This document shows positions 1-64,000 of a stretch of DNA of 64,000 nt, piece after piece (positions within the stretch are counted from its first letter, which is position 1; every line of letters starts with the position of its first letter). The position numbers and the translations under genes are program-made. The notes under the pieces are model-generated. The model saw only the letters and a program-made list of their open reading frames with translations, had not been told where the DNA came from and did not search any database. Origin of the DNA: Clostridia bacterium (GTDB lineage Bacteria > Bacillota > Clostridia > RUG12999). The DNA is taken from contig JAZQYO010000007.1 of NCBI GenBank assembly GCA_045633565.1, positions 8,724-72,723 of the forward strand, read 5' to 3'.

Positions 1-165
1 ATTTTTCATGACAGGCTGAGCATCAAACTCCACCTGCTCTCCGTCAATTAAAACGGTAATCGGCTTTTCCTCAGCAAAGACTGCTCCTGCCGTCAGAAAA
101 GTAAAAGTGAGTATAATACAAAGTATTTTTAAAAGAACCTTCGCCGATTTTTTATTTTTCAGCAA
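1..165 (-). CDS. partial N-terminus (55 codons; continues past window start) of a secreted protein with signal peptide and a copper-amine-oxidase N-terminal-like domain
   Basis: Not in the ORF track because it is truncated. The minus frame is open from position 1 to a TTG at 163-165 with an AAGGA RBS about 9 nt upstream. Translation LKNKKSAKVLLKILCIILTFTFLTAGAVFA-EEKPITVLIDGEQVEFDAQPVMKN has a signal-peptide-like N-terminus followed by an ITVLIDG..FD..P motif. A TAGACA-17-TATAAT promoter lies around 190-220 on the minus strand. Confidence 0.35.
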   Translation of the reverse strand, partial: MLKNKKSAKVLLKILCIILTFTFLTAGAVFAEEKPITVLIDGEQVEFDAQPVMKN

Positions 166-285
166 AATATATCATTCCTTCCTTTAATAGCAGATACAAT
201 TATACATCTTTATTATATCAGTAAACCTTGCATTTGTCTATATTTTTTTTAATTTTTATAAGATTTATTCCAAATTTAAAACTGA

Positions 286-311
286 TGCCAAAAACCCCCG
301 CTTTAAGGGGG
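286..311 (-). terminator. rho-independent terminator (CCCCCGCTTTAAGGGGG hairpin followed by a T-run on the minus strand)
   Basis: GC-rich hairpin at 295-311 followed by TTTT(T) on the minus strand (A-run 291-294 on plus). Confidence 0.6.
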
Positions 312-438
312 TCGGCGAGTTTAGATGCAGAATGGCCGGTTCGAACCTCGCCGTAAGAATAATTCTTACTGCGAGGCGTGCCCAAAGGCATATGTGTATA
401 CGCCGAGTGGTGAGAACGGACCGTAGTTTGAATGCTTA

Positions 439-471
439 TAAAAAAAGAAATTCGCATAAAATGCGAATTTC
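439..471 (-). terminator. terminator of the pheST operon (palindromic GAAATTCGCAT-AAA-ATGCGAATTTC hairpin plus T7 on minus; possibly bidirectional)
   Basis: Perfect hairpin at 447-471 followed on the minus strand by TTTTTTT. Lies 90 nt downstream of the pheT stop. Confidence 0.7.
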
Positions 472-560
472 TACGAAATTTTATTAGGTTATTAACTGCA
501 CGTCGCTTGTGACAAGCCCATTTCTGCCTTCAAACGATCTGCGCTAAAGACGACAGCCCC

Positions 561-2936
561 TTATCTGAGTTCTGCACCGAGTTTTTCAGCGAGATTCTTT
601 AAAACCTTGTCCATTACGGCGGAAACTTCATCTTCGCCGAGTGTTTTTTCCGCACTTCTTAAGGTGAGAGCATAAGCTACGCTCTTTTTGTCAGCAGCAA
701 TCTGACTGCCTTTATAAACGTCAAAGAGTTTAACTTCTTCAAGCAGCTTTCCTGCCGCAGATTTTATTACATCTTCAATGTCCGCTACGGGCACATCGTC
801 TGAGACGAGCATTGCAATATCACGGGATACTGCGGGGAATTTAGGTGTTTCTGTGTAAGTTTTCACCGTATCGGCATGTTCTATTATCGCATCAAGATCA
901 ATTTCTGCAACATAAGCTTTCACGGGAATTCCGTAGTTTTTCAGCACATCGGGGTGGATTTCACCCATAATTCCCGCATCCTTTCCGCCGATAATAACTT
1001 TTGCGGTTCTGCCCGGATGGAATGTGGGATTTTCTGTCTCAGCAGTAACCTTCATGGTTTTTACGCCCATAGCATCCATAAGTACTTCAACCATACCTTT
1101 AAGGTCATAGTAATCCACATTGCCGTACATACCGATTGTCAGCTTTTCAGGCTCGTCGGCAAGGTTTTCGCCCGGGACAGGGTTAAAGATTTTGCCTATT
1201 TCGAAAAGTTTAACCTGTTCGTTTCTGCTGTTATAGTTGTTTGCCAGAATTTCAAGCATTGAACCCACTGTAGTTCTTCTCATAACAGAGTTTTCCTCAC
1301 CCAGCGGATTTGTTATTCTTATAACATCACGAAGCTCGGAATCTGCAGGAATTTTCAGCATGTCAAAGCTTTTGGGAGATGTGAAAGAATAGGTTAAAAT
1401 TTCAAGGCTGCCTGCGCCAACCAAAACATTTTTAATCTTATATGATAATGCCTGACGAAGGGTTCTGCCACCTGCCGTTGTGTCGCCACGGAGGAGTGTC
1501 ATGGGCATTTTGTCATAGCCATGGAAACGGAGAACTTCTTCGGCAATGTCTGCAAAACCTTCAAGGTCTGCACGGAAAGTAGGCGGTGTAACCATTCCAT
1601 TTTCAACTTTGCACTCAAGCTCGGTTAAAATTCTTACCATTTCCGCTTCGGGAATGTCTGTTCCAAGGAAGTTATTAATTTTTTCCGCATCAAACGGAAT
1701 GGGGTTCATTACCCTTACATTTTCATAAACATCCTGCATAACGTCGGTAACTTCACCGGCACCAAGCATTTCGATAAGCTCGCACGCACGGTCAAGCGCA
1801 TCGGGAACCATGTTGGGGTCAAGCCCTTTTTCATATCTGCCCGAAGCTTCGGTTCTCATGCCAAGCTTTTTAGCAGTAATTCTCACAGACGGACCGTCAA
1901 AGTTTGCAGATTCAAAAAGAAGTGTTTTTGTGTTTTCTGTAATTTCAGAATTTTCGCCACCCATAACACCTGCAACCGCAACAGCTCTCTCAGCGTCCGA
2001 AATTACAAGCATTGACGGGTCAAGCTTATGTTCAGCTCCGTCAAGTGTGGTGATGATTTCACCCTCTGCCGCAGTTCTTACAATAATTTCATTTCCTTTA
2101 ATAAAGCTCAGGTCAAAAGCGTGCATGGGCTGACCATATTCGAGCATAACAAAGTTTGTTATGTCAACTATATTGTTGATGGGTCGTACACCCGCACTTT
2201 TAAGTCTTTCTTTCATCCAGGAAGGAGACTCTTCAATTTTTATGTTTTTAACCACACGGCAGGCATAACGGGGACAAAGGTCGTGATTTTTAACAGTAAC
2301 CTTAACATCAAGTCCGTCAGCAGCGGCGCCGCCTTTAACGACAGGTTTTTTGTGGTTAAATGGTTTACCGAAGGTAACTGCAGCTTCTCTTGCAAGGCCT
2401 AAAACGCCAAAACAATCCGCACGGTTTGAGGTAATTTCAAACTCAACAATTTTTTCGTTGAGTGATAAAACCTCTTTAATGTCTGTACCTGTGGGAACAT
2501 CCTCCAAAATCACAAGTATTCCGTCCTCACACGCACCCGCATAGTCGGAAAGCTCTATGCCGAGCTCCTCGTGAGAACACATCATTCCGTTTGACACCTG
2601 TCCACGAAGTTTACCTTTTGTGATTTTAACGCCGCCGGGAAGTGTGGATTTATGAAGTGCAACCGGAACAAGCATGCCTTCTTCAATATTCTGCGCACCC
2701 GTTACAATCTGAGTTGTTTCTTCACCCACGTCAACCTGACAAACCCAAAGCTTGTCAGCATCGGGATGATGTTCTTTCTTTAAAATTCTGCCTGCAACAA
2801 CCTTGTTTATTTCTGCGCCCTGCTCGGAAATTTCTTCAACTTTAGAGCCGGACATTGTCATTGCTTCGGCAAGTGTGCGGAGCTCTACATCCGCTATATC
2901 AACATAGTCACATAACCATTTTACTGATGCTTTCAT
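561..2936 (-). CDS. pheT: phenylalanine--tRNA ligase beta subunit
   Basis: 791 aa. N-terminal MKASVKWLCDYVD.. tRNA-binding domain, then B3/4, B5 and anticodon-binding-like C-terminus. Immediately downstream of pheS. Confidence 0.95.
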   Translation of the reverse strand: MKASVKWLCDYVDIADVELRTLAEAMTMSGSKVEEISEQGAEINKVVAGRILKKEHHPDADKLWVCQVDVGEETTQIVTGAQNIEEGMLVPVALHKSTLPGGVKITKGKLRGQVSNGMMCSHEELGIELSDYAGACEDGILVILEDVPTGTDIKEVLSLNEKIVEFEITSNRADCFGVLGLAREAAVTFGKPFNHKKPVVKGGAAADGLDVKVTVKNHDLCPRYACRVVKNIKIEESPSWMKERLKSAGVRPINNIVDITNFVMLEYGQPMHAFDLSFIKGNEIIVRTAAEGEIITTLDGAEHKLDPSMLVISDAERAVAVAGVMGGENSEITENTKTLLFESANFDGPSVRITAKKLGMRTEASGRYEKGLDPNMVPDALDRACELIEMLGAGEVTDVMQDVYENVRVMNPIPFDAEKINNFLGTDIPEAEMVRILTELECKVENGMVTPPTFRADLEGFADIAEEVLRFHGYDKMPMTLLRGDTTAGGRTLRQALSYKIKNVLVGAGSLEILTYSFTSPKSFDMLKIPADSELRDVIRITNPLGEENSVMRRTTVGSMLEILANNYNSRNEQVKLFEIGKIFNPVPGENLADEPEKLTIGMYGNVDYYDLKGMVEVLMDAMGVKTMKVTAETENPTFHPGRTAKVIIGGKDAGIMGEIHPDVLKNYGIPVKAYVAEIDLDAIIEHADTVKTYTETPKFPAVSRDIAMLVSDDVPVADIEDVIKSAAGKLLEEVKLFDVYKGSQIAADKKSVAYALTLRSAEKTLGEDEVSAVMDKVLKNLAEKLGAELR

Positions 2937-2949
2937 TTTCTTCCCCTCC

Positions 2950-3984
2950 TTAGAACTGTTTTAAAAATCTTACGTCATTTTCAAAGAACAGACGCAAATC
3001 TCTGATGTCAAATCTTCTCATAACAATTCTTTCAAGACCGATACCAAATGCAAAACCGCTGTAAATTTCAGGGTCAATGTTACAGTTTTTCAGAACTTTG
3101 GGGTGAACCATGCCTGCACCTAAAATTTCTATCCAGCCTTCGTTTTTACAAAGTCTGCAGCCTTTTCCGCCACAAGAGAAGCAACGGATGTCCATTTCAG
3201 CCGACGGCTCTGTGAACGGGAAATGATGAGGGCGGAAACGTGTTACTGTTTCTTCGCCATAAAGTTTTTTAGCAAAAAGGTCAAGTGTGCCTTTAAGGTC
3301 CGCCATTGTTACACCTTTATCAACAACAAGTCCCTCAATCTGATGGAAAACGGGGCTGTGTGTTGCGTCAACCGCATCGCTGCGGTAAACACGTCCGGGA
3401 GCAAGAATTCTTATGGGTGGCTGCTGTTTTTCCATTACACGCACCTGCATAGGCGATGTTTGTGTTCTAAGGACGGTGTTTTCGTTTATGTAGAAGGTGT
3501 CCTGAGTATCTCTTGCAGGGTGGTTTTTGGGGATGTTGAGCGCTTCAAAGTTATAGTAATCAAGCTCAATATCCGGACCTTCGGCGATTGAAAAGCCAAG
3601 GCCAATAAAGATGTCCTTGATTTCTTCAAGCACCTGAGCTGTCGGATGAAGTCTGCCTGCAGCATTTTTGTTGCCCGGCATTGTAACGTCAATTTTCTCC
3701 TCTTTAAGCTTCTGTGCGGACATGGCAGATTCCACTTTTTCTTTTGCTGCTTCAAGCTTTGCCTCAATAGATTCCCTTACCTCGTTGGCAATTTTACCAA
3801 CAAGCGGTCTTTCCTCTGCAGAAAGTCCGCCCATACCTCTTAAAACTGCGGTAAGTTCGCCTTTTTTTCCGAGATATTTAATTCTCAAATTTTCAAGTTC
3901 TTCCTTTGCCTTGTCAGGCTGCGTGCTTATGCCGAGGATTTCAGTTTCCGCTGCAACTCTTATTTTTTCCAGCATTTCTTTCAT
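2950..3984 (-). CDS. pheS: phenylalanine--tRNA ligase alpha subunit
   Basis: 344 aa with class II aaRS core motifs (..[17 protein letters not shown].. [16 protein letters not shown]..). pheT follows 14 nt downstream. Confidence 0.95.
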
Positions 3985-4014
3985 AATTCTCTCTCCTTAA
4001 AGTAAAAATTACTT

Positions 4015-4263
4015 ATACAAAAAAATTCCTTCCGCCCACATTGGGACGGAAGGACAATTCCTTACGCGGTACCACCCAAATTCCGGATAAAAATCCGGCA
4101 CTTTTTAAAGATATAACGGTCTTTCCCGGCAAACCCTACTGGCCTTTCAGGTTTGCAGCTCCTGAGCGAACTTCATCTGTCGCTTTTCGCAGAACAGCTT
4201 TCAGCCTGTGGCATGTTCCTCTCTTGGCGTGCTGACGCAGATTACTTTTCTCAATCACAGCTT
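4015..4263 (-). promoter_or_regulatory. T-box riboswitch leader (Phe-specific) with promoter and intrinsic terminator, upstream of pheS
   Basis: Minus-strand sequence AATTTGGGTGGTACCGCG (plus 4065-4082) matches the conserved T-box motif. A terminator hairpin TCCTTCCG..CGGAAGGA (4027-4054) is followed by T-run on the minus strand. A UUC triplet sits in the candidate specifier region (..GAAGUUCGCU..). Promoter TTGCAA(4294-4299)-17-TAAAAT(4271-4276) lies on the minus strand. Confidence 0.8.
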
Positions 4264-4302
4264 TTAAAACATTTTATCACATATTTTTGTCATTTGCAAG
4301 TG

Positions 4303-5427
4303 CTAATTTGCTTTTCTCTTGACGTATGCCGAGAAAAGTGAGTAAATGAGCGCAAAAACCGGCACTCCTATAAGCATTCCGGCAATGCCGAAAAAGCCAC
4401 CGCCCACGATAATCGCAAACATTGTCCAAAATGGCGATATTCCTGTTGAATCGCCAAGTATTTTTGGTGAAATGATGCTGTTGTCAACCTGCTGAAGCAC
4501 CAGCACTAAAACCACAAACCAAATTGCCTGCAGCGGGCTTACCACCATTATCATAAGAGTAGCAATTATTCCACCAATCCACGAGCCGAAATAAGGAATA
4601 AGATTGGAAATACCTATGATAAATCCTATCAGCTCCGCAAAGGGCAGACGGAGAATCCACATTCCTATTGTGCAGATTACACCGACAATTATGGAATCAA
4701 TAATTTTTGCACCGATAAAACCGGAGAAAATCTGGTGTGCGTCACCTGCCACATCAATAATTTTCTGCGCATGGCCCGGTTTTGTGAATGCTTTTACAAG
4801 CATTTTTCCCTGACGAATGAATTTTTCTTTATCATATAGCATGTAAAGGGATATGATAAATCCTAAAATAATATTTATTACACCTCTTGCAAAGGATGTC
4901 ACGCCCGAAAATACTGCGGCAATAGAATCTCCAGAGTATGTAAGCGCAAGGCTTGTTGCACCTTTTACAAGCTTCTGAATATTTTCCGCTACAATAGCTT
5001 CGTATTCTGTATTCTTTATGAATCCCTCAACGGCAGCATAGGCTTTGGGTGCCCATTCCTGAACCTGCAGAGCAAACTGCGCAATGCTTTTGCCAATCTG
5101 AGGAACAATCAGTATGCAGAAACCTGTTATTGCACCCAATACCATCACGTACGCCGATATAATTGATAAAACTCTGCGAAGTCTTGATTTGGGATTGCTT
5201 TTTTTCACCCGCGAAAACCATTTTTCGCATACTTTTACAACAGGGTTTATGAGGTAGGCAATTATAAATCCGTTTACAAACGGAACAATCACCTTTGCTA
5301 TTTTACCTACAGCTCCCCACGCCACGCCAATATGGTTTAAAACTGCCCAAAAGCATAGCGCCGCTGCAATAACCAAAAATGCGTACACCGCAATGGTGGT
5401 ATATTTTTTGTTGAATTCCGGCTTCAA
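4303..5427 (-). CDS. AI-2E family transporter (PerM/UPF0118 permease)
   Basis: 374 aa polytopic membrane protein with N-terminal TM, multiple hydrophobic segments and typical AI-2E length and organisation. Confidence 0.75.
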   Translation of the reverse strand: MKPEFNKKYTTIAVYAFLVIAAALCFWAVLNHIGVAWGAVGKIAKVIVPFVNGFIIAYLINPVVKVCEKWFSRVKKSNPKSRLRRVLSIISAYVMVLGAITGFCILIVPQIGKSIAQFALQVQEWAPKAYAAVEGFIKNTEYEAIVAENIQKLVKGATSLALTYSGDSIAAVFSGVTSFARGVINIILGFIISLYMLYDKEKFIRQGKMLVKAFTKPGHAQKIIDVAGDAHQIFSGFIGAKIIDSIIVGVICTIGMWILRLPFAELIGFIIGISNLIPYFGSWIGGIIATLMIMVVSPLQAIWFVVLVLVLQQVDNSIISPKILGDSTGISPFWTMFAIIVGGGFFGIAGMLIGVPVFALIYSLFSAYVKRKAN

Positions 5428-5465
5428 TGTCCCTTCCTCCTTATAGTGGTGGATTTTCTTTCAGC

Positions 5466-6068
5466 TTAACAGCAAGGAATTAAATCTCCACCCATACATT
5501 CACACAAACAGTCTGCACAGATAAGGTTTGAACAACAGTTGCAGCAATCATCCTGCGACATATTTCCGGTGTTCATATTGCGATAACCGCCTGCGTTTTG
5601 CTGCATGGCCATAAAAGCATTTTTATATTCTGTGTTCATTGGGTCTTTGTTTGTAGCGGTTTTAAAGCTCTGATATGCCGCATTGTAATTTCCCCGTCTT
5701 AAAGCAACGCATCCTGTCAGATAATGCCACTCGGCATCGTGATTTTTCATTTCCGAAAGCAGCCTTTGTGCCTCGGTAAGATTTCCAATGTTGATATACT
5801 GACGAATTTGTTTATACTCGGGCGAAGAAGCTCCCGTAAAAGTATTTGAGCCCGGCGTGGACTGCTCGCTCTGCGCCTGTTTTGCTCTGTCTTTTATTAC
5901 CTCGTCATAAGCCTGGGAAAGCTCCTGGCGTTTTTTCTCGGCAAGGTCTGAGAGGGGGCCGCCGGTATATTTTTCTTCACCATATTTTTCCATCAGCGCT
6001 TTATAGGCTGCGTCAATTTCCGCCTTGCTTGCGTTTTTATTTACTCCGAGTATTGAATAAGCGTCCAT
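5466..6068 (-). CDS. J-domain-like / TPR-like protein with a C-terminal cysteine-string tail
   Basis: N-terminus DAYSILGVNKNASKAEIDAAYKALMEKY resembles a DnaJ J-domain but lacks the HPD tripeptide. A helical repeat region sits in the middle. The C-terminus DDCCNCCSNLICADCLCECMGGDLIPCC carries 11 Cys in 28 residues. Confidence 0.5.
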   Translation of the reverse strand: MDAYSILGVNKNASKAEIDAAYKALMEKYGEEKYTGGPLSDLAEKKRQELSQAYDEVIKDRAKQAQSEQSTPGSNTFTGASSPEYKQIRQYINIGNLTEAQRLLSEMKNHDAEWHYLTGCVALRRGNYNAAYQSFKTATNKDPMNTEYKNAFMAMQQNAGGYRNMNTGNMSQDDCCNCCSNLICADCLCECMGGDLIPCC

Positions 6069-6069
6069 T

Positions 6070-6873
6070 TTACCTCTCTTTCAGGACTTTTTCCGTAGCA
6101 TTTTTAAGTCCGATATATACTATGTTGTCAAGTATCTGTTTGTTACGTTTTACATCCAGCAGCTCGTATGCCGCTGCTGCTGCGGACAGATTGTACCACA
6201 AAGCCTCCGTCTGAGAGTCAATCTCCTCCGCTGACGAAAAGGGGTTATATCTGCCTTTTATTTTATCCTTTTCAAAATCGTCTATTGCGTCAGTTACATA
6301 TATCCATCTGCCGATGTTGTAACCAAACTCGTAAAGCGCACGGTTTTCTGTATCTGCCATGCAGAAAAGCTCCGCCATCAGTCTGCCAAATGCTCCTGCC
6401 GGAATATCTATATTTTTTTCGGCAAGTTTTTCAGCTTCTGTTATTTCACAAAGATATTTTTCTATATTTTTAAGTTTGTCCGGATATTTCTTTTTTATTT
6501 TATTTACCTCAGGTTTTAAAGCCAGCGCCGCATTTTTTATGCTAACGCCTTCATCCCGGAAATCATCAAGCGCCTTGTAATATGTGAGAGCAACGCTCAT
6601 TTGTGCGCAGTAGTCCATACTGCTGCTTTTTGTAACAACCGGACGTTTTTTAAATGGATGAAGCATGCATCTGCCCGCCGAAACTGTTGGCCTGTCATCT
6701 TCCATTGAATCAAGAAGCAGTGCTAAAACAGTAAAGTCATAGCTTAAAATAAGTCTGCTTGCCGGTCCGCAAAGTTTCCCCTGCCTTTTACATAGTCCGC
6801 AGTAATACGCATTAAAAAGCCGCAGCTCTTTTACTTTAAGCTCATCACGACATACATTTACATATCCAAACAT
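6070..6873 (-). CDS. hypothetical protein with N-terminal Cys cluster (YCGLCK..C), co-operonic with the J-like gene
   Basis: 267 aa. Only a 1-nt gap to the downstream J-like gene. Contains N-terminal CxxC...C and no other recognisable catalytic motif. Confidence 0.4.
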   Translation of the reverse strand: MFGYVNVCRDELKVKELRLFNAYYCGLCKRQGKLCGPASRLILSYDFTVLALLLDSMEDDRPTVSAGRCMLHPFKKRPVVTKSSSMDYCAQMSVALTYYKALDDFRDEGVSIKNAALALKPEVNKIKKKYPDKLKNIEKYLCEITEAEKLAEKNIDIPAGAFGRLMAELFCMADTENRALYEFGYNIGRWIYVTDAIDDFEKDKIKGRYNPFSSAEEIDSQTEALWYNLSAAAAAYELLDVKRNKQILDNIVYIGLKNATEKVLKER

Positions 6874-6951
6874 ATTGATTACCTCTTAAATTATAATTTT
6901 ACCATATAATAGTATCGTTTGCAAGTTTTGTAACAAAAATTTCATAAACGG

Positions 6952-6980
6952 AAATCTCCCGCCGGTTTGCGGGAGATTTT
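6952..6980 (-). terminator. terminator hairpin (TCTCCCGC-cggtt-GCGGGAGA)
   Basis: Perfect 8-bp GC-rich stem directly after the stop of the 6982-7464 gene. T-run on the plus side and a weaker one on the minus side. Confidence 0.5.
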
Positions 6981-6981
6981 A

Positions 6982-7464
6982 TCAGTCTTCAATTACATAA
7001 TTTATGTCGGTAAATGTTATCAGCATATATGTTTGCTGCTGTGAAATGCGTATTTCAGTTCTGTCGTTTTTCCAGTAATATTCATAGGCAGTCATGGTTT
7101 CTTCATACTCGTCCGCCTCACCGTATTTTTTCTCAAACGCTTTTATAATTTTATCGGCAAGTTTGTCCTCGTATCCTTCCATATCATATCCCATACTAAC
7201 CTGCCACAGCCCGTTTGCGCCGTCAAAATTGTAAAACACATTTGTTTCAACCGGAACGCCCTCAAGATTATCCACTTTATATGACAAACGATATGACGAG
7301 TCTACTATAATCTTACCGTCTTCACGGGCTTTTATCTTCTCGGGGCTCATTCCCCATTTTGCTCTGCGGAAATCCCCACCGAGGGACACGAGCGCAAGTG
7401 TTGCAATTGCAACAACTAAAACTGCCGCAATGATAATAATTACAGTTTTTTTACTTATTTTCAT
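6982..7464 (-). CDS. membrane-anchored hypothetical protein
   Basis: 160 aa with N-terminal TM helix (VIIIIAAVLVVAIATLALV) and an acidic soluble domain. Confidence 0.45.
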   Translation of the reverse strand: MKISKKTVIIIIAAVLVVAIATLALVSLGGDFRRAKWGMSPEKIKAREDGKIIVDSSYRLSYKVDNLEGVPVETNVFYNFDGANGLWQVSMGYDMEGYEDKLADKIIKAFEKKYGEADEYEETMTAYEYYWKNDRTEIRISQQQTYMLITFTDINYVIED

Positions 7465-7476
7465 ATTTCCAACTCC

Positions 7477-10400
7477 TTAAAAGAATGATACCTGGTCTGT
7501 TTCAGGCAGACCGTCTAAAATGTGATAATCCTTCATTAACTGTATCAGCGTTTTTGAAACGTGAGCTCTGTCGGCAAACTCCTTGACACTGTAAAACTCG
7601 CCCTCATTTCTCGCTTCCACAATGCCTGCCGCAGCGGCTCCCCCAAGTCCGGGAAGAGCAGAAAATGGCGGAATTATTTTGCCATCTGCAGGCAGGAATT
7701 TATGTGAATCCGATTTATAAAGGTCCAGCCCGGAAAATTCAATTCCCCTGGCGTACATTTCACGGCACATTTCAAGAATTGTGATGAGGTTTTTTTCCTT
7801 CTGCGAGGGTTTTTCAATCTCACCAAGTTCCTTCAGATTTTTCTCAATGTTTTCTCTGCCAATCATAAGCCCTGCGTCAAACTCATCCGCACGGACAGTA
7901 AAATATGTGCAGTAATATTCCACCGGATAGTAAACCTTATAGTAGGCAATGCGGAACGCCATCATTACATACGCCACCGCATGGGCTTTAGGGAACATAT
8001 ATTTAATTTTCTTACAGGAATCAATATACCACTCGGGAACATTGTTGTCAACCATAAGCTGTTCCTGCTCGGGAGTAAGTCCCTTACCTTTACGGACACT
8101 TTCCATGATTTTAAAAGCGTCCTTTTTTGGCAGACCTGCGTAAATCAGATATGTCATAATATCGTCACGGGTACATATAACCTCTTTAAGTGTTGCCGTC
8201 CCTGATTTTACAAGTTCCTCGGCATTGTTTGTCCATACGTCTGTTCCGTGAGAAAGTCCGGAAATTCGCACAAGCTCGGCAAATGTTGTGGGTTTTGTGT
8301 CCACAAGCATTTTCCGTACAAATTTTGTACCAAACTCGGGAACGCCGTAGCTTCCCACTGTTGAGCCAATCTGCTCGGGTGTTACGCCAAGTGCCTCTGT
8401 TGACGTGAAAAGACTCATTGTCTTTTCCTCGCCGATTTTTATATCGGTGGCTTTTGTGTTTGTAAAATCCTCAAGCATTCTGATAACCGTCGGGTCATCG
8501 TGACCGAGAATATCAAGCTTTAACAATCGGCCCGAAATTGAATGGTAGTCAAAATGCGTTGTGATAATATCTGTATCATTGTCGTCCGCCGGATGCTGAA
8601 CAGGGCAATACCAGTGAATATCCTCTTTTCTCGGCACAACCATAATTCCGCCCGGGTGCTGACCGGTAGTACGTTTAACGCCTGTGCAACCTTTAACAAG
8701 CCTGTTTATTTCGGCCTCAGCAGGTGTCATTCCCCGCTTTTCAAAATATTTTTTTACAAAACCGTATGCAGTTTTTTCCGCAACGGTACCTATCGTTCCG
8801 GCACGGAACACAAACCCTTCGCCGAACAGCTCTTCGGTGTATTTATGGGCAACAGGCTGATAGTCGCCCGAGAAGTTAAGGTCAATATCCGGCTCTTTGT
8901 CCCCGTCAAAACCAAGGAAAGTTTCAAACGGAATATCGTGACCGTTTTTGTCCAGCATCACACCGCAAACAGGACATTTTTTGTCCGGCATATCAACCCC
9001 CGAGGGAGCTGAGCCATCGGTTATAAATTCGCTGTGCTTACAGCCCGGGCAGACATAATGGGGCTGAAGTGCGTTAACCTCTGTGATTCCCAATAAAAAT
9101 GCAATAAAGGACGAACCAACCGAACCTCTCGAGCCTACAAGATACCCGTCTGAAAGAGACTTCCAAACAAGCTTTTGTGCAATAATATAAAGCACCGAGA
9201 ATCCGTGTTTTATAATTGAGCCAAGTTCCCTGTCCATTCTTGACTTAACCTGCTCGGGCAGTGGGTCACCATAAATTTCTATGGCTCTTTTTGTGGAAAT
9301 GTTTACAATATCCTCCTCAGCACCGTCCATTTCGGGCGTATGCGGTTCGTCAGGAAGAAGCTGAATATTCTCAACCATATCGGCAATTTTATTGGTGTTT
9401 TGCACAACCACCTTATATGCAAGTTCTTCTCCAAGATAGGAAAATTCCTCAAGCATTTGCTCGGTTGTCCTGAAATAAAGCGGCGCCTGCCTGTCCGCAT
9501 CCTCAAAACCAAGCGAGTCCATGAGTATGCGACGAAATGCCTCATCAGACGGGTTTAAAAAATGAACGTCGCCTGTTGCTACAACCGGTTTGCCCAGCCG
9601 GTCTGCTGTTTCAATAATAGTTTTATTTATCTTGTGAAGTGCCCCTTTTCCCGAAACTCTGCCCGACCGAATCATAAACTCATTGTTCCCGTCCGGCTGA
9701 ATTTCAAGATAATCGTAAAAGGACGCTAATTTATCAATTTCCTTTTGTTTTTTGCCGTTAAGCACCGCTTTGTAAACCTCGCCTGCTTCACAGGCGCTGC
9801 CCAGAAGAATTCCCTCCCGGTAAGTTTCTATCAGACTTTTTGGAACAAGCGGTTTGCGATAAAAGTGCTTGAGATGAGCCTCGGAAACAATCCTGTACAT
9901 ATTCTCAAGACCCTTTTTGTTCTGTGCAATCATCACAAAGTGATGATATTTTGCCTTTCGGCTGTCCTCGCACAAATCGGTGTTAAAAAGCTCAATATCT
10001 GTAATACCTTTGTCTTTTAGTATTGTGAAACAGCGTTTTAAAATTTCCGCTGTTGCTTCCGCATCGTCAACCGCACGGTGATGGTTGTCAAGCGTTATAT
10101 TAAGATATTTAACCATTGCCGCAAGTCCGTGTCTTTTCTGGTCGGTGAAAAGCGCACGGCAAAGCTCAAGCGTGTCAAGATAGCAATAGTCAAATTCCAT
10201 TCCGAGGTTTTCATAAACAACACGCATAAATCCAACGTCAAAGTTGGCGTTGTGCGCCACAAGCACCGAGCCTTTTGAGAAATCCTCAAACTCTTTTGCG
10301 GCAACTGAAATGTCGGGCGCATCGCTTACCATCTGGTCGGTAATGGATGTTATTTCGGTTATATTATCGGGAATATGTCTGTGCGGATTAACAAAAGTTG

Positions 10401-11766
10401 AATATCTTTCGGTAATTTCACCATTTACAATTTTCACCGCACCAATTTCAATTATAGAATCGTCCACCGGCGAAAATCCGGTGGTTTCAAGGTCGAAAAC
10501 CACGAAAGAAGAATCGAGCGTGTAGTCCTGTTTTACGTTATAGGTAATAGCGAGTTCGTTGCTGCAGAGGTAGCCCTCAACACCATAAAGCACCTTTATG
10601 CCACGTTTTCTCGCCACATCAAAAGCGTCCGGAAAAGCCTGCGCCACACCATGGTCGGTAATGGCAATGGCGGGATGTCCCCAGTCTGCAGCACGGTTTA
10701 CAAGGTCTTTTACTCCGGAAACGCCGTCCATTGCGGACATTTTTGTGTGAAGATGAAGCTCCACACGTTTAACCTCTGCGTTGTCGGTAACAACCTCTTT
10801 TTCAAGCAGGTTTATATTTGACGCCATAAGTACAAGCTCTTTGTCATATTCATCAAAAGTTACTCTGCCACTTACCGCAACATACGCACCCGCTTTAAGT
10901 CCGCAAAGAATTTTATCAAGCTTTTTTGCGGCTTTTTCCTTTTTATCCTCATCAGCGTCCGCTTTTGCTCCCTCAAAGGATTTTACTTTGATTGAACTTG
11001 TATAATCTGTCAGGGCAAAAGAAAGAATGGTTCTGCCATTTTTTGTTTCCTTTGTTTCGACAAATAAAACATCTCCGCGGATAACAACATCGCTCTGCTC
11101 TCTTGTAACAGAAATAATCTGCACCGGCTCTGTATCAAAAATCTTTCTGCCCTTTAAAATAGCACTGTACTCCGCTTTTGGCGGCTCGGGAAGGTCTATC
11201 TCGGGCGGGGCGATGACCGGCTCGGGTCTGGCTTCGGGCTCCTCCTGCGTGGGCATTTTAATAACGTCCTCTATTTTGGGAAGCTCGGGCATGGGACCGC
11301 CTGATGTGCGAATTACAACCTCATATTTTTTCCCTGTTTCTTCAAGCAAAAGGGATTTTAAAATCCCTGCGCATCCGCCTGAATTTAAAATGTCAACCCC
11401 TTCGTTTTTTGTTATAATCTCAAGCACGTTTTCGTTTATGTGCTTTTCTGCATCCGAAAGCAGACAGTGTGCAATTGAAAATTTTTCTGAAAGCCTTGCA
11501 AGTATGTGCGGATAATATATTTCAAGCTCTTTATCCGTCAGGTCAAGATGCGAATAATCATATTGACAGAAAACCGCTATCCCCGGGTACTCCTTTTTCA
11601 CAGCAGAGCAAATACTCGTCGTTTCCTTTTCGCTCAAAAAACGGTGGGGCTTTATAAAAAGCTCCAGCTTTTTGCCGGCAGAATAAAGTTTCGCCCGTGT
11701 AATTTCTATATTCTCAATATCACTTATTTTGCCTGTGTCGGCAATTAAATCGGTAATAGGTGGCAT
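7477..11766 (-). CDS. polC: DNA polymerase III PolC-type (Gram-positive replicative polymerase with intrinsic 3'-5' exonuclease)
   Basis: 1429 aa. Contains DEDDh exonuclease motifs (VVFDLETTGFSP.., H..NANFDVGF..), a PHP domain (HLHTKMSAMDG) and a zinc finger (CPGCKHSEF..CPVCG). Confidence 0.95.
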   Translation of the reverse strand: MPPITDLIADTGKISDIENIEITRAKLYSAGKKLELFIKPHRFLSEKETTSICSAVKKEYPGIAVFCQYDYSHLDLTDKELEIYYPHILARLSEKFSIAHCLLSDAEKHINENVLEIITKNEGVDILNSGGCAGILKSLLLEETGKKYEVVIRTSGGPMPELPKIEDVIKMPTQEEPEARPEPVIAPPEIDLPEPPKAEYSAILKGRKIFDTEPVQIISVTREQSDVVIRGDVLFVETKETKNGRTILSFALTDYTSSIKVKSFEGAKADADEDKKEKAAKKLDKILCGLKAGAYVAVSGRVTFDEYDKELVLMASNINLLEKEVVTDNAEVKRVELHLHTKMSAMDGVSGVKDLVNRAADWGHPAIAITDHGVAQAFPDAFDVARKRGIKVLYGVEGYLCSNELAITYNVKQDYTLDSSFVVFDLETTGFSPVDDSIIEIGAVKIVNGEITERYSTFVNPHRHIPDNITEITSITDQMVSDAPDISVAAKEFEDFSKGSVLVAHNANFDVGFMRVVYENLGMEFDYCYLDTLELCRALFTDQKRHGLAAMVKYLNITLDNHHRAVDDAEATAEILKRCFTILKDKGITDIELFNTDLCEDSRKAKYHHFVMIAQNKKGLENMYRIVSEAHLKHFYRKPLVPKSLIETYREGILLGSACEAGEVYKAVLNGKKQKEIDKLASFYDYLEIQPDGNNEFMIRSGRVSGKGALHKINKTIIETADRLGKPVVATGDVHFLNPSDEAFRRILMDSLGFEDADRQAPLYFRTTEQMLEEFSYLGEELAYKVVVQNTNKIADMVENIQLLPDEPHTPEMDGAEEDIVNISTKRAIEIYGDPLPEQVKSRMDRELGSIIKHGFSVLYIIAQKLVWKSLSDGYLVGSRGSVGSSFIAFLLGITEVNALQPHYVCPGCKHSEFITDGSAPSGVDMPDKKCPVCGVMLDKNGHDIPFETFLGFDGDKEPDIDLNFSGDYQPVAHKYTEELFGEGFVFRAGTIGTVAEKTAYGFVKKYFEKRGMTPAEAEINRLVKGCTGVKRTTGQHPGGIMVVPRKEDIHWYCPVQHPADDNDTDIITTHFDYHSISGRLLKLDILGHDDPTVIRMLEDFTNTKATDIKIGEEKTMSLFTSTEALGVTPEQIGSTVGSYGVPEFGTKFVRKMLVDTKPTTFAELVRISGLSHGTDVWTNNAEELVKSGTATLKEVICTRDDIMTYLIYAGLPKKDAFKIMESVRKGKGLTPEQEQLMVDNNVPEWYIDSCKKIKYMFPKAHAVAYVMMAFRIAYYKVYYPVEYYCTYFTVRADEFDAGLMIGRENIEKNLKELGEIEKPSQKEKNLITILEMCREMYARGIEFSGLDLYKSDSHKFLPADGKIIPPFSALPGLGGAAAAGIVEARNEGEFYSVKEFADRAHVSKTLIQLMKDYHILDGLPETDQVSFF

Positions 11767-11910
11767 GATATTTTCCTCTTAAAAAAGTATTACTATAATC
11801 ATATCACAGTTTAACTTTTTTTACAATAGCATCCGGCAAAAAATTGACACAAACTTCCCCTTGTGATAAAATATTTTAAAACACAAAAATGAATACGAAG
11901 TGATGAAACA

Positions 11911-12633
11911 ATGAAAAAAACAGAAATTTTAAAATATCTTAAATCCCTGCCCGGCGAAGAGTTTGTATCGGAAGTGGCAAGGCTTTTTGGCGAGGGCGAA
12001 GAAATCCCGGCGTCTATGATTAAAAGGCTGGAGGAATATAACAGGGTGCTTGGCATGAGAGAGTTTGACCTGTCAAAAGGAACACTTGTTGCCGGCGTTG
12101 ACGAGGCAGGCAGAGGTCCGCTTGCGGGGCACGTTTATACCGCAGCGGTGATACTTCCCCAAAACGTAGTGATTGAGGGACTTAACGATTCAAAAAAACT
12201 GAGCGAGAAAAAGCGTGATGAACTTTACGATATAATTATTGAAAAAGCGCTTTATTTTAACATTGTCTATTCCGACTGCGAAACTATTGACAAAATAAAT
12301 ATCCGCAATGCCACATTAAACGCCATGAAAGAGGCTGCCGAGGGACTTCCCGTCAGACCGGACAAACTGCTTATAGACGGAAATGCGCTCCCCAAAACCG
12401 ACATTCCCTGCGAGTTTGTGATAAAAGGAGATTCAAAAAGCATGGCAATTGCGGCGGCGTCCATTCTCGCAAAGGTGACAAGGGACAGATACATAAAGGA
12501 AATGGACGAAATTTACCCCGAGTACGGGTTTTCTAAAAACAAAGGCTATGGCACTGCAGACCATATAGAAGCAATCAAAAAATATGGCCCCTGCCCTATC
12601 CACAGAAGAACTTTCATTAAGAATTTCATATAA
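11911..12633 (+). CDS. rnhB: ribonuclease HII
   Basis: 240 aa with GVDEAGRGPLAGHV catalytic motif and DSK..S motifs. Has an N-terminal extension as in Bacillus RnhB. Confidence 0.9.
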   Translation: MKKTEILKYLKSLPGEEFVSEVARLFGEGEEIPASMIKRLEEYNRVLGMREFDLSKGTLVAGVDEAGRGPLAGHVYTAAVILPQNVVIEGLNDSKKLSEKKRDELYDIIIEKALYFNIVYSDCETIDKINIRNATLNAMKEAAEGLPVRPDKLLIDGNALPKTDIPCEFVIKGDSKSMAIAAASILAKVTRDRYIKEMDEIYPEYGFSKNKGYGTADHIEAIKKYGPCPIHRRTFIKNFI

Positions 12634-12636
12634 TTA

Positions 12637-12662
12637 AAAGCCACCCGATGGGTGGCTTTTTT
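12637..12662 (+). terminator. rnhB terminator (AAAGCCACCC-gat-GGGTGGCTTTTTT)
   Basis: Hairpin plus T-run 4 nt after the rnhB stop. Confidence 0.75.
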
Positions 12663-12710
12663 ATTACTTAATACTCGCATCAAGCGAGGACATTTCTTTT
12701 AAATATTTTC

Positions 12711-13262
12711 TCAGTATTTCCTTATAATGTGATAGCCAACCGCATGAAATTTTATTGTATTAAGTCTTTCGGTAACGTCCGGTCGGAAATTGAACTCGTT
12801 TATAACATTCCAAAAATCAACATAAGGCGCTATCTGCGGGATTATAAATTCAAGATAGTTTTCCCACGCTTTTAAATTTTCAATCTTTTTAAACGCACCT
12901 ATTTTCTCAAACCAACTCGGGTGAGTTGCATGAACAACTGTGCAGAAAACCTTAATCCCCTTTTCTTTAAGGCCCGAAAAAAATTCAACATAATGGTCGG
13001 CAGCCTCCTGGCTGAAAGCGCCCTGCTCAGGCTCAACTCTGCACCATTCAACAGATGTGCGGAAGGCCTGATGTCCAAGTCCTGCGCATAAATTTATATC
13101 CTCACGAAACATTTCATAGCTGTTGCAGGCAAGTCCCGCCATTTCCTCGTTCCAGAACCAGTTGTTTTTATTGTTGCCCTCCACCTGGTGTCCGGCATAG
13201 CCGCTATCCCATAAAAACCCTTCCGGGAAAGAGTAATCTTTTAAAGAAAAAACATCATACAT
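12711..13262 (-). pseudogene. glycoside hydrolase family 1 (beta-glucosidase-like) N-terminal fragment, likely a gene remnant
   Basis: 183 aa with hallmark GH1 N-terminal motifs (FPEGFLWDSGYAGHQVEG, RTSVEWCRVEP, acid/base-region VINEF). The nucleophile half (..ENG..) is absent. Only about 50 nt separate its stop from the rnhB terminator, so no continuation is possible. Confidence 0.6.
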
Positions 13263-13337
13263 AGCGGGGACCTCCTGTGTATTATTTGATTTAATTATAT
13301 CTCACGGCAGTCCACCTTGTCAGCGAAAAAAACAATT

Positions 13338-14456
13338 TTATTTATACCTTTCAATTACCTTTTCCACCCCATTTGCAATGTATTTCACCGAGGCAAGTGC
13401 CTCCTCAATTGTGTTGCCTCCGGTACCCACTTCTACAATTACTGCTCCGGGGGCAGTATGCCCGTTAAACCGGGAAGTCCTGAGATTTATAGGCCGGGCA
13501 AAATTTTCTTCCTCCTCCAAAAAGCATTTTTGCAAGTGTGCAGCAAATTTAAGGTTTGTCCGCCACCTGTCATGTTTCAGACCAAGCTCGTCAGTGCCTA
13601 CTACAAGCATTACCTGTGCCACCTTTTCACCGTCTATTGTAGTTGTCAGCTTGGTTTTTACTCCCTCTTTATTAATTATCGAGTCCCTGTGCAAATCAAG
13701 CACAATTTTTATCTGCGGATTTTCAGAAAGTGCGGCTTCTACCGCTTTGCATGAGCGTGCATAGGAATTATTATATTCCGGATAATCAAACAGGTCTGTG
13801 ATGTGCTCACACTTTATATCCCTTTTTTCAAGTTCTTTTTTGAGTTCTTTGCCAATCCGTATCATATTATAATCGGTGTCGGTGGTGCGGTCCTCAGCTG
13901 TATGGGGAAAATTATACTTTGACGTGGGTGCATAGCTTTCGGTGGAATGAGAATGGACAATCAACACCTGAGCCCCCTCTTTTTCAAGGCTGAAAGCGGG
14001 CGAAGATGAAATGTCCCCTGCCGATACTTTGTAGGAGGTTTCGTTGTTTATTGTAACTTTTTCGCCTGCGTCCGTTTTCCCACCCCCGGAACTTACAGTT
14101 TTTTCAAGAACATCTGCCGTCTCCTTTTCCTCCGCCAAGGGCATATCCTCTATGTAAGACGGGTTTTCGCCGTCATAATAAAAGTTCCCCGAAATTGTCC
14201 CGGCAACGGTGTCGGCATTGGTAAAGTCCCCGCCAAAAATCATGTCGCAAAGCTTCCCGGCATAGCTGACAAACCCCTCCGTTTTGTAGATATATTCACC
14301 TTTTTGGGCATCTGCCGCAAGTACATAATTTGATTTAAGCCTAGGGCGGATAAATGTCGCAAGCGTGTCTGCACAAAAACATACCATAAGCGCCAGAAAC
14401 AGCGCTCCCACCCCTTTTATACAAAACTTTCTAAGGCTCTGCCTTGCTTTTGACAC
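13338..14456 (-). CDS. spoIIP: stage II sporulation protein P (SpoIIP-family peptidoglycan hydrolase)
   Basis: Core motifs VLIVHSHSTESYAP.., ..YARSCKAVEAAL.., IVLDLHRDS match the SpoIIP family, with an N-terminal signal-anchor. Start placed at GTG 14454-14456 (VSKARQ..), preceded by RBS GGGGGTGAG. The ORF-track ATG at 14531 has no RBS. Confidence 0.75.
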   Translation of the reverse strand: MSKARQSLRKFCIKGVGALFLALMVCFCADTLATFIRPRLKSNYVLAADAQKGEYIYKTEGFVSYAGKLCDMIFGGDFTNADTVAGTISGNFYYDGENPSYIEDMPLAEEKETADVLEKTVSSGGGKTDAGEKVTINNETSYKVSAGDISSSPAFSLEKEGAQVLIVHSHSTESYAPTSKYNFPHTAEDRTTDTDYNMIRIGKELKKELEKRDIKCEHITDLFDYPEYNNSYARSCKAVEAALSENPQIKIVLDLHRDSIINKEGVKTKLTTTIDGEKVAQVMLVVGTDELGLKHDRWRTNLKFAAHLQKCFLEEEENFARPINLRTSRFNGHTAPGAVIVEVGTGGNTIEEALASVKYIANGVEKVIERYK

Positions 14457-14516
14457 TTTCTCACCCCCTTTTCTTATAATATATATGCGGGAAGCGGACA
14501 AAATATCAAAAAAAGC

Positions 14517-14545
14517 TTGACTTTGCGCCAAAACTGTTATATAAT
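14517..14545 (+). promoter_or_regulatory. sigma-A type promoter of rpsF-ssb-rpsR (TTGACT-17-TATAAT)
   Basis: Near-consensus -35 and -10 boxes with 17-nt spacer, about 65 nt upstream of the rpsF start. Confidence 0.65.
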
Positions 14546-14612
14546 TGTAAAGCTATTATTCCTTACCGCAGGGAATTTTCTGCGGTCAAAAGTCCATGAG
14601 GAGGTGAAAGAA

Positions 14613-14906
14613 ATGACTGAAATTAAAAGAGCTTATGAGACAATCTTTGTTCTCGATGCAACACTCGGCGATGAAGCTATTGAAGCTCTCACAGCCAAAT
14701 TCAAGTCATTAATCGAAAGCAACGCTACCATCGACAGCATTGATGTTTGGGGTAAAAGAAGACTTGCTTACGAAATTAATGACAGAACTGAAGGTCACTA
14801 TGTGCTCGTAAACTTTACTTCAAACCCTGAGTTCCCCAAAGAACTTGAGCGTGTTTACGGTATCACAGACGGCGTTCTCCGTTCAATCGTTATTGTAAAA
14901 GAATAA
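14613..14906 (+). CDS. rpsF: 30S ribosomal protein S6
   Basis: MTEIKRAYETIFVL.. matches the S6 family. Start at ATG 14613 is preceded by GAGGAGGTGA. The ORF-track start at 14517 would lie inside the promoter. Confidence 0.95.
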   Translation: MTEIKRAYETIFVLDATLGDEAIEALTAKFKSLIESNATIDSIDVWGKRRLAYEINDRTEGHYVLVNFTSNPEFPKELERVYGITDGVLRSIVIVKE

Positions 14907-14924
14907 TCAGGAGGAGAGCTATTT

Positions 14925-15365
14925 ATGCTTAACAAAGTAATTCTTATGGGTCGCTTAACCCGTGACCCCGACTTTAAAGCGACTCCATCCGGCACAAGTG
15001 TCTGCAGTTTTTCTCTCGCAGTTGACAGGGATTTTGTCCGTCAGGGCGAAGAAAGACAGACAGACTTTATCAACATTGTAACTTTTGGCTCAAGAGCGGA
15101 ATTTGTGTCCCGCTATTTCCATAAAGGTCAGCTTGTTGCTGTTTGCGGACGCATTCAGACAAGAAGCTGGGACGATGCGCAGACAGGTCAGAAAAGATAT
15201 GCTACTGACGTTGTTGCAGATGAGGTTCACTTTGCTGAGCCCAAGCGTGACGGCGCTTCTGCTGCTCCCGCTGCCGACCCGTATGTGCAGCAGGCTCCGC
15301 AGGGTTTTGATGCAGCCCCCCAGGGCTTCTCAGCTGCGGTTGATGATGACCAGCTGCCCTTTTAA
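14925..15365 (+). CDS. ssb: single-stranded DNA-binding protein
   Basis: OB-fold N-terminus (MLNKVILMGRLTRDPD..) and an acidic C-terminal tail ..DDDQLPF. Confidence 0.95.
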   Translation: MLNKVILMGRLTRDPDFKATPSGTSVCSFSLAVDRDFVRQGEERQTDFINIVTFGSRAEFVSRYFHKGQLVAVCGRIQTRSWDDAQTGQKRYATDVVADEVHFAEPKRDGASAAPAADPYVQQAPQGFDAAPQGFSAAVDDDQLPF

Positions 15366-15404
15366 TGTTGATTTTACCTAAAATTCTATAAGGAGGAAAT
15401 GAAA

Positions 15405-15653
15405 ATGGCTGACAGAGAAAGAATGGACAGACCTCACGCAAGACGTACAAAGAAAAAAGTTTGTGCTTTCTGCGCTGACAAGGTTGAATCTATCGATTAT
15501 AAAGATGTTGCAAAGCTCCGCAAATATGTTTCTGAAAGAGGCAAGATTCTTCCCAGAAGAATCACAGGCTGCTGCGCAAAACATCAGCGTCAGGTAACTA
15601 CCGCAATTAAAAGAGCAAGAATGATTGCACTCCTGCCCTTCTCGGTAGACTAA
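15405..15653 (+). CDS. rpsR: 30S ribosomal protein S18
   Basis: [37 protein letters not shown] matches the S18 family. ATG 15405 has better AGGAGG spacing than the ATG at 15399. Confidence 0.95.
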
Positions 15654-15666
15654 TTAAAAATTTAAA

Positions 15667-15963
15667 GCCACCCTTCGGCGGTTAGTCTTAGGGAGGAATC
15701 GGTTTCCGAACCACATTTTTAGTTTATACTACATCAAAAAGCACCATAATACGTCAGTATTATGGTGCTTTTAATCTTTATATAATTCTAAAAATCTGCT
15801 TTCGGAAACTGCCGGTGCATCACAAAAAACATTATTTTTTGTGCAGAGCAAGGAAAAACTGTGCGGAAATCCTGTCGGATTCTAAACGGTTTTGACGCCG
15901 CTATGTGCTAAAATAATGTTTTTTGGACGAATAATCCCTAAAACTAACCGCCGCTTGGGTGGC
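15667..15963 (+). repeat. inverted-repeat-bounded ~300-bp non-coding element (MITE-like or long structured RNA) directly after rpsR
   Basis: GCCACCCTTCGGCGGTTAG (15667-15685) is the near-perfect reverse complement (15 of 19 bp) of CTAACCGCCGCTTGGGTGGC (15944-15963), which is followed by T6. Nested inner inverted repeats: CGGTTTCCGAA at ~15701 pairs with TTCGGAAACTGCCG at ~15802, and a perfect hairpin GCACCATAATA-cgtcag-TATTATGGTGC sits at 15741-15768. Confidence 0.45.
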
Positions 15964-15972
15964 TTTTTTGTT

Positions 15973-16260
15973 TTAATTGATATTAATAATTATTTTATCT
16001 TCTGCTGTCGCTAAGAATTTTTCTTCTTCATAATCACAGAAATTGCAAATAACCGCATTATATTCTTCCATTTTAGGTTCTGTAATATAAAACACTTTGG
16101 CGCCTTGCTTTTCTACCGCCTTTTCACACATTTTTTCAAAACTGCTTGTTCCCCTGCTGTGAAATTCTTTAACTCCCCAATTTATCAATAGCCTTACTTT
16201 GTTAAAAATAATTTCCTCCGCATCAAACCCTATCTCATCCCCAACAATATAACATTTCAT
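15973..16260 (-). pseudogene. truncated DUF1273 / YpsA-like SLOG-family fragment
   Basis: 96-105 aa. CYIVGDEIG..GVKEFHSRGTSSFEKMCEKAV..KQGAKVFYI parallels VCFTGRR..GAVHFISGMALGVDMWAAEAI..EKGLDITLE of the full-length DUF1273 gene at 49176-49664. It covers only the N-terminal two-thirds of that gene. Confidence 0.4.
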
Positions 16261-16351
16261 AAAAAACACCTCACTTTCTATATTACACATATACCATATA
16301 ACACTTTTGTTGAATTGTCAATATGTAATATAGCAAATATACTATATACGG

Positions 16352-16573
16352 GTGATGATTTTGAATTACAATATTAAAGTTGTTTTGGATGAGATGTTGC
16401 TTTCGCGCGGAAAAAGTAGATATTGGTTATCAAAAGAAACCGGCATACATTATAAAACCATAGACAGCTATTATAAAAACAAAATTAAACGATACGAAGC
16501 CGATTCCATTTTAAAAATCTGTCTCGCTTTAGATTGCGAAGTTGGCGACATTATTAAAATTGTAAAATGCTAA
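16352..16573 (+). CDS. small XRE-family (Cro/C1-type) HTH DNA-binding protein
   Basis: 73 aa with HTH segment (WLSKETGIHYKTIDSYYKN). Overlaps the next HTH gene by 7 nt. Confidence 0.55.
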   Translation: MMILNYNIKVVLDEMLLSRGKSRYWLSKETGIHYKTIDSYYKNKIKRYEADSILKICLALDCEVGDIIKIVKC

Positions 16574-16821
16574 ATAAAAAAATCTTAATTTCAGAGACCT
16601 TTAGTCAGAATTTAAAAAGAATAAGAAAAAATTCCGGTCTTACGCAGGAGCAAACAGTTGCCAGACTTCAGCTTATGGGGTCTCCCATCAGCAGAAGCAC
16701 CTATTCTCTTATTGAAATGGGTAGAGGTAATATATTTGTAAGCGATTTAGTAGGACTTCAACAAATATTTAATGTTGATTTCAAAGAGTTCTTTGAAGAC
16801 ATTTCTGTAATGAGAGATTAA
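16567..16821 (+). CDS. small XRE-family HTH DNA-binding protein
   Basis: 84 aa with LKRIRKNSGLTQEQTVARLQLMG.. helix-turn-helix. Confidence 0.55.
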   Translation: MLNKKILISETFSQNLKRIRKNSGLTQEQTVARLQLMGSPISRSTYSLIEMGRGNIFVSDLVGLQQIFNVDFKEFFEDISVMRD

Positions 16822-16855
16822 ATTTAGAAAGTTATCTTGAACAGGAAATAAAATA

Positions 16856-17362
16856 ATGGATTTACCGAAACGAAAACGGACGAGATTAAAAGAATATGAT
16901 TATTCAACGCCCGGCGCATATTTTATTACGATATGCGTAAAAGACAAAAAACATTTGTTAGGCAAAATTGTAGGGTGCGGCGATTTCGACGCACCGAAGA
17001 TTATGTTGTCCGGATACGGTCAAATCATTAACAAACACATCAACCTGATGAATGAAAAATATTCACACATTAGTGTAGATAAATATGTAATTATGCCAAA
17101 TCATATTCATTTAATTATTAATGTAAAGGATTATAAAAACGGTGCGTCGGAAACCGCCGCACCCTACAATAACGAAATCTCCAAATTTGTATCACTGTTC
17201 AAAAGATTTTGTAACAAGGAATTTGGTGAAAATATATTCCAGCGGTCATATCACGACCATATTATACGTGGTGAAAAGGATTACAAAAAAATCTGGGAAT
17301 ATGTTGATACGAATGTGCAGAGATGGGAAATGGATTGCTTTTATAATAATGAAAGGTCGTAG
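16856..17362 (+). CDS. IS200/IS605-family Y1 (HUH) transposase-like protein, RAYT / TnpA_REP-like
   Basis: 168 aa with HUH motif (MPNHIHLII), catalytic Tyr motif (QRSYHDHIIR) and N-terminal YDYS..GAYFIT. Typical Y1_Tnp size. No typical IS200 terminal hairpins or tnpB are present. Instead it follows two HTH genes. Confidence 0.8.
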   Translation: MDLPKRKRTRLKEYDYSTPGAYFITICVKDKKHLLGKIVGCGDFDAPKIMLSGYGQIINKHINLMNEKYSHISVDKYVIMPNHIHLIINVKDYKNGASETAAPYNNEISKFVSLFKRFCNKEFGENIFQRSYHDHIIRGEKDYKKIWEYVDTNVQRWEMDCFYNNERS

Positions 17363-17382
17363 CCTTTGCTACGACCTTTTTT
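17355..17382 (+). terminator. terminator (GGTCGTAGC-cttt-GCTACGACC plus T6)
   Basis: Hairpin overlapping the transposase stop, followed by TTTTTT. Confidence 0.7.
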
Positions 17383-17383
17383 G

Positions 17384-18157
17384 TTAATCTAATATATTTC
17401 CTACGCCTTTTAAAATGTGACGTGGTCTGTATGGGAACTGGCCTATCATTTCCTCGGTTGTTACACCGCTTAAAACAAGCACCGTTTCAACTGCGGTTTC
17501 AACGCCTGCGATAATGTCGGTATCCATACGGTCACCAATCATAACCGTTTCGTGGCTGTGGCAATCGAGCAGTTTCATTGCATGGCGGAGCATAAGGGGG
17601 TTAGGTTTACCCACAAAATATGCCTTTTTGCCTGTGGCAATTTCAATTGGTGCAACAAGTGCGCCCGTTGCAGGCATAATGCCCATTTCGGTTGGACCTG
17701 TTGTGTCAGGGTTTGTGCCGATAAGTTTTGCGCCTTTATTTACAAGCGCCACCGCTTTTTCAATTTTTTCAAAGCTGTATGTTCTTGTTTCACCCACAAC
17801 AACATAATCGGGGTTGACATCGTTCATATAAATTCCTTTGTCATAGAGTGCGTTCATAAGACCGGGCTCGCCGATTACATAAGCGCTGCAACCGGGATTC
17901 TGATGGTCAAGAAAGCTGGCTGTTGCCTGAGCGCTTGTATAAAAATGCTTTTCCGGAACATCAAGACCAAGTCGTTTTAATTTTTCCGAAAGCTCTTTAG
18001 GTGTTCTTTCCGAGCTGTTTGTTAAAAACAGAAAGTTTTTGTTTTCTTTGAGCAGCCAGTCAACAAAAGGAATTACGCCGTCAAGAAGGTTGTTACCGTG
18101 ATAGATAACACCGTCCATATCGCATATAAAACCTTTTTTCTCACGAAGTTCTTTCAT
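17384..18157 (-). CDS. HAD-IIA family hydrolase (NagD/YutF-like sugar phosphatase)
   Basis: DMDGVIY motif I, ..FLTNSS.. motif II and C-terminal GDRMDTDI motif IV. Confidence 0.8.
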   Translation of the reverse strand: MKELREKKGFICDMDGVIYHGNNLLDGVIPFVDWLLKENKNFLFLTNSSERTPKELSEKLKRLGLDVPEKHFYTSAQATASFLDHQNPGCSAYVIGEPGLMNALYDKGIYMNDVNPDYVVVGETRTYSFEKIEKAVALVNKGAKLIGTNPDTTGPTEMGIMPATGALVAPIEIATGKKAYFVGKPNPLMLRHAMKLLDCHSHETVMIGDRMDTDIIAGVETAVETVLVLSGVTTEEMIGQFPYRPRHILKGVGNILD

Positions 18158-18158
18158 A

Positions 18159-19352
18159 TTATTTCTCCTTTTTAAGAGGTTTTGTGCTTCTTTCTAAAAT
18201 TCCGTTAAGATACGCAATGAGCGTGCCGTAATTTGTAACGGGAACGCCTGCGTCCTGAGCCGCAGAAATCCGGCTTTTCACTTCCGTTTCGGGCAGAGTG
18301 CATCCTCCGCAATGCACGACAAGTTTGTATTTATCAAAGTTTTTCGGGAAATCTCCGCCTGAGGCAAAGTCAAACTCAATTTTCTTGCCCGTTTTTTCCA
18401 TAATCCAGCGAGGAATTTTAACCGTTCCGATGTCCTCACATTGGCGGTGATGCGTGCAGCCTTCGGCAATTAAAATTTTATCTCCGTCTAAGAGATTCTC
18501 CACCGCCTTTGCTGCGTCCGCCATTTTCCAAAGCTGCCCTTTATACCTTGAAAAGAGTATGGAAAATGAGGTCAAAGGCACATCTTCGGGAACTATTTTT
18601 GCGACTTTTTTAAAGACTTGAGAATCTGTTATAACAAGGTCGGGTTTGCCGACTTTTTCTAAGGTTTCAGCAAGCTCGGTATCCTGCACGCAAAGGGCAT
18701 TTGCACCGCTTTCTAAAATGTCACGGATGGTCTGCTGCTGAGGCAGGATAAGTCTGCCTTTGGGTGCGGACTCATCTATCGGGATTACTAAAACTACCAA
18801 ATCGCCCTCTTTTATGAGGTCGCCAACAAGGCGTTTGTCCGGCTCTTTTTTTGCAAAAGTGCCGAGGAGATTTTTTAAGTCTTCTATATTCTCCCCCGTT
18901 TTTGCACTGACGCAAATATCATGCGGATATTCTGCCTTTACCGGCTCAGCCTCATCAAGCTTGTTTCTTACTACCACAAAGGGGAGTTTTTTCTTTTCTA
19001 TTTCTTTTATAATCTCTTTTTCCGGCTCGCCTACACCATTTTTTATATCGGTGCAAACTATGGCAATGTCCGTTTTGTTTAAAGCTCCGTAGGTTTTTTC
19101 AACCCTCATTTTTCCAAGCTCGCCCTCATCATCAAGCCCGGCGGTGTCAATAAGCGTCACCGGACCTAAGGGAAGCAGCTCCATATTTTTATAAACTGGG
19201 TCTGTCGTTGTACCGGCAAAGTCTGACACAATAGCAAGGTTTTGACCGGTAATCGCATTAATAAGACTTGATTTCCCCGAATTTCGTCTGCCGAAAATGC
19301 CAATGTGAATTCTCTCGGCAGCCGGTGTAGTGTTAAGACTCATAATTATCAC
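18159..19352 (-). CDS. hydF: [FeFe]-hydrogenase H-cluster maturation GTPase HydF
   Basis: N-terminal GTPase (GRRNSGKSSLINA, DTAG, NKLD) plus a C-terminal domain with the CxH...HC..C cluster-binding region (CTHHRQC..HCGGC). Adjacent to hydG and hydE. Confidence 0.85.
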   Translation of the reverse strand: MIIMSLNTTPAAERIHIGIFGRRNSGKSSLINAITGQNLAIVSDFAGTTTDPVYKNMELLPLGPVTLIDTAGLDDEGELGKMRVEKTYGALNKTDIAIVCTDIKNGVGEPEKEIIKEIEKKKLPFVVVRNKLDEAEPVKAEYPHDICVSAKTGENIEDLKNLLGTFAKKEPDKRLVGDLIKEGDLVVLVIPIDESAPKGRLILPQQQTIRDILESGANALCVQDTELAETLEKVGKPDLVITDSQVFKKVAKIVPEDVPLTSFSILFSRYKGQLWKMADAAKAVENLLDGDKILIAEGCTHHRQCEDIGTVKIPRWIMEKTGKKIEFDFASGGDFPKNFDKYKLVVHCGGCTLPETEVKSRISAAQDAGVPVTNYGTLIAYLNGILERSTKPLKKEK

Positions 19353-20771
19353 CTAAAATCTGAAATCACGGACATTTTCTTCAATGAGTTTCAGCCTTTC
19401 GGTTGCAATTTCCCTCACTTTTTCGTTGGGTATATTGGAAAGCTCTTTCATTATAAGCTCATTACCGATTTTCTTGGTGTCCTCAGACGCATAATCCATC
19501 AGAAATTCTTTTAGCGTCATAAGTGCATTGGGGTGACAGCAGTTTTGAATCTGTCCTGTTTTGCAAAGCTGCATAAACCTGTCCCCCGTTCTGCCTTCAC
19601 GGTAACATGCCGTGCAGAAGGACGGGATATATCCCAGCCTCATCAGCCAGTTTACAACCTCGTCAAGCGTTCTTTTGTCGCTGACGTCAAACTGCTCGGA
19701 GTTTTCCTCTTCCGGCTCGGGCTCACAGTAACCGCCCACGCTTGTGCGTGACGCACCGCTTATCTGGGAAACTCCAAGGCGGATAACCTTTTCACGCACT
19801 TCCTTGCTTTCTCTTGTGGAAATAATCATGCCTGTATAGGGCACCGCAAGACGGATAAGTGCGCAAAGTTTTGCAAAAATCTCATCTGAAATTCCGTTAT
19901 CAAAAGTGGTCGGGTCAATATCGTCCGCCCTTTTGATTCTCGGAACGCTGATTGTGTGCGGACCTACACCATGAACCGCCTCAAGATGTTCGGCGTGCAT
20001 AAGTAGTCCCGCAAATTCGTATTTATAAAGCTCAAGTCCAAACAGAACACCAAGACCTACATCATCAATGCCGCCCTCCATGGCTCTGTCCATGGCTTCG
20101 GTATGATAGGCATAGTTGTGTTTTGGGCCTGTCGGATGAAGTTTTTCGTAGCTTTCTTTGTGATAGGTTTCCTGGAACAGGATATATGTGCCTATTTCCG
20201 CCTCTTTAAGCTTTCGGTAGTTTTCCACCGTAGTGGCTGCTATATTCACATTTACCCTGCGGATAGCACCGTTTTTGTGTTTTACATTGTAAATGGTTTT
20301 GATGCAGTCAAGGATATATTCTATCGGATTGTTGACCGGGTCCTCCCCTGCTTCGATTGCAAGGCGTTTGTGACCCATATCCTGCAGAGCAATTACTTCT
20401 TTTTCCACTTCCTCGAGCGAAAGTTTTTTTCTGCAGATGTGCTTGTTCTGATGGTGATATGGGCAGTAAACACAACCGTTTACGCAGTAGTTGGAAAGAT
20501 AAAGCGGCGCAAACATAACAATTCTGTTGCCGTAAAAGTCTTTTTTGAGCTGCTCGGCAAGTGTGTAAATCCGATTTATTCTTTCCTCATCCTCGCAGGC
20601 TAAAAGCACCGATGCTTCCCTGTGACTGAGCCCTTTTCTCTCAGCCGCTTTGTCAATTATTTTATCTATAAGTTCAAAATTATTTTTATTTTTTTCTGCA
20701 TAATCAAGCGTATCAAGAATTTCCTCGTGGTTTATAAATTCTTCCGCTTTAAGTGATTTTGGGTTATACAT
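19353..20771 (-). CDS. hydG: [FeFe]-hydrogenase maturase HydG (radical SAM, ThiH-like)
   Basis: CVNGCVYC radical-SAM CX3CX2C motif and a C-terminal auxiliary cluster motif (CTACYREGRTGDRFMQLC). 472 aa. Confidence 0.85.
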   Translation of the reverse strand: MYNPKSLKAEEFINHEEILDTLDYAEKNKNNFELIDKIIDKAAERKGLSHREASVLLACEDEERINRIYTLAEQLKKDFYGNRIVMFAPLYLSNYCVNGCVYCPYHHQNKHICRKKLSLEEVEKEVIALQDMGHKRLAIEAGEDPVNNPIEYILDCIKTIYNVKHKNGAIRRVNVNIAATTVENYRKLKEAEIGTYILFQETYHKESYEKLHPTGPKHNYAYHTEAMDRAMEGGIDDVGLGVLFGLELYKYEFAGLLMHAEHLEAVHGVGPHTISVPRIKRADDIDPTTFDNGISDEIFAKLCALIRLAVPYTGMIISTRESKEVREKVIRLGVSQISGASRTSVGGYCEPEPEEENSEQFDVSDKRTLDEVVNWLMRLGYIPSFCTACYREGRTGDRFMQLCKTGQIQNCCHPNALMTLKEFLMDYASEDTKKIGNELIMKELSNIPNEKVREIATERLKLIEENVRDFRF

Positions 20772-20825
20772 ATTTTTCTCCTTTCTTTCGGGTCAGAGCC
20801 TCTTCCCCGTCAGATAAAAACTTTA

Positions 20826-21859
20826 TTACTTTTCGTTATAGTCCCCTCTGTCGCACACTATTTCGTAACCGATTTTTAAAATTTGCTCTTTTAATCTTTC
20901 AAGCTGAAATGCATTTTCAGTTCCTGTGTGCAGCTTGTTGTTATAGAGGGTATATTTTTCTCTCGCCTCTTTGGGTGAAAGGTTTGGCATAATAACATTT
21001 GCCCCGGCAAGGATGCCTTTTTCCCTGCCATTTTCCGATGCAGTTCCAAGCGCGGTTGTTGCAGGCAGCAGCACCGACGGCAGCATCAGGCGGATTATTG
21101 CCAGAAGATAAACTGTCAGCTCGGCTGAGCCTTTTTTTTCTTCCCCAAAAGGCGTGTCTTTATGCGGCAAAAACGGGCCAATCCCCACCATCTGGGGTTC
21201 AAATTCCTTAATAAACCGCAGGTCGGAAACTATATTTTCCACCGTCTGTCCCGGCGAACCCACCATAAATCCGCAACCTGTCTGAAAACCTATTTTTTTT
21301 AAGGTTTTCAGACATCTCATGCGGTTCTGGTATGACATTCCGGTCGGGTGAAGGCTTCTGTAATGAGCCTCGCACGCCGTTTCGTGTCTGAGCAGATATC
21401 TGTCCGCACCGGCGGCCCTGAGCTTTTTATAGCTTTCGTCACTTTTCTCCCCCAGCGACAGGGTAACCGCACAATCGGGGTGTTTTGACTTAATGGTTTT
21501 TATCAGATTAACCAGCCGGTCATCTGAAAACTTTACGTCCTCTCCCCCCTGCATTACAAAGGTGCGAAAACCAAGATGGTATCCGTTTTCGCAGGCAGAC
21601 AGAATTTCCTCGTCTGTCAGCCGGTATCGCTCTGCTGCCTTGTTGCTTTTTCTGATTCCACAGTAATAGCAATCATTTTTGCAGTAGTTGGACACCTCGA
21701 TAAGTCCGCGGATAAACACCTTGTTGCCGTAATTCTCCTTTGCACGAATCCGCGCTTTCTCATAGAGATATTCCGGCTCTGGCATTTGAGAAATTAGAGT
21801 TTTCAGCTCATCATCCGATAAATTTCTTTCGTTAAACAGTTTATCAATCAGTTTTTTCA

Positions 21860-21860
<1 letters not shown>
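20826..21860 (-). CDS. hydE: [FeFe]-hydrogenase maturase HydE (radical SAM, BioB-like)
   Basis: CKNDCYYCGIR CX3CX2C motif. 344 aa. Sits in the hydE-hydG-hydF arrangement. Confidence 0.85.
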
Positions 21861-23143
<1,283 letters not shown>

Positions 23144-23158
23144 TTATAATATGTTATG

Positions 23159-24028
23159 TCAACCTCTTTTAAGTCTTGAAACAATTCTATCAAGACTTTC
23201 TTTATCATAGAACTCTATTTCTATTTTACCCTTTTTCTTGCCACTTATAATTTTTACTTTTGTTCCAAGTGCACCCTCAAGAAGCTTTTCAATGTCGTCC
23301 TTTACAACGCTGAACGCTTCCCTTACCTTAGGTAGCCTGTCCGGCTTTTTAAGCAAGTTTACATAATTTTCTAATTGTCTTACTGACATATCTTTTTCAA
23401 TTACAAGATACGCAGTTTTTTCCTGCAAATCCTTATCCTCAATTGCAAGTAAAGTTCTTGCGTGTCCGGCAGAAATTTCAAGCTGTTCAACAAGTTTTCT
23501 GACAGGTGCCGAAAGGTTTAAAAGACGCATGCAATTTGTGATTGCACTACGGCTTTTTCCTACCGATTTACTTATTTCTTCCTGAGTCATTTCAAATTCC
23601 TCAGCAAGACGTGCATAACCCGCAGCTTCTTCAATGGGGTTTAAATCTTCTCTCTGCAGGTTTTCAATCAATGAAAGTTCTGCAACGGCTTTGTCGTCAA
23701 ATTCATATACAACTGCCGGAATTTCTTTAAGCCCAGCCATTTTTGCTGCACGCCAACGACGTTCACCGGCAATTATAGTATAAAATCCATTTTCATTCTT
23801 TTTAACTGCTATCGGCTGAAGAAGTCCATGTTCGGCTATTGAATCAGAGAGCGCCTGAAGTTTTTCAGGGTCAAATGTTTTTCTCGGCTGATTCGGATTT
23901 GGTTCAACCTGCGTAAGCTTAAGAGAATTTACCGGTTTAAGCTCATTTTCTTCTTTTTTTATAAGTATATCCGCATCAGGAATGAGCGCAGATATGCCTT
24001 TACCGAGGCCTCCGGTCTTTTTTGCCAT
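23159..24028 (-). CDS. parB: chromosome partitioning protein ParB/Spo0J
   Basis: GLGKGISALIP.. and ParB box (GERRWRAA) plus HTH. Sits immediately downstream of parA. Confidence 0.9.
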   Translation of the reverse strand: MAKKTGGLGKGISALIPDADILIKKEENELKPVNSLKLTQVEPNPNQPRKTFDPEKLQALSDSIAEHGLLQPIAVKKNENGFYTIIAGERRWRAAKMAGLKEIPAVVYEFDDKAVAELSLIENLQREDLNPIEEAAGYARLAEEFEMTQEEISKSVGKSRSAITNCMRLLNLSAPVRKLVEQLEISAGHARTLLAIEDKDLQEKTAYLVIEKDMSVRQLENYVNLLKKPDRLPKVREAFSVVKDDIEKLLEGALGTKVKIISGKKKGKIEIEFYDKESLDRIVSRLKRG

Positions 24029-24807
24029 TATTTTCTGCCTCCTTTAACCTTATTTTGTTTTAAGAACTCTTTTGCAAGAAGTTCGTAGCATTCAGCACCT
24101 TTGGAGCTTGGGTCATAAACATTTATTGGCTGACCATAGCTGGGCGCTTCGCCCAAACGCACATTTCTGGGTATAAGTGTTGAATAAACCTTACCCGGGA
24201 AGTGATTTTTAACCTCTTCAACCACCTGAATTCCAAGGTTTGTCCTTGCATTAAGCATTGTCAGGAGTATTCCTTCAAGCTCAATATCGGCGTTAAGTGA
24301 TTTCTTTATACGATTAATGTTTCCCATTAAAAGTCCAAGCCCTTCAAGCGCATAGTATTCGCATTGAATTGGAATAAGAACGGTATCAGTCGCCGTCAGA
24401 CAGTTTAATGTAACAAGGCCAAGAGATGGGGGACAGTCAATAAAAATAAAATCAAAGTCATTTTTTATCTGCTGCACCGCATTTTTCAGGCGAAATTCTC
24501 TGTTATCCATATTTACAAGCTCAATTTCAGCACCTGCAAGCTCTTCACACGAATTAATAATGAATAAATTTTTAAAGTCTGTCTTTTTAACGGCATCTTT
24601 TATAGATGAATCTTCAATTAATACACTATAAATACTGTTTTCAGCCGTTTTTTCCATTCCAAGCCCACTTGTAGCGTTTGCCTGGGGGTCAACATCAATC
24701 AAAAGTACTTTTTTTCCTCTTTCAGCAAGCATTGCAGAAAGGTTTATTGCGGTTGTTGTTTTACCGACACCGCCTTTTTGGTTAGCTATTGCAATTATTT
24801 TACTCAT
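24028..24807 (-). CDS. parA: chromosome partitioning ATPase ParA/Soj
   Basis: Deviant Walker A KGGVGKTT. 259 aa. Confidence 0.9.
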
Positions 24808-24909
24808 TTCATTCTCCTAAAACAGGGGAGAACACCCCTTTTTACTACATATATAATTATATCACCCTTTTTCCATCTTTTCAAGGGTTTTACTACATTT
24901 ATTATAAAA

Positions 24910-24925
24910 TGTTTCACGTGAAACA
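24910..24925. promoter_or_regulatory. parS centromere site (TGTTTCACGTGAAACA)
   Basis: Perfect 16-bp palindrome matching the Firmicutes parS consensus tGTTtCACGTGAAACa, about 100 nt upstream of parA. Confidence 0.8.
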
Positions 24926-24948
24926 TTGTTAAACACAAAAAAGAGGAA

Positions 24949-24964
24949 TGTTTCACGTGAAACA
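24949..24964. promoter_or_regulatory. second parS site embedded in a 32-bp perfect palindrome (24941-24972) that also forms the gyrA terminator
   Basis: AAGAGGAATGTTTCACGTGAAACATTCCTCTT. On the minus strand it is followed by TTTTGTGTTT, 14 nt after the gyrA stop. Confidence 0.8.
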
Positions 24965-24985
24965 TTCCTCTTTTAATAAGGTCAT

Positions 24986-27502
24986 TTATTCAGTAGTTTC
25001 TGTGGCTTCCACAGTCTGAGCTTCTTCAGCAACTTCTTCAGCCTCTTCTTTGTCAACAACTGCAATTGATGCAACCTTGGTTTCATCGGTAACTTTTATA
25101 AGTTTAACACCCTGAGAAACTCTGCCGCATGTCCTTATTTCTTCTGAGCTGATTCTGATTACAACTCCACCGGTTGTTATAAGAATCAGGTCTTCTTCGC
25201 CGGTCACAGCTTTAATGCCAACTATCTCACCGGTCTTTTCGGTAATTGCATAGTTCTTAACGCCCATACCTCCTCTGGCCTGAACTTTGTATTCGTCAGT
25301 CGGAGTACATTTACCAAAGCCATTTTCGCTTACTGTTAGCAGAAGCTTTCCTTCCTCTTCAATTTCCATACCTATAATATAGTCGTTGCCTTTGAGCTTC
25401 ATTGCACGAACGCCACGGGCATTTCTGCCGACAGTTCGAACATCTGATTCCTCAAATTTTATTGCCATACCACCGTGTGTTGCAATCATAATGTTCTTGC
25501 TGCCATCGGTCATTTTAACGTCAATCAACTCATCATTTTCATCAAGGTTTATTGCAATAAGACCGCCCTTAATTCTGCTGTTATAATGCGATAAAACGGT
25601 CTTTTTGATAACCCCAAATTTGGTTAACATAATTAAATATTTATCCTCTTCAAACTCCTTAACAGGAATCATGGCAGTTATCTTTTCACCCTCATCAAGC
25701 TGGAGAAGATTAACAAGCGCCATACCTTTGGATGTTCTTGAGGTTTCGGGAACTCTGTAAGCTTTAATCTTAAACATTCTGCCCTTGTTACTGAAGAACA
25801 TTATAAAGTCATGTGACATGCAGGGGAGAATGGTGTCGGCAACGTCTTCCTCACGGGCTTTAAGTCCGGTAATGCCTCTGCCTCCACGATGCTGAGTTTT
25901 ATAAGTATCAATTGACTGACGTTTGATGTAACCAAACTTTGTAAGAGTGAGAATATTTTCTTCCATAGGAATTAAATCTTCGTCCTCAATAAAGTCAATT
26001 GCAGGCTCAATTGTGGTCATTCTGCCGTCGCCATATTTGTCACGGATTTCAAGAAGCTCTGTTTTAATCTGTTCCATAAGAGCGCTTCTGTCATTAAGCA
26101 GTCTGTTATATTCATTAATTTTGACGCCAAGCATGTCATATTCTTCGTCAATTTTCTCGCCGTTTAATCTTTGCAGCTGACCCAGCTTCATTTCAAGAAC
26201 GCTCTGCGCCTGGATTGCAGACATTCCAAAGCGCTCCATCAGACGCTCTTTTGCGTCATCATAGGATTCTCTGATAACTTTAATAACTTCATCAATATTG
26301 GAAAGTGCAATTCTAAGACCTTCAAGGATATGTCTTCTTGCCTCTGCTTTTTCAAGGTCAAATTTAGTTCTGCGGGTAACAATTTCCTCCTGGAAACTGA
26401 TAAAACTTGCCAGAATTTCTTTAAGACCCATCGTTTTGGGTTTACCGTCTGAGATTGCAAGCATATTTATTGAAAAGCTATCCTGAAGTCTGGTATATTT
26501 ATAAAGCTGATTTAAAACAACCTGCGGATTAGCATCTCTCTTTAAGAATATTTCAAGTCTGATGCCTACACGGTCGGAAGAATGGTCGTCAATATCAGAA
26601 AGACCTTCAATTTTCTTGTCTTTAACCAGTTCAGCAATGGATTCAACAAGCATTTTCTTGTTAACCTGGTAGGGGAGCTCGGTAACAATAATTGAAGATG
26701 TACCGTCTTTGTGCTCCTCAATTTCAGCTTTTGCACGGATAATTACCTTTCCTCGACCTGTTTCATAAGCACTTCTGATACCGCTGATGCCCATGATAGA
26801 CGCTTTTGTGGGGAAATCCGGACCTTTTATGTAGTCCATCAGCTCGTCCACAGTAATTTCCGGGTTGTCAATCTGCGCAACTACCCCGTCTAAAACCTCT
26901 TCTAAGTTGTGCGGCGGAATATTTGTCGCCATACCAACCGCAATACCCGAGCTGCCGTTGATTAAGAGAGTGGGAACTCTGGTAGGGAGTACAACCGGCT
27001 CTTTCCTTTTTTCGTCAAAGTTGGGTGCAAAATCAACGGTGTTTTTATCAATATTTTCAAGAAGTACATTGGCAATCTTGCTCATTCTTGCTTCGGTATA
27101 ACGGTAAGCAGCCGGAGGGTCTCCGTCCACCGAGCCGAAGTTACCGTGACCGTCAATAAGCGGATATCTCATAGAGAAATCCTGCGCAAGACGAACCATC
27201 GCATCATAAACAGAAGCATCACCGTGGGGGTGATATCTACCGATAACGTTACCAACAGTGGTAGCCGATTTAAAAAAGGGCTTGTCAACCGTCAGATGCT
27301 CTTCAAACATAGAATATAAAATACGTCTGTGAACAGGTTTTAAACCGTCACGAACATCAGGAAGGGCACGGGAAACTATAACGCTCATTGCATAGTCAAT
27401 AAACGCTTCCTTCATTCTTTTTTCTATATCAACATTAACAATGGTTTGTGTATCAAAATATTCCTCAAAATGGGAATCTTCATATTTTTTATTTTTAGCC
27501 AT
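24986..27502 (-). CDS. gyrA: DNA gyrase subunit A
   Basis: 838 aa with active-site region ..AAMRYTEARM.., and a C-terminal beta-pinwheel with acidic tail. Confidence 0.97.
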
Positions 27503-27515
27503 AACTTAATACTCC

Positions 27516-29462
27516 TTATACATCGAGGTTTGTAACATACTGAGCATTTTCCTCGATGAAAATTCTTCTGGGTTCAACCTCATCACCCATTAAGATACTG
27601 AAGATTTCGTCTGCTCTTTCGGCGTCTTCGAGTGTGACCTTAAGAAGAATTCTGTTTTTGGGGTCCATGGTTGTTTCCCAAAGCTCTTCGGGGTTCATTT
27701 CACCAAGACCTTTATAGCGGCTGATGTCAACCTTGGCATTTTCGTCGCCGTCTTTAAGTTCTGCACTTATGCGGTCTCTTTCTTCGTCACTGAAAGCAAC
27801 CTGGGATTTTTTACCTCTTGAAACCTTATAAAGAGGCGGTTTTGCAAGGTAAATATGCCCTGTTTCAATAAGATCTCTCATAAATCTGAAGAAAAATGTG
27901 AGAAGAAGCGTCTGAATATGAGCGCCGTCAACGTCGGCATCGGCCATAATAATTATTTTGTCATAACGGAGTTTTTCAAGATTAAATTCTTCACCGATTC
28001 CTGTACCAAGCGCCTGAATAACAGGTGTCAGCTTATCATTGCCGTAAACCTTGTCAGCTCTTGCTTTTTCAACATTGAGCATTTTACCCCAGAGGGGGAG
28101 AATAGCCTGATATTTACTGTCTCTGCCATTTTTAGCAGAGCCGCCTGCCGAGTCACCTTCGACAATGTAAATTTCCGTTTTGGTCGGGTCTTTTACAATA
28201 CAGTCGGTAAGTTTGCCGGGAAGCGAGCTTGAACCGAGCGGAGTTTTTCTTGTTGCTTCTCTTGCTTTTCTTGCTGCAAGTCTTGCACGGGAGGCAAGAA
28301 GAGCTTTTTCTATAATAGCACGACCAACCTGCGGGTTTTCTTCAAGGAAGTCCGCAAGCTTTTCTTTTACCATGTTTTCAACAATGGAGCGCATTTCCGA
28401 GTTTCCAAGCTTGGTTTTTGTCTGCCCTTCAAACTGTGGCTCGGTAAGTTTTACGGAAATTACCGCAATAATGCCTTCACGGGCATCGTCACCGGTAAGC
28501 TCTTCGTTATCTTTTATAAGCTTATATTTTCTGCCATAATCGAGCAGCACCTTTGTAAGTGCGGATTTAAAGCCTGTTTCATGTGTTCCGCCCTCAGTTG
28601 TGGAAATGTTGTTGGCAAATGATTCAATTACCTCGTCATAACCATTATTCCACTGAATTGCAACCTCTGCCATGCTTCCGTTTTTCTCACCGCTGACATA
28701 GATTACTTTTTCATGAATATATTCAAGACTGTCACGTCTTGATTTTTTATCGTCAAAAAGGTAGGAAACAAAGTTTCTGATACCGCCGTCATACTGGAGT
28801 ACTTCTTCAACCTTTTCATTTTCACGAAGGTCTGTAAATACTATTCTGATACCACCGTTTAAAAATGCCTGTTCTCTAAGTCTTTTAAGAAGAACATCAT
28901 AGTCATAAACGGTTGTTTCAAAGATTTCATCATCTGCCCAGAAGGTAATTTCAGTACCTGTTCTGTCAGTTTTGCCTGAAATGTGAACTTCGCCGTCCGG
29001 AATGCCCCGTTTATAGCTTTGGCTCCATATATTTTCACCGTCATGAACTTCAACGGTGAGCTTTTTAGACAAAGCATTAACAACCGACGCACCAACACCG
29101 TGCAGACCGCCGGATACTTTATATCCGCCACCGCCGAATTTACCGCCGGCATGAAGCACTGTAAATACAACGTCAATTGTTGAAATTCCCATTTTAGGAT
29201 GAATTCCGTGGGGAATACCACGGCCATTGTCCTTTACAGTAACAGAATTGTCCTTGTTTATAATAACATCAATCTGACTGCAAAATCCTGCCAACGCTTC
29301 GTCAATAGAGTTGTCCACAATTTCATAAACCAGGTGATGCAGACCTCTTTCGGAGGTTGAACCAATATACATACCCGGTCTTTTTCTGACAGCCTCAAGA
29401 CCTTCTAAGACCTGAATTTGGTTTTCATCATAATTATTATTCATCATTTTTTCGGTTTCCAT
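27516..29462 (-). CDS. gyrB: DNA gyrase subunit B
   Basis: 648 aa with GHKL ATPase (..[16 protein letters not shown]..), Toprim (EGDSAGG) and ..PLKGKILNVEKA.. motifs. Confidence 0.97.
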
Positions 29463-29731
29463 ATATTACCCTCCATATTCATGGAACTTAATCTCTTAAT
29501 TAGTGTTGCAGAGGAGATAGGGGAGATATAAACTATTTGCTTATCATTATATTGTGTTACAATAAAGGATTTTGGCAAATCCTCCTCGGAAACATTTACA
29601 ATAAAATCTTCTTCCTGAGAAATTGACAAAAATTCTCTTGTTATCTTTGATGTAGTGGTATTTTCAAAATCAAATATCGCTACAATATCGTCCGAATGAA
29701 CCATACAGTCGCTTCCAATATGCAAATACAT
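29444..29731 (-). CDS. DUF370 domain protein (RemB/YaaB-like)
   Basis: 95 aa. Position between recF and gyrB matches the conserved Firmicutes remB/yaaB locus. Confidence 0.65.
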
Positions 29732-29734
29732 AAC

Positions 29735-30829
29735 CTAACCCTCTTTTACAATTCCTTTTTCAACTTTAAAAAGTTTAGGCCGGAGCTCCTCCGGAACAAT
29801 TGTTTTTTCAGTTCCGGTAATTATCACCTGTTTATCACACAGTTGTTGCATTAAATATTTTCTTCTTTTTATATCAAATTCGCTTGTTATATCGTCAAGC
29901 AGCAAAACCGGATACTCTCCTGTCTGCTGATAAAACAGCTCTGCCTGCACCATTTTAAGTGCAAGAACTATACTTTTCTGTTGTCCCTGTGAACCGTAGA
30001 TTTTTGCATTTTTTCCGTTGATATAAAAGAGCAAATCATCCCGGTGAGGACCTACAAGACAAGTCTTTTCCCTGATTTCTTTTTCTTTATTTATTGTTAA
30101 AGCCCTTAAAAACTCTTGCCTTATATATTCTTTGTCGCCCGATTCATCAAACTGAACCGTTTTTATATATTTAAGCTTAATTTCTTCTTTTCCTTCGCTT
30201 ATTTCTTCAAAAACCGGCTTTATAATTTCCTTGATTTTATTAACAAGCGAAATTCTAAACCACATTATAGTGCTTCCGTATTCAGCAAGTTTTTCATTCC
30301 ACACATCAAGGGTTTTTTCTGCCCCTTCCTCTTTTAAAAGCTTATTTTTTTGAAGGAGCGTTCTGTTATAATCTGTAAGTGCAGACAGGTATTTTTTTCT
30401 TAGTTGACCTGCACAAAGGTCCATATATCTTCTGCGGTAAAAAGGACTGTCTTTTACAGTGTCCATATCCTGAGGGGAAAATAAAACAACATTTAAATTA
30501 CCTATAAAATCAATTCTTCTTTTAAAGGCAACACCGCTTACTTCAATTTTTTTTCCTTTTTCTTTTTCAAAAGTAATTTTATTTTCTTTTTTTCTTCCGC
30601 CTGATTCATATTTCACCGAAATTTCTGCTCTTTGTTTGCCGAAATTTATAAACCCCATGTCCGGAGAAAATTTAAAACTTTTTGCCATACTGCAAAAATA
30701 TATTCCTTCAATAAGGTTAGTTTTTCCCTGGGCATTATCTCCGTAAATCAAATTAATTTCGGGAGAAAGACTTAACTTTAAATTTTCATAATTTCTGAAA
30801 TTTTTAAACTCTATTTCGGTTATAAACAT
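29735..30829 (-). CDS. recF: DNA replication and repair protein RecF
   Basis: Walker A GDNAQGKTNLIEG and ABC signature-like region. Conserved dnaN-yaaA-recF-gyrB order. Confidence 0.95.
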   Translation of the reverse strand: MFITEIEFKNFRNYENLKLSLSPEINLIYGDNAQGKTNLIEGIYFCSMAKSFKFSPDMGFINFGKQRAEISVKYESGGRKKENKITFEKEKGKKIEVSGVAFKRRIDFIGNLNVVLFSPQDMDTVKDSPFYRRRYMDLCAGQLRKKYLSALTDYNRTLLQKNKLLKEEGAEKTLDVWNEKLAEYGSTIMWFRISLVNKIKEIIKPVFEEISEGKEEIKLKYIKTVQFDESGDKEYIRQEFLRALTINKEKEIREKTCLVGPHRDDLLFYINGKNAKIYGSQGQQKSIVLALKMVQAELFYQQTGEYPVLLLDDITSEFDIKRRKYLMQQLCDKQVIITGTEKTIVPEELRPKLFKVEKGIVKEG

Positions 30830-30831
30830 GT

Positions 30832-31035
30832 TTAAATTACCTTACAGATTTCATTTTCAAAAGATACTTCATCGCCGGGATAAATCTTTTTACCTCTCAT
30901 TAAAACTGTTTCACCATTAACTTTTACAAGTCCATCTAAAATTACTTCTTTTGCCTCACCACCGGTTGAGCAAAGACCTGAAAATTTTAAAAGTTGGTCA
31001 AGTTTTATAAAAGGTGTTGTAATTTTTATTTCCAT
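30832..31035 (-). CDS. yaaA: S4-domain RNA-binding protein YaaA
   Basis: 67 aa S4-like protein (..GEAKEVILDGLVKVNGE..) in the conserved position between dnaN and recF. Confidence 0.8.
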   Translation of the reverse strand: MEIKITTPFIKLDQLLKFSGLCSTGGEAKEVILDGLVKVNGETVLMRGKKIYPGDEVSFENEICKVI

Positions 31036-31036
31036 T

Positions 31037-32137
31037 TTATCTTATCCTTACAGGTAAAACTATGTAGAGATATTCTTCACCTTCTACCGGACGAAGAACT
31101 GTCGGAGTGATATTTCCGTTAAGTTCTATCATTACATATTCATCATCAATTGCTTTTAAGGCATCAAGCATAAATTTGCAGTTATAACCAACCTCAAAAG
31201 TTTCATTTCCGTTGCCGCTGACAGCAATAACTTCTTTAAGATGTCCTTTTGCAGTATCACAGGTTATGGTTATGCTATTTAAATCATAAGCAATTTTAAC
31301 AGGGTTTATAATTCCGCCTGCTTCAGCAAGAAGTGAAGCTCTGTCTATACTTTTTACAAGTTCTTTAACCTCAACCCTTGCACTGTAAAGCTTTTCCTTG
31401 GGAATTACATTGTTATAATTTATAAACTCTCCTTCTAAAAGTCTTGAGAAAAATCTGCAGCTGCCAAACTGGAACAAAACATTTTTCTCTGCCAGACTTA
31501 TCGAAACTTTTTCATCTTCAGTGCTCATTATTTTAGAAAGCTCATTTAAAGCTCTACCCTGAACAGTAAAGCTTAAATCATGGAAAACTTCAATAGGAGT
31601 GTTCTTTATTGCAAGACGATATCCGTCAACAGCAATGCCCTTCATATTATTTGAATTTATTTCCAGTTTAATTCCTGTTAAAATAGGATTAATGTCAGAT
31701 TGTGCAACCGCAAAAGATGTTTTTCTGATTACAGAAAGTAAACTTTCTGCAGTTGTAATTATTTCCTGGTTATATGACATATCTGGAATTTTCGGGAACT
31801 CATCACCATTTATACCCATAATATTAAAATCAAGCTCTCCGCATTTGATATTAACATTTTTGTCGCTCATAACCTCAAAGTCAATCATTCCTTCAGGCAT
31901 ACGACGTATAATTTCCGAAAGCATTCTTGCATCAACTGCAATACTTCCTTCAGAATAAACATTGGCATCAAACACATATTCAATTGTAATTTCATTATTA
32001 CTGCCTGTTATTTTTATATCTTTACCTGCTTCAATCAAAAGTGTTTCAAGAATAGGAAAAGATGAATTTGAAGCTGCAGCTTTGCCTGCCGCATTAATTG
32101 CAGTCATCATATCAAAATTAGAACAGGAAAATTTCAT
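31037..32137 (-). CDS. dnaN: DNA polymerase III beta subunit (sliding clamp)
   Basis: 366 aa with three-domain clamp architecture, immediately downstream of dnaA. Confidence 0.95.
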   Translation of the reverse strand: MKFSCSNFDMMTAINAAGKAAASNSSFPILETLLIEAGKDIKITGSNNEITIEYVFDANVYSEGSIAVDARMLSEIIRRMPEGMIDFEVMSDKNVNIKCGELDFNIMGINGDEFPKIPDMSYNQEIITTAESLLSVIRKTSFAVAQSDINPILTGIKLEINSNNMKGIAVDGYRLAIKNTPIEVFHDLSFTVQGRALNELSKIMSTEDEKVSISLAEKNVLFQFGSCRFFSRLLEGEFINYNNVIPKEKLYSARVEVKELVKSIDRASLLAEAGGIINPVKIAYDLNSITITCDTAKGHLKEVIAVSGNGNETFEVGYNCKFMLDALKAIDDEYVMIELNGNITPTVLRPVEGEEYLYIVLPVRIR

Positions 32138-32362
32138 GGGGGTTCCTCCTTATTTATTTTAATAAATAGTAATAGTAGTAGGTGGTGTTAAAGTTGTTGA
32201 AAAACCAAAAAGTCAACGGAAATAAGCCAAAATTTTTAAACAGAAGACTTTTTATAACTTTCTTTTTTTGTGGATAAAATGTGTATTTATAAAAATTTAC
32301 ACACAGCTTGTATACAGTTTTATTAACATATTAACAAAAAAACTGTGGAAAATGTGGACAAC
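32138..32362. other. oriC-type DnaA-box cluster and AT-rich region in the dnaA-dnaN spacer
   Basis: Perfect DnaA box TGTGGATAA at 32269-32277, with near-consensus boxes TGTGGAAAA (~32344-32352) and TGTGGACAA (~32353-32361). Strongly AT-rich stretches surround them. Confidence 0.6.
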
Positions 32363-33676
32363 TTAACCGTTTTTAATATTAGATACTATATCACTGTAGT
32401 CACTTTCAACTGCTTTGTCTATTTTAATTGATTTACCTATTTTATCAACTGCATGTAAAACCGTTGTATGGTCACGATTAAAAGAAGAACCAACTTTTGG
32501 AGTAGATAAATCAAGGAGATTCCGACAGATATACATTGCAAGCTGACGAGCGTAAGAAATTTCTTTGGTTTTCTTTTTAGACATCAAATCTTCAACTGTA
32601 ATTCCAAAATAGTCGCTGACATAACTTTTAATTTCGTCAACTGTGTAAATTTTCTGAGCCTGGTTTTTATATTCGCCCAAAATATTTTTAGCAGTGTCAA
32701 GGTTGATAGTTGTTTTACTTAAGGATGAAAGTGCAGAAACTCTGTTAAGCGCTCCTTCAAGCTCCCTGATGTTGGTGTCAACACTTGAGGCTATGTAATC
32801 TAAAACATCAGCAGGAATTTCCGCATGGGTTCCCTGAAGTTTTTGCTGTAAAATAGCAAATCTTGTTTCGTAATCGGGGGACTGAATATCACAAACTATA
32901 CCCCATTCAAAACGGGTAATTAGTCTTTCCTCAATATTGTTAAGTTTTTTAGGCGGTTGGTCGGAAGAAATAATAATTTGCTTGTCCGCCTGGTGCAGAT
33001 GATTAAAAGTATGGAAAAATTCCTCCTGAGTTGATGTTTTTCCTGCAATAAACTGAATATCGTCTATTAACAGAACATCAATCTGACGATATTTATTTCT
33101 GAAACTTTCGTTTGTGCCCTTCTGAATTGAATTAATAAGTTCGTTTGTAAAATCAACAGAAGGAATATATAAAACCTTAAGAGAGGGATTCAAAACAGAA
33201 ATATAGTTTCCTATAGCGTGAAGAAGATGAGTTTTTCCAAGGCCGGAAGAGCCGTAAAGGAAAAGTGGGTTATATGCCTTTGCGGGTGTTTCAGCAACAG
33301 CAACCGAGGCAGCATGAGCAAATTTATTTGAAGAACCCACAATAAAGTTATCAAAAGTGTATTTTGGATTAAGTCCGATAGCATTTTTATTAAAAACAGG
33401 AATTTTTATTTCCTTTTCTATGCCCTTTTCGGAAGATAAAATTACATTAACGGAAACTGCTTCTTCAATAACTGTAGAAAGGCATGCCGAAATAACCGAA
33501 GAATATCTTGAAGAAATCATATTCTTAAGAAAATCCGTTTCGGTTGCAAGTGTAAATATGCCGTCATTATAGGAAACAGGCTCAAGAGGTTTTATCCATG
33601 TGTCAAAAGAAACCCCTGTCAGATTTTCCTTTAAAAGCATACGGGCTTTTTCCCAGTAAAAATTAATATTATCCAT
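32363..33676 (-). CDS. dnaA: chromosomal replication initiator protein DnaA
   Basis: AAA+ Walker A (GSSGLGKTHLLHA), sensor motifs and C-terminal DnaA-box-binding HTH (..SYARQLAMYICRNLLDLS..). Confidence 0.97.
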   Translation of the reverse strand: MDNINFYWEKARMLLKENLTGVSFDTWIKPLEPVSYNDGIFTLATETDFLKNMISSRYSSVISACLSTVIEEAVSVNVILSSEKGIEKEIKIPVFNKNAIGLNPKYTFDNFIVGSSNKFAHAASVAVAETPAKAYNPLFLYGSSGLGKTHLLHAIGNYISVLNPSLKVLYIPSVDFTNELINSIQKGTNESFRNKYRQIDVLLIDDIQFIAGKTSTQEEFFHTFNHLHQADKQIIISSDQPPKKLNNIEERLITRFEWGIVCDIQSPDYETRFAILQQKLQGTHAEIPADVLDYIASSVDTNIRELEGALNRVSALSSLSKTTINLDTAKNILGEYKNQAQKIYTVDEIKSYVSDYFGITVEDLMSKKKTKEISYARQLAMYICRNLLDLSTPKVGSSFNRDHTTVLHAVDKIGKSIKIDKAVESDYSDIVSNIKNG

Positions 33677-33799
33677 AATTTTTTCTCCAATTTTAAAGAA
33701 AAATTTTAAAATAAATTTTTAAAAAACATATTAGATTTATACATAAAAAATTATATCATAAATTTTCAAATTTTTCAAGGCTTTTGTTTATCATTTTAA

Positions 33800-33836
33800 A
33801 AAAATTTCTCCCCCTCTTTAGAGGGGGAGAAAAAGT
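33800..33836. terminator. bidirectional terminator (TTCTCCCCCTC-ttta-GAGGGGGAGAA)
   Basis: Perfect palindrome flanked by A and T runs. Ends citrate synthase on the minus strand and insulates the dnaA upstream region. Confidence 0.7.
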
Positions 33837-33841
33837 TAAAA

Positions 33842-35185
33842 TTATCTGTCGTCCATAAGAACGTATTCTTTACGCTCACAAACGCTTTTGAAAGCAGGTC
33901 TAATGATTTTTCCGTTGGTTAAAACCTCTTCAATTCTGTGTGAACACCAACCAACTATTCTTGAAACCGCAAACAGTGGTGTATAAAGCTCGGGCGGAAT
34001 GTCAAGCATCTGATAAACAAAGCCCGAATAAAGGTCTATGTTGGCACAGATTGCTTTTTTTACACCCATTTTTTCGCAAAGAATTTCGGGTGAAACCTCT
34101 TCTAAAAGCGCATAAAGGTTAAATTCGTCCATAAGACCTTTTTTTGCAGCCATTTCCTGTGCTTTTTGTTTTAAAACAGCAGCACGTGGGTCTGACAGGG
34201 TATAAACCGCATGGCCCATACCGTAAATAAGACCGGAACCGTTACCCGCCTGTTTTCTTACGATTTTTCGCAGGTAGTCTGCAAGCTCACCTTCACTTGT
34301 CCAGTCCTTAACATTTGTTTTAATTTCATCCATCATATCTAAAACGGCTTTATTTGCACCGCCGTGACGGGGACCTTTAAGTGAACAAATGGCAGAGCCG
34401 ATAGCTGAATATGTATCTGTTCCCGTAGATGAAACTACACGACACGCAAAAGCAGAGTTGTTACCTCCACCATGTTCTGCGTGCAACGTAAGCATAATGT
34501 CCAAAAGTTCCGCTTCTTCAGCAGAAAATTTGCCGTTAGGTCTTATAAGATGCAGAAAATTTTCCGCAGTGGAATTTTCCGATTTTGGCGGATGGATATG
34601 TAAGCTTTCACCTTCAAAATAGTGACGGCGTGCATGGTAAGAATAAGCAACAATTGTACTCATTCTTGAAATAAGCTCAATTGACTGGCGAAGAAGGTTT
34701 TCAAGTGTAAGTTCCTCGGGAGACTGGTCGTAAGAATAGAGAGAAAGAACACTTCTTGCAAGTTTATTCATAATGTCCGGACAGGGGGTTTTCATGATAA
34801 TATCTTCATTGAACCCCACCGGAAGTGTGCGCATCTTACCCAAAAGGCTGCTGAATTTACTATATTCTTCTTTTGACGGAAGTCTGCCAAAAAGCAGTAA
34901 AAATGCCGCTTCTTCATAGCTGGGACGGTTTTCCTCAACCGAATTTTTAATAATTTTTTTAACGTTTACACCCCGGTACATAAGTTTACCGGCAACGGGC
35001 ACTTTATCACAGTCGTCAATAATATAACCGCGAACTTCACCTACCGAAGTAAGACCTGCCAAAACACCTGTACCGTCAGCATTTCTCAGCCCTCTTTTTA
35101 CTTTATAGTTTTTAAAAAGAGAGGGGTCAATACTGTAACTCTCTTTGGCAAGGTCAAGAAAGTCAGTTACTTCTATGTTTTCCAT
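33842..35185 (-). CDS. citrate synthase
   Basis: 447 aa with LHAEHGGGNNSAF..SAICSLKGPRHGGANKAV motifs of the citrate synthase family. Confidence 0.9.
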   Translation of the reverse strand: MENIEVTDFLDLAKESYSIDPSLFKNYKVKRGLRNADGTGVLAGLTSVGEVRGYIIDDCDKVPVAGKLMYRGVNVKKIIKNSVEENRPSYEEAAFLLLFGRLPSKEEYSKFSSLLGKMRTLPVGFNEDIIMKTPCPDIMNKLARSVLSLYSYDQSPEELTLENLLRQSIELISRMSTIVAYSYHARRHYFEGESLHIHPPKSENSTAENFLHLIRPNGKFSAEEAELLDIMLTLHAEHGGGNNSAFACRVVSSTGTDTYSAIGSAICSLKGPRHGGANKAVLDMMDEIKTNVKDWTSEGELADYLRKIVRKQAGNGSGLIYGMGHAVYTLSDPRAAVLKQKAQEMAAKKGLMDEFNLYALLEEVSPEILCEKMGVKKAICANIDLYSGFVYQMLDIPPELYTPLFAVSRIVGWCSHRIEEVLTNGKIIRPAFKSVCERKEYVLMDDR

Positions 35186-35257
35186 AATATTCCTCCTAAA
35201 GAAAAAAAGATTTTTATCCGAAAAAACGAATAAAAATCCTTTTATGTAACCAAAAAA

Positions 35258-35692
35258 CTATTTTTTAAGCTGACGTCTTGCTTCACGGATTTCGTCAAGA
35301 ACAACAGAGGTTGTTTTATCAATTTTTTCCATAATACTGTCAGCATATAAAACAGCATTGCGCTGCATTTCTGACTCCTGACGTCTTGCTTCTGCAAGGA
35401 TTGCTTCAGATTTTTCTTTTGCAGATTTTGTTATTTCGTGTTCGTCAATTAATGCAATAACTCTGTCCTGAGCGTCTTTAACAATTTTTTCAGCCTCAGC
35501 CTGAGCCTCGCTGATAATTCTCTGGCGCTCTTCTTTCACCCAACGTGCTTGTTTAAGCTCTTCGGGCAGTTTAAGACGAATTTCATCCGCCATTGCAAGA
35601 AGCTCCTCTTTATTTACAATTGTATGACCGAAAATATTAAAGCTTTTTTCTACAAGATCGTCCAATTCGTCAATTATCTGTAAAACTTCCAT
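35258..35692 (-). CDS. coiled-coil hypothetical protein (ATP-synthase b/E-subunit-like helical protein)
   Basis: 144 aa, highly charged, with predicted long helices (..AQAEAEKIVKDAQDRV..AEARRQESEMQRNA..). No catalytic motif. Confidence 0.35.
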   Translation of the reverse strand: MEVLQIIDELDDLVEKSFNIFGHTIVNKEELLAMADEIRLKLPEELKQARWVKEERQRIISEAQAEAEKIVKDAQDRVIALIDEHEITKSAKEKSEAILAEARRQESEMQRNAVLYADSIMEKIDKTTSVVLDEIREARRQLKK

Positions 35693-35724
35693 TTTTCTAC
35701 CTCCCGTAAAATAATAAACAGGGT

Positions 35725-36201
35725 CTATTTAAATTTATTGTAAATAGTATCTATACATTGCGGCGGAACAAGATTTGTAATATCCGCACCATAGCTTGCA
35801 AGCTCACGAACCAGACTGGAGCTCACATGTGAAAGCTCGGACGAGGTCATCATAAAAAGAGTTTCAATATCAGGATTTTGCTCACGGTTTGCAAGCGCCA
35901 TCTGAAATTCATACTCAAAGTCAGAAATCATGCGCAGACCTTTAATAATAATTTTAATGTCCTGTTCTTTCATGAAATGAACAAGAAGCTTGTCCGAAGA
36001 AGTGATTTCCACATTGTCAAATCCTGCGGTAACTTCACGAAGCATTTCAACACGTTCGGAAACCGAAAAAGCGGAGTTTTTAGCTTTATTGACAAACACC
36101 GCAACAACCACCTTATCAAAGGTTTTAGATGCCCTGCGGATAATGTCAAGATGACCGTTTGTAACCGGGTCAAAGCTTCCGGGATATACCGCTGTTTTCA
36201 T
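35725..36201 (-). CDS. coaD: phosphopantetheine adenylyltransferase
   Basis: MKTAVYPGSFDPVTNGHLDIIRRA.. carries the canonical (H/T)xGH nucleotidyltransferase motif. 158 aa. Confidence 0.93.
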   Translation of the reverse strand: MKTAVYPGSFDPVTNGHLDIIRRASKTFDKVVVAVFVNKAKNSAFSVSERVEMLREVTAGFDNVEITSSDKLLVHFMKEQDIKIIIKGLRMISDFEYEFQMALANREQNPDIETLFMMTSSELSHVSSSLVRELASYGADITNLVPPQCIDTIYNKFK

Positions 36202-36296
36202 AGATTATCATAGCCTTTCCACAGCATTATATATACTTACTATAACATTATATACTACTTTTTTAAAATAATCAAGTCTTTAAGCAAATTTTTTTG

Positions 36297-36830
36297 TTAT
36301 TTGCCATAAAATCTTACGGCAACCCGTCCGTAAAATCGCTCATCTTTGAGAACGAAGGAAGAAATTTCAGCCGGAAAAACCTCTTGTCTGTCGCTTTCGG
36401 CAACAATAATTCCATCGTCTGCTAAAAGATTTTTTTCGGCAATTATTTTCATGCAGTCTGCAATGTGGCCGGAAAAATAGGGAGGGTCCATAAAAATAAT
36501 ATCAAACTTCTCGTTGCAGCCAAGCAAAAACTTGTCTGCCGGCCGGCAGATAACATTTGCCAAAAGCCTTGTAAATTCAAGGTTTTTCTTTATGATTTCT
36601 GCCGATTTTTGAGATGAGTCAACAAGAGTTGCGCTTTTTGCACCACGACTTAACGCCTCAATTCCTATTGCTCCGCTTCCTGAAAAAAGGTCCAACACAT
36701 CAGCATCCGCAACCTTATCATAGAGAATATTAAAAATGCAGCCCTTTACCTTGTCGGTAGTTGGGCGGGTATCAAGTCCTGACAGAGTTTTCAGAGGCAG
36801 ACCGCCTCTTGATCCCGATATGACACGCAT
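36297..36830 (-). CDS. rsmD: 16S rRNA (guanine966-N2)-methyltransferase RsmD
   Basis: RVISGSRGGLPLKT..VLDLFSGSGAIGIEALSRGA..DPPY motifs. Start at ATG 36830 (MRVISG) with an AAAGGGGA RBS. The ORF-track start at 36869 is less likely. Confidence 0.85.
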   Translation of the reverse strand: MRVISGSRGGLPLKTLSGLDTRPTTDKVKGCIFNILYDKVADADVLDLFSGSGAIGIEALSRGAKSATLVDSSQKSAEIIKKNLEFTRLLANVICRPADKFLLGCNEKFDIIFMDPPYFSGHIADCMKIIAEKNLLADDGIIVAESDRQEVFPAEISSFVLKDERFYGRVAVRFYGK

Positions 36831-36885
36831 AAAAGTCCCCTTTCGCACATTAAAGGAAATCCGCAGCAATGCTGCGGATTAAAAG

Positions 36886-37737
36886 TTAATTAATAATTCG
36901 TCTTGCAGTTACATATCTTGAACTGTAGTAAGCTTCATCAAGACTGCTGGTTCTAACAATATCTCCCGGAACTGTAGCATGAACAAAATTATTGCTACCA
37001 ATGTATATTCCTACGTGAGAGATTCCACCATAGGTGTCAAAGAACACCAGGTCGCCCGGAATAAGCTCATCCCTTGAAACAGCATTTCCCACAGTTGCTT
37101 GTCCTGCTGCGGTACGGGGAAGGGAAATCCCAAACTGTTTATATACATAGCCGGTAAATCCGCTACAGTCAAAACCTGAGGGAGAAGCTCCTCCATAAAT
37201 ATAAGGTGTGCCTATAAGGTTTTTGCCATAATCAACCACACGGCTGCCCAATCTTGTAAAACTACTGCCTTCTCTTGATGAAAGAGAAGAAACATCTCTG
37301 ACAGAAACATAGTCGCTATGTACAAATCTAAGCTGACCGAAAAGAAGAATTTCGTACCAGTTACCCGAAACTCCGGTAAGCTGGACCTCATCTCCGCGCA
37401 CAAGCTGTCCCACAACTTCAGAATCGGTTGAGGGCTTGCTTCGGATATTTAAAAGGTCAGTAGTAATTGTGCCAACGGATTTTACATTAACCGCAACATA
37501 ATCGGCAGAAGCATAAGCCTCCATGCCGTTGTAATTAATACGGTAAAAAGCACCTTCGGCGGAAGATATATTAAGGATTTCTCCTTTATAAGCAGATGAA
37601 ATTTTCTTGCTGTCAGTTGAAGGGGCACTGCGGATGTTAAGCGCGTCTGTTGTTACGGTGCCTTCTGCTGCAAAACAGGAAGTAGCTGTCATAAAAATAA
37701 GTGCAGCAACGGAGGCAACCTTTTTAAACGTGTTCAT
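36886..37737 (-). CDS. NlpC/P60 family peptidoglycan endopeptidase with two SH3b domains
   Basis: Signal peptide, two SH3_3-like repeats (..LNIRSAPSTDSK.. and ..LNIRSKPSTDSE..) and a C-terminal NlpC/P60 domain (DCSGFTGYVY..H..IY). Confidence 0.8.
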   Translation of the reverse strand: MNTFKKVASVAALIFMTATSCFAAEGTVTTDALNIRSAPSTDSKKISSAYKGEILNISSAEGAFYRINYNGMEAYASADYVAVNVKSVGTITTDLLNIRSKPSTDSEVVGQLVRGDEVQLTGVSGNWYEILLFGQLRFVHSDYVSVRDVSSLSSREGSSFTRLGSRVVDYGKNLIGTPYIYGGASPSGFDCSGFTGYVYKQFGISLPRTAAGQATVGNAVSRDELIPGDLVFFDTYGGISHVGIYIGSNNFVHATVPGDIVRTSSLDEAYYSSRYVTARRIIN

Positions 37738-37966
37738 TTTACACGCCTCCTTTGTGATGATGCAGAAGCTCTCTGCATTTTTTCAGCATATTTATTTTAC
37801 CATAAAACTAACTGATAGTCAAATAAACAGCGCCAATAAAACCGAAAATATGTAAAATAAATCTTTGGAAAAACGCCCAAAAAGCCCATAATTAGGGAGA
37901 TGAGCGCATACTTTTCCGTAAAACGAAACTTGAGCAGAAAAAGCAGAAAACGTGTTAAAATTTTTG

Positions 37967-37995
37967 TTGACAAGGGGAAATTTATATGGTAAAAT
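37967..37995 (+). promoter_or_regulatory. promoter TTGACA-17-TAAAAT driving the TPP riboswitch and thiT
   Basis: Consensus -35 and a good -10 box about 15 nt upstream of the riboswitch aptamer. Confidence 0.6.
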
Positions 37996-38011
37996 GTGTA
38001 TGAAAATTTAA

Positions 38012-38150
38012 TCGGGGTGCTGATTTTCGGCTGAGAAAGCGATTGCTTAACCCGCGAACCTGATACGGATAATGCCGGCGTAGGAATAATAATCGATTAT
38101 TTTGCTCTACTGGGATTTCCCGGTGGAGCTTTTTTAATCCATCAGGAATT
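38012..38150 (+). promoter_or_regulatory. TPP (thiamine pyrophosphate) riboswitch
   Basis: GGGGTGC..GGCTGAGA..AACCC..GAACCTGATACGGATAATGCCGGCGTAGGAA matches the THI-element consensus (CTGAGA, ACCTGATCTGGATAATGCCAGCGTAGGGAA). The downstream gene is thiT. Coordinates are approximate (+/-2). Confidence 0.85.
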
Positions 38151-38182
38151 TTCACTATTATAATAATGAAAAGGTGGTTTTA

Positions 38183-38746
38183 ATGAAAACAAAAAAACTT
38201 ACTCTTGCAGGAATGCTTATTGCTCTTGCCACCGTTTTGTCCCTTATCAAGATTTTTGATATGCCCTATGGAGGCTCGGTTACGGCAGGAAGCATGGTTC
38301 CTATAATTATTTTTTCCATGCAGTGTGACACAAAATGGGGCATAACCCAGGCAATATGCTATTCCATTATACAGTTGATGCTTGGCTGGTACGCACCTCC
38401 TGCCCAGAACTTTGTTTCCTTTGCAGCAGTAATTTTGCTGGATTATGTAATAGCTTTCGGCGGACTTGGACTTGCAGGCCCGATAGCTCGCAGACTCGGA
38501 GGAGGCCGGTCGGCAACAGCCGTCGGCGTGATTTTGGTTCTTTTTATAAGATTTTTATGCCATTTTTTGTCAGGAATTTTAATCTGGGGAAGCTTTGCTC
38601 CCGAAGGTCAACCGGTATGGCTCTATTCGCTGCTGTATAATGGTGGATATATGCTCGGAGAAACGGTTGTAACATTGGCAGCAACCCTTTTGCTCCTTTC
38701 ACGCAAAGGCCAAAACTGTAAAAATTTACCAAAAAGCGGTGTATAA
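38183..38746 (+). CDS. thiT: thiamine ECF-transporter substrate-binding (S) component ThiT
   Basis: 187 aa with 6 TM helices, preceded by a TPP riboswitch. ATG 38183 has an AAGGTGG RBS. The ORF-track GTG 38174 is also possible. Confidence 0.8.
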   Translation: MKTKKLTLAGMLIALATVLSLIKIFDMPYGGSVTAGSMVPIIIFSMQCDTKWGITQAICYSIIQLMLGWYAPPAQNFVSFAAVILLDYVIAFGGLGLAGPIARRLGGGRSATAVGVILVLFIRFLCHFLSGILIWGSFAPEGQPVWLYSLLYNGGYMLGETVVTLAATLLLLSRKGQNCKNLPKSGV

Positions 38747-38799
38747 ATTTTGCCTGATAGCATGGACAAATGTCATATTAGGCGGAAAAATACACAAAT

Positions 38800-38860
38800 T
38801 TGTTCAATAAATTTGAACAAAACGTAAAAAATTGAAAAAAATGTTCAAAAATATTGAACA
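38800..38860. promoter_or_regulatory. two palindromic operator-like sites TGTTCAA-N5-TTGAACA overlapping the promoter of the spo0A-like gene
   Basis: TTGTTCAATAAATTTGAACAA (38800-38820) and TGTTCAAAAATATTGAACA (38842-38860). The second overlaps the -35 (TTGAAC, 38854-38859) of a TTGAAC-17-TATACT (38877-38882) promoter. Confidence 0.45.
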
Positions 38861-38914
38861 CTCTCCTTTTTTGTGTTATACTAAAGGCATCAAATACAGC
38901 AAGGAGAGACAAAA

Positions 38915-39700
38915 ATGGGAAACACAATACTTATAATTGACGATAACAGAGAGTATGGGGACAAGCTTAAAAAGGAACTGGCTGTTTATCCGGAATTTGG
39001 TGAAATTTTAAATGCAACCGGTGGCAGGGCGGGCCGTGATATGGCTGCAAGATATAATGTCGATGTTATTGTTTGTGAAGCTATCATGAGAGATGGAGAT
39101 GGATTTTCGGTTGTTGAGGATATTTTGAGGACTTCCGTTACAAAGCCTGTTATAATAATGATATCTTCATTTACCAATGAAGCCATGATTGCAAGGGCGG
39201 CGTCAAGCGGTGCGTCTTTTTATCTGCCCAAGCCTTTTGACGCTACAACTCTTTACCAGCACATCTCGTTTTTCACCAAAATGAAGGAAAAACCTGTTAA
39301 TGCCATGATAAGCGAGACGGACGATGACGAGTATGACATTGAAATAATGGTAAGCAATATGATAAAAACCATTGGTGTTCCGGCACACATTAAAGGATAT
39401 CAGTTCCTGCGTGATGCCATAATGTGGGTGGTTGAGGATATGGAGCTTATCAACGCCGTAACAAAAGAGCTTTATCCCGGAATTGCGAAGAAGCATAAAA
39501 CAACCTCATCAAGGGTTGAACGGGCAATTCGCCATGCTATAGAGGTGTCCTGGCAGAGAGGCGACGTGGAAACATTAAACAAGCTTTTCGGTCACACTGT
39601 GAAATTTACCAAGGACAAGCCCACAAACTCAGAGTTTATCGCAATGATAGCTGACAGGATAAGACTTCAGCTTAAACGACAGGGCAAAAAAGCGTCTTAA
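38915..39700 (+). CDS. spo0A: Spo0A-like response regulator (Spo0A_C DNA-binding domain) with Glu at the predicted phospho-acceptor position
   Basis: The C-terminal region [53 protein letters not shown] is diagnostic of Spo0A_C. The receiver domain has DD (res 9-10) and the conserved K (LPKPF). Where Spo0A has LVLDIIMP (D56) this protein reads IVCEAIMR. Confidence 0.85.
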
Positions 39701-39750
39701 CAGTGCCTCCTTTACATTAAAGGTCGGCACTAAAGACCGGCCGAATATTA

Positions 39751-39776
39751 AAAAGCCACCGAAAGGTGGCTTTTTT
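39751..39776 (+). terminator. terminator (AAAAGCCACC-gaaa-GGTGGCTTTTTT)
   Basis: Hairpin plus T6 50 nt after the spo0A-like stop. Confidence 0.75.
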
Positions 39777-39830
39777 CTTGACATAACTTTGCCGGGGTGG
39801 TATATTAAATATTTGAAGGAAGGCAATATT

Positions 39831-40550
39831 ATGACAGAAAATAACAATTTTTTAAAAGGAATAAAGGGCGGACTTCCTATATGCATAGGGTATTTTGCAG
39901 TAGCCTTTGCATTTGGGATAACAGCCGTGCAGTGCGGACTTACCTGGGTGGAAACCCTGCTTATTTCCGTGACAAATTTGACCTCGGCAGGTCAGCTTGC
40001 GGGAGTGCCCATAATAGCAGGTGGTGGCTCGCTTATTGAAATGGCAGTGTCCCAGCTTGTGATAAACTCACGCTACGCACTTATGTCGGTATCTCTTTCG
40101 CAAAAATTTGGGAAATCTGTAAAACTCCCTCATCGGTTTTTGTTTTCCTTTACAAATACCGACGAGGTGTTTGCAGTTGCTATGACAAACAAAAATCCGG
40201 TAGGAAAAAAATTTATGTTTGGCCTGTCGCTGACACCGCCCATCGGCTGGACGCTTGGCACACTTTTTGGTGCAATTGCTGACAATATACTGCCGGCAAT
40301 AGTAATTTCCGCACTTGGAGTAGCAATTTACGGTATGTTTGTAGCAATCGTTGTCCCCGAAATGAAACACAAAAAACCCATCAGACTGTGCGTAATTTTT
40401 GCTGTAGCACTCAGTTGTGCGTTTTATTATATACCGGTTTTAAAAACAATTCCAAGCGGTTTTGTTATAATAATCTGCGCAGTTTTGGCGAGCACTCTGT
40501 TTGCCGTGGCTTACCCCATTCCGGCAGAGGAGGGACAGGCAGATGATTAG
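39831..40550 (+). CDS. azlC: AzlC-family branched-chain amino acid exporter subunit
   Basis: Polytopic membrane protein with the AzlC signature N-terminus (..GLPICIGYFAVAFAFGI..). ATG 39831 has a GAAGGAAGG RBS. An azlD gene overlaps its 3' end. Confidence 0.85.
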   Translation: MTENNNFLKGIKGGLPICIGYFAVAFAFGITAVQCGLTWVETLLISVTNLTSAGQLAGVPIIAGGGSLIEMAVSQLVINSRYALMSVSLSQKFGKSVKLPHRFLFSFTNTDEVFAVAMTNKNPVGKKFMFGLSLTPPIGWTLGTLFGAIADNILPAIVISALGVAIYGMFVAIVVPEMKHKKPIRLCVIFAVALSCAFYYIPVLKTIPSGFVIIICAVLASTLFAVAYPIPAEEGQADD

Positions 40551-40857
40551 AGAAAACTTTTTTGTCTATCTTGCTGTAATGGCGGGAATTACATATCTTT
40601 TAAGAATGGTGCCCATGGTACTGTTCAGAAACAAAATCAAAAACCGGTTTATCCGTTCGTTTCTCTATTATACTCCATACACCGTTTTAAGCGTAATGAC
40701 GGTTCCGGCAATTTTTTATTCAACAGAATTTATTCCTGCCGTGGCTGGATTTTTGGTGGCACTCTTTCTTGGTTTCAGAGAAAAATCCCTCGTCACCGTC
40801 GCAATGCTATCCTGCACAGCAGTTCTTGTTACACAGGTTGTCATGAATATGATATAA
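40543..40857 (+). CDS. azlD: AzlD-family branched-chain amino acid transport protein
   Basis: About 104 aa with three TM helices. Translationally coupled to azlC (8-nt overlap). RBS GAGGAGGGA. Confidence 0.8.
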   Translation: MIRENFFVYLAVMAGITYLLRMVPMVLFRNKIKNRFIRSFLYYTPYTVLSVMTVPAIFYSTEFIPAVAGFLVALFLGFREKSLVTVAMLSCTAVLVTQVVMNMI

Positions 40858-40890
40858 AAAAGCTGCCCACCGGGCAGCTTTTACTTTTTT
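40856..40890. terminator. bidirectional terminator (AGCTGCCC-accg-GGCAGCT flanked by A5 and T-runs)
   Basis: Serves azlD on the plus strand and the XRE gene 40881-41096 on the minus strand. Confidence 0.65.
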
Positions 40891-41096
40891 GGATAAGGCT
40901 TTTTCTCGTCAGTAAGTCCTGCTAAATAGTCCATACTGGTATCAAGGGCAATCGCAAGTTTTCTGCATTGTTCAAATGTAAAATATCTTTTTCCGCTTTC
41001 GAGTTTGGAATAATCACTTTGGTCAATTCCTGTCAGCATCTGCATTTTTACCTGTGTATATCCCTTTTCTTTTCGTAGTTCTTTTAATCTGTTCAT
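40881..41096 (-). CDS. XRE-family HTH transcriptional regulator (tandem paralogue 2)
   Basis: 71 aa with HTH (KGYTQVKMQMLTGIDQSDYSKLESGKR). C-terminus ..EKKPYPKK is identical to the tail of the upstream paralogue. Confidence 0.6.
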   Translation of the reverse strand: MNRLKELRKEKGYTQVKMQMLTGIDQSDYSKLESGKRYFTFEQCRKLAIALDTSMDYLAGLTDEKKPYPKK

Positions 41097-41100
41097 ATTA

Positions 41101-41325
41101 TCATTTTTTTGGATAAGGCTTTTTCTCTGAAGAAACGCCGCAAATATAGTTCATATCTACATCGTAATAGCGGGCTAATAATATAACACTGTCTAAAGGA
41201 ATTCTTGTTTTACCAAGCTCATAGTCGGAGTATGTTTTCTGACCTATATTCAAAAGTCTTGCTATTTCTGTCTGATTTTTGTCTGCATCTTCACGAAGTC
41301 CACGAATTCTCTCAATTGCATCCAT
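41101..41325 (-). CDS. XRE-family HTH transcriptional regulator (tandem paralogue 1)
   Basis: 74 aa with HTH (QTEIARLLNIGQKTYSDYELGKTR). Same ..EKKPYPKK C-terminus. The 3' DNA (TTTTTGGATAAGGCTTTTTCTC) is repeated at the end of both genes. Confidence 0.6.
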   Translation of the reverse strand: MDAIERIRGLREDADKNQTEIARLLNIGQKTYSDYELGKTRIPLDSVILLARYYDVDMNYICGVSSEKKPYPKK

Positions 41326-41421
41326 AAAGACACCTCCTACAATAGCTATTGTACAATAGAGTTATTTTCACTATTGATTTTTAGTGTTATTTACTCTATA
41401 ATATACACAGGGGTGATAAAA

Positions 41422-41676
41422 ATGGCAGAATTCTGTTTTGAATGTTTTAAGAAAATTCATCAAACAAATAAACCGGAAAACGAATACATTTTTTCGAAAG
41501 ATACATACTTGTGTGAGCAGTGCGGAGAGTGGAAAAAGGTTGTTATTATGGAAAAGAAAGGGTATTACTTGTACAAACTAAGATTTATACTGTTGCCACT
41601 TTATATTTTGTGGAAAATAATCATTGTTCCGTACACCATTTATGATTACAATAAAAAAATAAAAAACCGCCGTTAA
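41422..41676 (+). CDS. small zinc-ribbon protein with C-terminal transmembrane helix
   Basis: 84 aa from ATG 41422 (RBS AGGGGTGA). Has CFECFKK..(23 aa)..CEQCGEW, then a hydrophobic segment LRFILLPLYILWKIIIVPY and a basic tail. Divergent from the XRE pair. Confidence 0.45.
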   Translation: MAEFCFECFKKIHQTNKPENEYIFSKDTYLCEQCGEWKKVVIMEKKGYYLYKLRFILLPLYILWKIIIVPYTIYDYNKKIKNRR

Positions 41677-41834
41677 CGGCGGGAAAGAATAAGTTGCAGA
41701 GATGGATTCGCTTTGCTGCGGCAAAGCCGGGTCGTGGCTCTGACATGCCCCCGGCATGTCATTCACTACCACTCCCTTCGAATCCGCCTCTCTCACATAA
41801 AAAAATCCGCACAACAAATGTTGTACGGATTTTT

Positions 41835-41919
41835 TGGTGGAGAGAGATGGATTCGAACCATCGAAGGCGGTGCCAACAGATTTACAGTCTGCCCCCTTTG
41901 GCCACTCGGGAACCTCTCC
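41835..41919 (-). tRNA. tRNA-Tyr (anticodon GTA), 85 nt with long variable arm, CCA encoded
   Basis: Reverse complement GGAGAGGTTCCCGAGTGGCCAAAGGGGGCAGACTGTAAATCTGTTGGCACCGCCTTCGATGGTTCGAATCCATCTCTCTCCACCA gives a cloverleaf with 7-bp acceptor, CUGUAAA anticodon loop, GATGG-TTCGAAT-CCATC T-arm and 13-nt variable arm. Confidence 0.9.
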
Positions 41920-41925
41920 AAAAAA

Positions 41926-42001
41926 TGGAGCTGGTGATGGGACTCGAACCCGCGACCTGCTGATTACAAATCAGCTGCTCTACCAATTGAGCTACACCAG
42001 C
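41926..42001 (-). tRNA. tRNA-Thr (anticodon TGT), 76 nt, CCA encoded
   Basis: Reverse complement GCTGGTGTAGCTCAATTGGTAGAGCAGCTGATTTGTAATCAGCAGGTCGCGGGTTCGAGTCCCATCACCAGCTCCA. Acceptor, D and anticodon stems pair. The T-stem has one C-A mismatch. It lies 6 nt upstream of tRNA-Tyr on the same strand. Confidence 0.85.
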
Positions 42002-42088
42002 GCATTTTTTACTTTGTTGTCATAAGCGACTTACTCATTATACTACAGATTATTTGCTTTGTCAATATATTTTATTAATTTTTTTCAA

Positions 42089-43330
42089 TTATTTTTTCAC
42101 AGTCGCTTGCTTTATTACAATGGGTTCAACCGGAGCTGATGTTTTGCTGCTAACCTCAACATCCTGCAATGCCTCAATGTGCTCCATACCTTTTGTAACC
42201 TTGCCGAATGCAGCATAGGCTCCATCAAGGTCGGTGCAGTCTTCAAAACAAATGAAAAACTGGCTTGATGCGGAATTGTTATGTTCGGCACGTGCCATGG
42301 AAACCACACCTTTTTCGTGTGACAATTCATTTATTATATTGTTTGCAGAAAATTCGCCTGTTATGTTATGCTCAGAACCGCCTGTGCCGTCGCCATTCGG
42401 GTCACCACCCTGGAGAACAAAGCCGGGAATCAATCTGTGAAAGGTAAGTCCGTCATAAAAACCGGCGTTTACAAGCGCAACAAAGTTAGCACAGGTCTGA
42501 GGAGCGTGCTGCGGGTAAAGTGTAATTTCAAATTTATTGCCGTTTTCAAGAGTGAACTCCACTACTGTGTTTTCAGCAGGAATCTGTTCTTCGGTATATG
42601 TAATCTTGTTCTGCTCATATTTTTCAATGGTTTTTTCGTAGTTGTCGTTATATTCTTTAATCAGTCTGTCATACTCATCTCTTATTTTTTCGGCAACACC
42701 GCAAAGACGGTTTATAACAGTAACCGCTTCGGCTCTTGTTCCGGAGTCTGACGCATTGAAATTTCCGTTTTCGTCACCGAAGACAATACCGCAGTATGCA
42801 ACGTTTAATACAGAGTTGCCGACATTATTTGAATAAGTTTCAAAGATTGCGGCTTTGTCGTTAAATTTGGTATTATTTTCGAAAAGATATAAAACTTTTC
42901 CTGCATCAAAATAGTTGACGAGGGCGCAGTTGATGATATAAGCCATTTCCCATCTTTTTATAGGGAGGTCATAATTTTCTGCGGACATAACTGCAGGGCT
43001 TATTTGGTCATATACTTCACCAGTCATTGCATAAAGATATGCCTCTAACGCAAAATTATAGTATTTTTCTGCCCAATGCTCCGCACCTTCAAGCTCGGGA
43101 ATATTTTCAAAAAGAGCACAGGTAACCATTTTCATGAATTCTGCTCTGGAAACGGTGTCATCTGGGCGGAAAGTGCCGTCATCATAACCGTTTGTAACCC
43201 CATTTTCGTACGCTTTGCCAATTTCATCTATTGCCCAATGACCTTCAATATCCGAAAATGGCAGCTCAGCAGCAAACACCGAGCTTAAGGAAAGTGTAAG
43301 TAATATTAAAAAAGAAATAAATTTTTTCAT
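42089..43330 (-). CDS. secreted SLH-domain protein fused to a cyclophilin-type peptidyl-prolyl cis-trans isomerase
   Basis: Signal peptide plus S-layer-homology repeats (FSDIEGHWAIDEI.., ..GYDDGTFRPDDTVSRAEF..) and a C-terminal cyclophilin domain (FHRLIPGFVLQGGDP..GTGG..). Confidence 0.8.
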   Translation of the reverse strand: MKKFISFLILLTLSLSSVFAAELPFSDIEGHWAIDEIGKAYENGVTNGYDDGTFRPDDTVSRAEFMKMVTCALFENIPELEGAEHWAEKYYNFALEAYLYAMTGEVYDQISPAVMSAENYDLPIKRWEMAYIINCALVNYFDAGKVLYLFENNTKFNDKAAIFETYSNNVGNSVLNVAYCGIVFGDENGNFNASDSGTRAEAVTVINRLCGVAEKIRDEYDRLIKEYNDNYEKTIEKYEQNKITYTEEQIPAENTVVEFTLENGNKFEITLYPQHAPQTCANFVALVNAGFYDGLTFHRLIPGFVLQGGDPNGDGTGGSEHNITGEFSANNIINELSHEKGVVSMARAEHNNSASSQFFICFEDCTDLDGAYAAFGKVTKGMEHIEALQDVEVSSKTSAPVEPIVIKQATVKK

Positions 43331-43492
43331 TATAATCGCTCCTTTATCAACTAATTATAAACAACCGGGTCCGATTTGTCAAGATTAATAAAATAATTTT
43401 CAATGACTCTTGCATTTTTTACACAAATATCGTATAATAAAAGTAGGTATATTATTTTTTTGCCGCACACAAGCGGCGGAAGGGAGATTTTT

Positions 43493-43855
43493 ATGGATTT
43501 TATGAATGTTGTAAGAGAAAAAGCGGCAGCACTGGCTCATGGTGCGGTAAAAACTTCAAATGCAGTTGTAGAAACGGTTAAATCCAATCTGGCTATTGCA
43601 GATAAAGAAGCCGAAACCACAAAAATTCTCCGTCAGCTGGGCACACTTATGTATGATGCTTACAAGGATGGCTCAGATGTTGATGCAGATGCAGTTGCAG
43701 AAAAATGTGCAGCTTTAGATGACTATTTCAGCGAAATCGCAGCTTTAAAGGAAAAAGTAGGCGAAATTAAAAACACAAAAACTTGTCCGAAATGCAACGC
43801 AAAGGTTAAGGCGGATTTTAAATTCTGCCCCGTTTGCGGCGAAAAAATGGACTAA
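43493..43855 (+). CDS. zinc-ribbon domain protein
   Basis: 120 aa from ATG 43493 (RBS GGAAGGGAG). C-terminal CPKCNAKVKADFKFCPVCGEK zinc ribbon. Promoter TTGCAT-17-TATAAT lies upstream. Confidence 0.5.
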   Translation: MDFMNVVREKAAALAHGAVKTSNAVVETVKSNLAIADKEAETTKILRQLGTLMYDAYKDGSDVDADAVAEKCAALDDYFSEIAALKEKVGEIKNTKTCPKCNAKVKADFKFCPVCGEKMD

Positions 43856-43885
43856 GTCCCATTACTACAAAAGAGGTGAAAACCC

Positions 43886-44593
43886 GTGCAAAGACTTATT
43901 TTAGTCGTTGAGGACGAAAAACCTATTCTTGATATTTTGCAGTTCAATCTTGAAAAGGAAGGATATAAGGTTGCGACCGCTATGGACGGAGAAACTGCTG
44001 TTTCATCAGCAATTCAGCTTAACCCCGACCTTATTTTGCTTGATGTTATGCTTCCGGGAATGGACGGATTTGAGGTGTGCAAAAATGTCCGCACACGCTC
44101 GGATGTGCCTATAATTATGCTGACAGCAAGAGGCGAAGAGGTAGATAAAATTCTTGGTCTTGAGATAGGTGCCGACGATTATATTACAAAACCGTTCAGC
44201 ATGAGGGAGCTTTCGGCAAGAATAAAGGCCAATATGCGCAGAACTGCGCCTGTTGAAGGGGAACAGCCATCTTCTTCGGGTGGGAAAATTATTCAGTCAG
44301 GTCAGCTTAAGATTGACTGTGACCGTTACGAGGTTTACCGTGACGGCCAGCCGGTTATTCTTACCCTGCGTGAATTTGAACTTATCAAATTCCTCGCAAT
44401 GCAGCCTGAAAAGGTTTTCTCCCGCGAAACACTGCTTGAAAGAGTATGGGGATACGAATTTTTCGGCGATGTCCGCACAGTGGATGTTACCGTTCGCCGT
44501 CTGAGGGAAAAGGTCGAAGAGGATCCCTCTGCGCCCAGGTATATTATGACCAAACGAGGCGTAGGTTACTATTTTAATAATAAAGAGGTTTAA
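43886..44593 (+). CDS. OmpR/PhoB-family response regulator (WalR/YycF-like)
   Basis: Receiver (..LLDVMLPGMDGFEV.., K at ITKPF) plus winged-helix trans_reg_C. GTG start. Immediately upstream of the cognate kinase. Confidence 0.9.
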   Translation: MQRLILVVEDEKPILDILQFNLEKEGYKVATAMDGETAVSSAIQLNPDLILLDVMLPGMDGFEVCKNVRTRSDVPIIMLTARGEEVDKILGLEIGADDYITKPFSMRELSARIKANMRRTAPVEGEQPSSSGGKIIQSGQLKIDCDRYEVYRDGQPVILTLREFELIKFLAMQPEKVFSRETLLERVWGYEFFGDVRTVDVTVRRLREKVEEDPSAPRYIMTKRGVGYYFNNKEV

Positions 44594-44599
44594 TGCCCA

Positions 44600-46381
44600 A
44601 TGTTTAAAAGCGTCAGACTGAAAATTGTATTAATGTTTGTTCTGATGGTGGTGTCCGTCATTGTTATGGTGGGCACCTTTTTCCGTATGAGCATTTCTTC
44701 GTATTATACCAATGAATTTTCTCAGAAAATAACCTCTCAGGCAGCTGCCGAGCTTTCGGACAGGATAACAGACCTTGCAATTTCGGGAGCTCCGCATGAT
44801 GAGATAGCATCTGTAATAGAAACCTATTCGTCACGGCTTGGGGTGGACATGTTCCGAACGGTATATATTCTGGACGGAATTTCCGCACAGACCGTCTATC
44901 ACACAAACACAGCAAGCATTGCGACTCTTGAAAAAACTCCCAACATCATTGCAGCACTCAGCGGAAGTGAAGGAAAAACGCTGACGGACGAGCAGTCCTA
45001 TATGGATTGGGCAAAACCTGTCATGACAGGCGATGAAGTTGCGTATATTCTTTATGTGAAGGACACCAAAGAGGAGCTTGATGAAATTGTTGGCAGCATG
45101 CTGAAAATTATTCTTCAGGCGATGCTTTTCGGTCTTGGAATTTCACTTCTTTTGGGATATTTTATGTCAAAAACCATCACATCGCCCATCATTTCGCTGA
45201 CACGCAGCGCAGAAAGACTTGCTGCCGGTGATTTTTCCCAGAAAATAAACTCTGAGGCGGACGATGAAATAGGTCAGCTTTCGCGGACCTTTAATGAAAT
45301 GGCGACACGCATAAAGGACAATGTCACCACAATTGAAGAAGAAAAAAATAAAATGACTGCCATTTTAATGCACATGACGGACGGTGTTATGGCGTTTGAC
45401 TCGGCAGGCAAGCTTATTCATATAAACCGTGCGGCAATCCGCATAATCGGCAAACATAATGCCGAAAATGTTACATTTGGTGAATTTTTCGAAAAAATTG
45501 GTGCAGATATTTCCCTGTCAGAGATTTCTTTCAGAAAAAATGAAACAATAACCCGTGATATAGATATTGGCGGAAAACACATTCAGCTCTTTTTTGCAAC
45601 AAGTGGCAGCAAAAAGGACTCTATGTCGGCAATTATTGTTATGCTCCGTGATGTTACCGAACAGATGAAGCTTGAAATGTCAAGACGTGAGTTTGTTTCC
45701 AATGTTTCACACGAGCTGAGGACGCCTATTACCACAATAAAAACCTATGCTGAAACGCTGCTTGAATCTGAGGATATTCCTCCCGAAATGGAGAAAAACT
45801 TCCTTGGCGTTATGCATAGTGAAGCGGACCGGATGGCACGACTTGTTTCCGACCTCCTGGACCTTTCAAAGCTTGATTATAACCCCAACGATATGCAAAA
45901 AGAGCATTTTGACTTAAAAGCGCTGCTGGAAGATGTTGTTAAAAAGCTGGGACTTGAGGCGACTGCAAGAAACCAGGATTTATCCCTGTCTTTTGCGAAC
46001 ACAATGAAACCCATTTTCGGCAACCGGGACAGAATTGAACAGGTGATTACCAACATAATTTCCAACGCAATAAAATACACTCCCGACGGTGGTGAAATTA
46101 AGGTTTCGGCAGGAAATATTTACAGTAGTTTTTACATTAAAGTCAAAGACAGTGGTGTAGGAATTCCCAAAGAGGACCTGCAGCACATCTTCGAGAGGTT
46201 TTACCGTGTTGACAAAGCCCGCAGCCGTCGAAGCGGCGGAACGGGGCTTGGGCTGGCCATTGCAAAGGAAATTGTGGAGGCGCATGGTGGCCAGATTAAG
46301 ATTGAAAGTGAATTTGGCGAGGGTACGCTTGTTACCGTTAAGTTTCCCGTTAAACCTACGGGAGCCGAGCATAAGGTCTGA
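44600..46381 (+). CDS. sensor histidine kinase (WalK/VicK-like; TM, HAMP, PAS, HisKA, HATPase_c)
   Basis: Two TM segments flank a ~150-aa extracellular loop. HAMP, PAS (..MTDGVMAFD..), H-box (SHELRTPIT) and N/G boxes (..GGTGLGLAIAKEIVEAHGG..) are present. Confidence 0.9.
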   Translation: MFKSVRLKIVLMFVLMVVSVIVMVGTFFRMSISSYYTNEFSQKITSQAAAELSDRITDLAISGAPHDEIASVIETYSSRLGVDMFRTVYILDGISAQTVYHTNTASIATLEKTPNIIAALSGSEGKTLTDEQSYMDWAKPVMTGDEVAYILYVKDTKEELDEIVGSMLKIILQAMLFGLGISLLLGYFMSKTITSPIISLTRSAERLAAGDFSQKINSEADDEIGQLSRTFNEMATRIKDNVTTIEEEKNKMTAILMHMTDGVMAFDSAGKLIHINRAAIRIIGKHNAENVTFGEFFEKIGADISLSEISFRKNETITRDIDIGGKHIQLFFATSGSKKDSMSAIIVMLRDVTEQMKLEMSRREFVSNVSHELRTPITTIKTYAETLLESEDIPPEMEKNFLGVMHSEADRMARLVSDLLDLSKLDYNPNDMQKEHFDLKALLEDVVKKLGLEATARNQDLSLSFANTMKPIFGNRDRIEQVITNIISNAIKYTPDGGEIKVSAGNIYSSFYIKVKDSGVGIPKEDLQHIFERFYRVDKARSRRSGGTGLGLAIAKEIVEAHGGQIKIESEFGEGTLVTVKFPVKPTGAEHKV

Positions 46382-46474
46382 AATGTTAATCTAACTTAAT
46401 GCTGCTGTAATTGTTTTGTAATAATTATAGTGTATAATAGACTTACTTAAAACTCCCGGAAAGGATGGAAAGTT

Positions 46475-46966
46475 ATGAAACGAGTATCCATAATACTGCT
46501 TCTGGCACTTGTTTTCTCTTTCTGCGCTATAGGTCAGGTTATGGCTGCACCGCAGGAAATGGCAACAGTTCCGGCAAGCGACGGTATGCTTTACATAGAT
46601 ATTTACAACCCCGAAACCGTTGTTTCCACCACTACACAGAAGGACTATGTTCTTTCGGGCGTGGCGAAAAGTGGCGTGATTGTGAGTGTTTATATGTATG
46701 ACAAAGCGACCGCAAAATATAAAATGGTTGAAAATGGCGGTGCTATGGCAGTACAGACAATTGGTGCAAGCGGCTATTTTGCTCAGCGTGTGTCTTTGTC
46801 TGAAGGCAAAAATGATATCCTGGTGCGTGTAGATTCTGCTCAGGATTCTGAAGTTGCGTCTCAGGTAGTACGTCTTGAAATTAATCTCCTTGTTGACAGT
46901 TTCTGGAGCAAAATAAAAAATGCTTCCGCAAACATGATGCAGGAGCTTAAGAACTCTTTTAAATAA
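46475..46966 (+). CDS. secreted hypothetical protein
   Basis: 163 aa with signal peptide (..FCAIGQVMAAP..). Inserted between the kinase and the yycH-like gene. Confidence 0.5.
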   Translation: MKRVSIILLLALVFSFCAIGQVMAAPQEMATVPASDGMLYIDIYNPETVVSTTTQKDYVLSGVAKSGVIVSVYMYDKATAKYKMVENGGAMAVQTIGASGYFAQRVSLSEGKNDILVRVDSAQDSEVASQVVRLEINLLVDSFWSKIKNASANMMQELKNSFK

Positions 46967-46970
46967 TATT

Positions 46971-48371
46971 ATGAAGAAGGAAATAGTAAAAAACAGCATA
47001 CTTACCCTTCTCATATTCATCTGTGTATTTTTATTCTATAAAATATGGTTTAGCGAAAAATTATGGTCCTCGGACTATAATTTTTTTGCTGCTTTATGGG
47101 GTAATCAGCCCATAGCGGTTGACACATCCTCGTCTATAGAGGACATTCTTCAGCCTGAAAAAATCATTTTTTCCGGTGGCGGAAAAAGATTTGTTTCCAC
47201 AAAGGGAGAAAGTGGCTTTGAAGGTTATTATAATGAAGTGAAATCTGTTCTCGGAAAAATAACGGAAAAAACAAAATTTGCAGAATCTACCGAAGAAGAA
47301 ATGATTTCGGCAATCAAAGCATCGTCGGTAACTGTTGATTTCGGCACCGTTTTCAGTGGCGAAACAGGCACATTTTTAGGCACATATTTCCCGTGTGAAA
47401 GTGTCCGTGATGTTGTTATTTCCTTAAATGACACCGCACTGGGCAAGCCGGTTGTATTTGTCCGTGACCATAAAGGAGGCGCCGTTTATAAAGCGGTAGC
47501 TGATATGCCGCTGGATAAACTGTCAGAATCTGTTTCCGGCCATATATTAAAAAATTCCGGCGAAAATATTCCCTTTGCATTTGAACTGGGATTTAACAGG
47601 ACAGACACCACCGAAGGCAGCGAAATTTCCCGCAAAATTCTTTTAAATTCAAACATATTAATCGGTCTTACAGATGTGACGGCACCCGCTATTAAGATAA
47701 CACCACCGGAAGAGACAGAACTTCCGTCCTCCAAGCTTAATATGCTGCTCAGCCAGTTTGGTATTGAAAGGGCAACTGCAAGAAAATATATTGAAACAAA
47801 TGATGATGTTTTGTTTGTTGGCAGTGGAGCAACTCTTAAAATATCCAAATCGGGAACACTTGAATACCAGGCAGAAGCATCCGGACCTGTCATTTATGAC
47901 GCATCTTCGAAAAATGCGCTTCCGTCAGCGGTGGGAAACATTTTCAGCCTGGTCAGAACAGTATTCAGAAGCTTTGATATTTCCTCACCTGCACTGCAGA
48001 TTTCATCGGACCTTGTTAATCTGCCCAACGCTTCGGGTGAAATAACGGTATATATTGACTATTATCTGGACAGTATTCCGGTTATGGCGTGGGATAATGG
48101 TCATGCTATAAGCATTACCGTAAAAAACGGCAGACTCATTTCTTACAAACAACAGATTTGCACCCTGTCAAAAGGTGATGGAAAGCTTACGGCGGGGAAC
48201 ATGCTTCAGGCGGTAGACGGTCTTTATGCCGTACTTCCGCTTAAGGAGGATGAAACGGCAACCGTTTCAGACATATTTGTTGCATACACCGGCGAAGATA
48301 GTATTTCCTGGTGTGCAAAAATAGATGGCAGCGACAGACTTATAGTAATAAATAAGGAGGGAACACCATGA
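46971..48371 (+). CDS. YycH-like two-component-system regulatory protein
   Basis: 466 aa with a single N-terminal TM (MKKEIVKNSILTLLIFICVFLFYKIWF) resembling the B. subtilis YycH N-terminus. Position after walK-like kinase. Confidence 0.55.
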   Translation: MKKEIVKNSILTLLIFICVFLFYKIWFSEKLWSSDYNFFAALWGNQPIAVDTSSSIEDILQPEKIIFSGGGKRFVSTKGESGFEGYYNEVKSVLGKITEKTKFAESTEEEMISAIKASSVTVDFGTVFSGETGTFLGTYFPCESVRDVVISLNDTALGKPVVFVRDHKGGAVYKAVADMPLDKLSESVSGHILKNSGENIPFAFELGFNRTDTTEGSEISRKILLNSNILIGLTDVTAPAIKITPPEETELPSSKLNMLLSQFGIERATARKYIETNDDVLFVGSGATLKISKSGTLEYQAEASGPVIYDASSKNALPSAVGNIFSLVRTVFRSFDISSPALQISSDLVNLPNASGEITVYIDYYLDSIPVMAWDNGHAISITVKNGRLISYKQQICTLSKGDGKLTAGNMLQAVDGLYAVLPLKEDETATVSDIFVAYTGEDSISWCAKIDGSDRLIVINKEGTP

Positions 48372-49186
48372 ACTGGCCAAGAGTAAAAACCATCCTTATT
48401 TTTCTGTTTCTGGCGGTGGATATTATGCTGCTCTGCTCAATTATTATTCCGTCGGTGACCTTAAGCCGTATTCCTCAGGAAACCATAAGGAATACAGCAG
48501 ATGTTTTATCGCAGAGAGGGATAGAAATTTCGCCCGAAATTATTCCTGCCCGCAGGGAAAGTATGGGCATTGTCGAGCTTTATAACATCTGGCCAGACAA
48601 AGAGGCTGTTGCCGAAAAGCTGCTTGGCAAAGCACCAGTTTTAAGCGGAGAGGTTTATAAAAACGGAACAAAAACACTTACCTTTCAGCAAGACGGGTTC
48701 AACTATAAAAACAGTGCAACAGTAAAAACAGTTGCACACGAGCTAATTGAAATGGGAATAGATGTCAGGGACAATTTTTACGAAGAGGGCGAGTCCTCGC
48801 TCAGGTCCTGGCAGACAATTGAAGATAAAAAACTTTTTGAGTCGGAGATTTATGCAGCGCAGACAGGTGCGGAAGTAACAGTTACCGGCTACTGGATTTT
48901 CTCGGACAGGGAAAACGGCATAATAATAAACACGCCCGATACACTTCTTGACGTAACAGGCGTGCTGATAGATTTTATAAATAATCCCTTAAGGGAACCG
49001 GAAGTTAAAATAACCTCGGTTGAAACAGGATATTCGGCAGGCACGGCATACCGTGACATGTCCCACAAGCTGGTATCGGTTTCGCCGGCATATAAAATCA
49101 GTACCGACACGGGTGCATATTATATATACGACGCACTTTCGGGAAACTTCCTTTATGCCTGCAAAAATGGAGAAATTATATACTGA
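48368..49186 (+). CDS. YycI-like two-component-system regulatory protein
   Basis: 272 aa. N-terminus MNWPRVKTILIFLFLAVDIMLL resembles YycI (MDWNKTKTIFIVAFLILNVFL..). 4-nt overlap with the yycH-like gene. Confidence 0.55.
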   Translation: MNWPRVKTILIFLFLAVDIMLLCSIIIPSVTLSRIPQETIRNTADVLSQRGIEISPEIIPARRESMGIVELYNIWPDKEAVAEKLLGKAPVLSGEVYKNGTKTLTFQQDGFNYKNSATVKTVAHELIEMGIDVRDNFYEEGESSLRSWQTIEDKKLFESEIYAAQTGAEVTVTGYWIFSDRENGIIINTPDTLLDVTGVLIDFINNPLREPEVKITSVETGYSAGTAYRDMSHKLVSVSPAYKISTDTGAYYIYDALSGNFLYACKNGEIIY

Positions 49187-49664
49187 TAATCCGGACAGGA
49201 ACATTTTTAGACCGTGCGTAAAGCACGGTCTTTCCGCTTCCACCGGAAAAATCGTCTGTTACGGCAATCACAAGGTCGCTTGAGTCAACCATATACTGAT
49301 TGCGTTTCATCATACAATAGTGAGTATAGTGCTCGCTGACGCAGGTAATTTTGTCGCACTTTTTTAAAATTGCAGTATATCTTGCTTTGTGAGATGCGTT
49401 CCACCCGGCAGACTGCTTTTTATGTGGCAGAGCAGCCTCAAGCGTAATGTCAAGACCCTTTTCTTTCAGCTCAATTATCGCTTCGGCAGCCCACATATCA
49501 ACTCCTAAAGCCATCCCGCTGATAAAATGGACAGCGCCCTGCGAAACTGCGGTTTTTATATTCTCAAGTATTTCATTTTTAAGCTTTATGCATCGCTCGT
49601 CTGATTCGTTATACCCCCAGGGGAGTTTTTGAGGACGGCGACCGGTAAAACATACAGTTTTCAT
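49176..49664 (-). CDS. DUF1273 / YpsA-like SLOG-family protein
   Basis: 162 aa full-length Rossmannoid SLOG fold pattern (CFTGRRP..GAVHFISGMALGVDMWAAEA..DLVIAVTD..GGSGKT). Confidence 0.7.
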   Translation of the reverse strand: MKTVCFTGRRPQKLPWGYNESDERCIKLKNEILENIKTAVSQGAVHFISGMALGVDMWAAEAIIELKEKGLDITLEAALPHKKQSAGWNASHKARYTAILKKCDKITCVSEHYTHYCMMKRNQYMVDSSDLVIAVTDDFSGGSGKTVLYARSKNVPVRIISI

Positions 49665-49849
49665 TTAATCACCAAAAACATTTTACCACATAGTCATTGA
49701 AAAAGCAATCGCAAGATGGTATAATTGATTCATGCAGAATTTTATTTCATAAATTTAAAAGGAGCTGGCGCTCTTTTGTGCTCGTTTGAGCACGCCGTCA
49801 ATTGATTTATTATAAAATGAAATCTTTATAGAACAAGGTGGTTTATATT

Positions 49850-50602
49850 ATGAAAGCGTTGATTACAGGTGCAAGCTCGGGCATTGGCAGGGAAATAGCC
49901 ATTCTTCTCGACAGTATGGGAATTGAAACGGTCCTTGTCGCAAGGCGTGAGGACAAGCTTAAAGAGCTTGCAGACACCCTAAAAACCAAACCGGAAATTA
50001 TCCCGCTTGATTTGTCAAAACCGCAGGCGGCAAAAGAGCTGTATGAAAAAGTACCCGACATTGACATTTTAATTAATAACGCAGGCTTCGGCGTGTTTGG
50101 CGAGTTTGACAAAACACCGCTTGAAAGGGAAGAGGAGCTTATTTCCCTTAATGTGACCGCACTTCATATTCTGACCAAGCTTTATCTTAAAGATTTTAAA
50201 GAGAAAAACAAAGGGTATATATTAAATGTTGCATCAATAGCATCATTTTTGCCCGGTCCGCTTTTTTCTTCATATTATGCCTCAAAAGCGTATGCCATGA
50301 AACTCACCACCGCAATCCATCACGAGCAAAAACGCTGCCGGTCAAAAGTTAAGGTCAGCTGTCTGTGTCCCGGTCCTGTGGTAACGGAATTTAACGATGT
50401 AGCAGGTGTCAGCTTCGGGCCGCTTGGAATGAAAGCTGATAAAGTAGCAAAAATTGCAGTAAAAGGAATGTTTAAAGGCAAACGCCTTATCATTCCGGGT
50501 GGATTATATAAATTTGCACGAATTTTCGTAAGGTTTATTCCTGAACGGCTTTGTGCAAAGGTTATGGCAGAGCTTCAGCTTGCGAAAAATCCAAAAAGAT
50601 AA
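49850..50602 (+). CDS. SDR-family short-chain dehydrogenase/reductase
   Basis: TGASSGIG NAD(P)-binding motif, NNAG, and catalytic S..YxxxK (SYYASKAYAMK). ATG 49850 has an AAGGTGG RBS. Confidence 0.85.
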   Translation: MKALITGASSGIGREIAILLDSMGIETVLVARREDKLKELADTLKTKPEIIPLDLSKPQAAKELYEKVPDIDILINNAGFGVFGEFDKTPLEREEELISLNVTALHILTKLYLKDFKEKNKGYILNVASIASFLPGPLFSSYYASKAYAMKLTTAIHHEQKRCRSKVKVSCLCPGPVVTEFNDVAGVSFGPLGMKADKVAKIAVKGMFKGKRLIIPGGLYKFARIFVRFIPERLCAKVMAELQLAKNPKR

Positions 50603-50605
50603 AAG

Positions 50606-50637
50606 AAACCCAACGGTTTTAAGACCGTTGGGTTTTT
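50606..50637. terminator. bidirectional terminator (AAACCCAACGG-ttttaaga-CCGTTGGGTTTTT)
   Basis: Hairpin between the convergent SDR and FAD-oxidoreductase genes. Confidence 0.7.
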
Positions 50638-52142
50638 ATGTTTTCTATCACCGCAAGAGCGCATTTTATTCCGTCAACTGCCGCAGAGGTTATTCCGCCG
50701 GCATAGCCCGCACCTTCACCTGCAGGGTAAAGCCCTTTTACAGAGCTCATCATATTTTCATCACGGATAATCCGGACAGGGGAGGAGCTGCGGGATTCCA
50801 CACCTGTTAAAACTGCATCCGGACGGTCAAAGCCTTTAATTTTTCTGCCCATTTCGGTCACCGCATCTTTTAAAGATGAGGAAATAAAGTGGGGCAGGAA
50901 GGTTGTTAAATTTGTCAATGTAACCCCCGGCTGATAAGTAGGCTCTATCTCGCCCAAAACAGAAGATTTTTCGCCCCTTATAAAATCACCGAGAAGCTGC
51001 GCCGGAGCTTTGTATCCGCCGCCGCCCGCTTCATAAGCGGCACGCTCCAGCTTACGCTGAAATTCTATACCGGCAAGGGGGTGGTCACTCCCGAAATCTT
51101 CAGGGCCGACATTTACAAGCAGCGCACTGTTGGCATTTTTTCCGTCACGGGCATGGTTGCTCATTCCGTTTGTCACCACACCACCATCTTCAGACGCTGC
51201 CGCAACAACAACTCCGCCCGGGCACATACAGAAAGTGTATGCCTTTCCTGAAATTGCCAGTTTATAATCGGCAGCAGGCAAATCTTTTGCAAAATCACCA
51301 TACTGAGCACGGTTTATCATTTGCTGAGGATGTTCAATTCTTACACCTGCAGAAAATATTTTCTGCCGGATGGGCACGCCCTTTTCAAAAAGCATTTTAA
51401 AGGTATCACGCGCGCTGTGACCTATTGCGAAAATCACATGGTCGGCAGGGTAAAATCTGTCCGCAGTAACCCCTGCAACTTTGCCGTTTTTTATCGAAAC
51501 ATCGGTCACTGTGCTACCGAAAATAAATTCTCCGCCCATGCCAATTATCCGGTTACGCATATTTTCAATTACTATGGTTAATTTGTCTGTACCGATATGT
51601 GGTTTTGAAAGATATTTTATCTCCTCGGGAGCACCACATTCAAAGAAAATTTCCATTACTTCCCTGCAAAGGGGACTGGATATACCGCTGTTTAATTTAC
51701 CGTCCGAAAATGTTCCGGCACCGCCCTCGCCAAACTGCACATTTGAATCGGGATTGAGCCTGCCGGTTTTAAAAAAGTGGTCAACATCTGCTTTGCGTTC
51801 ACTAACTTTTTTGCCGCGCTCTAAAACTATGGGGCAAAGTCCACCCTTTGCAAGAATATATGCCGCAAAAAGCCCTGCAGGCCCGCTGCCAACCACTACG
51901 GGGCGGTTGTCTGATTGAACTTTTGGTACTTTGAGTCTTTCGGGGCACGGCTTCTCGCCAAAGTAAGCCAAAACGCTGTAAACCAGGCGGACATCGCTCT
52001 TTTTTCGTGCATCAACTGATTTTTTTGTTATTATATATCCGTCCGGTTTTCTGCCGCACTTTTTTTCAATTTTATCGGTAAGGTCCTGTAGCGAGTGGTC
52101 GGGAGGTAGTTTTATACCTGTAATCTCAATTATTTTATTCAT
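50619..52142 (-). CDS. FAD-dependent oxidoreductase (uncharacterised flavoprotein family, COG2509-like)
   Basis: 507 aa with a dinucleotide-binding motif VVVGSGPAGLFAA after a ~90-aa N-terminal domain. Confidence 0.65.
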   Translation of the reverse strand: MNKIIEITGIKLPPDHSLQDLTDKIEKKCGRKPDGYIITKKSVDARKKSDVRLVYSVLAYFGEKPCPERLKVPKVQSDNRPVVVGSGPAGLFAAYILAKGGLCPIVLERGKKVSERKADVDHFFKTGRLNPDSNVQFGEGGAGTFSDGKLNSGISSPLCREVMEIFFECGAPEEIKYLSKPHIGTDKLTIVIENMRNRIIGMGGEFIFGSTVTDVSIKNGKVAGVTADRFYPADHVIFAIGHSARDTFKMLFEKGVPIRQKIFSAGVRIEHPQQMINRAQYGDFAKDLPAADYKLAISGKAYTFCMCPGGVVVAAASEDGGVVTNGMSNHARDGKNANSALLVNVGPEDFGSDHPLAGIEFQRKLERAAYEAGGGGYKAPAQLLGDFIRGEKSSVLGEIEPTYQPGVTLTNLTTFLPHFISSSLKDAVTEMGRKIKGFDRPDAVLTGVESRSSSPVRIIRDENMMSSVKGLYPAGEGAGYAGGITSAAVDGIKCALAVIENIKTQRS

Positions 52143-53400
52143 TTTTCAGCCTTTCCGCCGCGGCTTTTCCGGCAACATAGCCGCTGCTCCATGCCCATTG
52201 CAGGTTAAATCCGCCACAGTCACCATAAATATCAAGAACTTCTCCTGCCGCATAAAGACCGGGCAGGATTTTTGATTCCATTGTGGCAGGGAAAAATTCC
52301 GAGGTCAAAATTCCGCCGGCAGTAACCTGAGCATCACGCCAGCCGGTATACCCGGTAATTTCAAACTCCCAGTTTTTTATAATATCCACCAGCCGGGAAA
52401 CATCCTCGTTTGTCAGACTGCCCGACGACCGGCTGAGTTTACCAAAATTTGCTGCTTTAACCAGGATTTTGCCAATCTGTTTATTAAAAATTCCCGAAAA
52501 GAAAAATTCAAGTGGCATGTCGGGGTTTGAATCTATAAGTGATTTTATAATTTTCTTCAGTTCATCTGAGCTTTTTTTGGGCATAAGATCAAGAACAACA
52601 AAGGTTTTTCTGTTGTGGTTCAACGACTTTACCGCATGGCCCGAAAGCTGCAGAATTGGTGGGCCGGAAAGTCCGTAGTCGGTAAATAAAATTTCGCCTT
52701 CTTCGGTTCGCAATGCCTTGCCCGCGGACATAAGTGTAGCTTTTCCGTCAAATTTTATGCCCTGAAGAGATTTGTGCCAGGGGGAAGAGCTTTTGAGCCT
52801 TGTCAGCGCAGGGTAAATGGCGGTTTTTGTGTGACCTAATTTTTCAAACAGCTTAAACGCACTGCCGTCTGTGCCGCATTGCGGACTTGCACTGCCACCG
52901 GTGCAGACTATAATACTGCGTCCATGCATACTGCCGCCCGATTTTGCTTTTACGCCAAAACCGTTTTTGGACGGTTTTATTTCAGCTGCTTCGAAATCTG
53001 TAATTTCGGGAATGTCAAGCTTTTGAAGTTTTAACCGCAAAAGGTCCAAAACCGCCGAAGCCTGACCGCCAAGGGGATAAATTTTCCCGCCATCTTCCTC
53101 TCTTGTCATTATACCAAAAGAGGCAAACAAATCCAGTGTTTTTTCTACGGAAAAATTAGAAAATGCGCTCATTGTAAACTTGGGGTTTTCACCATGATAA
53201 CGGTCAACATTGCACCCTGAGTTTGACAGGTTGCACCTTCCGTTGCCGGTAACAAGAATTTTCTTTCCCACACGGGGAAGCTTTTCCAAAATGGCGATTT
53301 TCAGCCCGGGATTTTCAGTTTTTGCGGCAATTGCAGCAATAATTCCGCTTGCTCCACCGCCGATTATAAGTATATCAAAAGTATTTTTCATATTCTTCAC
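52135..53400 (-). CDS. HI0933/BaiN-like NAD(P)/FAD-dependent flavoprotein (aminoacetone-oxidase family)
   Basis: IIGGGASGIIAA..GNGRCN motif typical of the HI0933 family. GTG start. 8-nt overlap with the downstream flavoprotein gene. Confidence 0.8.
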   Translation of the reverse strand: MKNMKNTFDILIIGGGASGIIAAIAAKTENPGLKIAILEKLPRVGKKILVTGNGRCNLSNSGCNVDRYHGENPKFTMSAFSNFSVEKTLDLFASFGIMTREEDGGKIYPLGGQASAVLDLLRLKLQKLDIPEITDFEAAEIKPSKNGFGVKAKSGGSMHGRSIIVCTGGSASPQCGTDGSAFKLFEKLGHTKTAIYPALTRLKSSSPWHKSLQGIKFDGKATLMSAGKALRTEEGEILFTDYGLSGPPILQLSGHAVKSLNHNRKTFVVLDLMPKKSSDELKKIIKSLIDSNPDMPLEFFFSGIFNKQIGKILVKAANFGKLSRSSGSLTNEDVSRLVDIIKNWEFEITGYTGWRDAQVTAGGILTSEFFPATMESKILPGLYAAGEVLDIYGDCGGFNLQWAWSSGYVAGKAAAERLKNE

Positions 53401-53483
53401 CCTGATAATAGTTTATCATAACTAAAGAGCGATTTCAACTTAAACTTGACAAAAGCCCTGACGCCGTGTAAAATGTTTAATAT

Positions 53484-53507
53484 GCCCCCTTAGTTAAATG
53501 GATATAA
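53484..53507 (+). repeat. 24-nt direct repeat of the 5' end of tRNA-Arg (pseudo-tRNA fragment), 117 nt upstream of the intact gene
   Basis: GCCCCCTTAGTTAAATGGATATAA is identical to tRNA-Arg positions 1-24 (53601-53624). It is followed by a 7-bp/3-nt hairpin (CTGCTCC-TGT-GGAGCAG) but no T-arm. Preceded by TTGACA(53446-53451)-17-TAAAAT(53469-53474). Confidence 0.5.
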
Positions 53508-53600
53508 GAACCTGCTCCTGTGGAGCAGAACCTTGCCGCTCGCTTACGCTCGCGGAACAAGCCCGTTTAACAAAGGCATTTTTCAAAAAACTAAATACTT

Positions 53601-53675
53601 GCCCCCTTAGTTAAATGGATATAACAAGCCCCTCCTAAGGGCTAGTTACAGGTTCGATTCCTGTAGGGGGTGCCA
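53601..53675 (+). tRNA. tRNA-Arg (anticodon CCT), 75 nt, CCA encoded
   Basis: GCCCCCTTAGTTAAATGGATATAACAAGCCCCTCCTAAGGGCTAGTTACAGGTTCGATTCCTGTAGGGGGTGCCA. Acceptor 7 bp (one G-U), D-arm GTTA/TAAC, anticodon stem AGCCC/GGGCT with loop CUCCUAA, T-arm ACAGG-TTCGATT-CCTGT. Terminator hairpin at 53678-53709. Confidence 0.85.
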
Positions 53676-53818
53676 GAAAAGGACTTGCCATAAGGCAAGT
53701 CCTTTTTTATGTCAGACATATCACTTTCTCCATATTTATAGAGTAAAAAACACATTGAGGTTAAAGGAAAGCTGTGTTATTATAATACTAAAGTACATAT
53801 TCTGAAAGGAAGATTAAT

Positions 53819-55132
53819 ATGTCAAGCTATAAAGTTAAAAAAACAGACGGGGATCTCAGCTGGTTTACTCAGGACAGATTCGGAATGTTCATTCATTTCG
53901 GGCTTTATTCCATGCTTTCAAGGCACGAATGGGTAAGGTCAAACGAATCAATTCCCGATGAAGTTTATGACAATCACATAAATTTTTTCAATCCCGATTT
54001 ATTTGATGCGAAAGAGTGGGCAAAAAAGGCGAAAGATGCCGGCATGAAGTATGCGGTTATGACAGCAAAACACCATGAGGGTTTTTGCATGTTTGATTCT
54101 GCATACACCGAATATAAATCAACAAACACACCTGCGAAAAAGGACTTTATAAAAGAATATGTTGAGGCGTTTCGTGAGGCAGGACTTAAGGTGGGCATTT
54201 ACTATTCCCTTTTAGACTGGCATCACCCCGAATATCAGATTGACTTTTTCCATCCGAGAAGAGCAGATAAAAACGCCGAAGAAATGAACAAAAAGCGTGA
54301 TATGGCAAAATACCGTGAATATATGTTTAATCAGGTATGCGAGCTTTTAACAAACTACGGGAAAATTGACATAATCTGGTTTGACTTTACATACCCCGAC
54401 CTTGACAGCATCAGAAATGAATATAACCAGAGATTTATGCCCGATTACAGGGAATGGATGCCCTGGGCAACAAAGGAAACCTGGGATGCGGAAAATCTTA
54501 TTAAAATGATAAGAGAAATAAATCCGGATATTATTATAAACAACAGAACAGGAATTCCGCAGGATATCACAACTCCCGAGCAGACACTCACAACCGAGTG
54601 GCCCAAATACCCCGGCACAGATGAAAATGCGGCGTGGGAATCCTGCCAGACCTTCTCGGGCTCGTGGGGATACTTCCGTGACGAAATGAGCTGGAAAACT
54701 CCCGAGCAGCTTATAAGAATGCTCATCAGCTGCGTACAGGGCGGTGGAAATCTTATAATGAACGTAGGACCTACCTCAAGAGGATATTTTGACAAAAGAG
54801 CGGACAAAGCACTGGGCGTGTTTGCCGACTGGATGAAATATAACCAGCGGTCAATTTACGGCTGCACAAAAGCTGAGCCGGAATTTGAAGCGCCGGTGGG
54901 AACTGCCCTGACGCAGTCTGAAGATGGAAAACGTCTTTACATACACCTTATCGACTATCCGTTTGCCGAAATGAAAATGAAAAATATGGCAGGCAAAATC
55001 GCCTACACCCAGTTTTTGCACGACGGCTCGGAGCTTAAAATCCGCGAAAACAAAGACGGCAGCGTAAACTTTATCATTCCGGGAATAAAACCCGACCAGA
55101 CAATTTCTGTCGTGGAAGTATTTTTAAAATAA
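53819..55132 (+). CDS. alpha-L-fucosidase (GH29)
   Basis: FGMFIHFGLYS.., ..TAKHHEGFCMFDS.., ..YYSLLDWHHPEY motifs of the GH29 family. 437 aa. Confidence 0.9.
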   Translation: MSSYKVKKTDGDLSWFTQDRFGMFIHFGLYSMLSRHEWVRSNESIPDEVYDNHINFFNPDLFDAKEWAKKAKDAGMKYAVMTAKHHEGFCMFDSAYTEYKSTNTPAKKDFIKEYVEAFREAGLKVGIYYSLLDWHHPEYQIDFFHPRRADKNAEEMNKKRDMAKYREYMFNQVCELLTNYGKIDIIWFDFTYPDLDSIRNEYNQRFMPDYREWMPWATKETWDAENLIKMIREINPDIIINNRTGIPQDITTPEQTLTTEWPKYPGTDENAAWESCQTFSGSWGYFRDEMSWKTPEQLIRMLISCVQGGGNLIMNVGPTSRGYFDKRADKALGVFADWMKYNQRSIYGCTKAEPEFEAPVGTALTQSEDGKRLYIHLIDYPFAEMKMKNMAGKIAYTQFLHDGSELKIRENKDGSVNFIIPGIKPDQTISVVEVFLK

Positions 55133-55151
55133 TGCAAAGAGCAGAATTAAT

Positions 55152-55180
55152 AAAAAAACCCGACCATAGGTCGGGTTTTA
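55152..55180. terminator. bidirectional terminator (AACCCGACC-atag-GTCGGGTT)
   Basis: Flanked by A7 and T4ATT. Ends the fucosidase gene on plus and the 40-aa ORF on minus. Confidence 0.7.
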
Positions 55181-55181
55181 T

Positions 55182-55304
55182 TCATTTTTCTGAGTCTGAA
55201 GATATGTAAATTTCCTCAACCTTTTTCTGTGCATCCTGAAGAATTTTTGTTGCATCTGTTATTGCATTAAACAGAATATAATACATTTCCTGATACTTGT
55301 CCAT
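55182..55304 (-). CDS. candidate 40-aa small protein (MDKYQEMYYILFNAITDATKILQDAQKKVEEIYISSDSEK)
   Basis: Not in the ORF track (under 60 aa). ATG has a strong RBS AAGGAGAAAAATT-ATG. It sits downstream of a promoter, leader and terminator structure and ends at the bidirectional terminator. Predicted helical peptide. Confidence 0.3.
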   Translation of the reverse strand: MDKYQEMYYILFNAITDATKILQDAQKKVEEIYISSDSEK

Positions 55305-55335
55305 AATTTTTCTCCTTTGTTTTGATTAGGAGCAT

Positions 55336-55584
55336 AAAAAAGCGCCGGCAGGAGCCGACGCATAAAACACAAGGCTCCCTAATTTACTGCGACATAAATT
55401 GCGAAGATGATTTCTACCGGTATGGGAAACCCAAAACGCCTCAGGAGCCTGCGTTTTTAGCAGACAACAGACGTTTTGGTTTTAAAAATGGACATAAACG
55501 TCCCCCGATACCTCTTGGTAGAAAAAGAAATATCTTCAATTTATGTCGCAAGATTATTATATCATCATATTCTACATTTTGCAA
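55336..55584 (-). promoter_or_regulatory. promoter (TTGCAA-17-TATAAT) plus ~210-nt structured leader with long-range P1 helix and an intrinsic terminator; candidate riboswitch/attenuator or sRNA
   Basis: On the minus strand, -35 sits at 55579-55584 and -10 at 55556-55561. P1 pairs CTTGCGACATAAATTGAAGAT (plus 55532-55552) with ATCTTCGCAATTTATGTCGCAG (plus 55387-55408). Inner stems include TTCTACC..GGTAGAA, GGAC-GTTTAT-GTCC and AAACCAAAACG..CGTTTTGGTTT. Terminator GCGTCGGC-TCCTG-CCGGCGC plus T6 lies at 55336-55361, about 30 nt before the small ORF. Confidence 0.45.
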
Positions 55585-55663
55585 CAATTTTTTGTCGACA
55601 AATTATGACAAAGGAAACGGAAGCTATAATATTCAAAAAACCATATTTTACCTCAGACTTCTC

Positions 55664-56425
55664 TTATTTTTTGGAGCGGTACTGATTTGGCGTAACTCCA
55701 AGTGAAGCAATAAAGTTTCTGTTAAAGCTGCGCAGGGATTTGTACCCGCTTTCAAGAGCGCAGTGAATGATTGGATAATCTGTGTTATTTAAAAGATAGC
55801 AGGCATTGCTTATTCTATACTGATTAATGTAAGAATTAAAGGAAATACCTGTTGATTTTTTGAAACAGCGGGACAGATGAGAATAACTGTACCCGGTATC
55901 GCTTGAAAGTTTGGCAAGAGAGCAATCTTTTGCAAAATTTTGTTCAACAAAATCAAATATTTTATGTAGCAGATTGTCAGAAAGCTTATTTTTGTCTATA
56001 TATTTTACATCTTTTTCAAATTGTGAACACAAAAAGTACAACACACCCTTTTTTTCGGTTACAGAAGAATCGGGCAAAAGATTGTCCAGTGCACCAATTA
56101 AAAATGCATCGGTAGATATTGTGTTTTTTTCGGGAATTTTATTTCTGATTTTGGAATAATAAGCGCTGACCAGCTCGGGTGAAAATATGCAGAGCATGTG
56201 CGTACTGTTGCTACTCTGCAAAGAATGCAGCTGATTGGGAAAAACAAGCACAGATTCGCCCTGTTTCAGCGGATATAGGGCATTATCAATCTCAACCGTC
56301 ATCTCTCCGGAAAGGACGGTTATAATCTCAAATGAATTGTGCAGGTGAACAGGAAAACTGAAGTTTTCACCATATTCCTTGCGGAAATATTCTGCCGTGC
56401 CGAAGTGATTGTACTGATAAAACAT
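55664..56425 (-). CDS. AraC-family transcriptional regulator with N-terminal cupin sensor domain (likely xylose/fucose-utilisation regulator)
   Basis: Cupin-like N-terminus (..FPVHLHNSFEII..) and a C-terminal double HTH_18 (..SLAKLSSDTGYSYSHLSRCFKK.., ..ESGYKSLRSFNRNF..). Divergent from xylB. Confidence 0.85.
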   Translation of the reverse strand: MFYQYNHFGTAEYFRKEYGENFSFPVHLHNSFEIITVLSGEMTVEIDNALYPLKQGESVLVFPNQLHSLQSSNSTHMLCIFSPELVSAYYSKIRNKIPEKNTISTDAFLIGALDNLLPDSSVTEKKGVLYFLCSQFEKDVKYIDKNKLSDNLLHKIFDFVEQNFAKDCSLAKLSSDTGYSYSHLSRCFKKSTGISFNSYINQYRISNACYLLNNTDYPIIHCALESGYKSLRSFNRNFIASLGVTPNQYRSKK

Positions 56426-56523
56426 ATAAAAACCCCTATGACAAATTTTGTCTATATATTATATGATGGATGGCGAGAAATGTCAAGCCTTGTGCATTAT
56501 AATGTTTGTAAGGAGATGAGAGT

Positions 56524-58005
56524 ATGAATTATTACATAGGTGCAGACCTGGGAACGTCGGCACTGAAACTGCTTCTTTCAGACATTGACGGCAAGATTCT
56601 AAAAACAGCCACTCGGGGTTATGATGTTATGTACCCCAAATCAGGCTGGAGCGAGCAGGAGCCGGAAGATTGGTGGGAAGCATTTAGAGATGGAATAAAA
56701 GAACTTGTAGCTGATGTTGATGCAGATAAAATTAAAGGAATTTGCGTTGCGGGGCAGATGCACGGACTTGTAATACTGGATGAAAATGACAAAGTCATAA
56801 GACCGGCTATACTCTGGAATGACGGACGAAGTTCTGCAGAAACGGCATATCTTAATGATGTTATCGGAAAAGAAAAACTTTCTTTGATGACGGCAAATAT
56901 TGCCTATGCCGGATTTACAGCTCCTAAAATTCTGTGGCTTAAAAATAATGAGCCGGATAATTATAATAAAATTTCAAAAATAATGTTGCCTAAGGATTAT
57001 ATAAACTATCGTCTTACGGGCGTGCACGCAACAGATTATTCGGATGCTTCGGGGTTTTTGTTGCTTGACGTTAAAAACAAATGCTGGGCAAAGCAGATGC
57101 TTGACATTTGTGGCATAAGTGAAAAACAAATGCCAAAGTTGTTTGAAAGTTATGAAAGTATCGGCACAATTTCACCTGACATAGCAGAAAAGCTCGGACT
57201 TTCAAAAAATTTAACAGTTGCAGCCGGTGCGGGCGACAATGCCGGTGCGGCTATAGGCACAGCAACGGTAGGAGAGGGTAAATGCAACATTTCCCTCGGG
57301 ACAAGCGGCACAATTTTTATACCATCGGAAAAATTTAAGGTTGACAGGTATAATTCGCTTCACTCCTTCTGTCATGCAGACGGGAACTATCATCTTATGG
57401 GATGTATATTGTCAGCAGCGTCCTGCAACAAATGGTTTTGTGATGAAATACTTAAAACTGAGAACTACGCAGATGAGCAGGCAGAGATTACAGACGATAT
57501 GCTCGGAAATAATGAAGTGTTCTTCCTTCCGTACCTTATGGGGGAAAGAAGCCCCATTAACGATACTGATGCGACAGGGCTGTTTATCGGGCTGAGACCA
57601 AATACCAGTCGCGCAGATATGCTTCTTGCAGTTTTAGAAGGCGTGAGTTTTGCTGTCAGAGATAATCTTGAGGTTGCAAAAAGTCTGGGAATTGACATTA
57701 AAAACAGCACCATTTGCGGCGGTGGAGCAAGGTCTGAGCTTTGGATGAAAATTCTTGCAAACATATTAAATATAGAGCTTTTGGTTCCCGCAACTGAAGA
57801 AGGACCGGGATATGGCGCTGCAAAACTTGCAATGGTTGCAGCAGGAGAATTTAATAGCGTAAAGGATTGCGTTGATGTTAAAATAAAACAAAAAATTGTT
57901 CCGGACCGAAAACTTGCACAAGCTTATGAGAACAGATATCGCAAATTCTGCAAACTTTATCCTCATATAAAAAATGTATATAAAGAAATCAGGGGGGGAA
58001 ATTAA
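56524..58005 (+). CDS. xylB: xylulokinase
   Basis: FGGY kinase N-terminus [18 protein letters not shown], ..[10 protein letters not shown].. and ..[17 protein letters not shown].. motifs. Upstream of xylA. Confidence 0.9.
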
Positions 58006-59318
58006 TGAGTTATTTTGATAATATTCCTGTGATTAAATATGAAGGCAAAGACAGCAAAAATCCGCTTTCATTCAAGTATTATGACGCAGAGAGGGTAATA
58101 CTCGGAAAAACCATGAGAGAACACCTGCCCTTTGCAATGGCCTGGTGGCACACTTTATGTGCAGCGGGCACAGATATGTTCGGCAGAGATACTGCAGACA
58201 AATCTTTCGGAACAGAAAAGGGCACTATGCAGCACGCAAAAGCCAAGGTTGATGCAGGTTTTGAGCTTATGCAAAAGCTTGGAATTGAGTATTTTTGTTT
58301 CCACGATGTTGACCTTGTGCCCGAGGCAGAGGACATAAAAGAAACAAACAAAAGACTGGACGAAATTACAGATTACATCCTTGAAAAAATGAATGAAACG
58401 GGCATAAAATGTCTGTGGGGAACAGCAAATATGTTCTCAAACCCCCGTTTTATGAGTGGTGCAGGCAGCACAAACTCCGCCGAGGTTTTCTGCTTTGCAG
58501 CAGCACAGGTAAAAAAAGCGCTGGAGCTTACAGTTAAGCTTGGCGGTAAAGGTTATGTGTTCTGGGGCGGTAGAGAAGGTTATGAAACCCTTTTAAACAC
58601 AGACGTTAAGTTTGAGCAGGAAAACATTGCCCGCCTTATGAAAATGGCGGTGGAATATGGAAGAAAAATCGGATTTAAAGGTGATTTTTATATTGAACCA
58701 AAACCGAAGGAGCCAATGAAACATCAGTATGATTTTGATGCATCAACAGCAATCGGATTTTTAAGACAGCACGGGCTTGACAAAGATTTTAAGATGAACA
58801 TAGAGGCAAACCACGCAACTCTTGCGGGACATACATTCCAGCACGAACTGCGGATTTCAGCCATCAACGGAATGCTCGGCTCCATTGATGCAAACCAGGG
58901 AGATTTGCTGCTTGGCTGGGATACTGACGAGTTTCCGTCAGATGTATACAGCGCAACACTTTGTATGTATGAGGTGTTAAAAGCGGGCGGTCTTACAGGC
59001 GGATTAAACTTTGATTCAAAAACCAGGCGTTCAAGCTATACGGCAGAAGATATGTTCCACGCATTTATTCTTGCTATGGACACATTTGCTCTTGGCTTAA
59101 TCAAAGCAGCTGAAATTATTGAAGACGGCAGAATGGATGAGTTTGTTAAAACAAGATACGCAAGTTTTGACAGTGAAATAGGCAAAAAAATACTTGGTGG
59201 TAACGCAACACTTGAAGAACTGTCTGCCTATGCAGAAAAGCTGGGGCATGTCAAATTGCCGCACAGCGGAAATCAGGAATATTTAGAGGGCGTGCTAAAC
59301 AACATTTTATTTAAATAA
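58005..59318 (+). CDS. xylA: xylose isomerase
   Basis: 437 aa class-II XylA (..FCFHDVDL.., ..GGREGY.., ..[10 protein letters not shown].., ..[14 protein letters not shown]..). Confidence 0.95.
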
Positions 59319-59320
59319 TA

Positions 59321-59349
59321 AAAAAGGCTGAGCTTTTGCTCAGCCTTTT
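59321..59349. terminator. bidirectional terminator (AAAAAGGCTGAGC-tttt-GCTCAGCCTTTT)
   Basis: Hairpin between convergent xylA and the kinase-fold gene. Confidence 0.7.
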
Positions 59350-59353
59350 CAAT

Positions 59354-60103
59354 TTATTCGTAGTCTACAACATCAATCCAGGATAAAAGCAGTTCTCTTT
59401 CCTGCTCGTTGCCTTTTACTGACTGGGAAGCCGCAACGATGGGCATCCATTTCTGAACATACTGTTTTGCAGTGTCGCTCTTTTTGCAGAAAAGGTCGAG
59501 ATATTTTTTTGCAACATCTTCCTTTCCGCTGAGGCAGTAACGAAGGTATGTTCTTGCAACATCTGCCGATGCGTTGCCCTGAGTAGCGTGTGACCAGTCC
59601 AGGATAAAAGGAGTGCCGTCCGGCCTTATAACAATGTTACCGGGGGTAAAGTCGCCGTGGCAAACCTTTTTGTGCTTGGGCATACCCTCAAGTCTGTGAC
59701 GAAGCTCGTAGCGAACCGTGGGGTCGAGATTTGCTTCAACCATTTTGCGGTCCATTTTGTCCTTAAGTTTTGTTAAAAGCGGGCATCTTTTGGAATGTAT
59801 TTCAAGCTGAAGGTCAACAAACAGCTCGAGATATTCATCAAACTTATCAGGATTTTCCTGGATAAGCTGCTCCAGGGTTTTTCCTTCGATAAAATCGCAC
59901 ACGATTGCCCATTTGCCGTCAACAGAGGTAACCTCATGAAGTTTTGGTGTGTTAATGCCGGTTTCTTCAATTCTTGCAAGATTAAGCGCTTCGTTTAAAA
60001 CATCCGCTTTAGAAAACTCCGAATCAAAAACCTTGATACAAAGGTCGCCGTCACGGTAAATCTTTTTGTGTTTTCTTGTTGCAATTACATTGTCAAGTTT
60101 CAT
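59354..60103 (-). CDS. aminoglycoside-phosphotransferase-fold small-molecule kinase (APH/choline-kinase-like)
   Basis: HGDFTPGNIVI..DWS catalytic-loop and DFG-like motifs of the APH/ChoK fold. 249 aa. Confidence 0.6.
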   Translation of the reverse strand: MKLDNVIATRKHKKIYRDGDLCIKVFDSEFSKADVLNEALNLARIEETGINTPKLHEVTSVDGKWAIVCDFIEGKTLEQLIQENPDKFDEYLELFVDLQLEIHSKRCPLLTKLKDKMDRKMVEANLDPTVRYELRHRLEGMPKHKKVCHGDFTPGNIVIRPDGTPFILDWSHATQGNASADVARTYLRYCLSGKEDVAKKYLDLFCKKSDTAKQYVQKWMPIVAASQSVKGNEQERELLLSWIDVVDYE

Positions 60104-60118
60104 TCTTCATTTCCCTCC

Positions 60119-62752
60119 TTATGCTTTTTTGGGCATTTCTTTTTCTGTAAAATGCTTGCCGTAATAAGCGTTGAGATACATCTGTTTTATTTCGCTCATT
60201 AGCGGATATCTCGGGTTAGCGCCTGTGCACTGGTCGTCAAACGCCTGTTCAACCATTTCATCAAGTCTGTCAAGGAAATCTTTTTCATCAATACCGTAAT
60301 CCTTGATGGTATCTTTAATGCCAACTTTTTTCTTCAGGTCGTTGATAGCTTTTATAAGACCTTCAAATTTTTCACTATCATTTTTGCCTTTAATTCCAAG
60401 ATAGTCTGCAACTTCAGCATATCGAGCGAGTGTATGCGGATGGTCATACTGTGAGAAAGTACCCATTTTTGCGGGAGCTTCTGCTGCATTAAAGCGGAGA
60501 ACCTCTTCAATCATTAAAGCGTTGGCAACGCCGTGTGGCAGATGGTGGAAAGCACCAAGCTTGTGAGCCATTGAGTGGCACACGCCGAGGAATGCGTTTG
60601 CAAACGCCATACCTGCCATTGTAGCTGCATTGGCCATTTTTTCTCTTGCCTCAACGTCGGTCTGTCCGTTTTCGTACGCTCTGGGCAAGTATTCAAATAC
60701 TGTTTTGAGCGCTTTAAGAGCAAGACCGTCTGTATAATCTGTTGCAAGCATTGCCGCATAAGCTTCAATTGCGTGTGTTACTGCGTCAATACCCGATGCT
60801 GCAGTTAAGCCTTTAGGAGCAGACATGTGGAAGTCTGTGTCGATAATAGCCATATCGGGAAGCAGTTCGTAGTCAGCCAAAGGATATTTTACGCCGCTGT
60901 TTTCATCTGTGATAACAGCAAAAGGAGTAACCTCAGAGCCTGTACCTGCAGATGTGGGAACTGCGATAAAGTATGCTTTTTCACCCATTTTGGGGAATGT
61001 GTAAACACGCTTTCTAATATCAATAAATCTCATTGCCATATCCATAAAGTCAGCTTCGGGGTGTTCGTACATTACCCACATAATTTTAGCTGCGTCCATA
61101 GCCGAGCCACCGCCAAGGGCAATGATTGCGTCCGGTTTAAATGCCGCCATCTGAGCTGCACCCTCTTTTGCACAACCGAGTGTCGGGTCGGGAGCAACAT
61201 TGAAGAAGGTTGTATGAACAATACCCATTTCATCAAGTTTATCGGTGATGGGTTTTGTGTAACCGTTCTCGTAAAGGAAGGTATCTGTTACGATAAATGC
61301 TCTTTTCTTACCCAGTACATTTTTAAGCTCATCTAAGGCAACGGGCAGGCAGCCTTTCTTGATATATACCTTTTCAGGTGCACGGAACCAAAGCATATTT
61401 TCCCTTCTTTCTGCAACTGTTTTAATGTTGATAAGATGTTTTACGCCAACGTTTTCGGAAACGGAGTTACCGCCCCATGAGCCGCAACCGAGCGTTAGTG
61501 ACGGAGCAAGCTTGAAGTTGTAAAGGTCGCCGATACCACCGTGCGATGACGGTGTGTTAACAAGAATTCGGCAGGTTTTCATACGAGCCGCAAACTCAGC
61601 AGCCTTTTCAGTTTCTGTGATTTCGTTGAGGTATATGGAAGATGTGTGACCATATCCGCCGTCAGCAACAAGCTGCTCAGCTTTTAAAAGAGCATCTTCA
61701 AAATCTTTTGCTTTGTACATCGCAAGTACAGGGGAGAGCTTTTCGTGTGCAAATTCTTCTGAAAGGTCAACCGATTCAACTTCACCAATAAGAATTTTTG
61801 TGCCTTCGGGAACTTTAACGCCCGAAAGCTCAGCAATTTTGTATGCGGGCTGACCAACAATCTTTGCATTGAGTGCGCCATTTATAATAATTGTTTTTCT
61901 AACCTTTTCAATTTCGTCGCCTTTAAGGAAATAGCAACCTCTGCGGGCAAACTCATCTTTTACTTTATTATATACACCCTTTAAAACGATAACTGACTGC
62001 TCGGAAGCACAAATCATACCATTGTCAAAGGTTTTGGAATGAATGATTGAGTTAACAGCAAGTAAAATGTCTGCGCTGTCATCAATAATTGCCGGAGTGT
62101 TACCTGCACCAACACCAACCGCCGGTTTACCGCTGGAATAAGCAGCTTTAACCATGCCGGGACCGCCTGTTGCAAGGATAATGTCCGCCTCTTTCATAAC
62201 GGTGTTTGTCAGCTCAAGTGACGGAACGTCAATCCAGTCAATAATTCCTTTGGGAGCGCCAGCTGCCACAGCAGCTTCAAGAACAAGTTTTGCAGCCGCA
62301 ATAGTTGAGCCTTTTGCTCTCGGGTGGGGAGAAATGATGATTGCGTTTCTTGTTTTAAGAGCAAGCAGACATTTAAATATAGCGGTTGATGTGGGGTTTG
62401 TTGTGGGAATAACCGCAGCAATAACACCAATCGGCTCTGCAATTTTCTTAATGCCAAACGCCTTGTCCTCTTCGATAACACCACAGGTTTTGGTGTTTTT
62501 GTAAGCGTTGTAAATATACTCGGACGCATAGTTGTTTTTGATAACTTTATCTTCAACAACGCCCATGCCTGTTTCTTCTACAGCCATTTTTGCAAGAGAA
62601 ATTCTTGCTTTGGTTGCAGCTGAAGCAGCAGCTAAAAATATTTTGTCCACCTGCTGTTGGGTAAAGGTGGCAAATTCTGACTGTGCTTTTCTCACACGAC
62701 AGAAAGCTTCTTCAAGCTTTTCAACACTGTCAATGACCTGATAATTCTCCAT
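60119..62752 (-). CDS. adhE: bifunctional acetaldehyde-CoA / alcohol dehydrogenase AdhE
   Basis: About 878 aa with an N-terminal ALDH domain and a C-terminal Fe-ADH domain (GGGSAMDAAK, ..HxxxH metal site). Start at ATG 62752 (MENYQVI.., RBS AGGAGGG). The ORF-track GTG at 62776 has no RBS. Confidence 0.93.
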   Translation of the reverse strand: MENYQVIDSVEKLEEAFCRVRKAQSEFATFTQQQVDKIFLAAASAATKARISLAKMAVEETGMGVVEDKVIKNNYASEYIYNAYKNTKTCGVIEEDKAFGIKKIAEPIGVIAAVIPTTNPTSTAIFKCLLALKTRNAIIISPHPRAKGSTIAAAKLVLEAAVAAGAPKGIIDWIDVPSLELTNTVMKEADIILATGGPGMVKAAYSSGKPAVGVGAGNTPAIIDDSADILLAVNSIIHSKTFDNGMICASEQSVIVLKGVYNKVKDEFARRGCYFLKGDEIEKVRKTIIINGALNAKIVGQPAYKIAELSGVKVPEGTKILIGEVESVDLSEEFAHEKLSPVLAMYKAKDFEDALLKAEQLVADGGYGHTSSIYLNEITETEKAAEFAARMKTCRILVNTPSSHGGIGDLYNFKLAPSLTLGCGSWGGNSVSENVGVKHLINIKTVAERRENMLWFRAPEKVYIKKGCLPVALDELKNVLGKKRAFIVTDTFLYENGYTKPITDKLDEMGIVHTTFFNVAPDPTLGCAKEGAAQMAAFKPDAIIALGGGSAMDAAKIMWVMYEHPEADFMDMAMRFIDIRKRVYTFPKMGEKAYFIAVPTSAGTGSEVTPFAVITDENSGVKYPLADYELLPDMAIIDTDFHMSAPKGLTAASGIDAVTHAIEAYAAMLATDYTDGLALKALKTVFEYLPRAYENGQTDVEAREKMANAATMAGMAFANAFLGVCHSMAHKLGAFHHLPHGVANALMIEEVLRFNAAEAPAKMGTFSQYDHPHTLARYAEVADYLGIKGKNDSEKFEGLIKAINDLKKKVGIKDTIKDYGIDEKDFLDRLDEMVEQAFDDQCTGANPRYPLMSEIKQMYLNAYYGKHFTEKEMPKKA

Positions 62753-63003
62753 AAATAACCCTCCTGTGGCAATCACTGCGGGAATGCCATTTATTCATTT
62801 TAAAAATATCATTTTTTGCGCAAAAAATCAAGCAAAATTGGGTGGGGCGACCATGGAAATTTAAACCGCCCCATTTTCCTTGACTTTTGGACGATACTAT
62901 TATATAATTTTTAACAACAATAATCAACAATGGCGACAAAAACGGCATATTTTACATAAAAATGTTGCAAATGAGCAAAAATGCGCAAGGGGGATGGGCG
63001 AAT

Positions 63004-63759
63004 ATGTACATGAATGAGAGACTTCATGAAATCATGAAAGAACTTAACGAAACCAACTATGCAACGGTGGAGTATCTGGCACAAAAACTACACATTTCAA
63101 GCTCCAGCGTGCGCCGGGATCTTGCGGCGCTTGAGGAAAGAGGACTTGTAATCCGAAGCTACGGCGGTGTTGAGCTTGCCGACTCTGTGGGCAAAAACAT
63201 TCCTTTTACTTTGAGAAAACTTGCTTACTTGAGTGAGAAAAAGAGAATTGCAGCGGCAGCGGCAAAAATGGTAAAAGAAGGAGATGTTGTTTTTGCGGAC
63301 GGGTCAAGTACCTGCTTTGTGCTTTTTGAAGAACTTGCAAAAATAAAGGGTATAACCGTTGTGACAAACAGCATTGACGGGCTATTTTTTCTCTCGTCAT
63401 ATCAGACAAAAACCATTTCAAGCGGCGGCGTGACAAGTGGCGAAAACAGGTCGGTACTCGTTGGCCATGCTGCAGAAAGCACTTTTTCGGCTATGCACGC
63501 CGATGTTGCTTTTATTTCTGCTCAAGGTGTTGACGAGGAAGGAAATATTTTTGACGGATATCTCGCTGAAATACCTATAAGAAATATTATGCTGAAAAAC
63601 TCAAAACACAGAGTTTTTCTTGCAGATAAAAGTAAAATCGGCAGATTGTCTGCATATCGTCAATGTGATTTAAATGATGTGGACACGGTAGTAAGCGAAG
63701 TTGACCTTATGGATATTTATGGCGAAAGATACAAAAATACGGAGTTTGTGCAGGTATAA
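63004..63759 (+). CDS. DeoR/GlpR-family transcriptional regulator
   Basis: N-terminal HTH (..ATVEYLAQKLHISSSSVRRDLAALEERGLV) and a C-terminal DeoR sugar-binding domain. ATG 63004 has RBS AAGGGGGA. Promoter TTGACT-17-TATAAT at ~62881-62910. Confidence 0.8.
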   Translation: MYMNERLHEIMKELNETNYATVEYLAQKLHISSSSVRRDLAALEERGLVIRSYGGVELADSVGKNIPFTLRKLAYLSEKKRIAAAAAKMVKEGDVVFADGSSTCFVLFEELAKIKGITVVTNSIDGLFFLSSYQTKTISSGGVTSGENRSVLVGHAAESTFSAMHADVAFISAQGVDEEGNIFDGYLAEIPIRNIMLKNSKHRVFLADKSKIGRLSAYRQCDLNDVDTVVSEVDLMDIYGERYKNTEFVQV

Positions 63760-63840
63760 TTTTATGTAATTTATAGTTGCTTTTTGTAACCCCGTGTGCT
63801 ATAATACTAAAGTTGAAAAATTTTAGAAAGAAGTGGAACT

Positions 63841-64000
63841 ATGAATACATTATTATCAGTATCAATAGCGCTCCTTGCCGGACTACTTATGACAAGGGCG
63901 TTTAAACCTTTAAAATTACCCGCAGTAACGGCATATCTTATTGCCGGCGTGCTTGTAGGCCCTTACTGCCTTGGTGCACTGGGGATAGAAGGTCTGGGGT
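63841..64000 (+). CDS. partial (N-terminal 53 aa) cation:proton antiporter (CPA2/KefB-like)
   Basis: MNTLLSVSIALLAGLLMTRAFKPLKLPAVTAYLIAGVLVGPYCLGALGIEGLG matches the conserved N-terminus of Na+/H+-K+/H+ antiporters. Promoter TTGCTT-17-TATAAT upstream. Runs off the window end. Confidence 0.6.
   Translation, partial: MNTLLSVSIALLAGLLMTRAFKPLKLPAVTAYLIAGVLVGPYCLGALGIEGLG

Follow-up and report, generated by a model that had tools for sequence, protein, structure and literature searches.

In Bacillus and Clostridium, kinases and phosphotransferases hold the decision-making role over Spo0A. To our knowledge, the transcriptional control of the spo0A gene itself is almost uncharted beyond Bacillus and a few clostridia, and we know of nothing on it for Monoglobales-like bacteria of guts and digesters. 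Mandic-Mulec et al. are said to have described in 1995 a SinR-type repressor that acts directly on spo0A. The cis-elements of spo0A promoters (B. subtilis Pv/Ps; C. difficile) are 0A boxes, which have a TGTCGAA core and occur singly or as 10-bp tandems. Spo0A contacts G2, C4, and G5 of the box, and single changes at these positions cut binding ~10-fold (PMC3485338). SinR, an Xre-type tetrameric repressor of B. subtilis that is reported to repress spo0A, has the half-site consensus GTTCTYT, and its tetramer can engage two dyads by looping (PMC3163267). DeoR of B. subtilis, a member of the SorC family, uses a TTGAACA/TGTTCAA half-site and acts as a tetrameric repressor on two half-operators upstream of the promoter (PMC11229326).

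The locus described here lies in a 64-kb stretch of DNA (hereafter the window) from an uncultured, Monoglobales-like lineage. The window is origin-proximal, containing dnaA, gyrA, and parA-parB (Table 1). Its spo0A ortholog encodes the Pfam domains Response_reg and Spo0A_C, scores 261 bits against the Spo0A equivalog model TIGR02875 (NCBIfam; cut-off 200), and is 82% identical to the closest named homolog, the Spo0A of a Monoglobales MAG, the best match in the protein collection reaching 91%. The gene is preceded by the thiamine transporter gene thiT, which has its own promoter, TPP riboswitch, and terminator, and is followed by azlC and azlD.

Upstream of spo0A stand two exact dyads of the form TGTTCAA-N5-TTGAACA, termed O1 (distal) and O2 (proximal). 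Like 0A boxes they are cis-elements at spo0A, but unlike them they are built of TGTTCAA heptamers in a 7-5-7 inverted order. Reading of the sequence confirmed the two palindromes with identical TGTTCAA/TTGAACA half-sites and a 5-nt AT spacer that the initial annotation had described; the close pairing claimed there also holds, although the centers (38810 and 38851) are 41 bp apart rather than 40 bp, with 22 bp from edge to edge. Relative to the start site inferred from the -10 element, O1 is centered at about -79 and O2 at about -38. Extended by a single base at both ends, O1 becomes a 21-bp palindrome (TTGTTCAA...TTGAACAA), and its conserved core is GTTCAA-N5-TTGAACA (38802-38819).

Table 1. 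Features of the spo0A upstream region and of its surroundings in the window, with majority-base fractions from the alignment of eight orthologous promoters.
Feature	Positions	Strand	Sequence or basis	Majority-base fraction
DNA upstream of O1				0.62
O1 (distal operator, putative)	38801-38819	.	TGTTCAA-TAAAT-TTGAACA, exact dyad	
O1 left half-site				0.98
O1 spacer				0.72
O1 right half-site				0.98
Inter-operator segment, A-rich	38820-38841	.	AAACGTAAAAAATTGAAAAAAA	0.81
O2 (proximal operator, putative)	38842-38860	.	TGTTCAA-AAATA-TTGAACA, exact dyad	
O2 left half-site				0.95
O2 spacer				0.93, itself well conserved
O2 right half-site (= -35)				1.00, invariant in 8/8
-35 hexamer	38854-38859	+	TTGAAC; consensus promoter scan; same bases as O2 right half-site	
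Promoter spacer				0.73
Extended -10	38874-38882	+	TG-t-TATACT (TG 38874-38875, TATACT 38877-38882); consensus promoter scan	0.89; TGTGnTAnAnT in 8/8 E-clade orthologs
RBS	38901-38908	+	AAGGAGAG; sequence; 6 nt before ATG; kept in orthologs	
spo0A ortholog, 261 aa	38915-39700	+	Response_reg + Spo0A_C; ATG at 38915	
TPP riboswitch	38003-38104		Rfam RF00059, 70 bits; 38003-38129 with adjoining intrinsic terminator	
thiT	38174-38746		thiamine transporter gene	
dnaA	32363-33676			
gyrA	24986-27502	-		
parS sites (two, perfect)	24910-24925, 24949-24964		TGTTTCACGTGAAACA	
parA-parB	23159-24807	-		
spoIIP homolog	13338-14531	-	TIGR02867, 157 bits (cut-off 123)	

The dyad symmetry is well beyond chance. 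Each dyad specifies 14 bases, and the exact pattern matched the window twice, at O1 and O2 only; 5.5e-4 exact dyads are expected per 64 kb from base composition, none appeared in 100 dinucleotide-preserving shuffles of the window, and the chance of a second dyad less than 60 bp from a first is ~1e-6. A search of the 64-kb window with the 12-base core and one mismatch found no further site, and allowing up to three mismatches in the dyad added matches at chance level only. The heptamer TGTTCAA alone is not enriched in the window (13 found vs. 16 expected), which indicates that the signal resides in the paired dyads. No second locus with the dyad was found in the window or in the sequence flanking 11 related loci. 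The matches listed from a metagenome contig scan with TGTTCAAWWWWWTTGAACA (at least 120) fell mostly within ORFs or came from unrelated organisms, with no spo0A promoter of this clade among them, and a viral contig scan gave 48 matches, which is chance level.

Among the scorable matches listed from unrelated viral and metagenome contigs, 23 of 167 (such contigs include L113, L163, L174, L178, L191, L209, and L239) have the dyad enclosed in a larger composite palindrome, TTCA(T/A)nnn-N8-TGTTCAA-N5-TTGAACA-N8-nnn(A/T)TGAA. L198, which is outside the filtered set of 167, has two dyads 66 bp apart with composite-palindrome flanks as judged by eye.

The spo0A promoter is predicted to be of the sigma-A type with an extended -10, near consensus and self-sufficient. 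Its -35 hexamer matches TTGACA at four of six positions and is separated from the -10 by 17 bp, so the earlier claim that the downstream palindrome covers the -35 of a TTGAAC-17-TATACT promoter proved correct. The right half-site of O2 is the predicted -35 itself, and the same is true in two distant relatives (L086 and L089); by eye, none of the other three TTGAACA half-sites has a -10 at the right distance to serve as a -35 element. Since the half-site and the hexamer coincide, occupancy of O2 would exclude sigma region 4. We regard it as rather probable, a little beyond an even chance, that the palindromes are paired cooperative operators of a twofold-symmetric protein other than Spo0A, which would block the -35 and repress spo0A. 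Each 7-5-7 dyad would bind one dimer, and the 41-42 bp between centers, about four helical turns, would let the two dimers sit on one face of the helix and bind cooperatively as a dimer of dimers. With O2 occupied and sigma region 4 kept from the -35, the spo0A promoter would be repressed; the binder would be encoded elsewhere in the genome. The A-rich segment between the operators occupies the position expected of an UP element or of a bendable linker joining two bound dimers. Such an arrangement resembles lambda OR1/OR2 and lac O1/O3, in which one dyad site lies over a core promoter element and a second lies in a helical phase permitting cooperativity; the resemblance is one of architecture only and implies no protein family.

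Conservation was evaluated in orthologous promoters from contigs obtained by exact-protein look-ups (89, 86, 85, 84, 83, and 82% Spo0A identity) and from L001 (74%), which came from a protein scan of genome contigs; that scan was dominated by the universal Spo0A peptide EFIAMIAD, and the close relatives among the matches listed were only L001 and L002. Orthology is shown by shared synteny of citrate synthase, coaD, rsmD, NlpC/P60, thiT, and spo0A. The initial annotation had made its proposal depend on the presence of the motif in orthologous promoters, and both palindromes occur at the same positions and spacing in all eight (74-91% protein identity), with centers 41 bp apart in seven and 42 bp apart in one. 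The half-sites are conserved (0.95-1.00) while the upstream flank, the O1 spacer, and the promoter spacer drift (0.62-0.73); spacer variants across the orthologs are TAAAT, GAAAT, TAAAA, ATAAT, ACTAT, and AATAT, and AAATA, AATTA, and AAACC. Conservation specific to the half-sites, together with the constant distance, indicates selection on two dyad-symmetric protein-binding sites in helical phase. About 30 bp upstream of O1 there is also a weak 0A-like box, TGTCATA (38771-38777), which is only moderately conserved, its counterparts in several orthologs being TGTCGCA, TGTCGTA, and TGTCATA.

More distant relatives show how the element has changed. L089 (60% identity) has a perfect AGTACAA-ATTAC-TTGTACT dyad, the right half of which again forms the -35 at 17 bp from TGaTATAAT, and an imperfect second site, GTTCAA-GTTTT-TTGATT, 42 bp upstream. 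In L086 (67%), GTACAA-AATAC-TTGTAT lies at the -35, and a second, imperfect site is found ~41 bp upstream. In L089, the -35 TTGTAC and the left half GTACAA have changed together, a T-to-A change on the left being mirrored by an A-to-T change on the right, as expected for a symmetric binder. No convincing dyad was found in L088, L263, L264, and L265 (56-63% identity), which keep TTGAAA/TTGAAT, the 17-bp spacer, and the extended -10; the D-clade orthologs retain an extended -10 of the TGnTAtAnT type. The core promoter thus predates the operator and is complete without it.

The sites could also be read as those of an activator, in which case a dimeric protein at about -38 (class II) and about -79 (class I) would recruit RNA polymerase and the "-35" would be kept as a half-site and not as a sigma contact. 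The centers of O1 and O2, as placed from the -10, are close to classical activator positions and resemble the class II and class I positions of Spo0A-activated spoIIG; the -35 matches the consensus at only four positions, and extended -10 promoters can function without -35 contact. However, the relatives without a dyad keep a -35-like hexamer, the 17-bp spacing, and the extended -10, so that the promoter looks self-sufficient, and a half-site that fully coincides with the -35 is likelier to clash with sigma region 4 than to make a productive contact. Activation is thus quite unlikely. The main argument for a repressor over an activator is that the promoter is complete without the dyad, and repression is suggested by the -35 overlap together with the relatives that have the same core promoter but no palindrome.

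An RNA-level function of ALTERNATIVES, in which the dyads would form hairpins or one long helix in thiT read-through transcripts and serve as a terminator, processing site, or translational attenuator, is highly improbable. A terminator scan of the interval between thiT and spo0A, which covered the window only, predicted none; the folding energy of the 181-nt intergenic RNA is far lower than that of shuffled sequences (z = -6.6), and the promoter spacer contains a conserved CTCC able to pair with GGAG in the RBS. Yet a low folding energy is a trivial consequence of having the same palindrome twice, and the stems are A/T-rich, 7 bp long with only two G-C pairs, and are not followed by a conserved U-tract. 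The changes in L001 break the pairing and are not compensatory, no Rfam family matches, the consensus fold reaches only -1.8 kcal/mol, and the CTCC-GGAG helix is without covariation. The dyad is also kept in L089, whose upstream gene is transcribed divergently, so that no read-through transcript would cross the site; on this basis, the element works at the DNA level.

The octamer CTCTCCTT (38861-38868, promoter spacer) is complementary to the RBS. Its CTCC is kept in six of seven orthologs at 82% identity or above, L091 having ATCC, and these orthologs have thiT upstream; L001, with its strong upstream terminator, lacks CTCC. In read-through transcripts CTCC might serve as an anti-SD, with weak support from the fold.

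By linkage, the locus points to Spo0A itself: across all loci, no other regulator gene stays next to the operators. In B. subtilis, spo0A is known to be autoregulated through sites in its own promoter, and the same has been proposed for C. difficile; here a Glu55 Spo0A (see below) would bind the dyads as a symmetric dimer through inverted degenerate 0A-like boxes (TGTnCAA) and repress its own promoter. The half-site and TGTCGAA share the outer TGT..AA, binding of Spo0A to inverted repeats in addition to tandem ones has been proposed (PMC3163267), and the 40-bp distance of two true 0A boxes in L088 matches the dyad spacing. The best-formed dual dyads further coincide with the clade in which the acceptor Asp has become Glu, where homeostatic negative feedback would make sense. 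The boxes themselves argue otherwise. C4 and G5, both contacted by Spo0A (PMC3485338), are replaced in the half-site, which bears out the earlier statement that it is not a canonical 0A box; the best match to the box in 38780-38890 has two mismatches in seven, at these two positions, a level at which chance alone would give 3.2 matches in 111 bp. The exact 0A heptamer is absent from the window promoter, from L001, and from the aligned E-clade intergenic regions, while an exact box precedes 23 of the 79 spo0A genes examined from other Clostridia, versus 2 of 79 control segments. In those 79 promoters, the boxes are single or in 10-bp tandem (L006 and L045, for example, have tandem or single boxes) and never form N5 inverted pairs like the 7-5-7 repeats here.

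The protein side points the same way. The recognition helix (S199-E210) is invariant in all 23 aligned proteins, B. subtilis Spo0A included, so no change of specificity is expected. The half-site nevertheless varies (GTTCAA vs. GTACAA) between lineages with nearly identical DNA-binding domains, and the upstream region of L088, whose Spo0A has the same domain, contains a TGTCAAA and a canonical TGTCGAA box. Autoregulation through the dyads is accordingly a rather unlikely reading, and the comparison of boxes and domains leans toward a different regulator as the binder.

The two L088 boxes (62% identity; 4816-4822 and 4856-4862) have identical flanks, TAATAATGTCrAATAAA, and lie 63 and 103 bp upstream of the -35. 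In another clade of uncultured Clostridia, ~22 of the 79 spo0A loci (L005-L079; e.g., L032 5880-5960, L042, and L066) have a different pair of 15-bp dyads around the spo0A promoter, T(G/A/T)GAA-N5-TTCCA near -50 and TGTAA-N5-TTACA over the start site, always 56-59 bp apart. No regulator gene adjoins these pairs, the neighbors being HI0933-like and UPF0029 genes. Paired dyads that differ by lineage may therefore be a more general feature of spo0A promoters.

To look for other binders, the region was compared with 17 consensus patterns of known regulators, none of which fits. LexA, Rex, CodY, TnrA, cre, CRP, FNR, ComK, PadR, and ARG boxes gave no better-than-chance match, CodY excepted; the CodY box matches O2 at 11 of 15 positions (0.34 expected), but its core TTCWGAA falls in the non-conserved spacer. 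SinR operators are likewise inverted repeats starting with GTTC, but their half-site is GTTCTYT as opposed to GTTCAAW here: GTTCAAT and GTTCAAA differ from the consensus at two of seven positions, which is chance level, and the inverted-repeat pattern GTTC-N8-GAAC (GTTC-N9-GAAC here) has six mismatches in 14 at best. No SinR homolog linked to these loci was found. The B. subtilis DeoR operator has the identical 7-base half-site and was the only hit of a literature search for the heptamers, but its arrangement is different, TTGAA-N6-TTCAA (converging) as against TTCAA-N5-TTGAA (diverging) here; the best regional match to the DeoR operator pattern has two mismatches in ten and is not conserved in the orthologs. 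The shared heptamer may serve as a lead on the specificity of the HTH and not as a sign of membership. No paper linking Monoglobus Spo0A to such a motif was found.

The outer pentamers TGTTC...GAACA also recall parS, the ParB/Spo0J site (TGTTNCACGTGNAACA), in an origin-proximal window, but parS is 16 bp long with a CACGTG core, whereas the dyads are 19 bp long with a variable A/T spacer. The best regional match has six mismatches in 14, and true parS sites are located elsewhere in the window: two perfect copies, 39 bp apart, lie between gyrA and parA-parB, that is, in the parAB upstream region.

Regulator genes within the window were also considered. None of its OmpR-type, AraC-type, and DeoR/GlpR-type regulators has a dyad near its gene. 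Two tandem XRE/RstR-like HTH genes (40881-41325; 71 and 74 aa, both products ending in KKPYPKK) follow azlD only in the window and in its closest relative, L091, with no dyad nearby, and are absent after azlD in L081, L092, and L083; they were rejected as the cognate regulator. The pair adjoins a small Cys-rich membrane ORF and tRNA-Tyr and tRNA-Thr genes (40881-41325 and 41835-42001), and its occurrence in the window and L091 suggests a lineage-specific insertion.

The window Spo0A has an unusual receiver domain. The acceptor residue was read from an alignment with B. subtilis Spo0A and 21 homologs, complemented by a residue tally, and is Glu55 (VCEAIM; codon 39077-39079) in place of the Asp that is D56 in B. 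subtilis; other receiver residues (D9/D10, S84, and K106) are retained. Every one of the 15 full-length homologs with at least 74% identity has Glu at this position, and all homologs at 53-67% have Asp. Among more distant Spo0A homologs without the Asp, P0071, P0074, and P0079 have Glu, P0107 Asn, P0108 and P0118 Ser, and P0069 Pro, according to the automatic alignment. A spoIIP homolog in the window scores above its cut-off, indicating that the sporulation gene set is at least partly retained despite the Asp-less Spo0A. Replacement of Asp by Glu can mimic phosphorylation in some receivers, and in Spo0A it is reported to be insufficient alone (PMC4395418).

The clade with Glu is the clade with the two perfect dyads, and a causal link between them is speculation. 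At a low probability, Spo0A might be independent of the phosphorelay in this clade, so that the amount made would set its activity, the dual operator would be the main input, and a dedicated repressor would replace kinases and phosphotransferases in the decision-making role; as a variant, Spo0A(Glu55) itself might bind the dyads in a new symmetric mode.

Judged from the nucleotide patterns, the dyad pair is real and strongly conserved, and it is most likely a paired operator of a well-known, textbook type, the repressor site of a regulator other than Spo0A. An operator of this type would not surprise a specialist; the Asp-less Spo0A that it precedes adds interest. If this Spo0A is constitutively active or independent of phosphorylation, control at the promoter becomes the main regulatory input. 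The dyad pair provides a cleanly defined, conserved cis-element that could lead to a regulator upstream of the master sporulation factor.

What the first reader, a model, noticed from the sequence alone, without database searches (positions are those of the whole stretch)
38915..39700. Spo0A-type regulator with Glu replacing the phospho-acceptor Asp, in a non-canonical neighbourhood
The C-terminal 110 aa are unmistakably a Spo0A_C effector domain. The receiver domain keeps the acidic pair (DD at residues 9-10) and the conserved Lys (LPKPF). The segment that aligns with the B. subtilis Spo0A phosphorylation site (DVLVLDIIMPHLDG, D56) reads [15 protein letters not shown] Glu therefore occupies the acceptor position, and the Mg-binding and beta3 context is also altered (LD to CE). 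The gene is flanked by a TPP-riboswitch/thiT and azlCD, not by the usual spoIVB/recN context. A D-to-E receiver cannot be phosphorylated by a phosphorelay and is often weakly constitutively 'on'. The protein could be a phosphorylation-independent Spo0A paralogue. If it is the only copy, it would be an unusual wiring of the master sporulation switch in an organism that still encodes spoIIP.
Basis: partly seen in the sequence, partly recalled or inferred. Interest (0 to 1): 0.72.

Follow-up and report, generated by a model that had tools for sequence, protein, structure and literature searches.

The report
Spo0A lacking its phosphorylation aspartate
This gut bacterium's master sporulation regulator, Spo0A, carries a conserved glutamate where every studied Spo0A has the aspartate that must be phosphorylated, so the switch cannot take a phosphate at its normal site and is probably controlled some other way.

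Summary
ORF 38915-39700 (+) is a full-length Spo0A (receiver domain plus Spo0A_C; NCBIfam equivalog 261 bits, cut-off 200). A gapless alignment to solved Spo0A receiver domains, and an AlphaFold model, put Glu55 (codon GAA, 39077-39079) at the phospho-acceptor position.

It is not an error. Eight independent contigs encode the identical protein. All 16 members of a monophyletic clade (74-91% identity, probably Monoglobales) have Glu together with D9, D10, S84, Y/F103 and K106.

The receiver is under purifying selection (pN 0.12 against pS 0.68). It is as constrained as receivers of Asp-type Spo0As.

The paralogue idea is not supported. The nearest Asp-type Spo0As sit in the same neighbourhood (thiT, or citrate synthase-rsmD-NlpC/P60). 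This gene is therefore the positional orthologue, and the "non-canonical" context is typical of the lineage.

Sporulation gene spoIIP is intact here and in relatives.

Asp-to-Glu recurs independently in other Spo0A lineages, for example a 19-cluster Oscillospiraceae clade.

Best reading: an aspartate-less, probably phosphomimetic Spo0A, set by its expression level or by non-phosphoryl inputs. A locked-off regulator in a lineage losing sporulation is not excluded, and neither is a second copy elsewhere. The literature I could search does not describe this.

The parts
38915..39700 (+). spo0A orthologue, 261 aa. It is GenBank MBR6524273.1, 'MAG: sporulation transcription factor Spo0A [Clostridia bacterium]'.
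38927..39265 (+). Receiver (REC) domain, residues 5-117. It keeps D9, D10, S84, Y103 and K106 but has Glu55 at the acceptor position.
39077..39079 (+). Codon 55, GAA (Glu), at the phospho-acceptor position. It is GAA in three divergent Glu-type genes and GAT/GAC in three Asp-type relatives.
39350..39661 (+). Spo0A_C DNA-binding/transactivation domain, residues 146-249. It is 96% identical on average within the clade and 56-60% identical to solved Spo0A C-domains.
38854..38882 (+). Sigma-70-type promoter of spo0A: TTGAAC, 17 nt, TATACT, with TG upstream of the -10. It is conserved in the orthologous upstream regions.
38801..38819 (.). Perfect palindrome TGTTCAA-N5-TTGAACA, distal copy. Candidate operator.
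38842..38860 (.). Perfect palindrome TGTTCAA-N5-TTGAACA, proximal copy. It overlaps the -35 hexamer and lies 41 bp from the distal copy.
39755..39776 (+). Hairpin GCCACC-GAAA-GGTGGC followed by TTTTTT. This is a likely intrinsic terminator, making spo0A monocistronic.
   Evidence: read from the sequence; the scan did not list it
38003..38746 (+). TPP riboswitch (38003-38104) and thiT (38174-38746). This upstream neighbour is shared with the Asp-type relative L086.
33842..37737 (-). Divergent upstream block: citrate synthase, hyp144, coaD, rsmD, NlpC/P60-SH3. It is syntenic with the Asp-type spo0A loci L087 and L088.
13338..14531 (-). spoIIP, intact (Pfam SpoIIP E 1.3e-58). Full-length orthologues at 60-84% identity occur in relatives.

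Best explanation
This is the lineage's own, positionally orthologous spo0A, and probably its only one. Its receiver domain has become an aspartate-less receiver. Glu55 replaces the phospho-acceptor Asp, while the two Mg-binding Asp residues, the Ser and aromatic switch residues and the pocket Lys are kept. The protein therefore cannot accept a phosphoryl group at the canonical site from a sporulation kinase or phosphorelay.

Shown: the substitution and its position; its fixation in a monophyletic clade; purifying selection on both domains; orthology by synteny; and recurrence in other Spo0A lineages.

Inferred: the longer carboxylate of Glu55, held by K106, S84 and the acidic pair, partly mimics the acyl phosphate. 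That would bias the receiver toward its active, dimerisation-competent state and relieve inhibition of the fully canonical Spo0A_C domain. Control of Spo0A activity would then move from phosphorylation to how much protein is made, and/or to non-phosphoryl inputs on the still-constrained receiver. The gene is monocistronic, and its promoter carries two perfect palindromic operators, one over the -35, which fits control by expression level.
For: The identity of the protein and the position of Glu55 rest.

Fixation: all 16 clade members at 74-91% identity have E55 with D9, D10, S84, Y/F103 and K106. The clade is monophyletic and nested among Asp-type sequences. The codon is GAA in three genes whose synonymous sites are saturated.

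Constraint: for window against L084, the receiver has pN 0.124 and pS 0.681, and the C-domain has pN 0.008 and pS 0.670. At equal C-domain identity, receiver identity is the same in Glu-Glu pairs as in Asp-Asp pairs: 0.81 vs 0.81, 0.76 vs 0.68, 0.61 vs 0.65.

Orthology: the neighbours are shared with Asp-type loci.

Sporulation genes are kept: spoIIP is intact and conserved.

Glu seems preferred over other replacements. Of 123 representatives of 50%-identity clusters, 99 have D, 9 E, 3 N, 3 G, 2 S, one each Y, M and A, and 4 a gap. The Glu lineages form persistent clades of 15, 19 and 3 clusters. Single-base changes from GAT/GAC would give Glu in only 2 of 8 amino-acid replacements.

Precedents: Glu is the commonest acceptor replacement in aspartate-less receivers, and it activates NtrC and others without phosphate (PMC4395418).

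Promoter and operators.
Against: There is no biochemical evidence. The same review notes that Asp-to-Glu alone did not activate CheY, PhoB or B. subtilis Spo0A unless combined with other changes. I could not search the whole genome, so a second canonical spo0A, the presence or absence of orphan kinases and the full sporulation gene set are all unknown. A machine-learning study classed its one Monoglobus MAG as a non-spore-former (PMC12536801). The window holds only 2 canonical 0A boxes, both intragenic, against 7.2 expected, so it gives no target-site support. The protein that binds the palindromes is unknown.
Confidence: 0.5

Rival explanations
1. Locked-off or attenuated Spo0A in a lineage that has lost, or is losing, endospore formation. 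On this reading Glu55 simply abolishes activation, and the protein is kept for a phosphorylation-independent basal role, for example low-level repression or activation of non-sporulation genes.
For: Spo0A-encoding non-spore-formers are common (PMC3533761). A Monoglobus MAG was predicted to be a non-spore-former (PMC12536801). Glu-type Spo0A also occurs in a genome labelled Oscillibacter valericigenes An907; the type strain of that species does not sporulate although it encodes Spo0A and all sporulation sigma factors (PMC3558957). The sister clade shows a different decay of the pocket: Asp is kept, but the DD pair has become E/G plus N/S and the 'MPxxDG' loop is lost. Asp-to-Glu alone does not activate several regulators.
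Against: The receiver is as constrained as in Asp-type Spo0As, and the rest of the pocket is invariant in the clade. That is not expected if the pocket had no function. spoIIP is intact and conserved across the clade. Glu is over-represented and long-lived compared with other replacements. I did not check whether the O. valericigenes type strain has Glu; its closest database relatives at 88% identity have Asp.
Confidence: 0.3
2. A specialised paralogue: a canonical Asp-type spo0A lies elsewhere in the genome and does the phosphorylation-dependent job.
For: I could not scan the whole genome. Some Clostridia do carry two Spo0A-like genes; L044 has two, 4 kb apart.
Against: There is no second copy in the 64 kb window. 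The three nearest Asp-type groups occupy the same syntenic slot, next to single-copy housekeeping genes, so they come from other genomes and are orthologues. The protein passes the Spo0A equivalog cut-off. Its C-domain is under extreme constraint.
Confidence: 0.07
3. The protein is still controlled by phosphorylation, but at another residue: another Asp in the pocket or loop, or a Ser/Thr/Tyr site.
For: D9, D10, D60 and D62 lie near the pocket. Aspartate-less receivers can carry other modifications (PMC4395418).
Against: D60 and D62 are not conserved in the clade: P0015 reads 'RNGEG'. D9 and D10 are the Mg ligands in all receivers, and I know of no case where they act as acceptors. No kinase is linked to the gene; the only histidine kinase in the window belongs to a WalRK-like operon.
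Confidence: 0.05
4. A sequencing or assembly error at codon 55.
For: None.
Against: The identical protein is found on 8 contigs from independent samples. GAA is present in three divergent genes. Glu is present in 16 of 16 clade members.
Confidence: 0.01

Closest known systems
Spo0A of Bacillus subtilis and Geobacillus stearothermophilus (PDB 1QMP, 1DZ3, 1FC3, 1LQ1)
   Same: Same two-domain architecture. It passes the TIGR02875 equivalog cut-off. The receiver aligns without gaps. The modelled C-domain superposes at TM-score 0.89-0.94 and is 56-60% identical, with the recognition helix '[13 protein letters not shown]' kept.
   Different: The acceptor Asp (D56 in B. subtilis; the phosphorylated Asp of 1QMP) is Glu55. 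The loop after it reads 'AIMRDGDG' instead of 'IIMPHLDG', so the conserved Pro is lost. The gene is not next to spoIVB.
Aspartate-less receiver (ALR) regulators, e.g. ChxR of Chlamydia trachomatis (Glu at the acceptor, constitutively DNA-binding) and RitR (PMC4395418)
   Same: A receiver fold without the phosphorylatable Asp. Glu is the commonest replacement in this class (26%). The first acidic residue, the pocket Lys and the Ser/Thr-aromatic switch residues are kept, as is typical of the class.
   Different: The output domain here is Spo0A_C. The ALR paper mentions Spo0A only as a laboratory mutant, not as a natural ALR. This protein also keeps the second acidic residue, which only 29% of ALRs do.
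Laboratory phosphomimetic and phosphorylation-independent mutants: NtrC D54E (PMC4395418); OmpR D55E and B. subtilis Spo0A-sad67 (from my own knowledge, not checked here)
   Same: A carboxylate one methylene longer at the acceptor, or a change in the receiver, that uncouples output from phosphotransfer.
   Different: Those were made in the laboratory. This one is natural, fixed in a clade and maintained by selection. Its activity state has not been measured.
Spo0A of non-sporulating Clostridia, e.g. Oscillibacter valericigenes (PMC3558957; PMC3533761)
   Same: A Spo0A and sporulation regulatory genes kept in organisms in which spores have not been seen. A genome labelled O. valericigenes An907 also has Glu at the acceptor.
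   Different: Those papers treat the Spo0A as ordinary and do not mention the acceptor residue. The phenotype of the window's organism is unknown.

Membership tests
Spo0A (NCBIfam TIGR02875 equivalog; Pfam Response_reg + Spo0A_C) | N-terminal receiver domain plus C-terminal Spo0A_C domain, scoring above the equivalog cut-off | tested here: met
   261.2 bits against a cut-off of 200. Response_reg at 5-117 and Spo0A_C at 146-249.
Spo0A (NCBIfam TIGR02875 equivalog; Pfam Response_reg + Spo0A_C) | Spo0A_C fold with a conserved recognition helix and sigma-contact region | tested here: met
   phmmer to 1LQ1/1FC3 gives E about 1e-42 over residues 142-254. Foldseek TM-score 0.89-0.94. Forty invariant columns, all but K106 in the C-domain.
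Spo0A (NCBIfam TIGR02875 equivalog; Pfam Response_reg + Spo0A_C) | Phosphorylatable Asp at the end of beta3 (D56 in B. subtilis), the site of activation | tested here: not met
   Glu55 occupies the column in sequence and model alignments.
Spo0A (NCBIfam TIGR02875 equivalog; Pfam Response_reg + Spo0A_C) | Positional orthology with the canonical spo0A of related genomes | tested here: met
   Neighbours are shared with the Asp-type loci L086, L087 and L088.
Spo0A (NCBIfam TIGR02875 equivalog; Pfam Response_reg + Spo0A_C) | Single copy in a genome that carries the sporulation gene set | tested here: inconclusive
   No second copy in the window, and spoIIP is intact.
Spo0A (NCBIfam TIGR02875 equivalog; Pfam Response_reg + Spo0A_C) | Binds 0A boxes (TGTCGAA) and switches on sporulation | not testable with these tools
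   Only 2 intragenic 0A boxes in the window against 7.2 expected. No classical Spo0A target promoters lie in the window.
Aspartate-less receiver (ALR) response regulators | Receiver fold | tested here: met
   The AlphaFold2 model has five beta-alpha units in the receiver, with pLDDT above 92. TM-score 0.91 to 1QMP.
Aspartate-less receiver (ALR) response regulators | A residue other than Asp at the phospho-acceptor position | tested here: met
   Glu55.
Aspartate-less receiver (ALR) response regulators | Activity independent of His-Asp phosphotransfer | not testable with these tools
   Needs phosphotransfer, dimerisation and DNA-binding assays.
Canonical two-component response regulator | Acceptor Asp and a cognate kinase or phosphorelay | tested here: not met
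   There is no acceptor Asp. The only histidine kinase in the window is paired with an OmpR-type regulator in a WalRK-like operon. Orphan kinases elsewhere were not examined.

The most novel reading that the evidence does not exclude
Whole clades of gut Clostridia start sporulation, or run the Spo0A regulon, without any His-Asp phosphotransfer. These include this probable Monoglobales clade, a 19-cluster Oscillospiraceae clade and several smaller lineages. They would use a naturally phosphomimetic Glu-Spo0A whose activity is set by transcription through the palindromic operators, or by a ligand or partner that binds the still-constrained receiver. The phosphorylation step regarded as universal for Spo0A would then be dispensable and would have been replaced repeatedly.
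Probability: 0.3. Interest if true: 0.78.

Novelty: new variant of a known kind. Interest (0 to 1): 0.6.

Why it matters
In every studied spore-former, phosphorylation of Spo0A is the decision point for sporulation. The mere presence of spo0A is widely used to predict sporulation from genomes and MAGs (for example PMC11536998 and PMC12536801).

A conserved, selected Spo0A that cannot be phosphorylated at the canonical site has two possible meanings. Either the decision is taken elsewhere in these abundant gut lineages, or 'spo0A present' overstates their ability to sporulate. The acceptor residue is a cheap marker, readable from sequence alone, that could sharpen such predictions.

The repeated Asp-to-Glu changes also provide natural experiments on phosphomimicry in receiver domains.

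GenBank labels this protein simply as Spo0A. None of the papers I could search mentions the substitution.

Tried and rejected
1. Genome-wide search for a second spo0A and for more Glu-clade genomes. It did give a useful broad sample of 80 species.

2. Metagenome-contig scan with the receiver plus linker only. It found no close relatives, only unrelated response regulators.

3. 0A-box search. There are two intragenic matches, fewer than chance, which is uninformative.

4. Phenotype of Monoglobus. The species description and the ISME J genome paper are not held. Only a machine-learning prediction was found.

5. Sequencing error: rejected.

6. An alternative Asp as acceptor through misalignment: rejected, because the alignment is gapless and the model puts E55 at the end of beta3. 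D60 and D62 as substitute acceptors: rejected because they are not conserved.

7. 'Non-canonical context implies a paralogue': rejected by synteny with Asp-type relatives and by the rarity of spoIVB linkage, 20 of 88 loci.

8. Linking Glu to the documented non-sporulating O. valericigenes type strain: left open. The Glu-type locus is from strain An907, and its 88%-identical relatives have Asp.

9. The two Xre-type regulators downstream as conserved partners: unlikely, because they are absent from the 85%-identical Glu-type locus L084.

Full report
**What is there**

The ORF at 38915-39700 (+) encodes a 261-aa protein.
- Pfam finds a receiver domain at residues 5-117 and a Spo0A_C domain at 146-249.
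- The NCBIfam equivalog model for Spo0A, TIGR02875, scores 261 bits against a cut-off of 200.
- The C-terminal half matches the solved Spo0A effector domains 1LQ1 and 1FC3 at E about 1e-42.
- The exact protein is in GenBank as MBR6524273.1, 'MAG: sporulation transcription factor Spo0A [Clostridia bacterium]', on a contig of about 200 kb. The ENA copies carry the tag XIEF21; from memory that is a ruminant gut MAG project, and I did not check it.
- The nearest homologue with a taxon name is a 'Monoglobales bacterium' at 82% identity. I call the lineage 'probably Monoglobales' on that evidence alone.

**The acceptor residue**

phmmer aligns residues 4-118 to residues 4-118 of the G. stearothermophilus Spo0A receiver with no gap. 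The phosphorylated Asp of that structure falls on Glu55. MAFFT with B. subtilis Spo0A and 120 homologues gives these equivalences:

| B. subtilis | This protein |
|---|---|
| D10, D11 | D9, D10 |
| D56 | E55 |
| T86 | S84 |
| F105 | Y103 |
| K108 | K106 |

An AlphaFold2 model built on a 77-sequence alignment has mean pLDDT 86.6, above 92 in the receiver. Its strands are 3-8, 28-34, 51-55, 79-84 and 102-105, so E55 closes beta3. Foldseek superposes the receiver on phosphorylated Spo0A-N (1QMP; TM-score 0.91, rmsd 1.7 A). It superposes the C-domain on 1FC3 and 1LQ1 (TM-score 0.89-0.94).

**Not an error, and not drift**

The identical protein is on eight contigs from separate samples. All 16 sequences of the clade, at 74-91% identity, have Glu at this column together with D9, D10, S84, Y/F103 and K106. 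The clade is monophyletic in a neighbour-joining tree and is nested among Asp-type Spo0As. Codon 55 is GAA in three clade genes whose synonymous sites are saturated. It is GAT or GAC in three Asp-type relatives.

Within the clade, mean pairwise identity is 77% in the receiver, 41% in the linker and 96% in the C-domain. For window against L084:

| Region | pN | pS |
|---|---|---|
| Receiver | 0.124 | 0.681 |
| C-domain | 0.008 | 0.670 |

At matched C-domain identity, receiver identity is the same for Glu-Glu pairs as for Asp-Asp pairs: 0.81 vs 0.81, 0.76 vs 0.68 and 0.61 vs 0.65. Both domains are therefore maintained by selection. The receiver is no less constrained than in ordinary Spo0As.

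Changes specific to the Glu clade lie around the acceptor: Ala at +1, loss of the conserved Pro at +4 ('IMRDGDG'), and an extra acidic residue in the loop. The Cys at -1 is shared with Asp-type relatives, so it is not part of the change.

**Orthologue or paralogue**

There is no second Spo0A in the window. The gene sits about 5 kb from dnaA. The order is gyrB-remA-recF-dnaN-dnaA-citrate synthase-hyp144-coaD-rsmD-NlpC/P60 on the minus strand, then TPP riboswitch-thiT-spo0A-azlC-azlD on the plus strand.
- An 85%-identical Glu-type locus, L084, has the same order.
- The closest Asp-type Spo0A, P0016 (67%), has thiT immediately upstream.
- P0021 (62%) and P0024 (60%) have the block citrate synthase-hyp144-(coaD)-rsmD-NlpC/P60 divergently upstream.

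Those blocks contain single-copy housekeeping genes, so these Asp-type genes belong to other genomes and are orthologues. The Glu-type gene is therefore the positional orthologue of a canonical spo0A.

The 74% Glu-type relative (L004/L085) has a different neighbourhood, which shows rearrangement within the clade. spoIVB lies next to spo0A in only 20 of 88 fetched loci. Two of those 20 are Glu-type loci (L017, L046) from other lineages. Lack of spoIVB linkage therefore says nothing here.

I could not scan the rest of the genome, because the one genome-contig scan saturated. A distant second copy remains formally possible.

**Does the lineage still sporulate?**

spoIIP is intact in the window (Pfam E 1.3e-58). 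Full-length orthologues at 60-84% identity occur in relatives. One of them is reported on a contig of the same length (48,020 bp) as the one that holds the 85% Glu-type Spo0A. That argues against wholesale decay, but it is a single gene.

A machine-learning study classed its one Monoglobus MAG as a non-spore-former, and a MAG of the sister family UBA1381 as a spore-former (PMC12536801). The phenotype is open.

**How widespread is it?**
- Among 123 full-length representatives of 50%-identity clusters nearest the query, 99 have Asp, 9 Glu, 3 Asn, 3 Gly, 2 Ser, one each Tyr, Met and Ala, and 4 a gap at the column.
- Among the 80 GTDB species loci, six further Glu-type and two Asn-type Spo0As turned up. 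One Glu-type is in a genome labelled Oscillibacter valericigenes An907.
- A search seeded with that protein found 20 Glu and 98 Asp among its 119 closest clusters. These fall into one 19-cluster Glu clade and one isolated tip, whose 88%-identical neighbours have Asp.
- A separate three-member Glu clade (P0071, P0074, P0079) appears in the first search.

Asp-to-Glu has therefore arisen at least five times in Spo0A. Single-base mutation from GAT or GAC would give Glu in only 2 of 8 replacements, yet Glu dominates and forms the long-lived clades. This suggests that Glu keeps function that other residues do not.

The sister group of the window's clade keeps the Asp but has lost the DD pair (E/G plus N/S) and the 'MPxxDG' loop. 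Phospho-chemistry may have been loosening in the wider lineage.

**Mechanism**

Established knowledge: unphosphorylated Spo0A is held inactive by its receiver, and phosphorylation of the acceptor Asp drives dimerisation and DNA binding (PMC3533761). Glu at the acceptor is the commonest state of natural aspartate-less receivers. It activates some regulators without phosphate but not others (PMC4395418).

My preferred reading is that Glu55, in a pocket otherwise kept intact, biases the receiver toward the active state. Control would then shift to protein level or to non-phosphoryl inputs. This is an inference.

The gene has its own promoter (TTGAAC, 17 nt, TATACT, with TG upstream of the -10) and a terminator hairpin. 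It also has two perfect TGTTCAA-N5-TTGAACA palindromes 41 bp apart, one over the -35. These are the only two matches in the window, even allowing two mismatches. They are conserved in the Glu-type loci and replaced by GTACAA-N5-TTGTAC in Asp-type relatives. That fits transcriptional gating, but it is also present in the Asp-type relatives, so it is not specific to the Glu state.

The main rival is a locked-off Spo0A in a lineage that is losing sporulation. The non-sporulating O. valericigenes type strain encodes Spo0A and all sporulation sigma factors (PMC3558957). I did not establish which residue its Spo0A has.

**Comparison and novelty**

The protein is a Spo0A by architecture, score, fold and synteny. 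It fails the family's mechanistic hallmark, the acceptor Asp, and it meets the definition of an aspartate-less receiver.

The ALR survey mentions Spo0A only as a laboratory mutant. The sporulation-genomics papers and the Oscillibacter genome paper do not mention the acceptor residue. Searches for Spo0A with D56E, Oscillibacter, Monoglobus or phosphorylation-independent found nothing relevant.

I rate it a new variant of a known kind: a natural, clade-wide and recurrent aspartate-less Spo0A. Interest is moderate to high, limited by the missing genome-wide and biochemical tests.

Noticed in passing
window 38801-38819 and 38842-38860: Two perfect palindromes, TGTTCAA-N5-TTGAACA, lie 41 bp apart upstream of spo0A, the proximal one over the -35. 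They are the only matches in the 64 kb window even with 2 mismatches allowed. They are conserved in Glu-type loci (L084, partly L085) and replaced by GTACAA-N5-TTGTAC in the Asp-type loci L086 and L088. The binding protein is unknown.
   Followed up: partly
P0017, P0026, P0028, P0029, P0031, P0033, P0034, P0036 (homologues): The sister clade of the Glu clade keeps the acceptor Asp. It has E/G plus N/S in place of the Mg-binding DD pair and reads 'CDADITxENVF', so the 'MPxxDG' loop is lost. This is a second, different erosion of the Spo0A phosphorylation pocket.
   Followed up: partly
L017 10001-10723; P0425; P0474-P0541: Asp-to-Glu at the Spo0A acceptor recurs in Oscillospiraceae. There is a 19-cluster Glu clade, and a single tip (a genome labelled Oscillibacter valericigenes An907) whose 88%-identical relatives have Asp. 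In L017 and L046 the Glu-type gene lies directly after spoIVB.
   Followed up: partly
P0262, P0263, P0264, P0285: Some proteins are made of 3-4 tandem Spo0A_C domains with no receiver. One 1003-aa protein combines 3 Spo0A_C domains, a sigma-70 region 4 and 5 RNA polymerase alpha-CTD domains (Pfam). Their origin and context are unknown.
   Followed up: partly
L044 10001-10738 and 14030-14743: A Ruminococcaceae MAG (RUG12786) has two Spo0A-like genes 4 kb apart, both with Asp at the acceptor. The first lies after spoIVB.
   Followed up: no
window 12711-13262 (-): A 183-aa ORF matches only about the first 167 of 453 positions of glycoside hydrolase family 1. It is probably a truncated gene remnant, and it lies next to spoIIP.
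   Followed up: no
window 40881-41096 and 41101-41325 (-): Two adjacent small Xre-type HTH proteins (71 and 74 aa) both end in 'EKKPYPKK'. They lie downstream of azlD and are absent from the otherwise syntenic locus L084.
   Followed up: no
window 43403-49186 (+): An operon made of a zinc-ribbon protein, an OmpR-type regulator and a HAMP histidine kinase, followed by three proteins, two of which show weak YycH and YycI similarity. It resembles WalRK and is the only two-component pair in the window.
   Followed up: no
window 11056-11062 and 28158-28164: The canonical 0A box TGTCGAA occurs only twice in 64 kb, both times inside genes (polC and gyrB). Shuffles give 7.2 expected, and 99 of 100 shuffles have at least as many.
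   Followed up: partly
window 16856-17362 (+): A 168-aa ORF has a weak, sub-threshold similarity to the IS200-type Y1 transposase (E 1e-3). It follows an ORF-poor stretch at 15366-16855.
   Followed up: no
window 35258-35692 (-): A conserved 144-aa protein has only a weak DivIVA-like match. It always lies between citrate synthase and coaD or rsmD, next to spo0A, in both Glu-type and Asp-type relatives (L001, L084, L087, L088).
   Followed up: no

Follow-up and report, generated by a model that had tools for sequence, protein, structure and literature searches.

Organization of the locus

The window, i.e. the whole stretch of 64,000 nucleotides that was analysed, contains a module of three small genes placed, as the earlier note had proposed, between azlD and a tRNA-Tyr/tRNA-Thr pair. 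Two of them, HTH1 and HTH2, code for XRE regulators; the third one, in divergent orientation, codes for a zinc-ribbon protein, here named ZnR. The neighbours of the module, according to Pfam annotation, include thiT, spo0A, azlCD, SLH-PPIase and a two-component system. azlC and azlD were located upstream of the module by the Pfam annotation of L001, which corresponds to ERZ28653778 scaffold_30 and is one of three near-identical contigs of the same species (L001-L003), found in gut metagenomes by exact-protein look-ups. A relative whose Spo0A is 82% identical is annotated as Monoglobales by its source, and the organism therefore probably belongs to this order. The GC content is about 33% within the module and about 42% in its flanks. 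The features identified are the following:

40858-40882, bidirectional terminator hairpin between HTH2-HTH1 and azlD (terminator scan; inverted repeat I11, 11-bp perfect arms)
40881-41096, minus strand, HTH1, XRE regulator, 71 aa (Pfam HTH_3)
40885-40907, tail repeat copy 1, encoding EKKPYPKK of HTH1 (repeat family D1, codon comparison)
41101-41325, minus strand, HTH2, XRE regulator, 74 aa (Pfam HTH_3)
41105-41127, tail repeat copy 2, encoding EKKPYPKK of HTH2 (repeat family D1, codon comparison)
41326-41421, divergent promoter/operator region, 96 nt (promoter scan)
41422-41676, plus strand, ZnR, "MAEFC" zinc-ribbon protein, 84 aa, with a C-terminal hydrophobic helix and a basic tail
41660-41682, minus strand, intrinsic terminator, with the ZnR stop codon in its loop; end of the tRNA-trailing transcript (terminator scan)
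41696-41793, minus strand, Y-shaped structured element trailing the tRNAs, outside the HTH-ZnR cassette
41800-41835, hairpin immediately past tRNA-Tyr, with T-runs on both strands (I2, 17-nt arms, 94% complementary)
41835-41919, minus strand, tRNA-Tyr(GUA)
41926-42001, minus strand, tRNA-Thr(UGU)
42065-42037, minus strand, consensus promoter of the tRNA-Tyr/tRNA-Thr pair

The two HTH genes lie head to tail and both end with the octapeptide EKKPYPKK, in agreement with the earlier note; the duplication of their 3' DNA was also found, as an exact repeat of TTTTTGGATAAGGCTTTTTCTC which, with one more T, reaches 23 nt. The divergent 84-aa zinc-ribbon frame is present as described, with two details corrected: its stop codon is at 41676, not at 41690, and the spacing of the cysteines (C5/C8 and C31/C34) is CxxC-22-CxxC rather than CxxC-23-CxxC.

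Both regulators belong to the XRE/Cro-C1 HTH family, as defined by a threshold score across the whole 55-residue domain: HTH1 scores 49.9 bits and HTH2 46.1 bits against Pfam HTH_3 (PF01381; gathering cutoff 23), with profile positions 1-55 covered. HTH2 is preceded by a strong ribosome-binding site, GGAGG; HTH1, second in the operon, lacks its own Shine-Dalgarno sequence, its start being 4 nt past the HTH2 stop.

That the three genes are real is supported by their dN/dS ratios, about 0.1 for ZnR, 0.03-0.05 for HTH2 and 0.02 for HTH1 (the latter in comparison with L004), which indicate that all of them are translated and constrained; the eventuality, considered in the earlier note, of a zinc-ribbon ORF that is not translated is therefore not borne out. 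All three genes are under purifying selection.

The ZnR family

A search with a six-sequence profile (E<=0.001) found 543 ZnR representatives at 50% clustering, and 358 clusters at 90% identity. All representatives are labelled "hypothetical" and none carries a Pfam domain. A word-indexed search, by which only 5 relatives had been found, had suggested a clade-restricted family; this was overturned by the exhaustive profile search and by a genome scan. ZnR itself did not match any Pfam, NCBIfam, PHROG or PADLOC model, and a Pfam scan of 79 family members produced only sub-threshold matches to generic zinc ribbons. Relatives in PDB were found neither by profile search of the sequences nor by comparing the ZnR model by Foldseek, which gave no match below E=3.8; a literature search returned no relevant match.

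The AlphaFold2 model, obtained from 79 sequences, features a zinc ribbon at residues 1-44, followed by one long helix at residues 45-83, with a pLDDT of 88. The C-terminal half is hydrophobic, the best 19-residue Kyte-Doolittle window being 1.99.

The family includes two forms. Long-form proteins (84-99 aa) have a hydrophobic tail, and their partners are XRE and HTH_26 regulators; short-form proteins (56-68 aa), about a third of the members, have a basic aromatic tail without the hydrophobic helix and are mostly accompanied by an RHH-like regulator. Since short-form members have no such helix, anchoring to the membrane cannot be a universal property of ZnR, and the core function should reside in the zinc ribbon. 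From the comparison of the two forms, the invariant core is the N-terminal ribbon MAEFCxxCWNK...LCEGCGEWKxV. The existence of many tail-less members makes the role of toxin or holin, as suggested for ZnR in the earlier note, less likely, and it should be regarded as hypothetical. Some very long ORFs, which looked like ZnR fusions in the high-GC loci L061, L062 and L071, turned out to be run-on ORFs and no real fusions.

Regulator-ZnR cassettes in other genomes

The genome scan, in which each GTDB species was represented by one genome, yielded 80 loci, from taxa including Merdimmobilis, Soleaferrea, Massiliimalia, Pseudoflavonifractor, Angelakisella, Lawsonibacter, Faecousia, Congzhengia and Acutalibacteraceae. 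At nearly every one of these loci, in about 80 species genomes, a divergent gene for a DNA-binding protein of 49-105 aa is found about 70-120 nt upstream of ZnR. The partner changes from genome to genome: HTH1-like XRE proteins, at least three other XRE types, HTH_26 and CopG-like RHH proteins were all observed, as well as an RHH-like type, "KTIRFPNDV", which has no Pfam model. No conserved gene was found downstream of ZnR across the loci. The cassettes are flanked by housekeeping genes, such as leuA/leuB, ctsR-mcsAB-clpC, hslO and rpsF-ssb-rpsR, and in three cases (L043, L067 and L068) stacks of two or three small regulators, like the one in the window, are located upstream of ZnR.

According to these comparisons, the true unit is a two-gene cassette, in which the genes of a small DNA-binding protein and of ZnR are separated by near-invariant promoter/operator DNA of about 100 nt, and the regulator families are interchangeable. 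The gene pair is previously undescribed and recurs in at least 80 species of gut Clostridia. The earlier note had also offered, as a fallback, an uncharacterised small regulatory circuit, a description which suits the locus.

Promoter and operator sequences

The 96-nt region between HTH2 and ZnR contains a perfect palindrome, CTATTGTACAATAG, at 41346-41359, unique within the window. The predicted ZnR promoter has the structure TTGATT-17-TATAAT, with the -35 box at 41374-41379 and the -10 box, TATAAT, at 41397-41402; a possible back-to-back -10 box for the HTH2 operon was located by the promoter scan at 41405-41400. The ZnR -35 box is overlapped only by a half-site, CTATTG (41371-41376); the complete palindrome is located further upstream. 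Six lineages with HTH2-type loci show hardly any change in this whole intergenic region, despite a dS of 0.7-1.4, at which synonymous sites are near saturation. Judging only from the position of the operator, HTH2 would act by repression rather than by activation.

In all six related lineages the gene adjoining ZnR is HTH2. In many distant genomes, where ZnR itself is only 40-57% identical, its divergent partner shares 80-91% identity with HTH1; the HTH1-ortholog loci are L015, L016, L018, L021-24, L030, L033, L036, L037, L039, L042, L068, L078 and L094. HTH2 is only 28-38% identical to the HTH1-type regulators of distant genomes. The HTH1-type loci, which belong to different genera, have another, equally conserved region in which ATTATGGYRAAATT occurs twice, one copy being placed between the -35 and the -10 boxes of the ZnR promoter. 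By these comparisons, HTH1 is the usual partner of ZnR elsewhere, and HTH2 a clade-specific regulator provided with its own operator. When the HTH1-type operator was searched for in the window, 10 matches, all of them away from the module, were found at two mismatches, compared with 6 expected; since the motif is not above chance, HTH1 has no evident local target in the window.

The strong constraint on HTH1, despite the lack of a local operator, could be accounted for if ZnR were a membrane-tethered anti-repressor or sensor, binding the XRE protein(s) and sequestering or modulating them within a signal-responsive switch with targets elsewhere and HTH1 as its output. Both HTH proteins carry a tail of 8-10 residues beyond the HTH fold, conserved and possibly usable as a docking peptide, and the tandem regulator stacks of L043, L067 and L068 would also agree with such a switch. 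The form of ZnR correlates with the type of its partner, a correlation which linkage alone can explain. A single conserved zinc ribbon would, however, have to recognise the unrelated folds of XRE, HTH_26 and RHH proteins, and several RHH partners are bare domains of 49-57 aa, which leave no space for a docking segment. An anti-repressor or sensor function is judged unlikely.

Mobile elements and variation among relatives

The earlier note considered the module as a possible remnant, an immunity or toxin switch left by an element integrated at the tRNA-Tyr/Thr hotspot, here taken to be a prophage or ICE. Several observations point in this direction. The GC content of the module is lower than that of its surroundings and the locus varies among relatives. 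HTH1 and HTH2 match the RstR model NF041951 with 52.7 and 33.3 bits, below the cutoff of 80; the zinc-ribbon domain, alone, is found in 23 IMG/VR contigs, in some cases fused to DUF5662 and mostly without a divergent regulator. The HTH proteins are 40-59% identical to phage and inovirus repressors, HTH2 in particular being 47-59% identical to those of gut phage and inovirus contigs, a likeness which reflects general XRE similarity. In this comparison, the best match of HTH2, MT839708, proved to be an unverified 4-kb contig with bacterial-looking genes, and the small protein facing the repressor of Bajarodino virus 76, followed as an inovirus lead, was discarded as it has no zinc ribbon. Finally, a 13-nt copy of the 3' end of tRNA-Tyr is present at 41698.

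A remnant would be recognised by adjacent mobile genes and by tRNA 3'-end repeats bracketing the module, and neither was found: the flanks contain neither an integrase nor any other phage/ICE gene, and the 64 kb hold no additional copy of the tRNA-Tyr 3' end, the far side of the module included. The only att-like repeat (41698/41843), of the kind which the earlier note proposed to look for, has its extra copy between ZnR and the tRNA and leaves the module unbracketed; this copy belongs to a distinct element following tRNA-Tyr, present in about 50 unrelated contigs. The search in phages, also proposed there, and that in plasmids gave no match for ZnR in 50,697 INPHARED phage records and 72,556 PLSDB plasmid records. 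Elsewhere the cassette stands alone between housekeeping genes, and the selection on all three genes is strong. Altogether, an origin from an integrated prophage or ICE looks quite improbable.

The variation among relatives is of two kinds. In those chosen through ZnR, HTH2-ZnR is always retained and the flanks change, azlCD, HTH1 and a GntR-ABC-DUF6449 operon being each present or absent. Two relatives chosen through Spo0A (85% and 82% identity), a choice free of bias, keep the dnaA-thiT-spo0A synteny and have no cassette at this locus, from which it follows that the cassette is dispensable. It is thus an accessory one, located in a recombination-prone region and bearing no mark of an integrated element.

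A structured element following the tRNA genes

The element located at 41696-41793 (minus strand) is unrelated to the HTH-ZnR cassette. It is about 98 nt long, and folds into a Y-shaped structure with a z-score of -6.3. In the 3' arm the last nucleotides of the upstream tRNA, i.e. its 3' end, are repeated, and the 5' arm is complementary to this repeat; the element thereby explains the 13-nt att-like repeat near the tRNA. By a pattern scan, the element was found in 51 metagenome stretches, almost always just past tRNA-Thr(UGU)-tRNA-Tyr(GUA) and once past tRNA-Pro, sometimes in tandem arrays of up to 5 units with a spacing of about 155-165 nt.

In an independent alignment of 17 sequences, 14 of the 32 pairs change on both sides, and 94.9% of the cells are paired, compared with about 40% when the partners are slid; in a model-fitted alignment, 22 of the 32 pairs covary. 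The count of G-U versus A-C pairs in the 17-sequence alignment (14 vs 12) does not settle the strand; the larger, model-fitted alignment points to the tRNA strand through its position-specific G-U pairs. In Rfam, the window and nine related loci matched only tRNAs, with no match for the element at either the gathering score or E<=1.

Relationship between HTH1 and HTH2

The two regulators are only 37% identical overall, and 29% (18/63) outside the tail. Members of the HTH1-like subfamily from distant genomes all preserve the motif TDEKxPYP[RK], and the EKKPYPKK tail is therefore an old family feature, not the mark of a duplication. At the DNA level, the HTH1 tail of the window has HTH2-type codons (GAG AAA AAG CCT TAT CCA AAA), and agrees with the HTH2 tail at 23 of 24 nt. 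Both genes are kept in only one other lineage, L004, and there the tails differ at 6 of 24 nt, at a dS near 0.9 between the lineages; the identity of 23 nt in the window is thus best read as the probable result of local gene conversion. A recent tandem duplication with the 23-nt repeat as its leftover, as suggested in the earlier note and in keeping with the head-to-tail arrangement, similar length and identical tails and tail DNA of the two genes, is hardly credible in view of their low identity, of their very different likeness to the same distant regulators and of the differing tails of L004.

The L013 lineage has HTH2 alone, and its sequence corresponds to that of the window minus the 220 bp between the repeat copies; it retains the azlD terminator flank, with the 40858-40882 hairpin next to its lone HTH gene, and the HTH1-type stop context. 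L004 (dS 0.9-1.4) is more distant from the window than L013 (dS 0.7), from which it follows that the tandem state is ancestral and that HTH1 was lost by recombination between the tails. The 23-nt repeats are also a recombination substrate, through which HTH1 was deleted in at least one relative, L013. The locus provides a detailed case of a 23-nt coding tail driving both conversion and loss between paralogous regulators.

Comparison with known systems

The cassettes share with type II toxin-antitoxin systems (HigBA, HipBA, MqsRA, ParDE) the compact two-gene organization, scattered among housekeeping genes, the presence of a small, presumably autoregulating DNA-binding protein whose fold, XRE or RHH, can be exchanged, and the patchy distribution among relatives. 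They differ in that their genes are divergent and not co-transcribed (ZnR on the plus strand, HTH on the minus strand, with 96 nt between), an arrangement found also at about 80 other ZnR loci; in addition, ZnR matches no toxin family in PADLOC, Pfam, NCBIfam or PHROG, and the control would be transcriptional only. In MqsA, a four-cysteine ribbon and an XRE HTH are likewise joined in one functional unit, whereas here they are separate, divergently encoded proteins; the model TIGR03830 is matched weakly, and by the HTH part alone (24.8 bits vs 61.8).

Controller (C) proteins of restriction-modification systems and phage CI/Cro switches are also based on a small XRE protein, palindromic operators and a short regulatory region with overlapping divergent promoters, and gate a potentially harmful neighbour. 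The PADLOC control-protein model matched HTH1 weakly (30.7 bits). No restriction, methylase or phage gene is found near the cassette, though, and the gated gene codes for an 84-aa zinc-ribbon protein. The repressor RstR of CTX-phi is a similar XRE protein, the match to NF041951 being partial (profile positions 1-70 of 108; cutoff of 80 not reached). In Bajarodino virus 76, an inovirus, a repressor 47% identical faces a small protein with a transmembrane segment, which differs from ZnR in having no cysteines. Unlike in CTX-phi and inoviruses, rstA/rstB, Zot and coat genes are absent at this locus.

Tail-anchored or LITAF-like zinc-ribbon membrane proteins and the generic DZR and zinc_ribbon families resemble ZnR in combining a CxxC...CxxC ribbon with a hydrophobic membrane segment. 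The score of ZnR against the LITAF-like model (PF10601) is nonetheless 14.0 bits (E=0.059), with a threshold of 23.8, and a weak match is given by 4 of 79 members; for DZR, sub-threshold matches are given by 13 of 79, with a best E-value of 0.003. A holin would be expected as a small membrane protein beside an endolysin: no lysis gene is adjacent to ZnR, no PHROG model is matched, and many members of the family have no transmembrane segment. ZAS anti-sigma factors contain HxxxCxxC and are co-transcribed with an ECF sigma factor, while the CxxC...CxxC of ZnR has no histidine and no sigma factor gene is adjacent.

Proposed mechanism

We lean slightly towards reading the locus as a two-gene cassette that stands alone in the chromosome and has one further regulator attached, and in which a membrane effector, ZnR, is gated by a repressor. 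HTH2, a minimal XRE protein and the presumed operative repressor, would bind the palindrome and the adjacent half-site, and repress both its own HTH2-HTH1 operon and the facing ZnR promoter. ZnR would remain silent until the repressor is relieved, and then be made; its N-terminal four-cysteine ribbon would be cytoplasmic, the C-terminal hydrophobic helix would hold it at the membrane, and there the protein may act as a small effector. In this clade, HTH2, with its different operator, stands between HTH1 and ZnR, HTH1 persisting as a co-transcribed, still-constrained gene.

The exchangeable repressors, the scattered stand-alone sites and the patchy presence resemble those of conflict or addiction cassettes; on the other hand, classical type II systems seem a poor fit, given that the genes are divergent, that the partners look like bare DNA-binding domains and that the short forms have no hydrophobic tail. 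That the regulator-ZnR pair represents a new, widespread class of transcriptionally gated conflict/addiction cassettes of gut Clostridia, with ZnR harmful when expressed and, in its long form, targeted to the membrane, is a conceivable but doubtful proposal. If it were true, a logic like that of toxin-antitoxin systems would be achieved through promoter control instead of protein neutralisation, by a dedicated and freely exchangeable repressor, and the replacement of one repressor by the next would have left its trace in stacks of regulators like HTH1-HTH2.

For the family as a whole, the unusually strict signature of a divergent mini-regulator, interchangeable in fold, and a near-invariant operator makes ZnR proteins, for which there is no curated model, annotatable and directly testable. 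Should ZnR prove to be a co-regulator, XRE and RHH proteins would gain a membrane-linked partner of a novel type; should it prove to be a gated effector, it would add a compact regulatory or conflict module to those of abundant and poorly studied gut anaerobes, the Oscillospirales and Monoglobales.

Structured element behind the tRNA genes

An element of about 98 nt lies directly 3' of tRNA-Tyr, between this gene and ZnR, the 84-aa "MAEFC" zinc-ribbon protein gene, and further copies are found on other contigs:
41696-41793, -, tRNA-trailing structured element
L004 6903-7012, L008 1270-1378 and L124-L174, further copies

The element, which matches no Rfam family, shows strong covariation and is predicted to fold into a three-way junction. 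In the outer stem, the 3' arm is a copy of the local tRNA 3' end, reaching through the CCA in the L165 and L171 elements, and the opposite 5' arm is complementary to this copied end. On some gut contigs the element is repeated in tandem, with as many as 5 units per array.

Another tRNA-fragment duplication in the same clade is found in L177, a relative lacking the HTH-ZnR cassette:
L177 7946-8312, tRNA-Arg(CCU) after azlD, with a partial second tRNA copy
Here the 5' part of tRNA-Arg(CCU) is repeated about 190 nt beyond the gene, and the partial copy is adjoined by the hairpin CTGCGGCAAAGCCGCAG.

Neighbouring genes and other features

In several relatives, L004 among them, an operon is located between ZnR and the tRNA-trailing element; in L178 it comes directly after spo0A:
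L004 3562-6852 and L178 7231-10248, GntR-ABC ATPase-DUF6449 operon
The operon is present neither in the window (41677 to 41695) nor in L008, and no flanking repeats were seen at the indel.

The MAEFC zinc ribbon also occurs in IMG/VR viral contigs:
L101, L109, L110 and L118, MAEFC zinc-ribbon domain (match at about 8001)
Some of the proteins, about 200 aa long, join it to a DUF5662 domain, and others consist of the ribbon alone and measure 46-64 aa; most of these genes have no divergent regulator beside them.

Other features of the window are:
4039-4267, -, T-box leader (Rfam gathering score)
38003-38104, +, TPP riboswitch upstream of thiT (Rfam gathering score)
43403-43855, +, small protein whose C-terminal part is a double zinc ribbon (Pfam DZR/Zn_Ribbon_1 matched weakly on L001, a near-identical contig of the same species)
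32363-33676, -, region bearing, with the L177 and L178 flanks, on the distance to the replication origin

The double-zinc-ribbon protein, the second small zinc-ribbon protein noted in the window, is unrelated to ZnR; a response regulator/histidine kinase pair lies just downstream of its gene, an association kept in L008. In the syntenic relatives (L177 and L178 flanks), dnaA is found about 5 kb upstream of spo0A, which probably places the window near the replication origin.

Possible nature of the element

The tRNA-trailing element may be an sRNA of the tRNA operon whose end resembles a minihelix. Alternatively, it may belong to the miniature integrative or repeat elements, with the T-loop as its target.

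Follow-up and report, generated by a model that had tools for sequence, protein, structure and literature searches.

The tRNA-Arg(CCU) gene of the argW type is a classical target of integration. Palindrome-associated elements of the IS200/IS605 type insert 3' of a fixed tetranucleotide, have subterminal hairpins and no inverted repeats, and depend on a Y1 (HUH) transposase acting in trans. Islander (PMC4383910) is a catalogue of tDNA islands, in which fragments of tRNA genes lie displaced at the attachment sites of integrases. In tRNA-dependent lysogeny (Guerrero-Bustamante & Hatfull 2024, PMC10865867), the host tRNA gene is split, the common core being short, and is not rebuilt, and an isotype-matched tRNA supplied by the element replaces the host tRNA. 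The process was described for actinobacteriophages, with the replacement tRNA lying elsewhere in the phage, and Lj965 of L. johnsonii is mentioned in the same work.

The locus studied here lies in a stretch of 64,000 nt from a Clostridia bacterium, the whole of which is called the window. It resembles tDNA islands in that the intact tRNA gene has a partial direct repeat of itself alongside. In contrast to these islands, where a 3' fragment marks the distal end of a kb-scale, integrase-encoding island, the window has a 5' fragment 117 nt upstream of the intact gene and behind the gene's own promoter. When the locus was examined as a possible att remnant, the fragment was found to comprise nt 1-31, only 93 nt were found between the repeats, and no integrase was found within 10 kb.

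Organization of the tRNA-Arg(CCU) locus

The features are listed in Table 1. In order, the object consists of tRNA nt 1-24, a 50-nt insert (hereafter M), tRNA nt 23-31, a 36-nt spacer and the intact tRNA gene. The first-pass annotation had described a TTGACA-17-TAAAAT promoter about 9 nt before a perfect 24-nt copy of the tRNA start, and the positions were confirmed. The promoter matches the consensus at 11 of 12 positions and is the top promoter-like site within 53000-54200, and exactly 9 nt separate its end from the copy. Part 1 of the copy spans the 5' acceptor strand, the 5' strand of the D stem, the D-loop and the TAA of the D-stem 3' strand. This 24-mer (GCCCCCTTAGTTAAATGGATATAA) has two exact occurrences in the 64 kb (53484 and 53601), whereas none is expected in shuffled sequences. 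The copy had been read as 24 nt running into novel sequence; the 24 nt are indeed exact, with imperfect similarity to the tRNA reaching on to 37 nt at 89 %, but tRNA nt 23-31 resume after the 50-nt insert. Part 2 consists of the end of the D stem, nt 26 and the 5' strand of the anticodon stem, and tRNA similarity stops at 53565. Almost all related loci likewise return to tRNA sequence behind M, in agreement with their local tRNA variant.

Table 1. Positions of the features in the window
Feature	Position	Strand	Details
Promoter, sigma-70/sigma-A type	53446..53474	+	TTGACA 53446-53451, 17-nt spacer, TAAAAT 53469-53474
Defective tRNA-Arg(CCU) copy, part 1 (tRNA nt 1-24)	53484..53507	+	24/24 identity with 53601-53624
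Mini-element M, 50 nt	53508..53557	+	Match of covariance model R1; homologous inserts elsewhere
Hairpin P2 of M	53512..53528	+	CTGCTCC-TGT-GGAGCAG; 7 bp, loop TGT
Stem P3 of M	53536..53539 / 53552..53555	+	CCGC/GCGG around TC-GC-TTAC-GC-TC
Defective copy, part 2 (tRNA nt 23-31, AACAAGCCC)	53556..53564	+	Direct sequence reading
Spacer, 36 nt, A/T-rich	53565..53600	+	Between defective copy and intact tRNA; not conserved in L095
Intact tRNA-Arg(CCU), anticodon CCT	53601..53675	+	ARAGORN; Rfam RF00005, 63.4 bits
Intrinsic terminator	53677..53709	+	Perfect 13-bp stem (53677-53689/53694-53706), 100 % complementary; 4-nt loop, T-run
T-box leader	4039..4267	-	Ordinary Rfam match, 131 bits
TPP riboswitch	38003..38104	+	Ordinary Rfam match, 70 bits
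tRNA-Tyr/tRNA-Thr pair	41835..42001	-	Ordinary Rfam/ARAGORN matches

The earlier description of the pseudo-half as lacking a T-arm was borne out, and the 3' acceptor strand is missing as well, so that 53484-53600 fails as a tRNA gene. Neither ARAGORN nor Rfam calls this interval a tRNA, the sole tRNA call here being the intact gene, and no Rfam family matches it at E<=10. The complete tRNA-Arg(CCT) 117 nt further on and its strong terminator hairpin are also as first described. The intact tRNA belongs to the argW-like type, with an AU-rich D arm and an encoded CCA, and the terminator is potentially bidirectional, given the A-run on its opposite side. No promoter-like site was found in the 36-nt spacer ahead of the intact tRNA. 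Transcription of the tRNA would therefore start at the upstream promoter and run across the broken copy. The proposal that the pseudo-half is transcribed as a leader is thus supported by its sequence context, as a genuine fragment behind the sole promoter of the locus.

The leader folds strongly (z -4.5). In the RNAfold minimum free energy (MFE) structure of the predicted precursor (53481-53675), the 3' acceptor strand pairs with the pseudo acceptor strand and not with the tRNA's own 5' strand. The same pairing tendency appears in most related loci, and the pseudo 5' acceptor strand keeps its complementarity to the 3' strand of the intact tRNA in most lineages. Such pairing with the upstream strand might affect tRNA maturation.

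Same-species contigs and an orthologous locus

All the comparative sequences are MAGs or metagenome contigs. The arrangement is identical in contigs with an identical neighbouring flavoprotein, namely assembly GCA_017537325.1 and several metagenomes. In a related species (L095), the same divergent flavoprotein gene is present, and the TTGACA-17-TAAAAT hexamers and their spacing are kept around a different promoter spacer sequence. L095 carries the same M insert with the same hairpin stem as the window, but the 5' part of its tRNA copy has decayed to GCCCCCGTTAGCCCAAATGGATATAC. The 36-nt spacer of the window could not be aligned with that of L095. In contrast, the constant parts of M are about 88 % conserved between the two loci, far above the promoter spacer or the 36-nt spacer, and the stem P3 differs by fully compensatory substitutions (TTAC/GTAA to CCGC/GCGG). 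The conservation of M and the compensatory change suggest that M is constrained where it stands and is not simply a neutral relic. A comparison with orthologous loci had been proposed as a way to tell a conserved leader from a strain-specific scar. In this comparison, the arrangement is shared with the same species and with L095 and is therefore inherited, and the decay in L095 indicates no strong constraint on the tRNA-like 5' part. L095 and another locus, L028, have the downstream genes AzlCD in common.

Scaffold L002/L216, from the same species, shows 99.3 % identity to the window until 11 nt beyond the tRNA CCA (window 53687 onward) and then diverges. Past the break, genes for an S8 peptidase and a protein of 3487 aa (SLH/Flg_new) stand in place of the window's fucosidase/AraC/FGGY/AdhE cluster. 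Either the DNA at the tRNA 3' end has been replaced at the strain level, or the assembly is chimeric. In the Pfam listing of the genes within 10 kb on both sides, no integrase or recombinase was found, in the window and L002/L216 versions alike, and the genes flanking the window locus are ordinary chromosomal genes.

The insert M belongs to a family of small hairpin sequences

In the window, M is composed of GAACC, the hairpin P2, a second GAACC, TTG, the hairpin P3 and AA, and it is inserted in the D arm after ATAA (tRNA nt 21-24). P2 is the 7-bp/3-nt hairpin that had been noticed after the copy. Its place is confirmed, but it does not stand in for an anticodon arm, because it is part of the mobile M and also occurs in phages away from tRNAs. 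The layout of the family is GAACC, a variable P2, GAACC-TTG, a 4-bp P3 around TC-GC-loop-GC-TC, and (A)TAA, after which the tRNA picks up again at the 3' strand of the D stem. Copies range from 45 to 80 bp. P2 varies in sequence and length (11-60 nt), with an apical GAAATCAAAGATTTC common to the long forms, and P3 occurs as TTAC/GTAA, CCGC/GCGG, TTGC/GCAA, TTAT/ATAA, TTGT/ACAA, ATAC/GTAT and ATGC/GCAT. The mismatched loops AAC/AAC and TC/TC are conserved.

In 24 aligned M copies, 95.6 % of the cells are standard pairs, compared with 83.3 % in shuffles (0/500), and double-sided changes were counted in 48 cells against 13.8 expected (0/500); slid-alignment controls reach at most 41 %. In the stems of 39 distinct P2 hairpins, all 376 pairs are Watson-Crick and none is G-U, whereas 60 terminator hairpins of the same loci, used as a comparison set, contain 5.2 % G-U. 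The lack of G-U pairs suggests that P2 behaves as a DNA palindrome, not as an RNA helix selected on one strand.

A covariance model (R1) was built from the tRNA-associated copies of M. With filters off, it gives a single match in the 64-kb window (67.7 bits, E 1e-13), and over about 1.45 Mb of bacterial loci it detects no M away from tRNA-Arg fragments. A regular-expression search likewise found no further M in the window or outside the tRNA-Arg fragments of the bacterial loci, so that within the DNA covered M gave no sign of being a dispersed repeat. Terminal inverted repeats are absent, since there is no complementarity between GAACCTG... at the left end and ...CTCGTA at the right. None of the copies of M was found to have a transposase or recombinase nearby, and literature searches for a described equivalent found nothing.

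Several other identities were considered for M and rejected. It is not a known RNA family, as Rfam 15 gave nothing for the window leader and nothing for the phage copy of M, even at permissive thresholds. As for a leader peptide, an ORF starting at the D-loop ATG does run through M in the window, but the P2 lengths show no 3-nt periodicity from copy to copy, so that no ORF is conserved. A tRNA intron is excluded by the truncation of all M-bearing copies, none of which could yield a tRNA. As for an insulator of tRNA folding, base-pair probabilities of the native and the alternative acceptor pairing were computed for 15 loci, and the wild-type, M-deleted and M-shuffled sequences show no consistent difference. 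The sequence UUGUUACU shared with RAT antiterminator hairpins falls in a covarying helix and is not conserved. Likenesses to integron attC (GTTRRRY in the D arm), dif/Xer sites, CRISPR repeats, and hammerhead and other small ribozymes were considered by eye and dropped.

M occurs alone in phages and is mobile there

Two phage families carry M alone, without a tRNA. In the first, a small ORF and the large terminase gene flank M, which is antisense to the two of them. Three IMG/VR sequences (L129, L138 and L169) have such a stand-alone M, the small ORF being of 95 aa; read on the gene strand, their M is a strong hairpin followed by TTATTTTTTAT, and it may act as a terminator ahead of the late genes. 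In the second family, M is sense-oriented and separates a DUF7307 gene from the gene that follows it in a replication module. R1, although trained on tRNA-associated copies, gives the phage copies 51-52 bits. No annotated relative of the M-bearing phage region was found in INPHARED.

For a comparison of filled and empty sites, 80 relatives of the second phage family were fetched. The filled sites (L257, L262 and L319) read ...cccgcaaATAA[GAACC...GGCTCGTA]ATAAtgaaagg, with an M of 73 nt. In both L258 and L259 the empty site reads ...caaATAAtgaaagg (also given as ...cccgcaaATAAtgaaagg), and their neighbouring protein is 98 % identical; more distant relatives read likewise. The filled and empty sites thus differ by 77 bp, that is, M plus a second ATAA, and the phage family shows what is looked for in MITE-like elements, namely filled and empty sites in near-identical DNA with a target-site duplication. 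M is thus recognizable as an insertion with ATAA on either side. Insertion at ATAA also explains the position of M in the tRNA, whose D arm is GGAT-ATAA-C, the joining of tandem Ms with different P2 at ...TA-ATAA|GAACC, and the confinement of M to non-functional tRNA copies. As judged from these sites, M is a miniature mobile element whose mobility is demonstrated in phages. The family is apparently undescribed, and gut phages are among its carriers.

A viral scan for the X-type junction CCTCCTAAGAATATGTT yielded chance matches in coding regions only. A viral match to the 24-mer (L124, IMG/VR) was set aside as irrelevant, because it comes from a classical 3'-type junction at enterobacterial argW. 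In this prophage junction, the 5' part is of host type and the 3' end of phage type, which produces a C2.A71 mismatch. The 24-mer is also present in enterobacterial argW genes, including that of Kluyvera (L107), the 5' half of this tRNA type being near-identical across phyla.

M-bearing tRNA-Arg fragments in other species

A 24-mer scan with one genome per species returned at least 120 loci, almost all from MAGs of Oscillospirales and other Clostridia. M is present at tRNA-Arg(CCU) fragments in 8-9 of the 120 species loci listed. A further 38 metagenome loci were found by the junction sequence; all have M except L196, a chance match of the junction sequence in a coding region. M always lies at tRNA nt 24/25, with the junction GGATATAA|GAACC..., and the copies that bear it are always truncated and always adjoin an intact, M-free tRNA-Arg(CCU). 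Two classes are seen. In class U, to which the window belongs, the order is promoter, nt 1-24, M, nt 23 to about 32, spacer and intact tRNA. In class D, the intact tRNA and a terminator come first, followed by nt from about 11 to 24, M, nt 23-76 and a terminator. Both classes are present together at one locus in L184 and L192, and units may be tandem. Nearly always, the post-M segment and the acceptor strand fit the local intact tRNA, suggesting that the copies are intragenomic paralogues and not foreign. Where Ms are in tandem, their P2 hairpins differ and the upstream M is usually more decayed, as would be expected if new Ms inserted repeatedly behind the ATAA that closes the right end of an M already in place.

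In L179 (oriented, positions about 3886-4234), a replacement-type unit of spacer plus tRNA has entered a dead copy with M at its anticodon loop and has left untouched the intact tRNA immediately upstream; the dead copy can be read as a decoy target. L178 also joins a replacement-type unit to an M-bearing copy.

Recombination at tRNA-Arg(CCU) genes

By BLAST and ARAGORN, 5' fragments beside an intact tRNA-Arg(CCU) are present in about 30 of the 120 loci listed, or about 25 % of related species; among the loci listed, most species with this tRNA type have no fragment. In about 22 of the 120 species listed, the fragment has no M and ends at the anticodon loop (...CCTCCTAAG, nt 39/40). It is then followed by a spacer of 54-85 nt, in many cases with its own promoter, and by a complete tRNA, often of another sequence type. 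One spacer type (about 85 nt, conserved, with its own promoter) recurs across species, and fossil 5' halves can form arrays of up to three (L090). Loci of this replacement type include L006, L018, L045, L049, L050, L074, L090, L104 and others, and in L006, L050 and L104 ParA/ParB genes, which are typical of integrative elements, lie just downstream. For one 105-nt insertion of the replacement-tRNA kind, L084 and L057 provide a clean pair of empty and filled sites. In outline, the replacement-type loci resemble tRNA-dependent integration, here apparently in Clostridia. At L113 (4220-4295), a consensus promoter precedes a chimeric, non-foldable tRNA in which a type-A 5' half meets a type-B 3' half at the anticodon loop.

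Origin of the locus

We hold, with moderate confidence, that the locus comprises a dead truncated tRNA-Arg(CCU) copy and the mobile mini-element M, co-transcribed as a throw-away leader that probably has no dedicated role in the host. The segment 53484-53564 would be a dead, 3'-truncated copy still in the gene's original place behind the promoter, and the working tRNA a second, complete copy 36 nt on, without a promoter of its own. We infer that transcription begins at about 53481, giving a precursor of roughly 195 nt plus the terminator. RNase P would then cleave at 53600/53601, and a leader of 117-120 nt would be thrown away; the real tRNA would thus be made from a long precursor. M elements would insert at ATAA, leaving ATAA on either side. 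An M that lands in a working tRNA would be lost by selection, and the survivors would be copies in dead, or killed-then-replaced, genes. The dead copy itself would arise from recurrent recombination at this tRNA gene, and either order of events can be envisaged, M killing the gene first or landing in a copy already dead. Counted against this explanation is the fact that bacterial M is seen only in this tRNA, which is odd if ATAA is the sole evident target need.

The first-pass annotation had offered two origins, the footprint of a site-specific recombination event or a deliberately transcribed tRNA-mimic leader. The footprint idea holds in so far as this type of locus is a recombination hot spot, with 5' fragments in about a quarter of related species. 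However, a classical att scar does not fit, since the fragment is a 5' part and neither an integrase nor an element body lies within 10 kb. A broader form of the idea, which we regard as unlikely, is that a recombinase crossover took place in the tRNA 5' half, that the intact copy came with the element, which has since been lost or still lies downstream, and that M is an arm of the att site. The M-free 5' fragments and fossil arrays of about 22 of the 120 listed species, the ParA/ParB element-like genes of L006, L050 and L104, the match of the pattern to tRNA-dependent lysogeny (PMC10865867), the junctions of L178 and L179 and the strain-level synteny break 11 nt after the window tRNA all speak for it. 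However, in the window class the break falls at nt 31-36 with no fixed core, the spacer is promoterless, the flanks are ordinary chromosomal genes without an integrase within 10 kb, and the AzlCD genes downstream are common to L095 and L028. In addition, the fit of the post-M segment and the acceptor strand to the local tRNA argues for an intragenomic duplicate rather than a foreign copy, and M inserts by itself in phages.

The tRNA-mimic leader is unlikely as well. In its general form, the tRNA-like 5' part and M would be a selected cis element, a structured leader or trailer of RNA or DNA hairpins tuning the AGG-reading tRNA, either through competition of the upstream strand for the 3' acceptor or through a protein at the AAC/AAC and TC/TC loops. 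We find this quite improbable, even though the helices covary with conserved loop nucleotides, M is better kept than the neighbouring non-coding DNA when the window is compared with L095, the predicted fold of the leader is strong (z -4.5), the MFE structure of the precursor joins the pseudo 5' strand to the real 3' strand, and at most class U loci the pseudo 5' strand covaries with the acceptor stem present there. Relatives that share the arrangement and show covariation, which had been named as the mark of a conserved leader, were indeed found, but the covariation belongs to the mobile insert and not to a tRNA-like leader. The same M-bearing fragments follow the terminator of an intact tRNA in many species, and the fragment is missing from most species with this tRNA type. 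Phage M has no tRNA nearby, takes either orientation to its neighbouring genes and is polymorphic for presence. Furthermore, the 5' part is decayed in L095, no G-U pair occurs among the 376 stem pairs, and deletion or shuffling of M causes no consistent shift in the predicted native acceptor pairing at 15 loci. Chance resemblance or an assembly artefact might be suspected, as the relatives are all MAG or metagenome assemblies and tRNA genes are prone to contig mis-joins, but this is highly improbable in view of the 24/24 match, with none expected in shuffles, and of the recurrence of the arrangement in independent same-species assemblies and in dozens of independent samples and species.

If a dead copy with a mobile insert is the right reading, promoter-proximal tRNA-like fragments at tRNA-Arg(CCU) genes of gut Clostridia should be annotated as gene remnants and not as new tRNA-like regulators. 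A more far-reaching idea, offered tentatively and with some doubt, is that M represents an undescribed class of ultra-small (45-80 bp) mobile DNA in gut Clostridia and their phages, or else that the dead copies are kept for the benefit of the host. Recognition would then rely on folded hairpins with fixed mismatched loops, not on inverted repeats, with a strong preference for the D-arm ATAA of argW-type tRNA-Arg(CCU) genes, and the insertion of M would kill the tRNA and drive the recurrent architecture of a broken copy plus a replacement copy. Alternatively, the M-bearing dead copies would be decoy landing sites for integrative elements, with L179 as an instance. What makes M of interest is a very small hairpin family with clean filled and empty phage sites and a striking tie to one position of one tRNA gene; should a mobilising enzyme be found, M may turn out to be a minimal substrate of a new kind, used in DNA transposition or in recombination that is structure-specific.

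Comparison with known systems

Like the leaders of Firmicutes (T-box, and the processive antiterminators put and EAR), M lies between a promoter and an RNA and has two hairpins with conserved internal loops. Unlike them, it has no Rfam match and no G-U pairs, takes both orientations, is also found downstream of the tRNA, and is mobile. M comes closer to MITEs, IS200/IS605-derived palindrome-associated elements and REP/REPIN sequences, being short, non-coding and rich in hairpins, with presence/absence polymorphism, a short duplicated target (ATAA) and tandem stacking. However, typical mini-elements measure 100-400 bp, whereas M has 45-80 bp, no terminal inverted repeats and a hypervariable central hairpin; moreover, chromosomal M was seen only at one position of one tRNA gene and not dispersed, and no autonomous partner is known. 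Its constant position after ATAA, the hairpins P2 and P3 and the lack of terminal inverted repeats are compatible with the IS200/IS605 palindrome-associated type; no TnpA was identified for it, and its hairpin sequence is hypervariable.

The likeness to tRNA-dependent lysogeny is seen in the related loci that have a 5' half to nt 39, a promoter-bearing spacer and an intact tRNA. At the window locus, by contrast, the break is at nt 31/32, the intact copy is promoterless and matches the broken one, and the genes downstream are not those of an element. So far, integration that brings a replacement tRNA has been shown in actinobacteriophages, and the present comparison provides evidence that it may be common at the tRNA-Arg(CCU) genes of Oscillospirales, where it would leave arrays of fossil 5' halves. 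For many neighbouring loci, tRNA-dependent integration is the likely history, and for the window it provides the context rather than a class to which the locus itself belongs.
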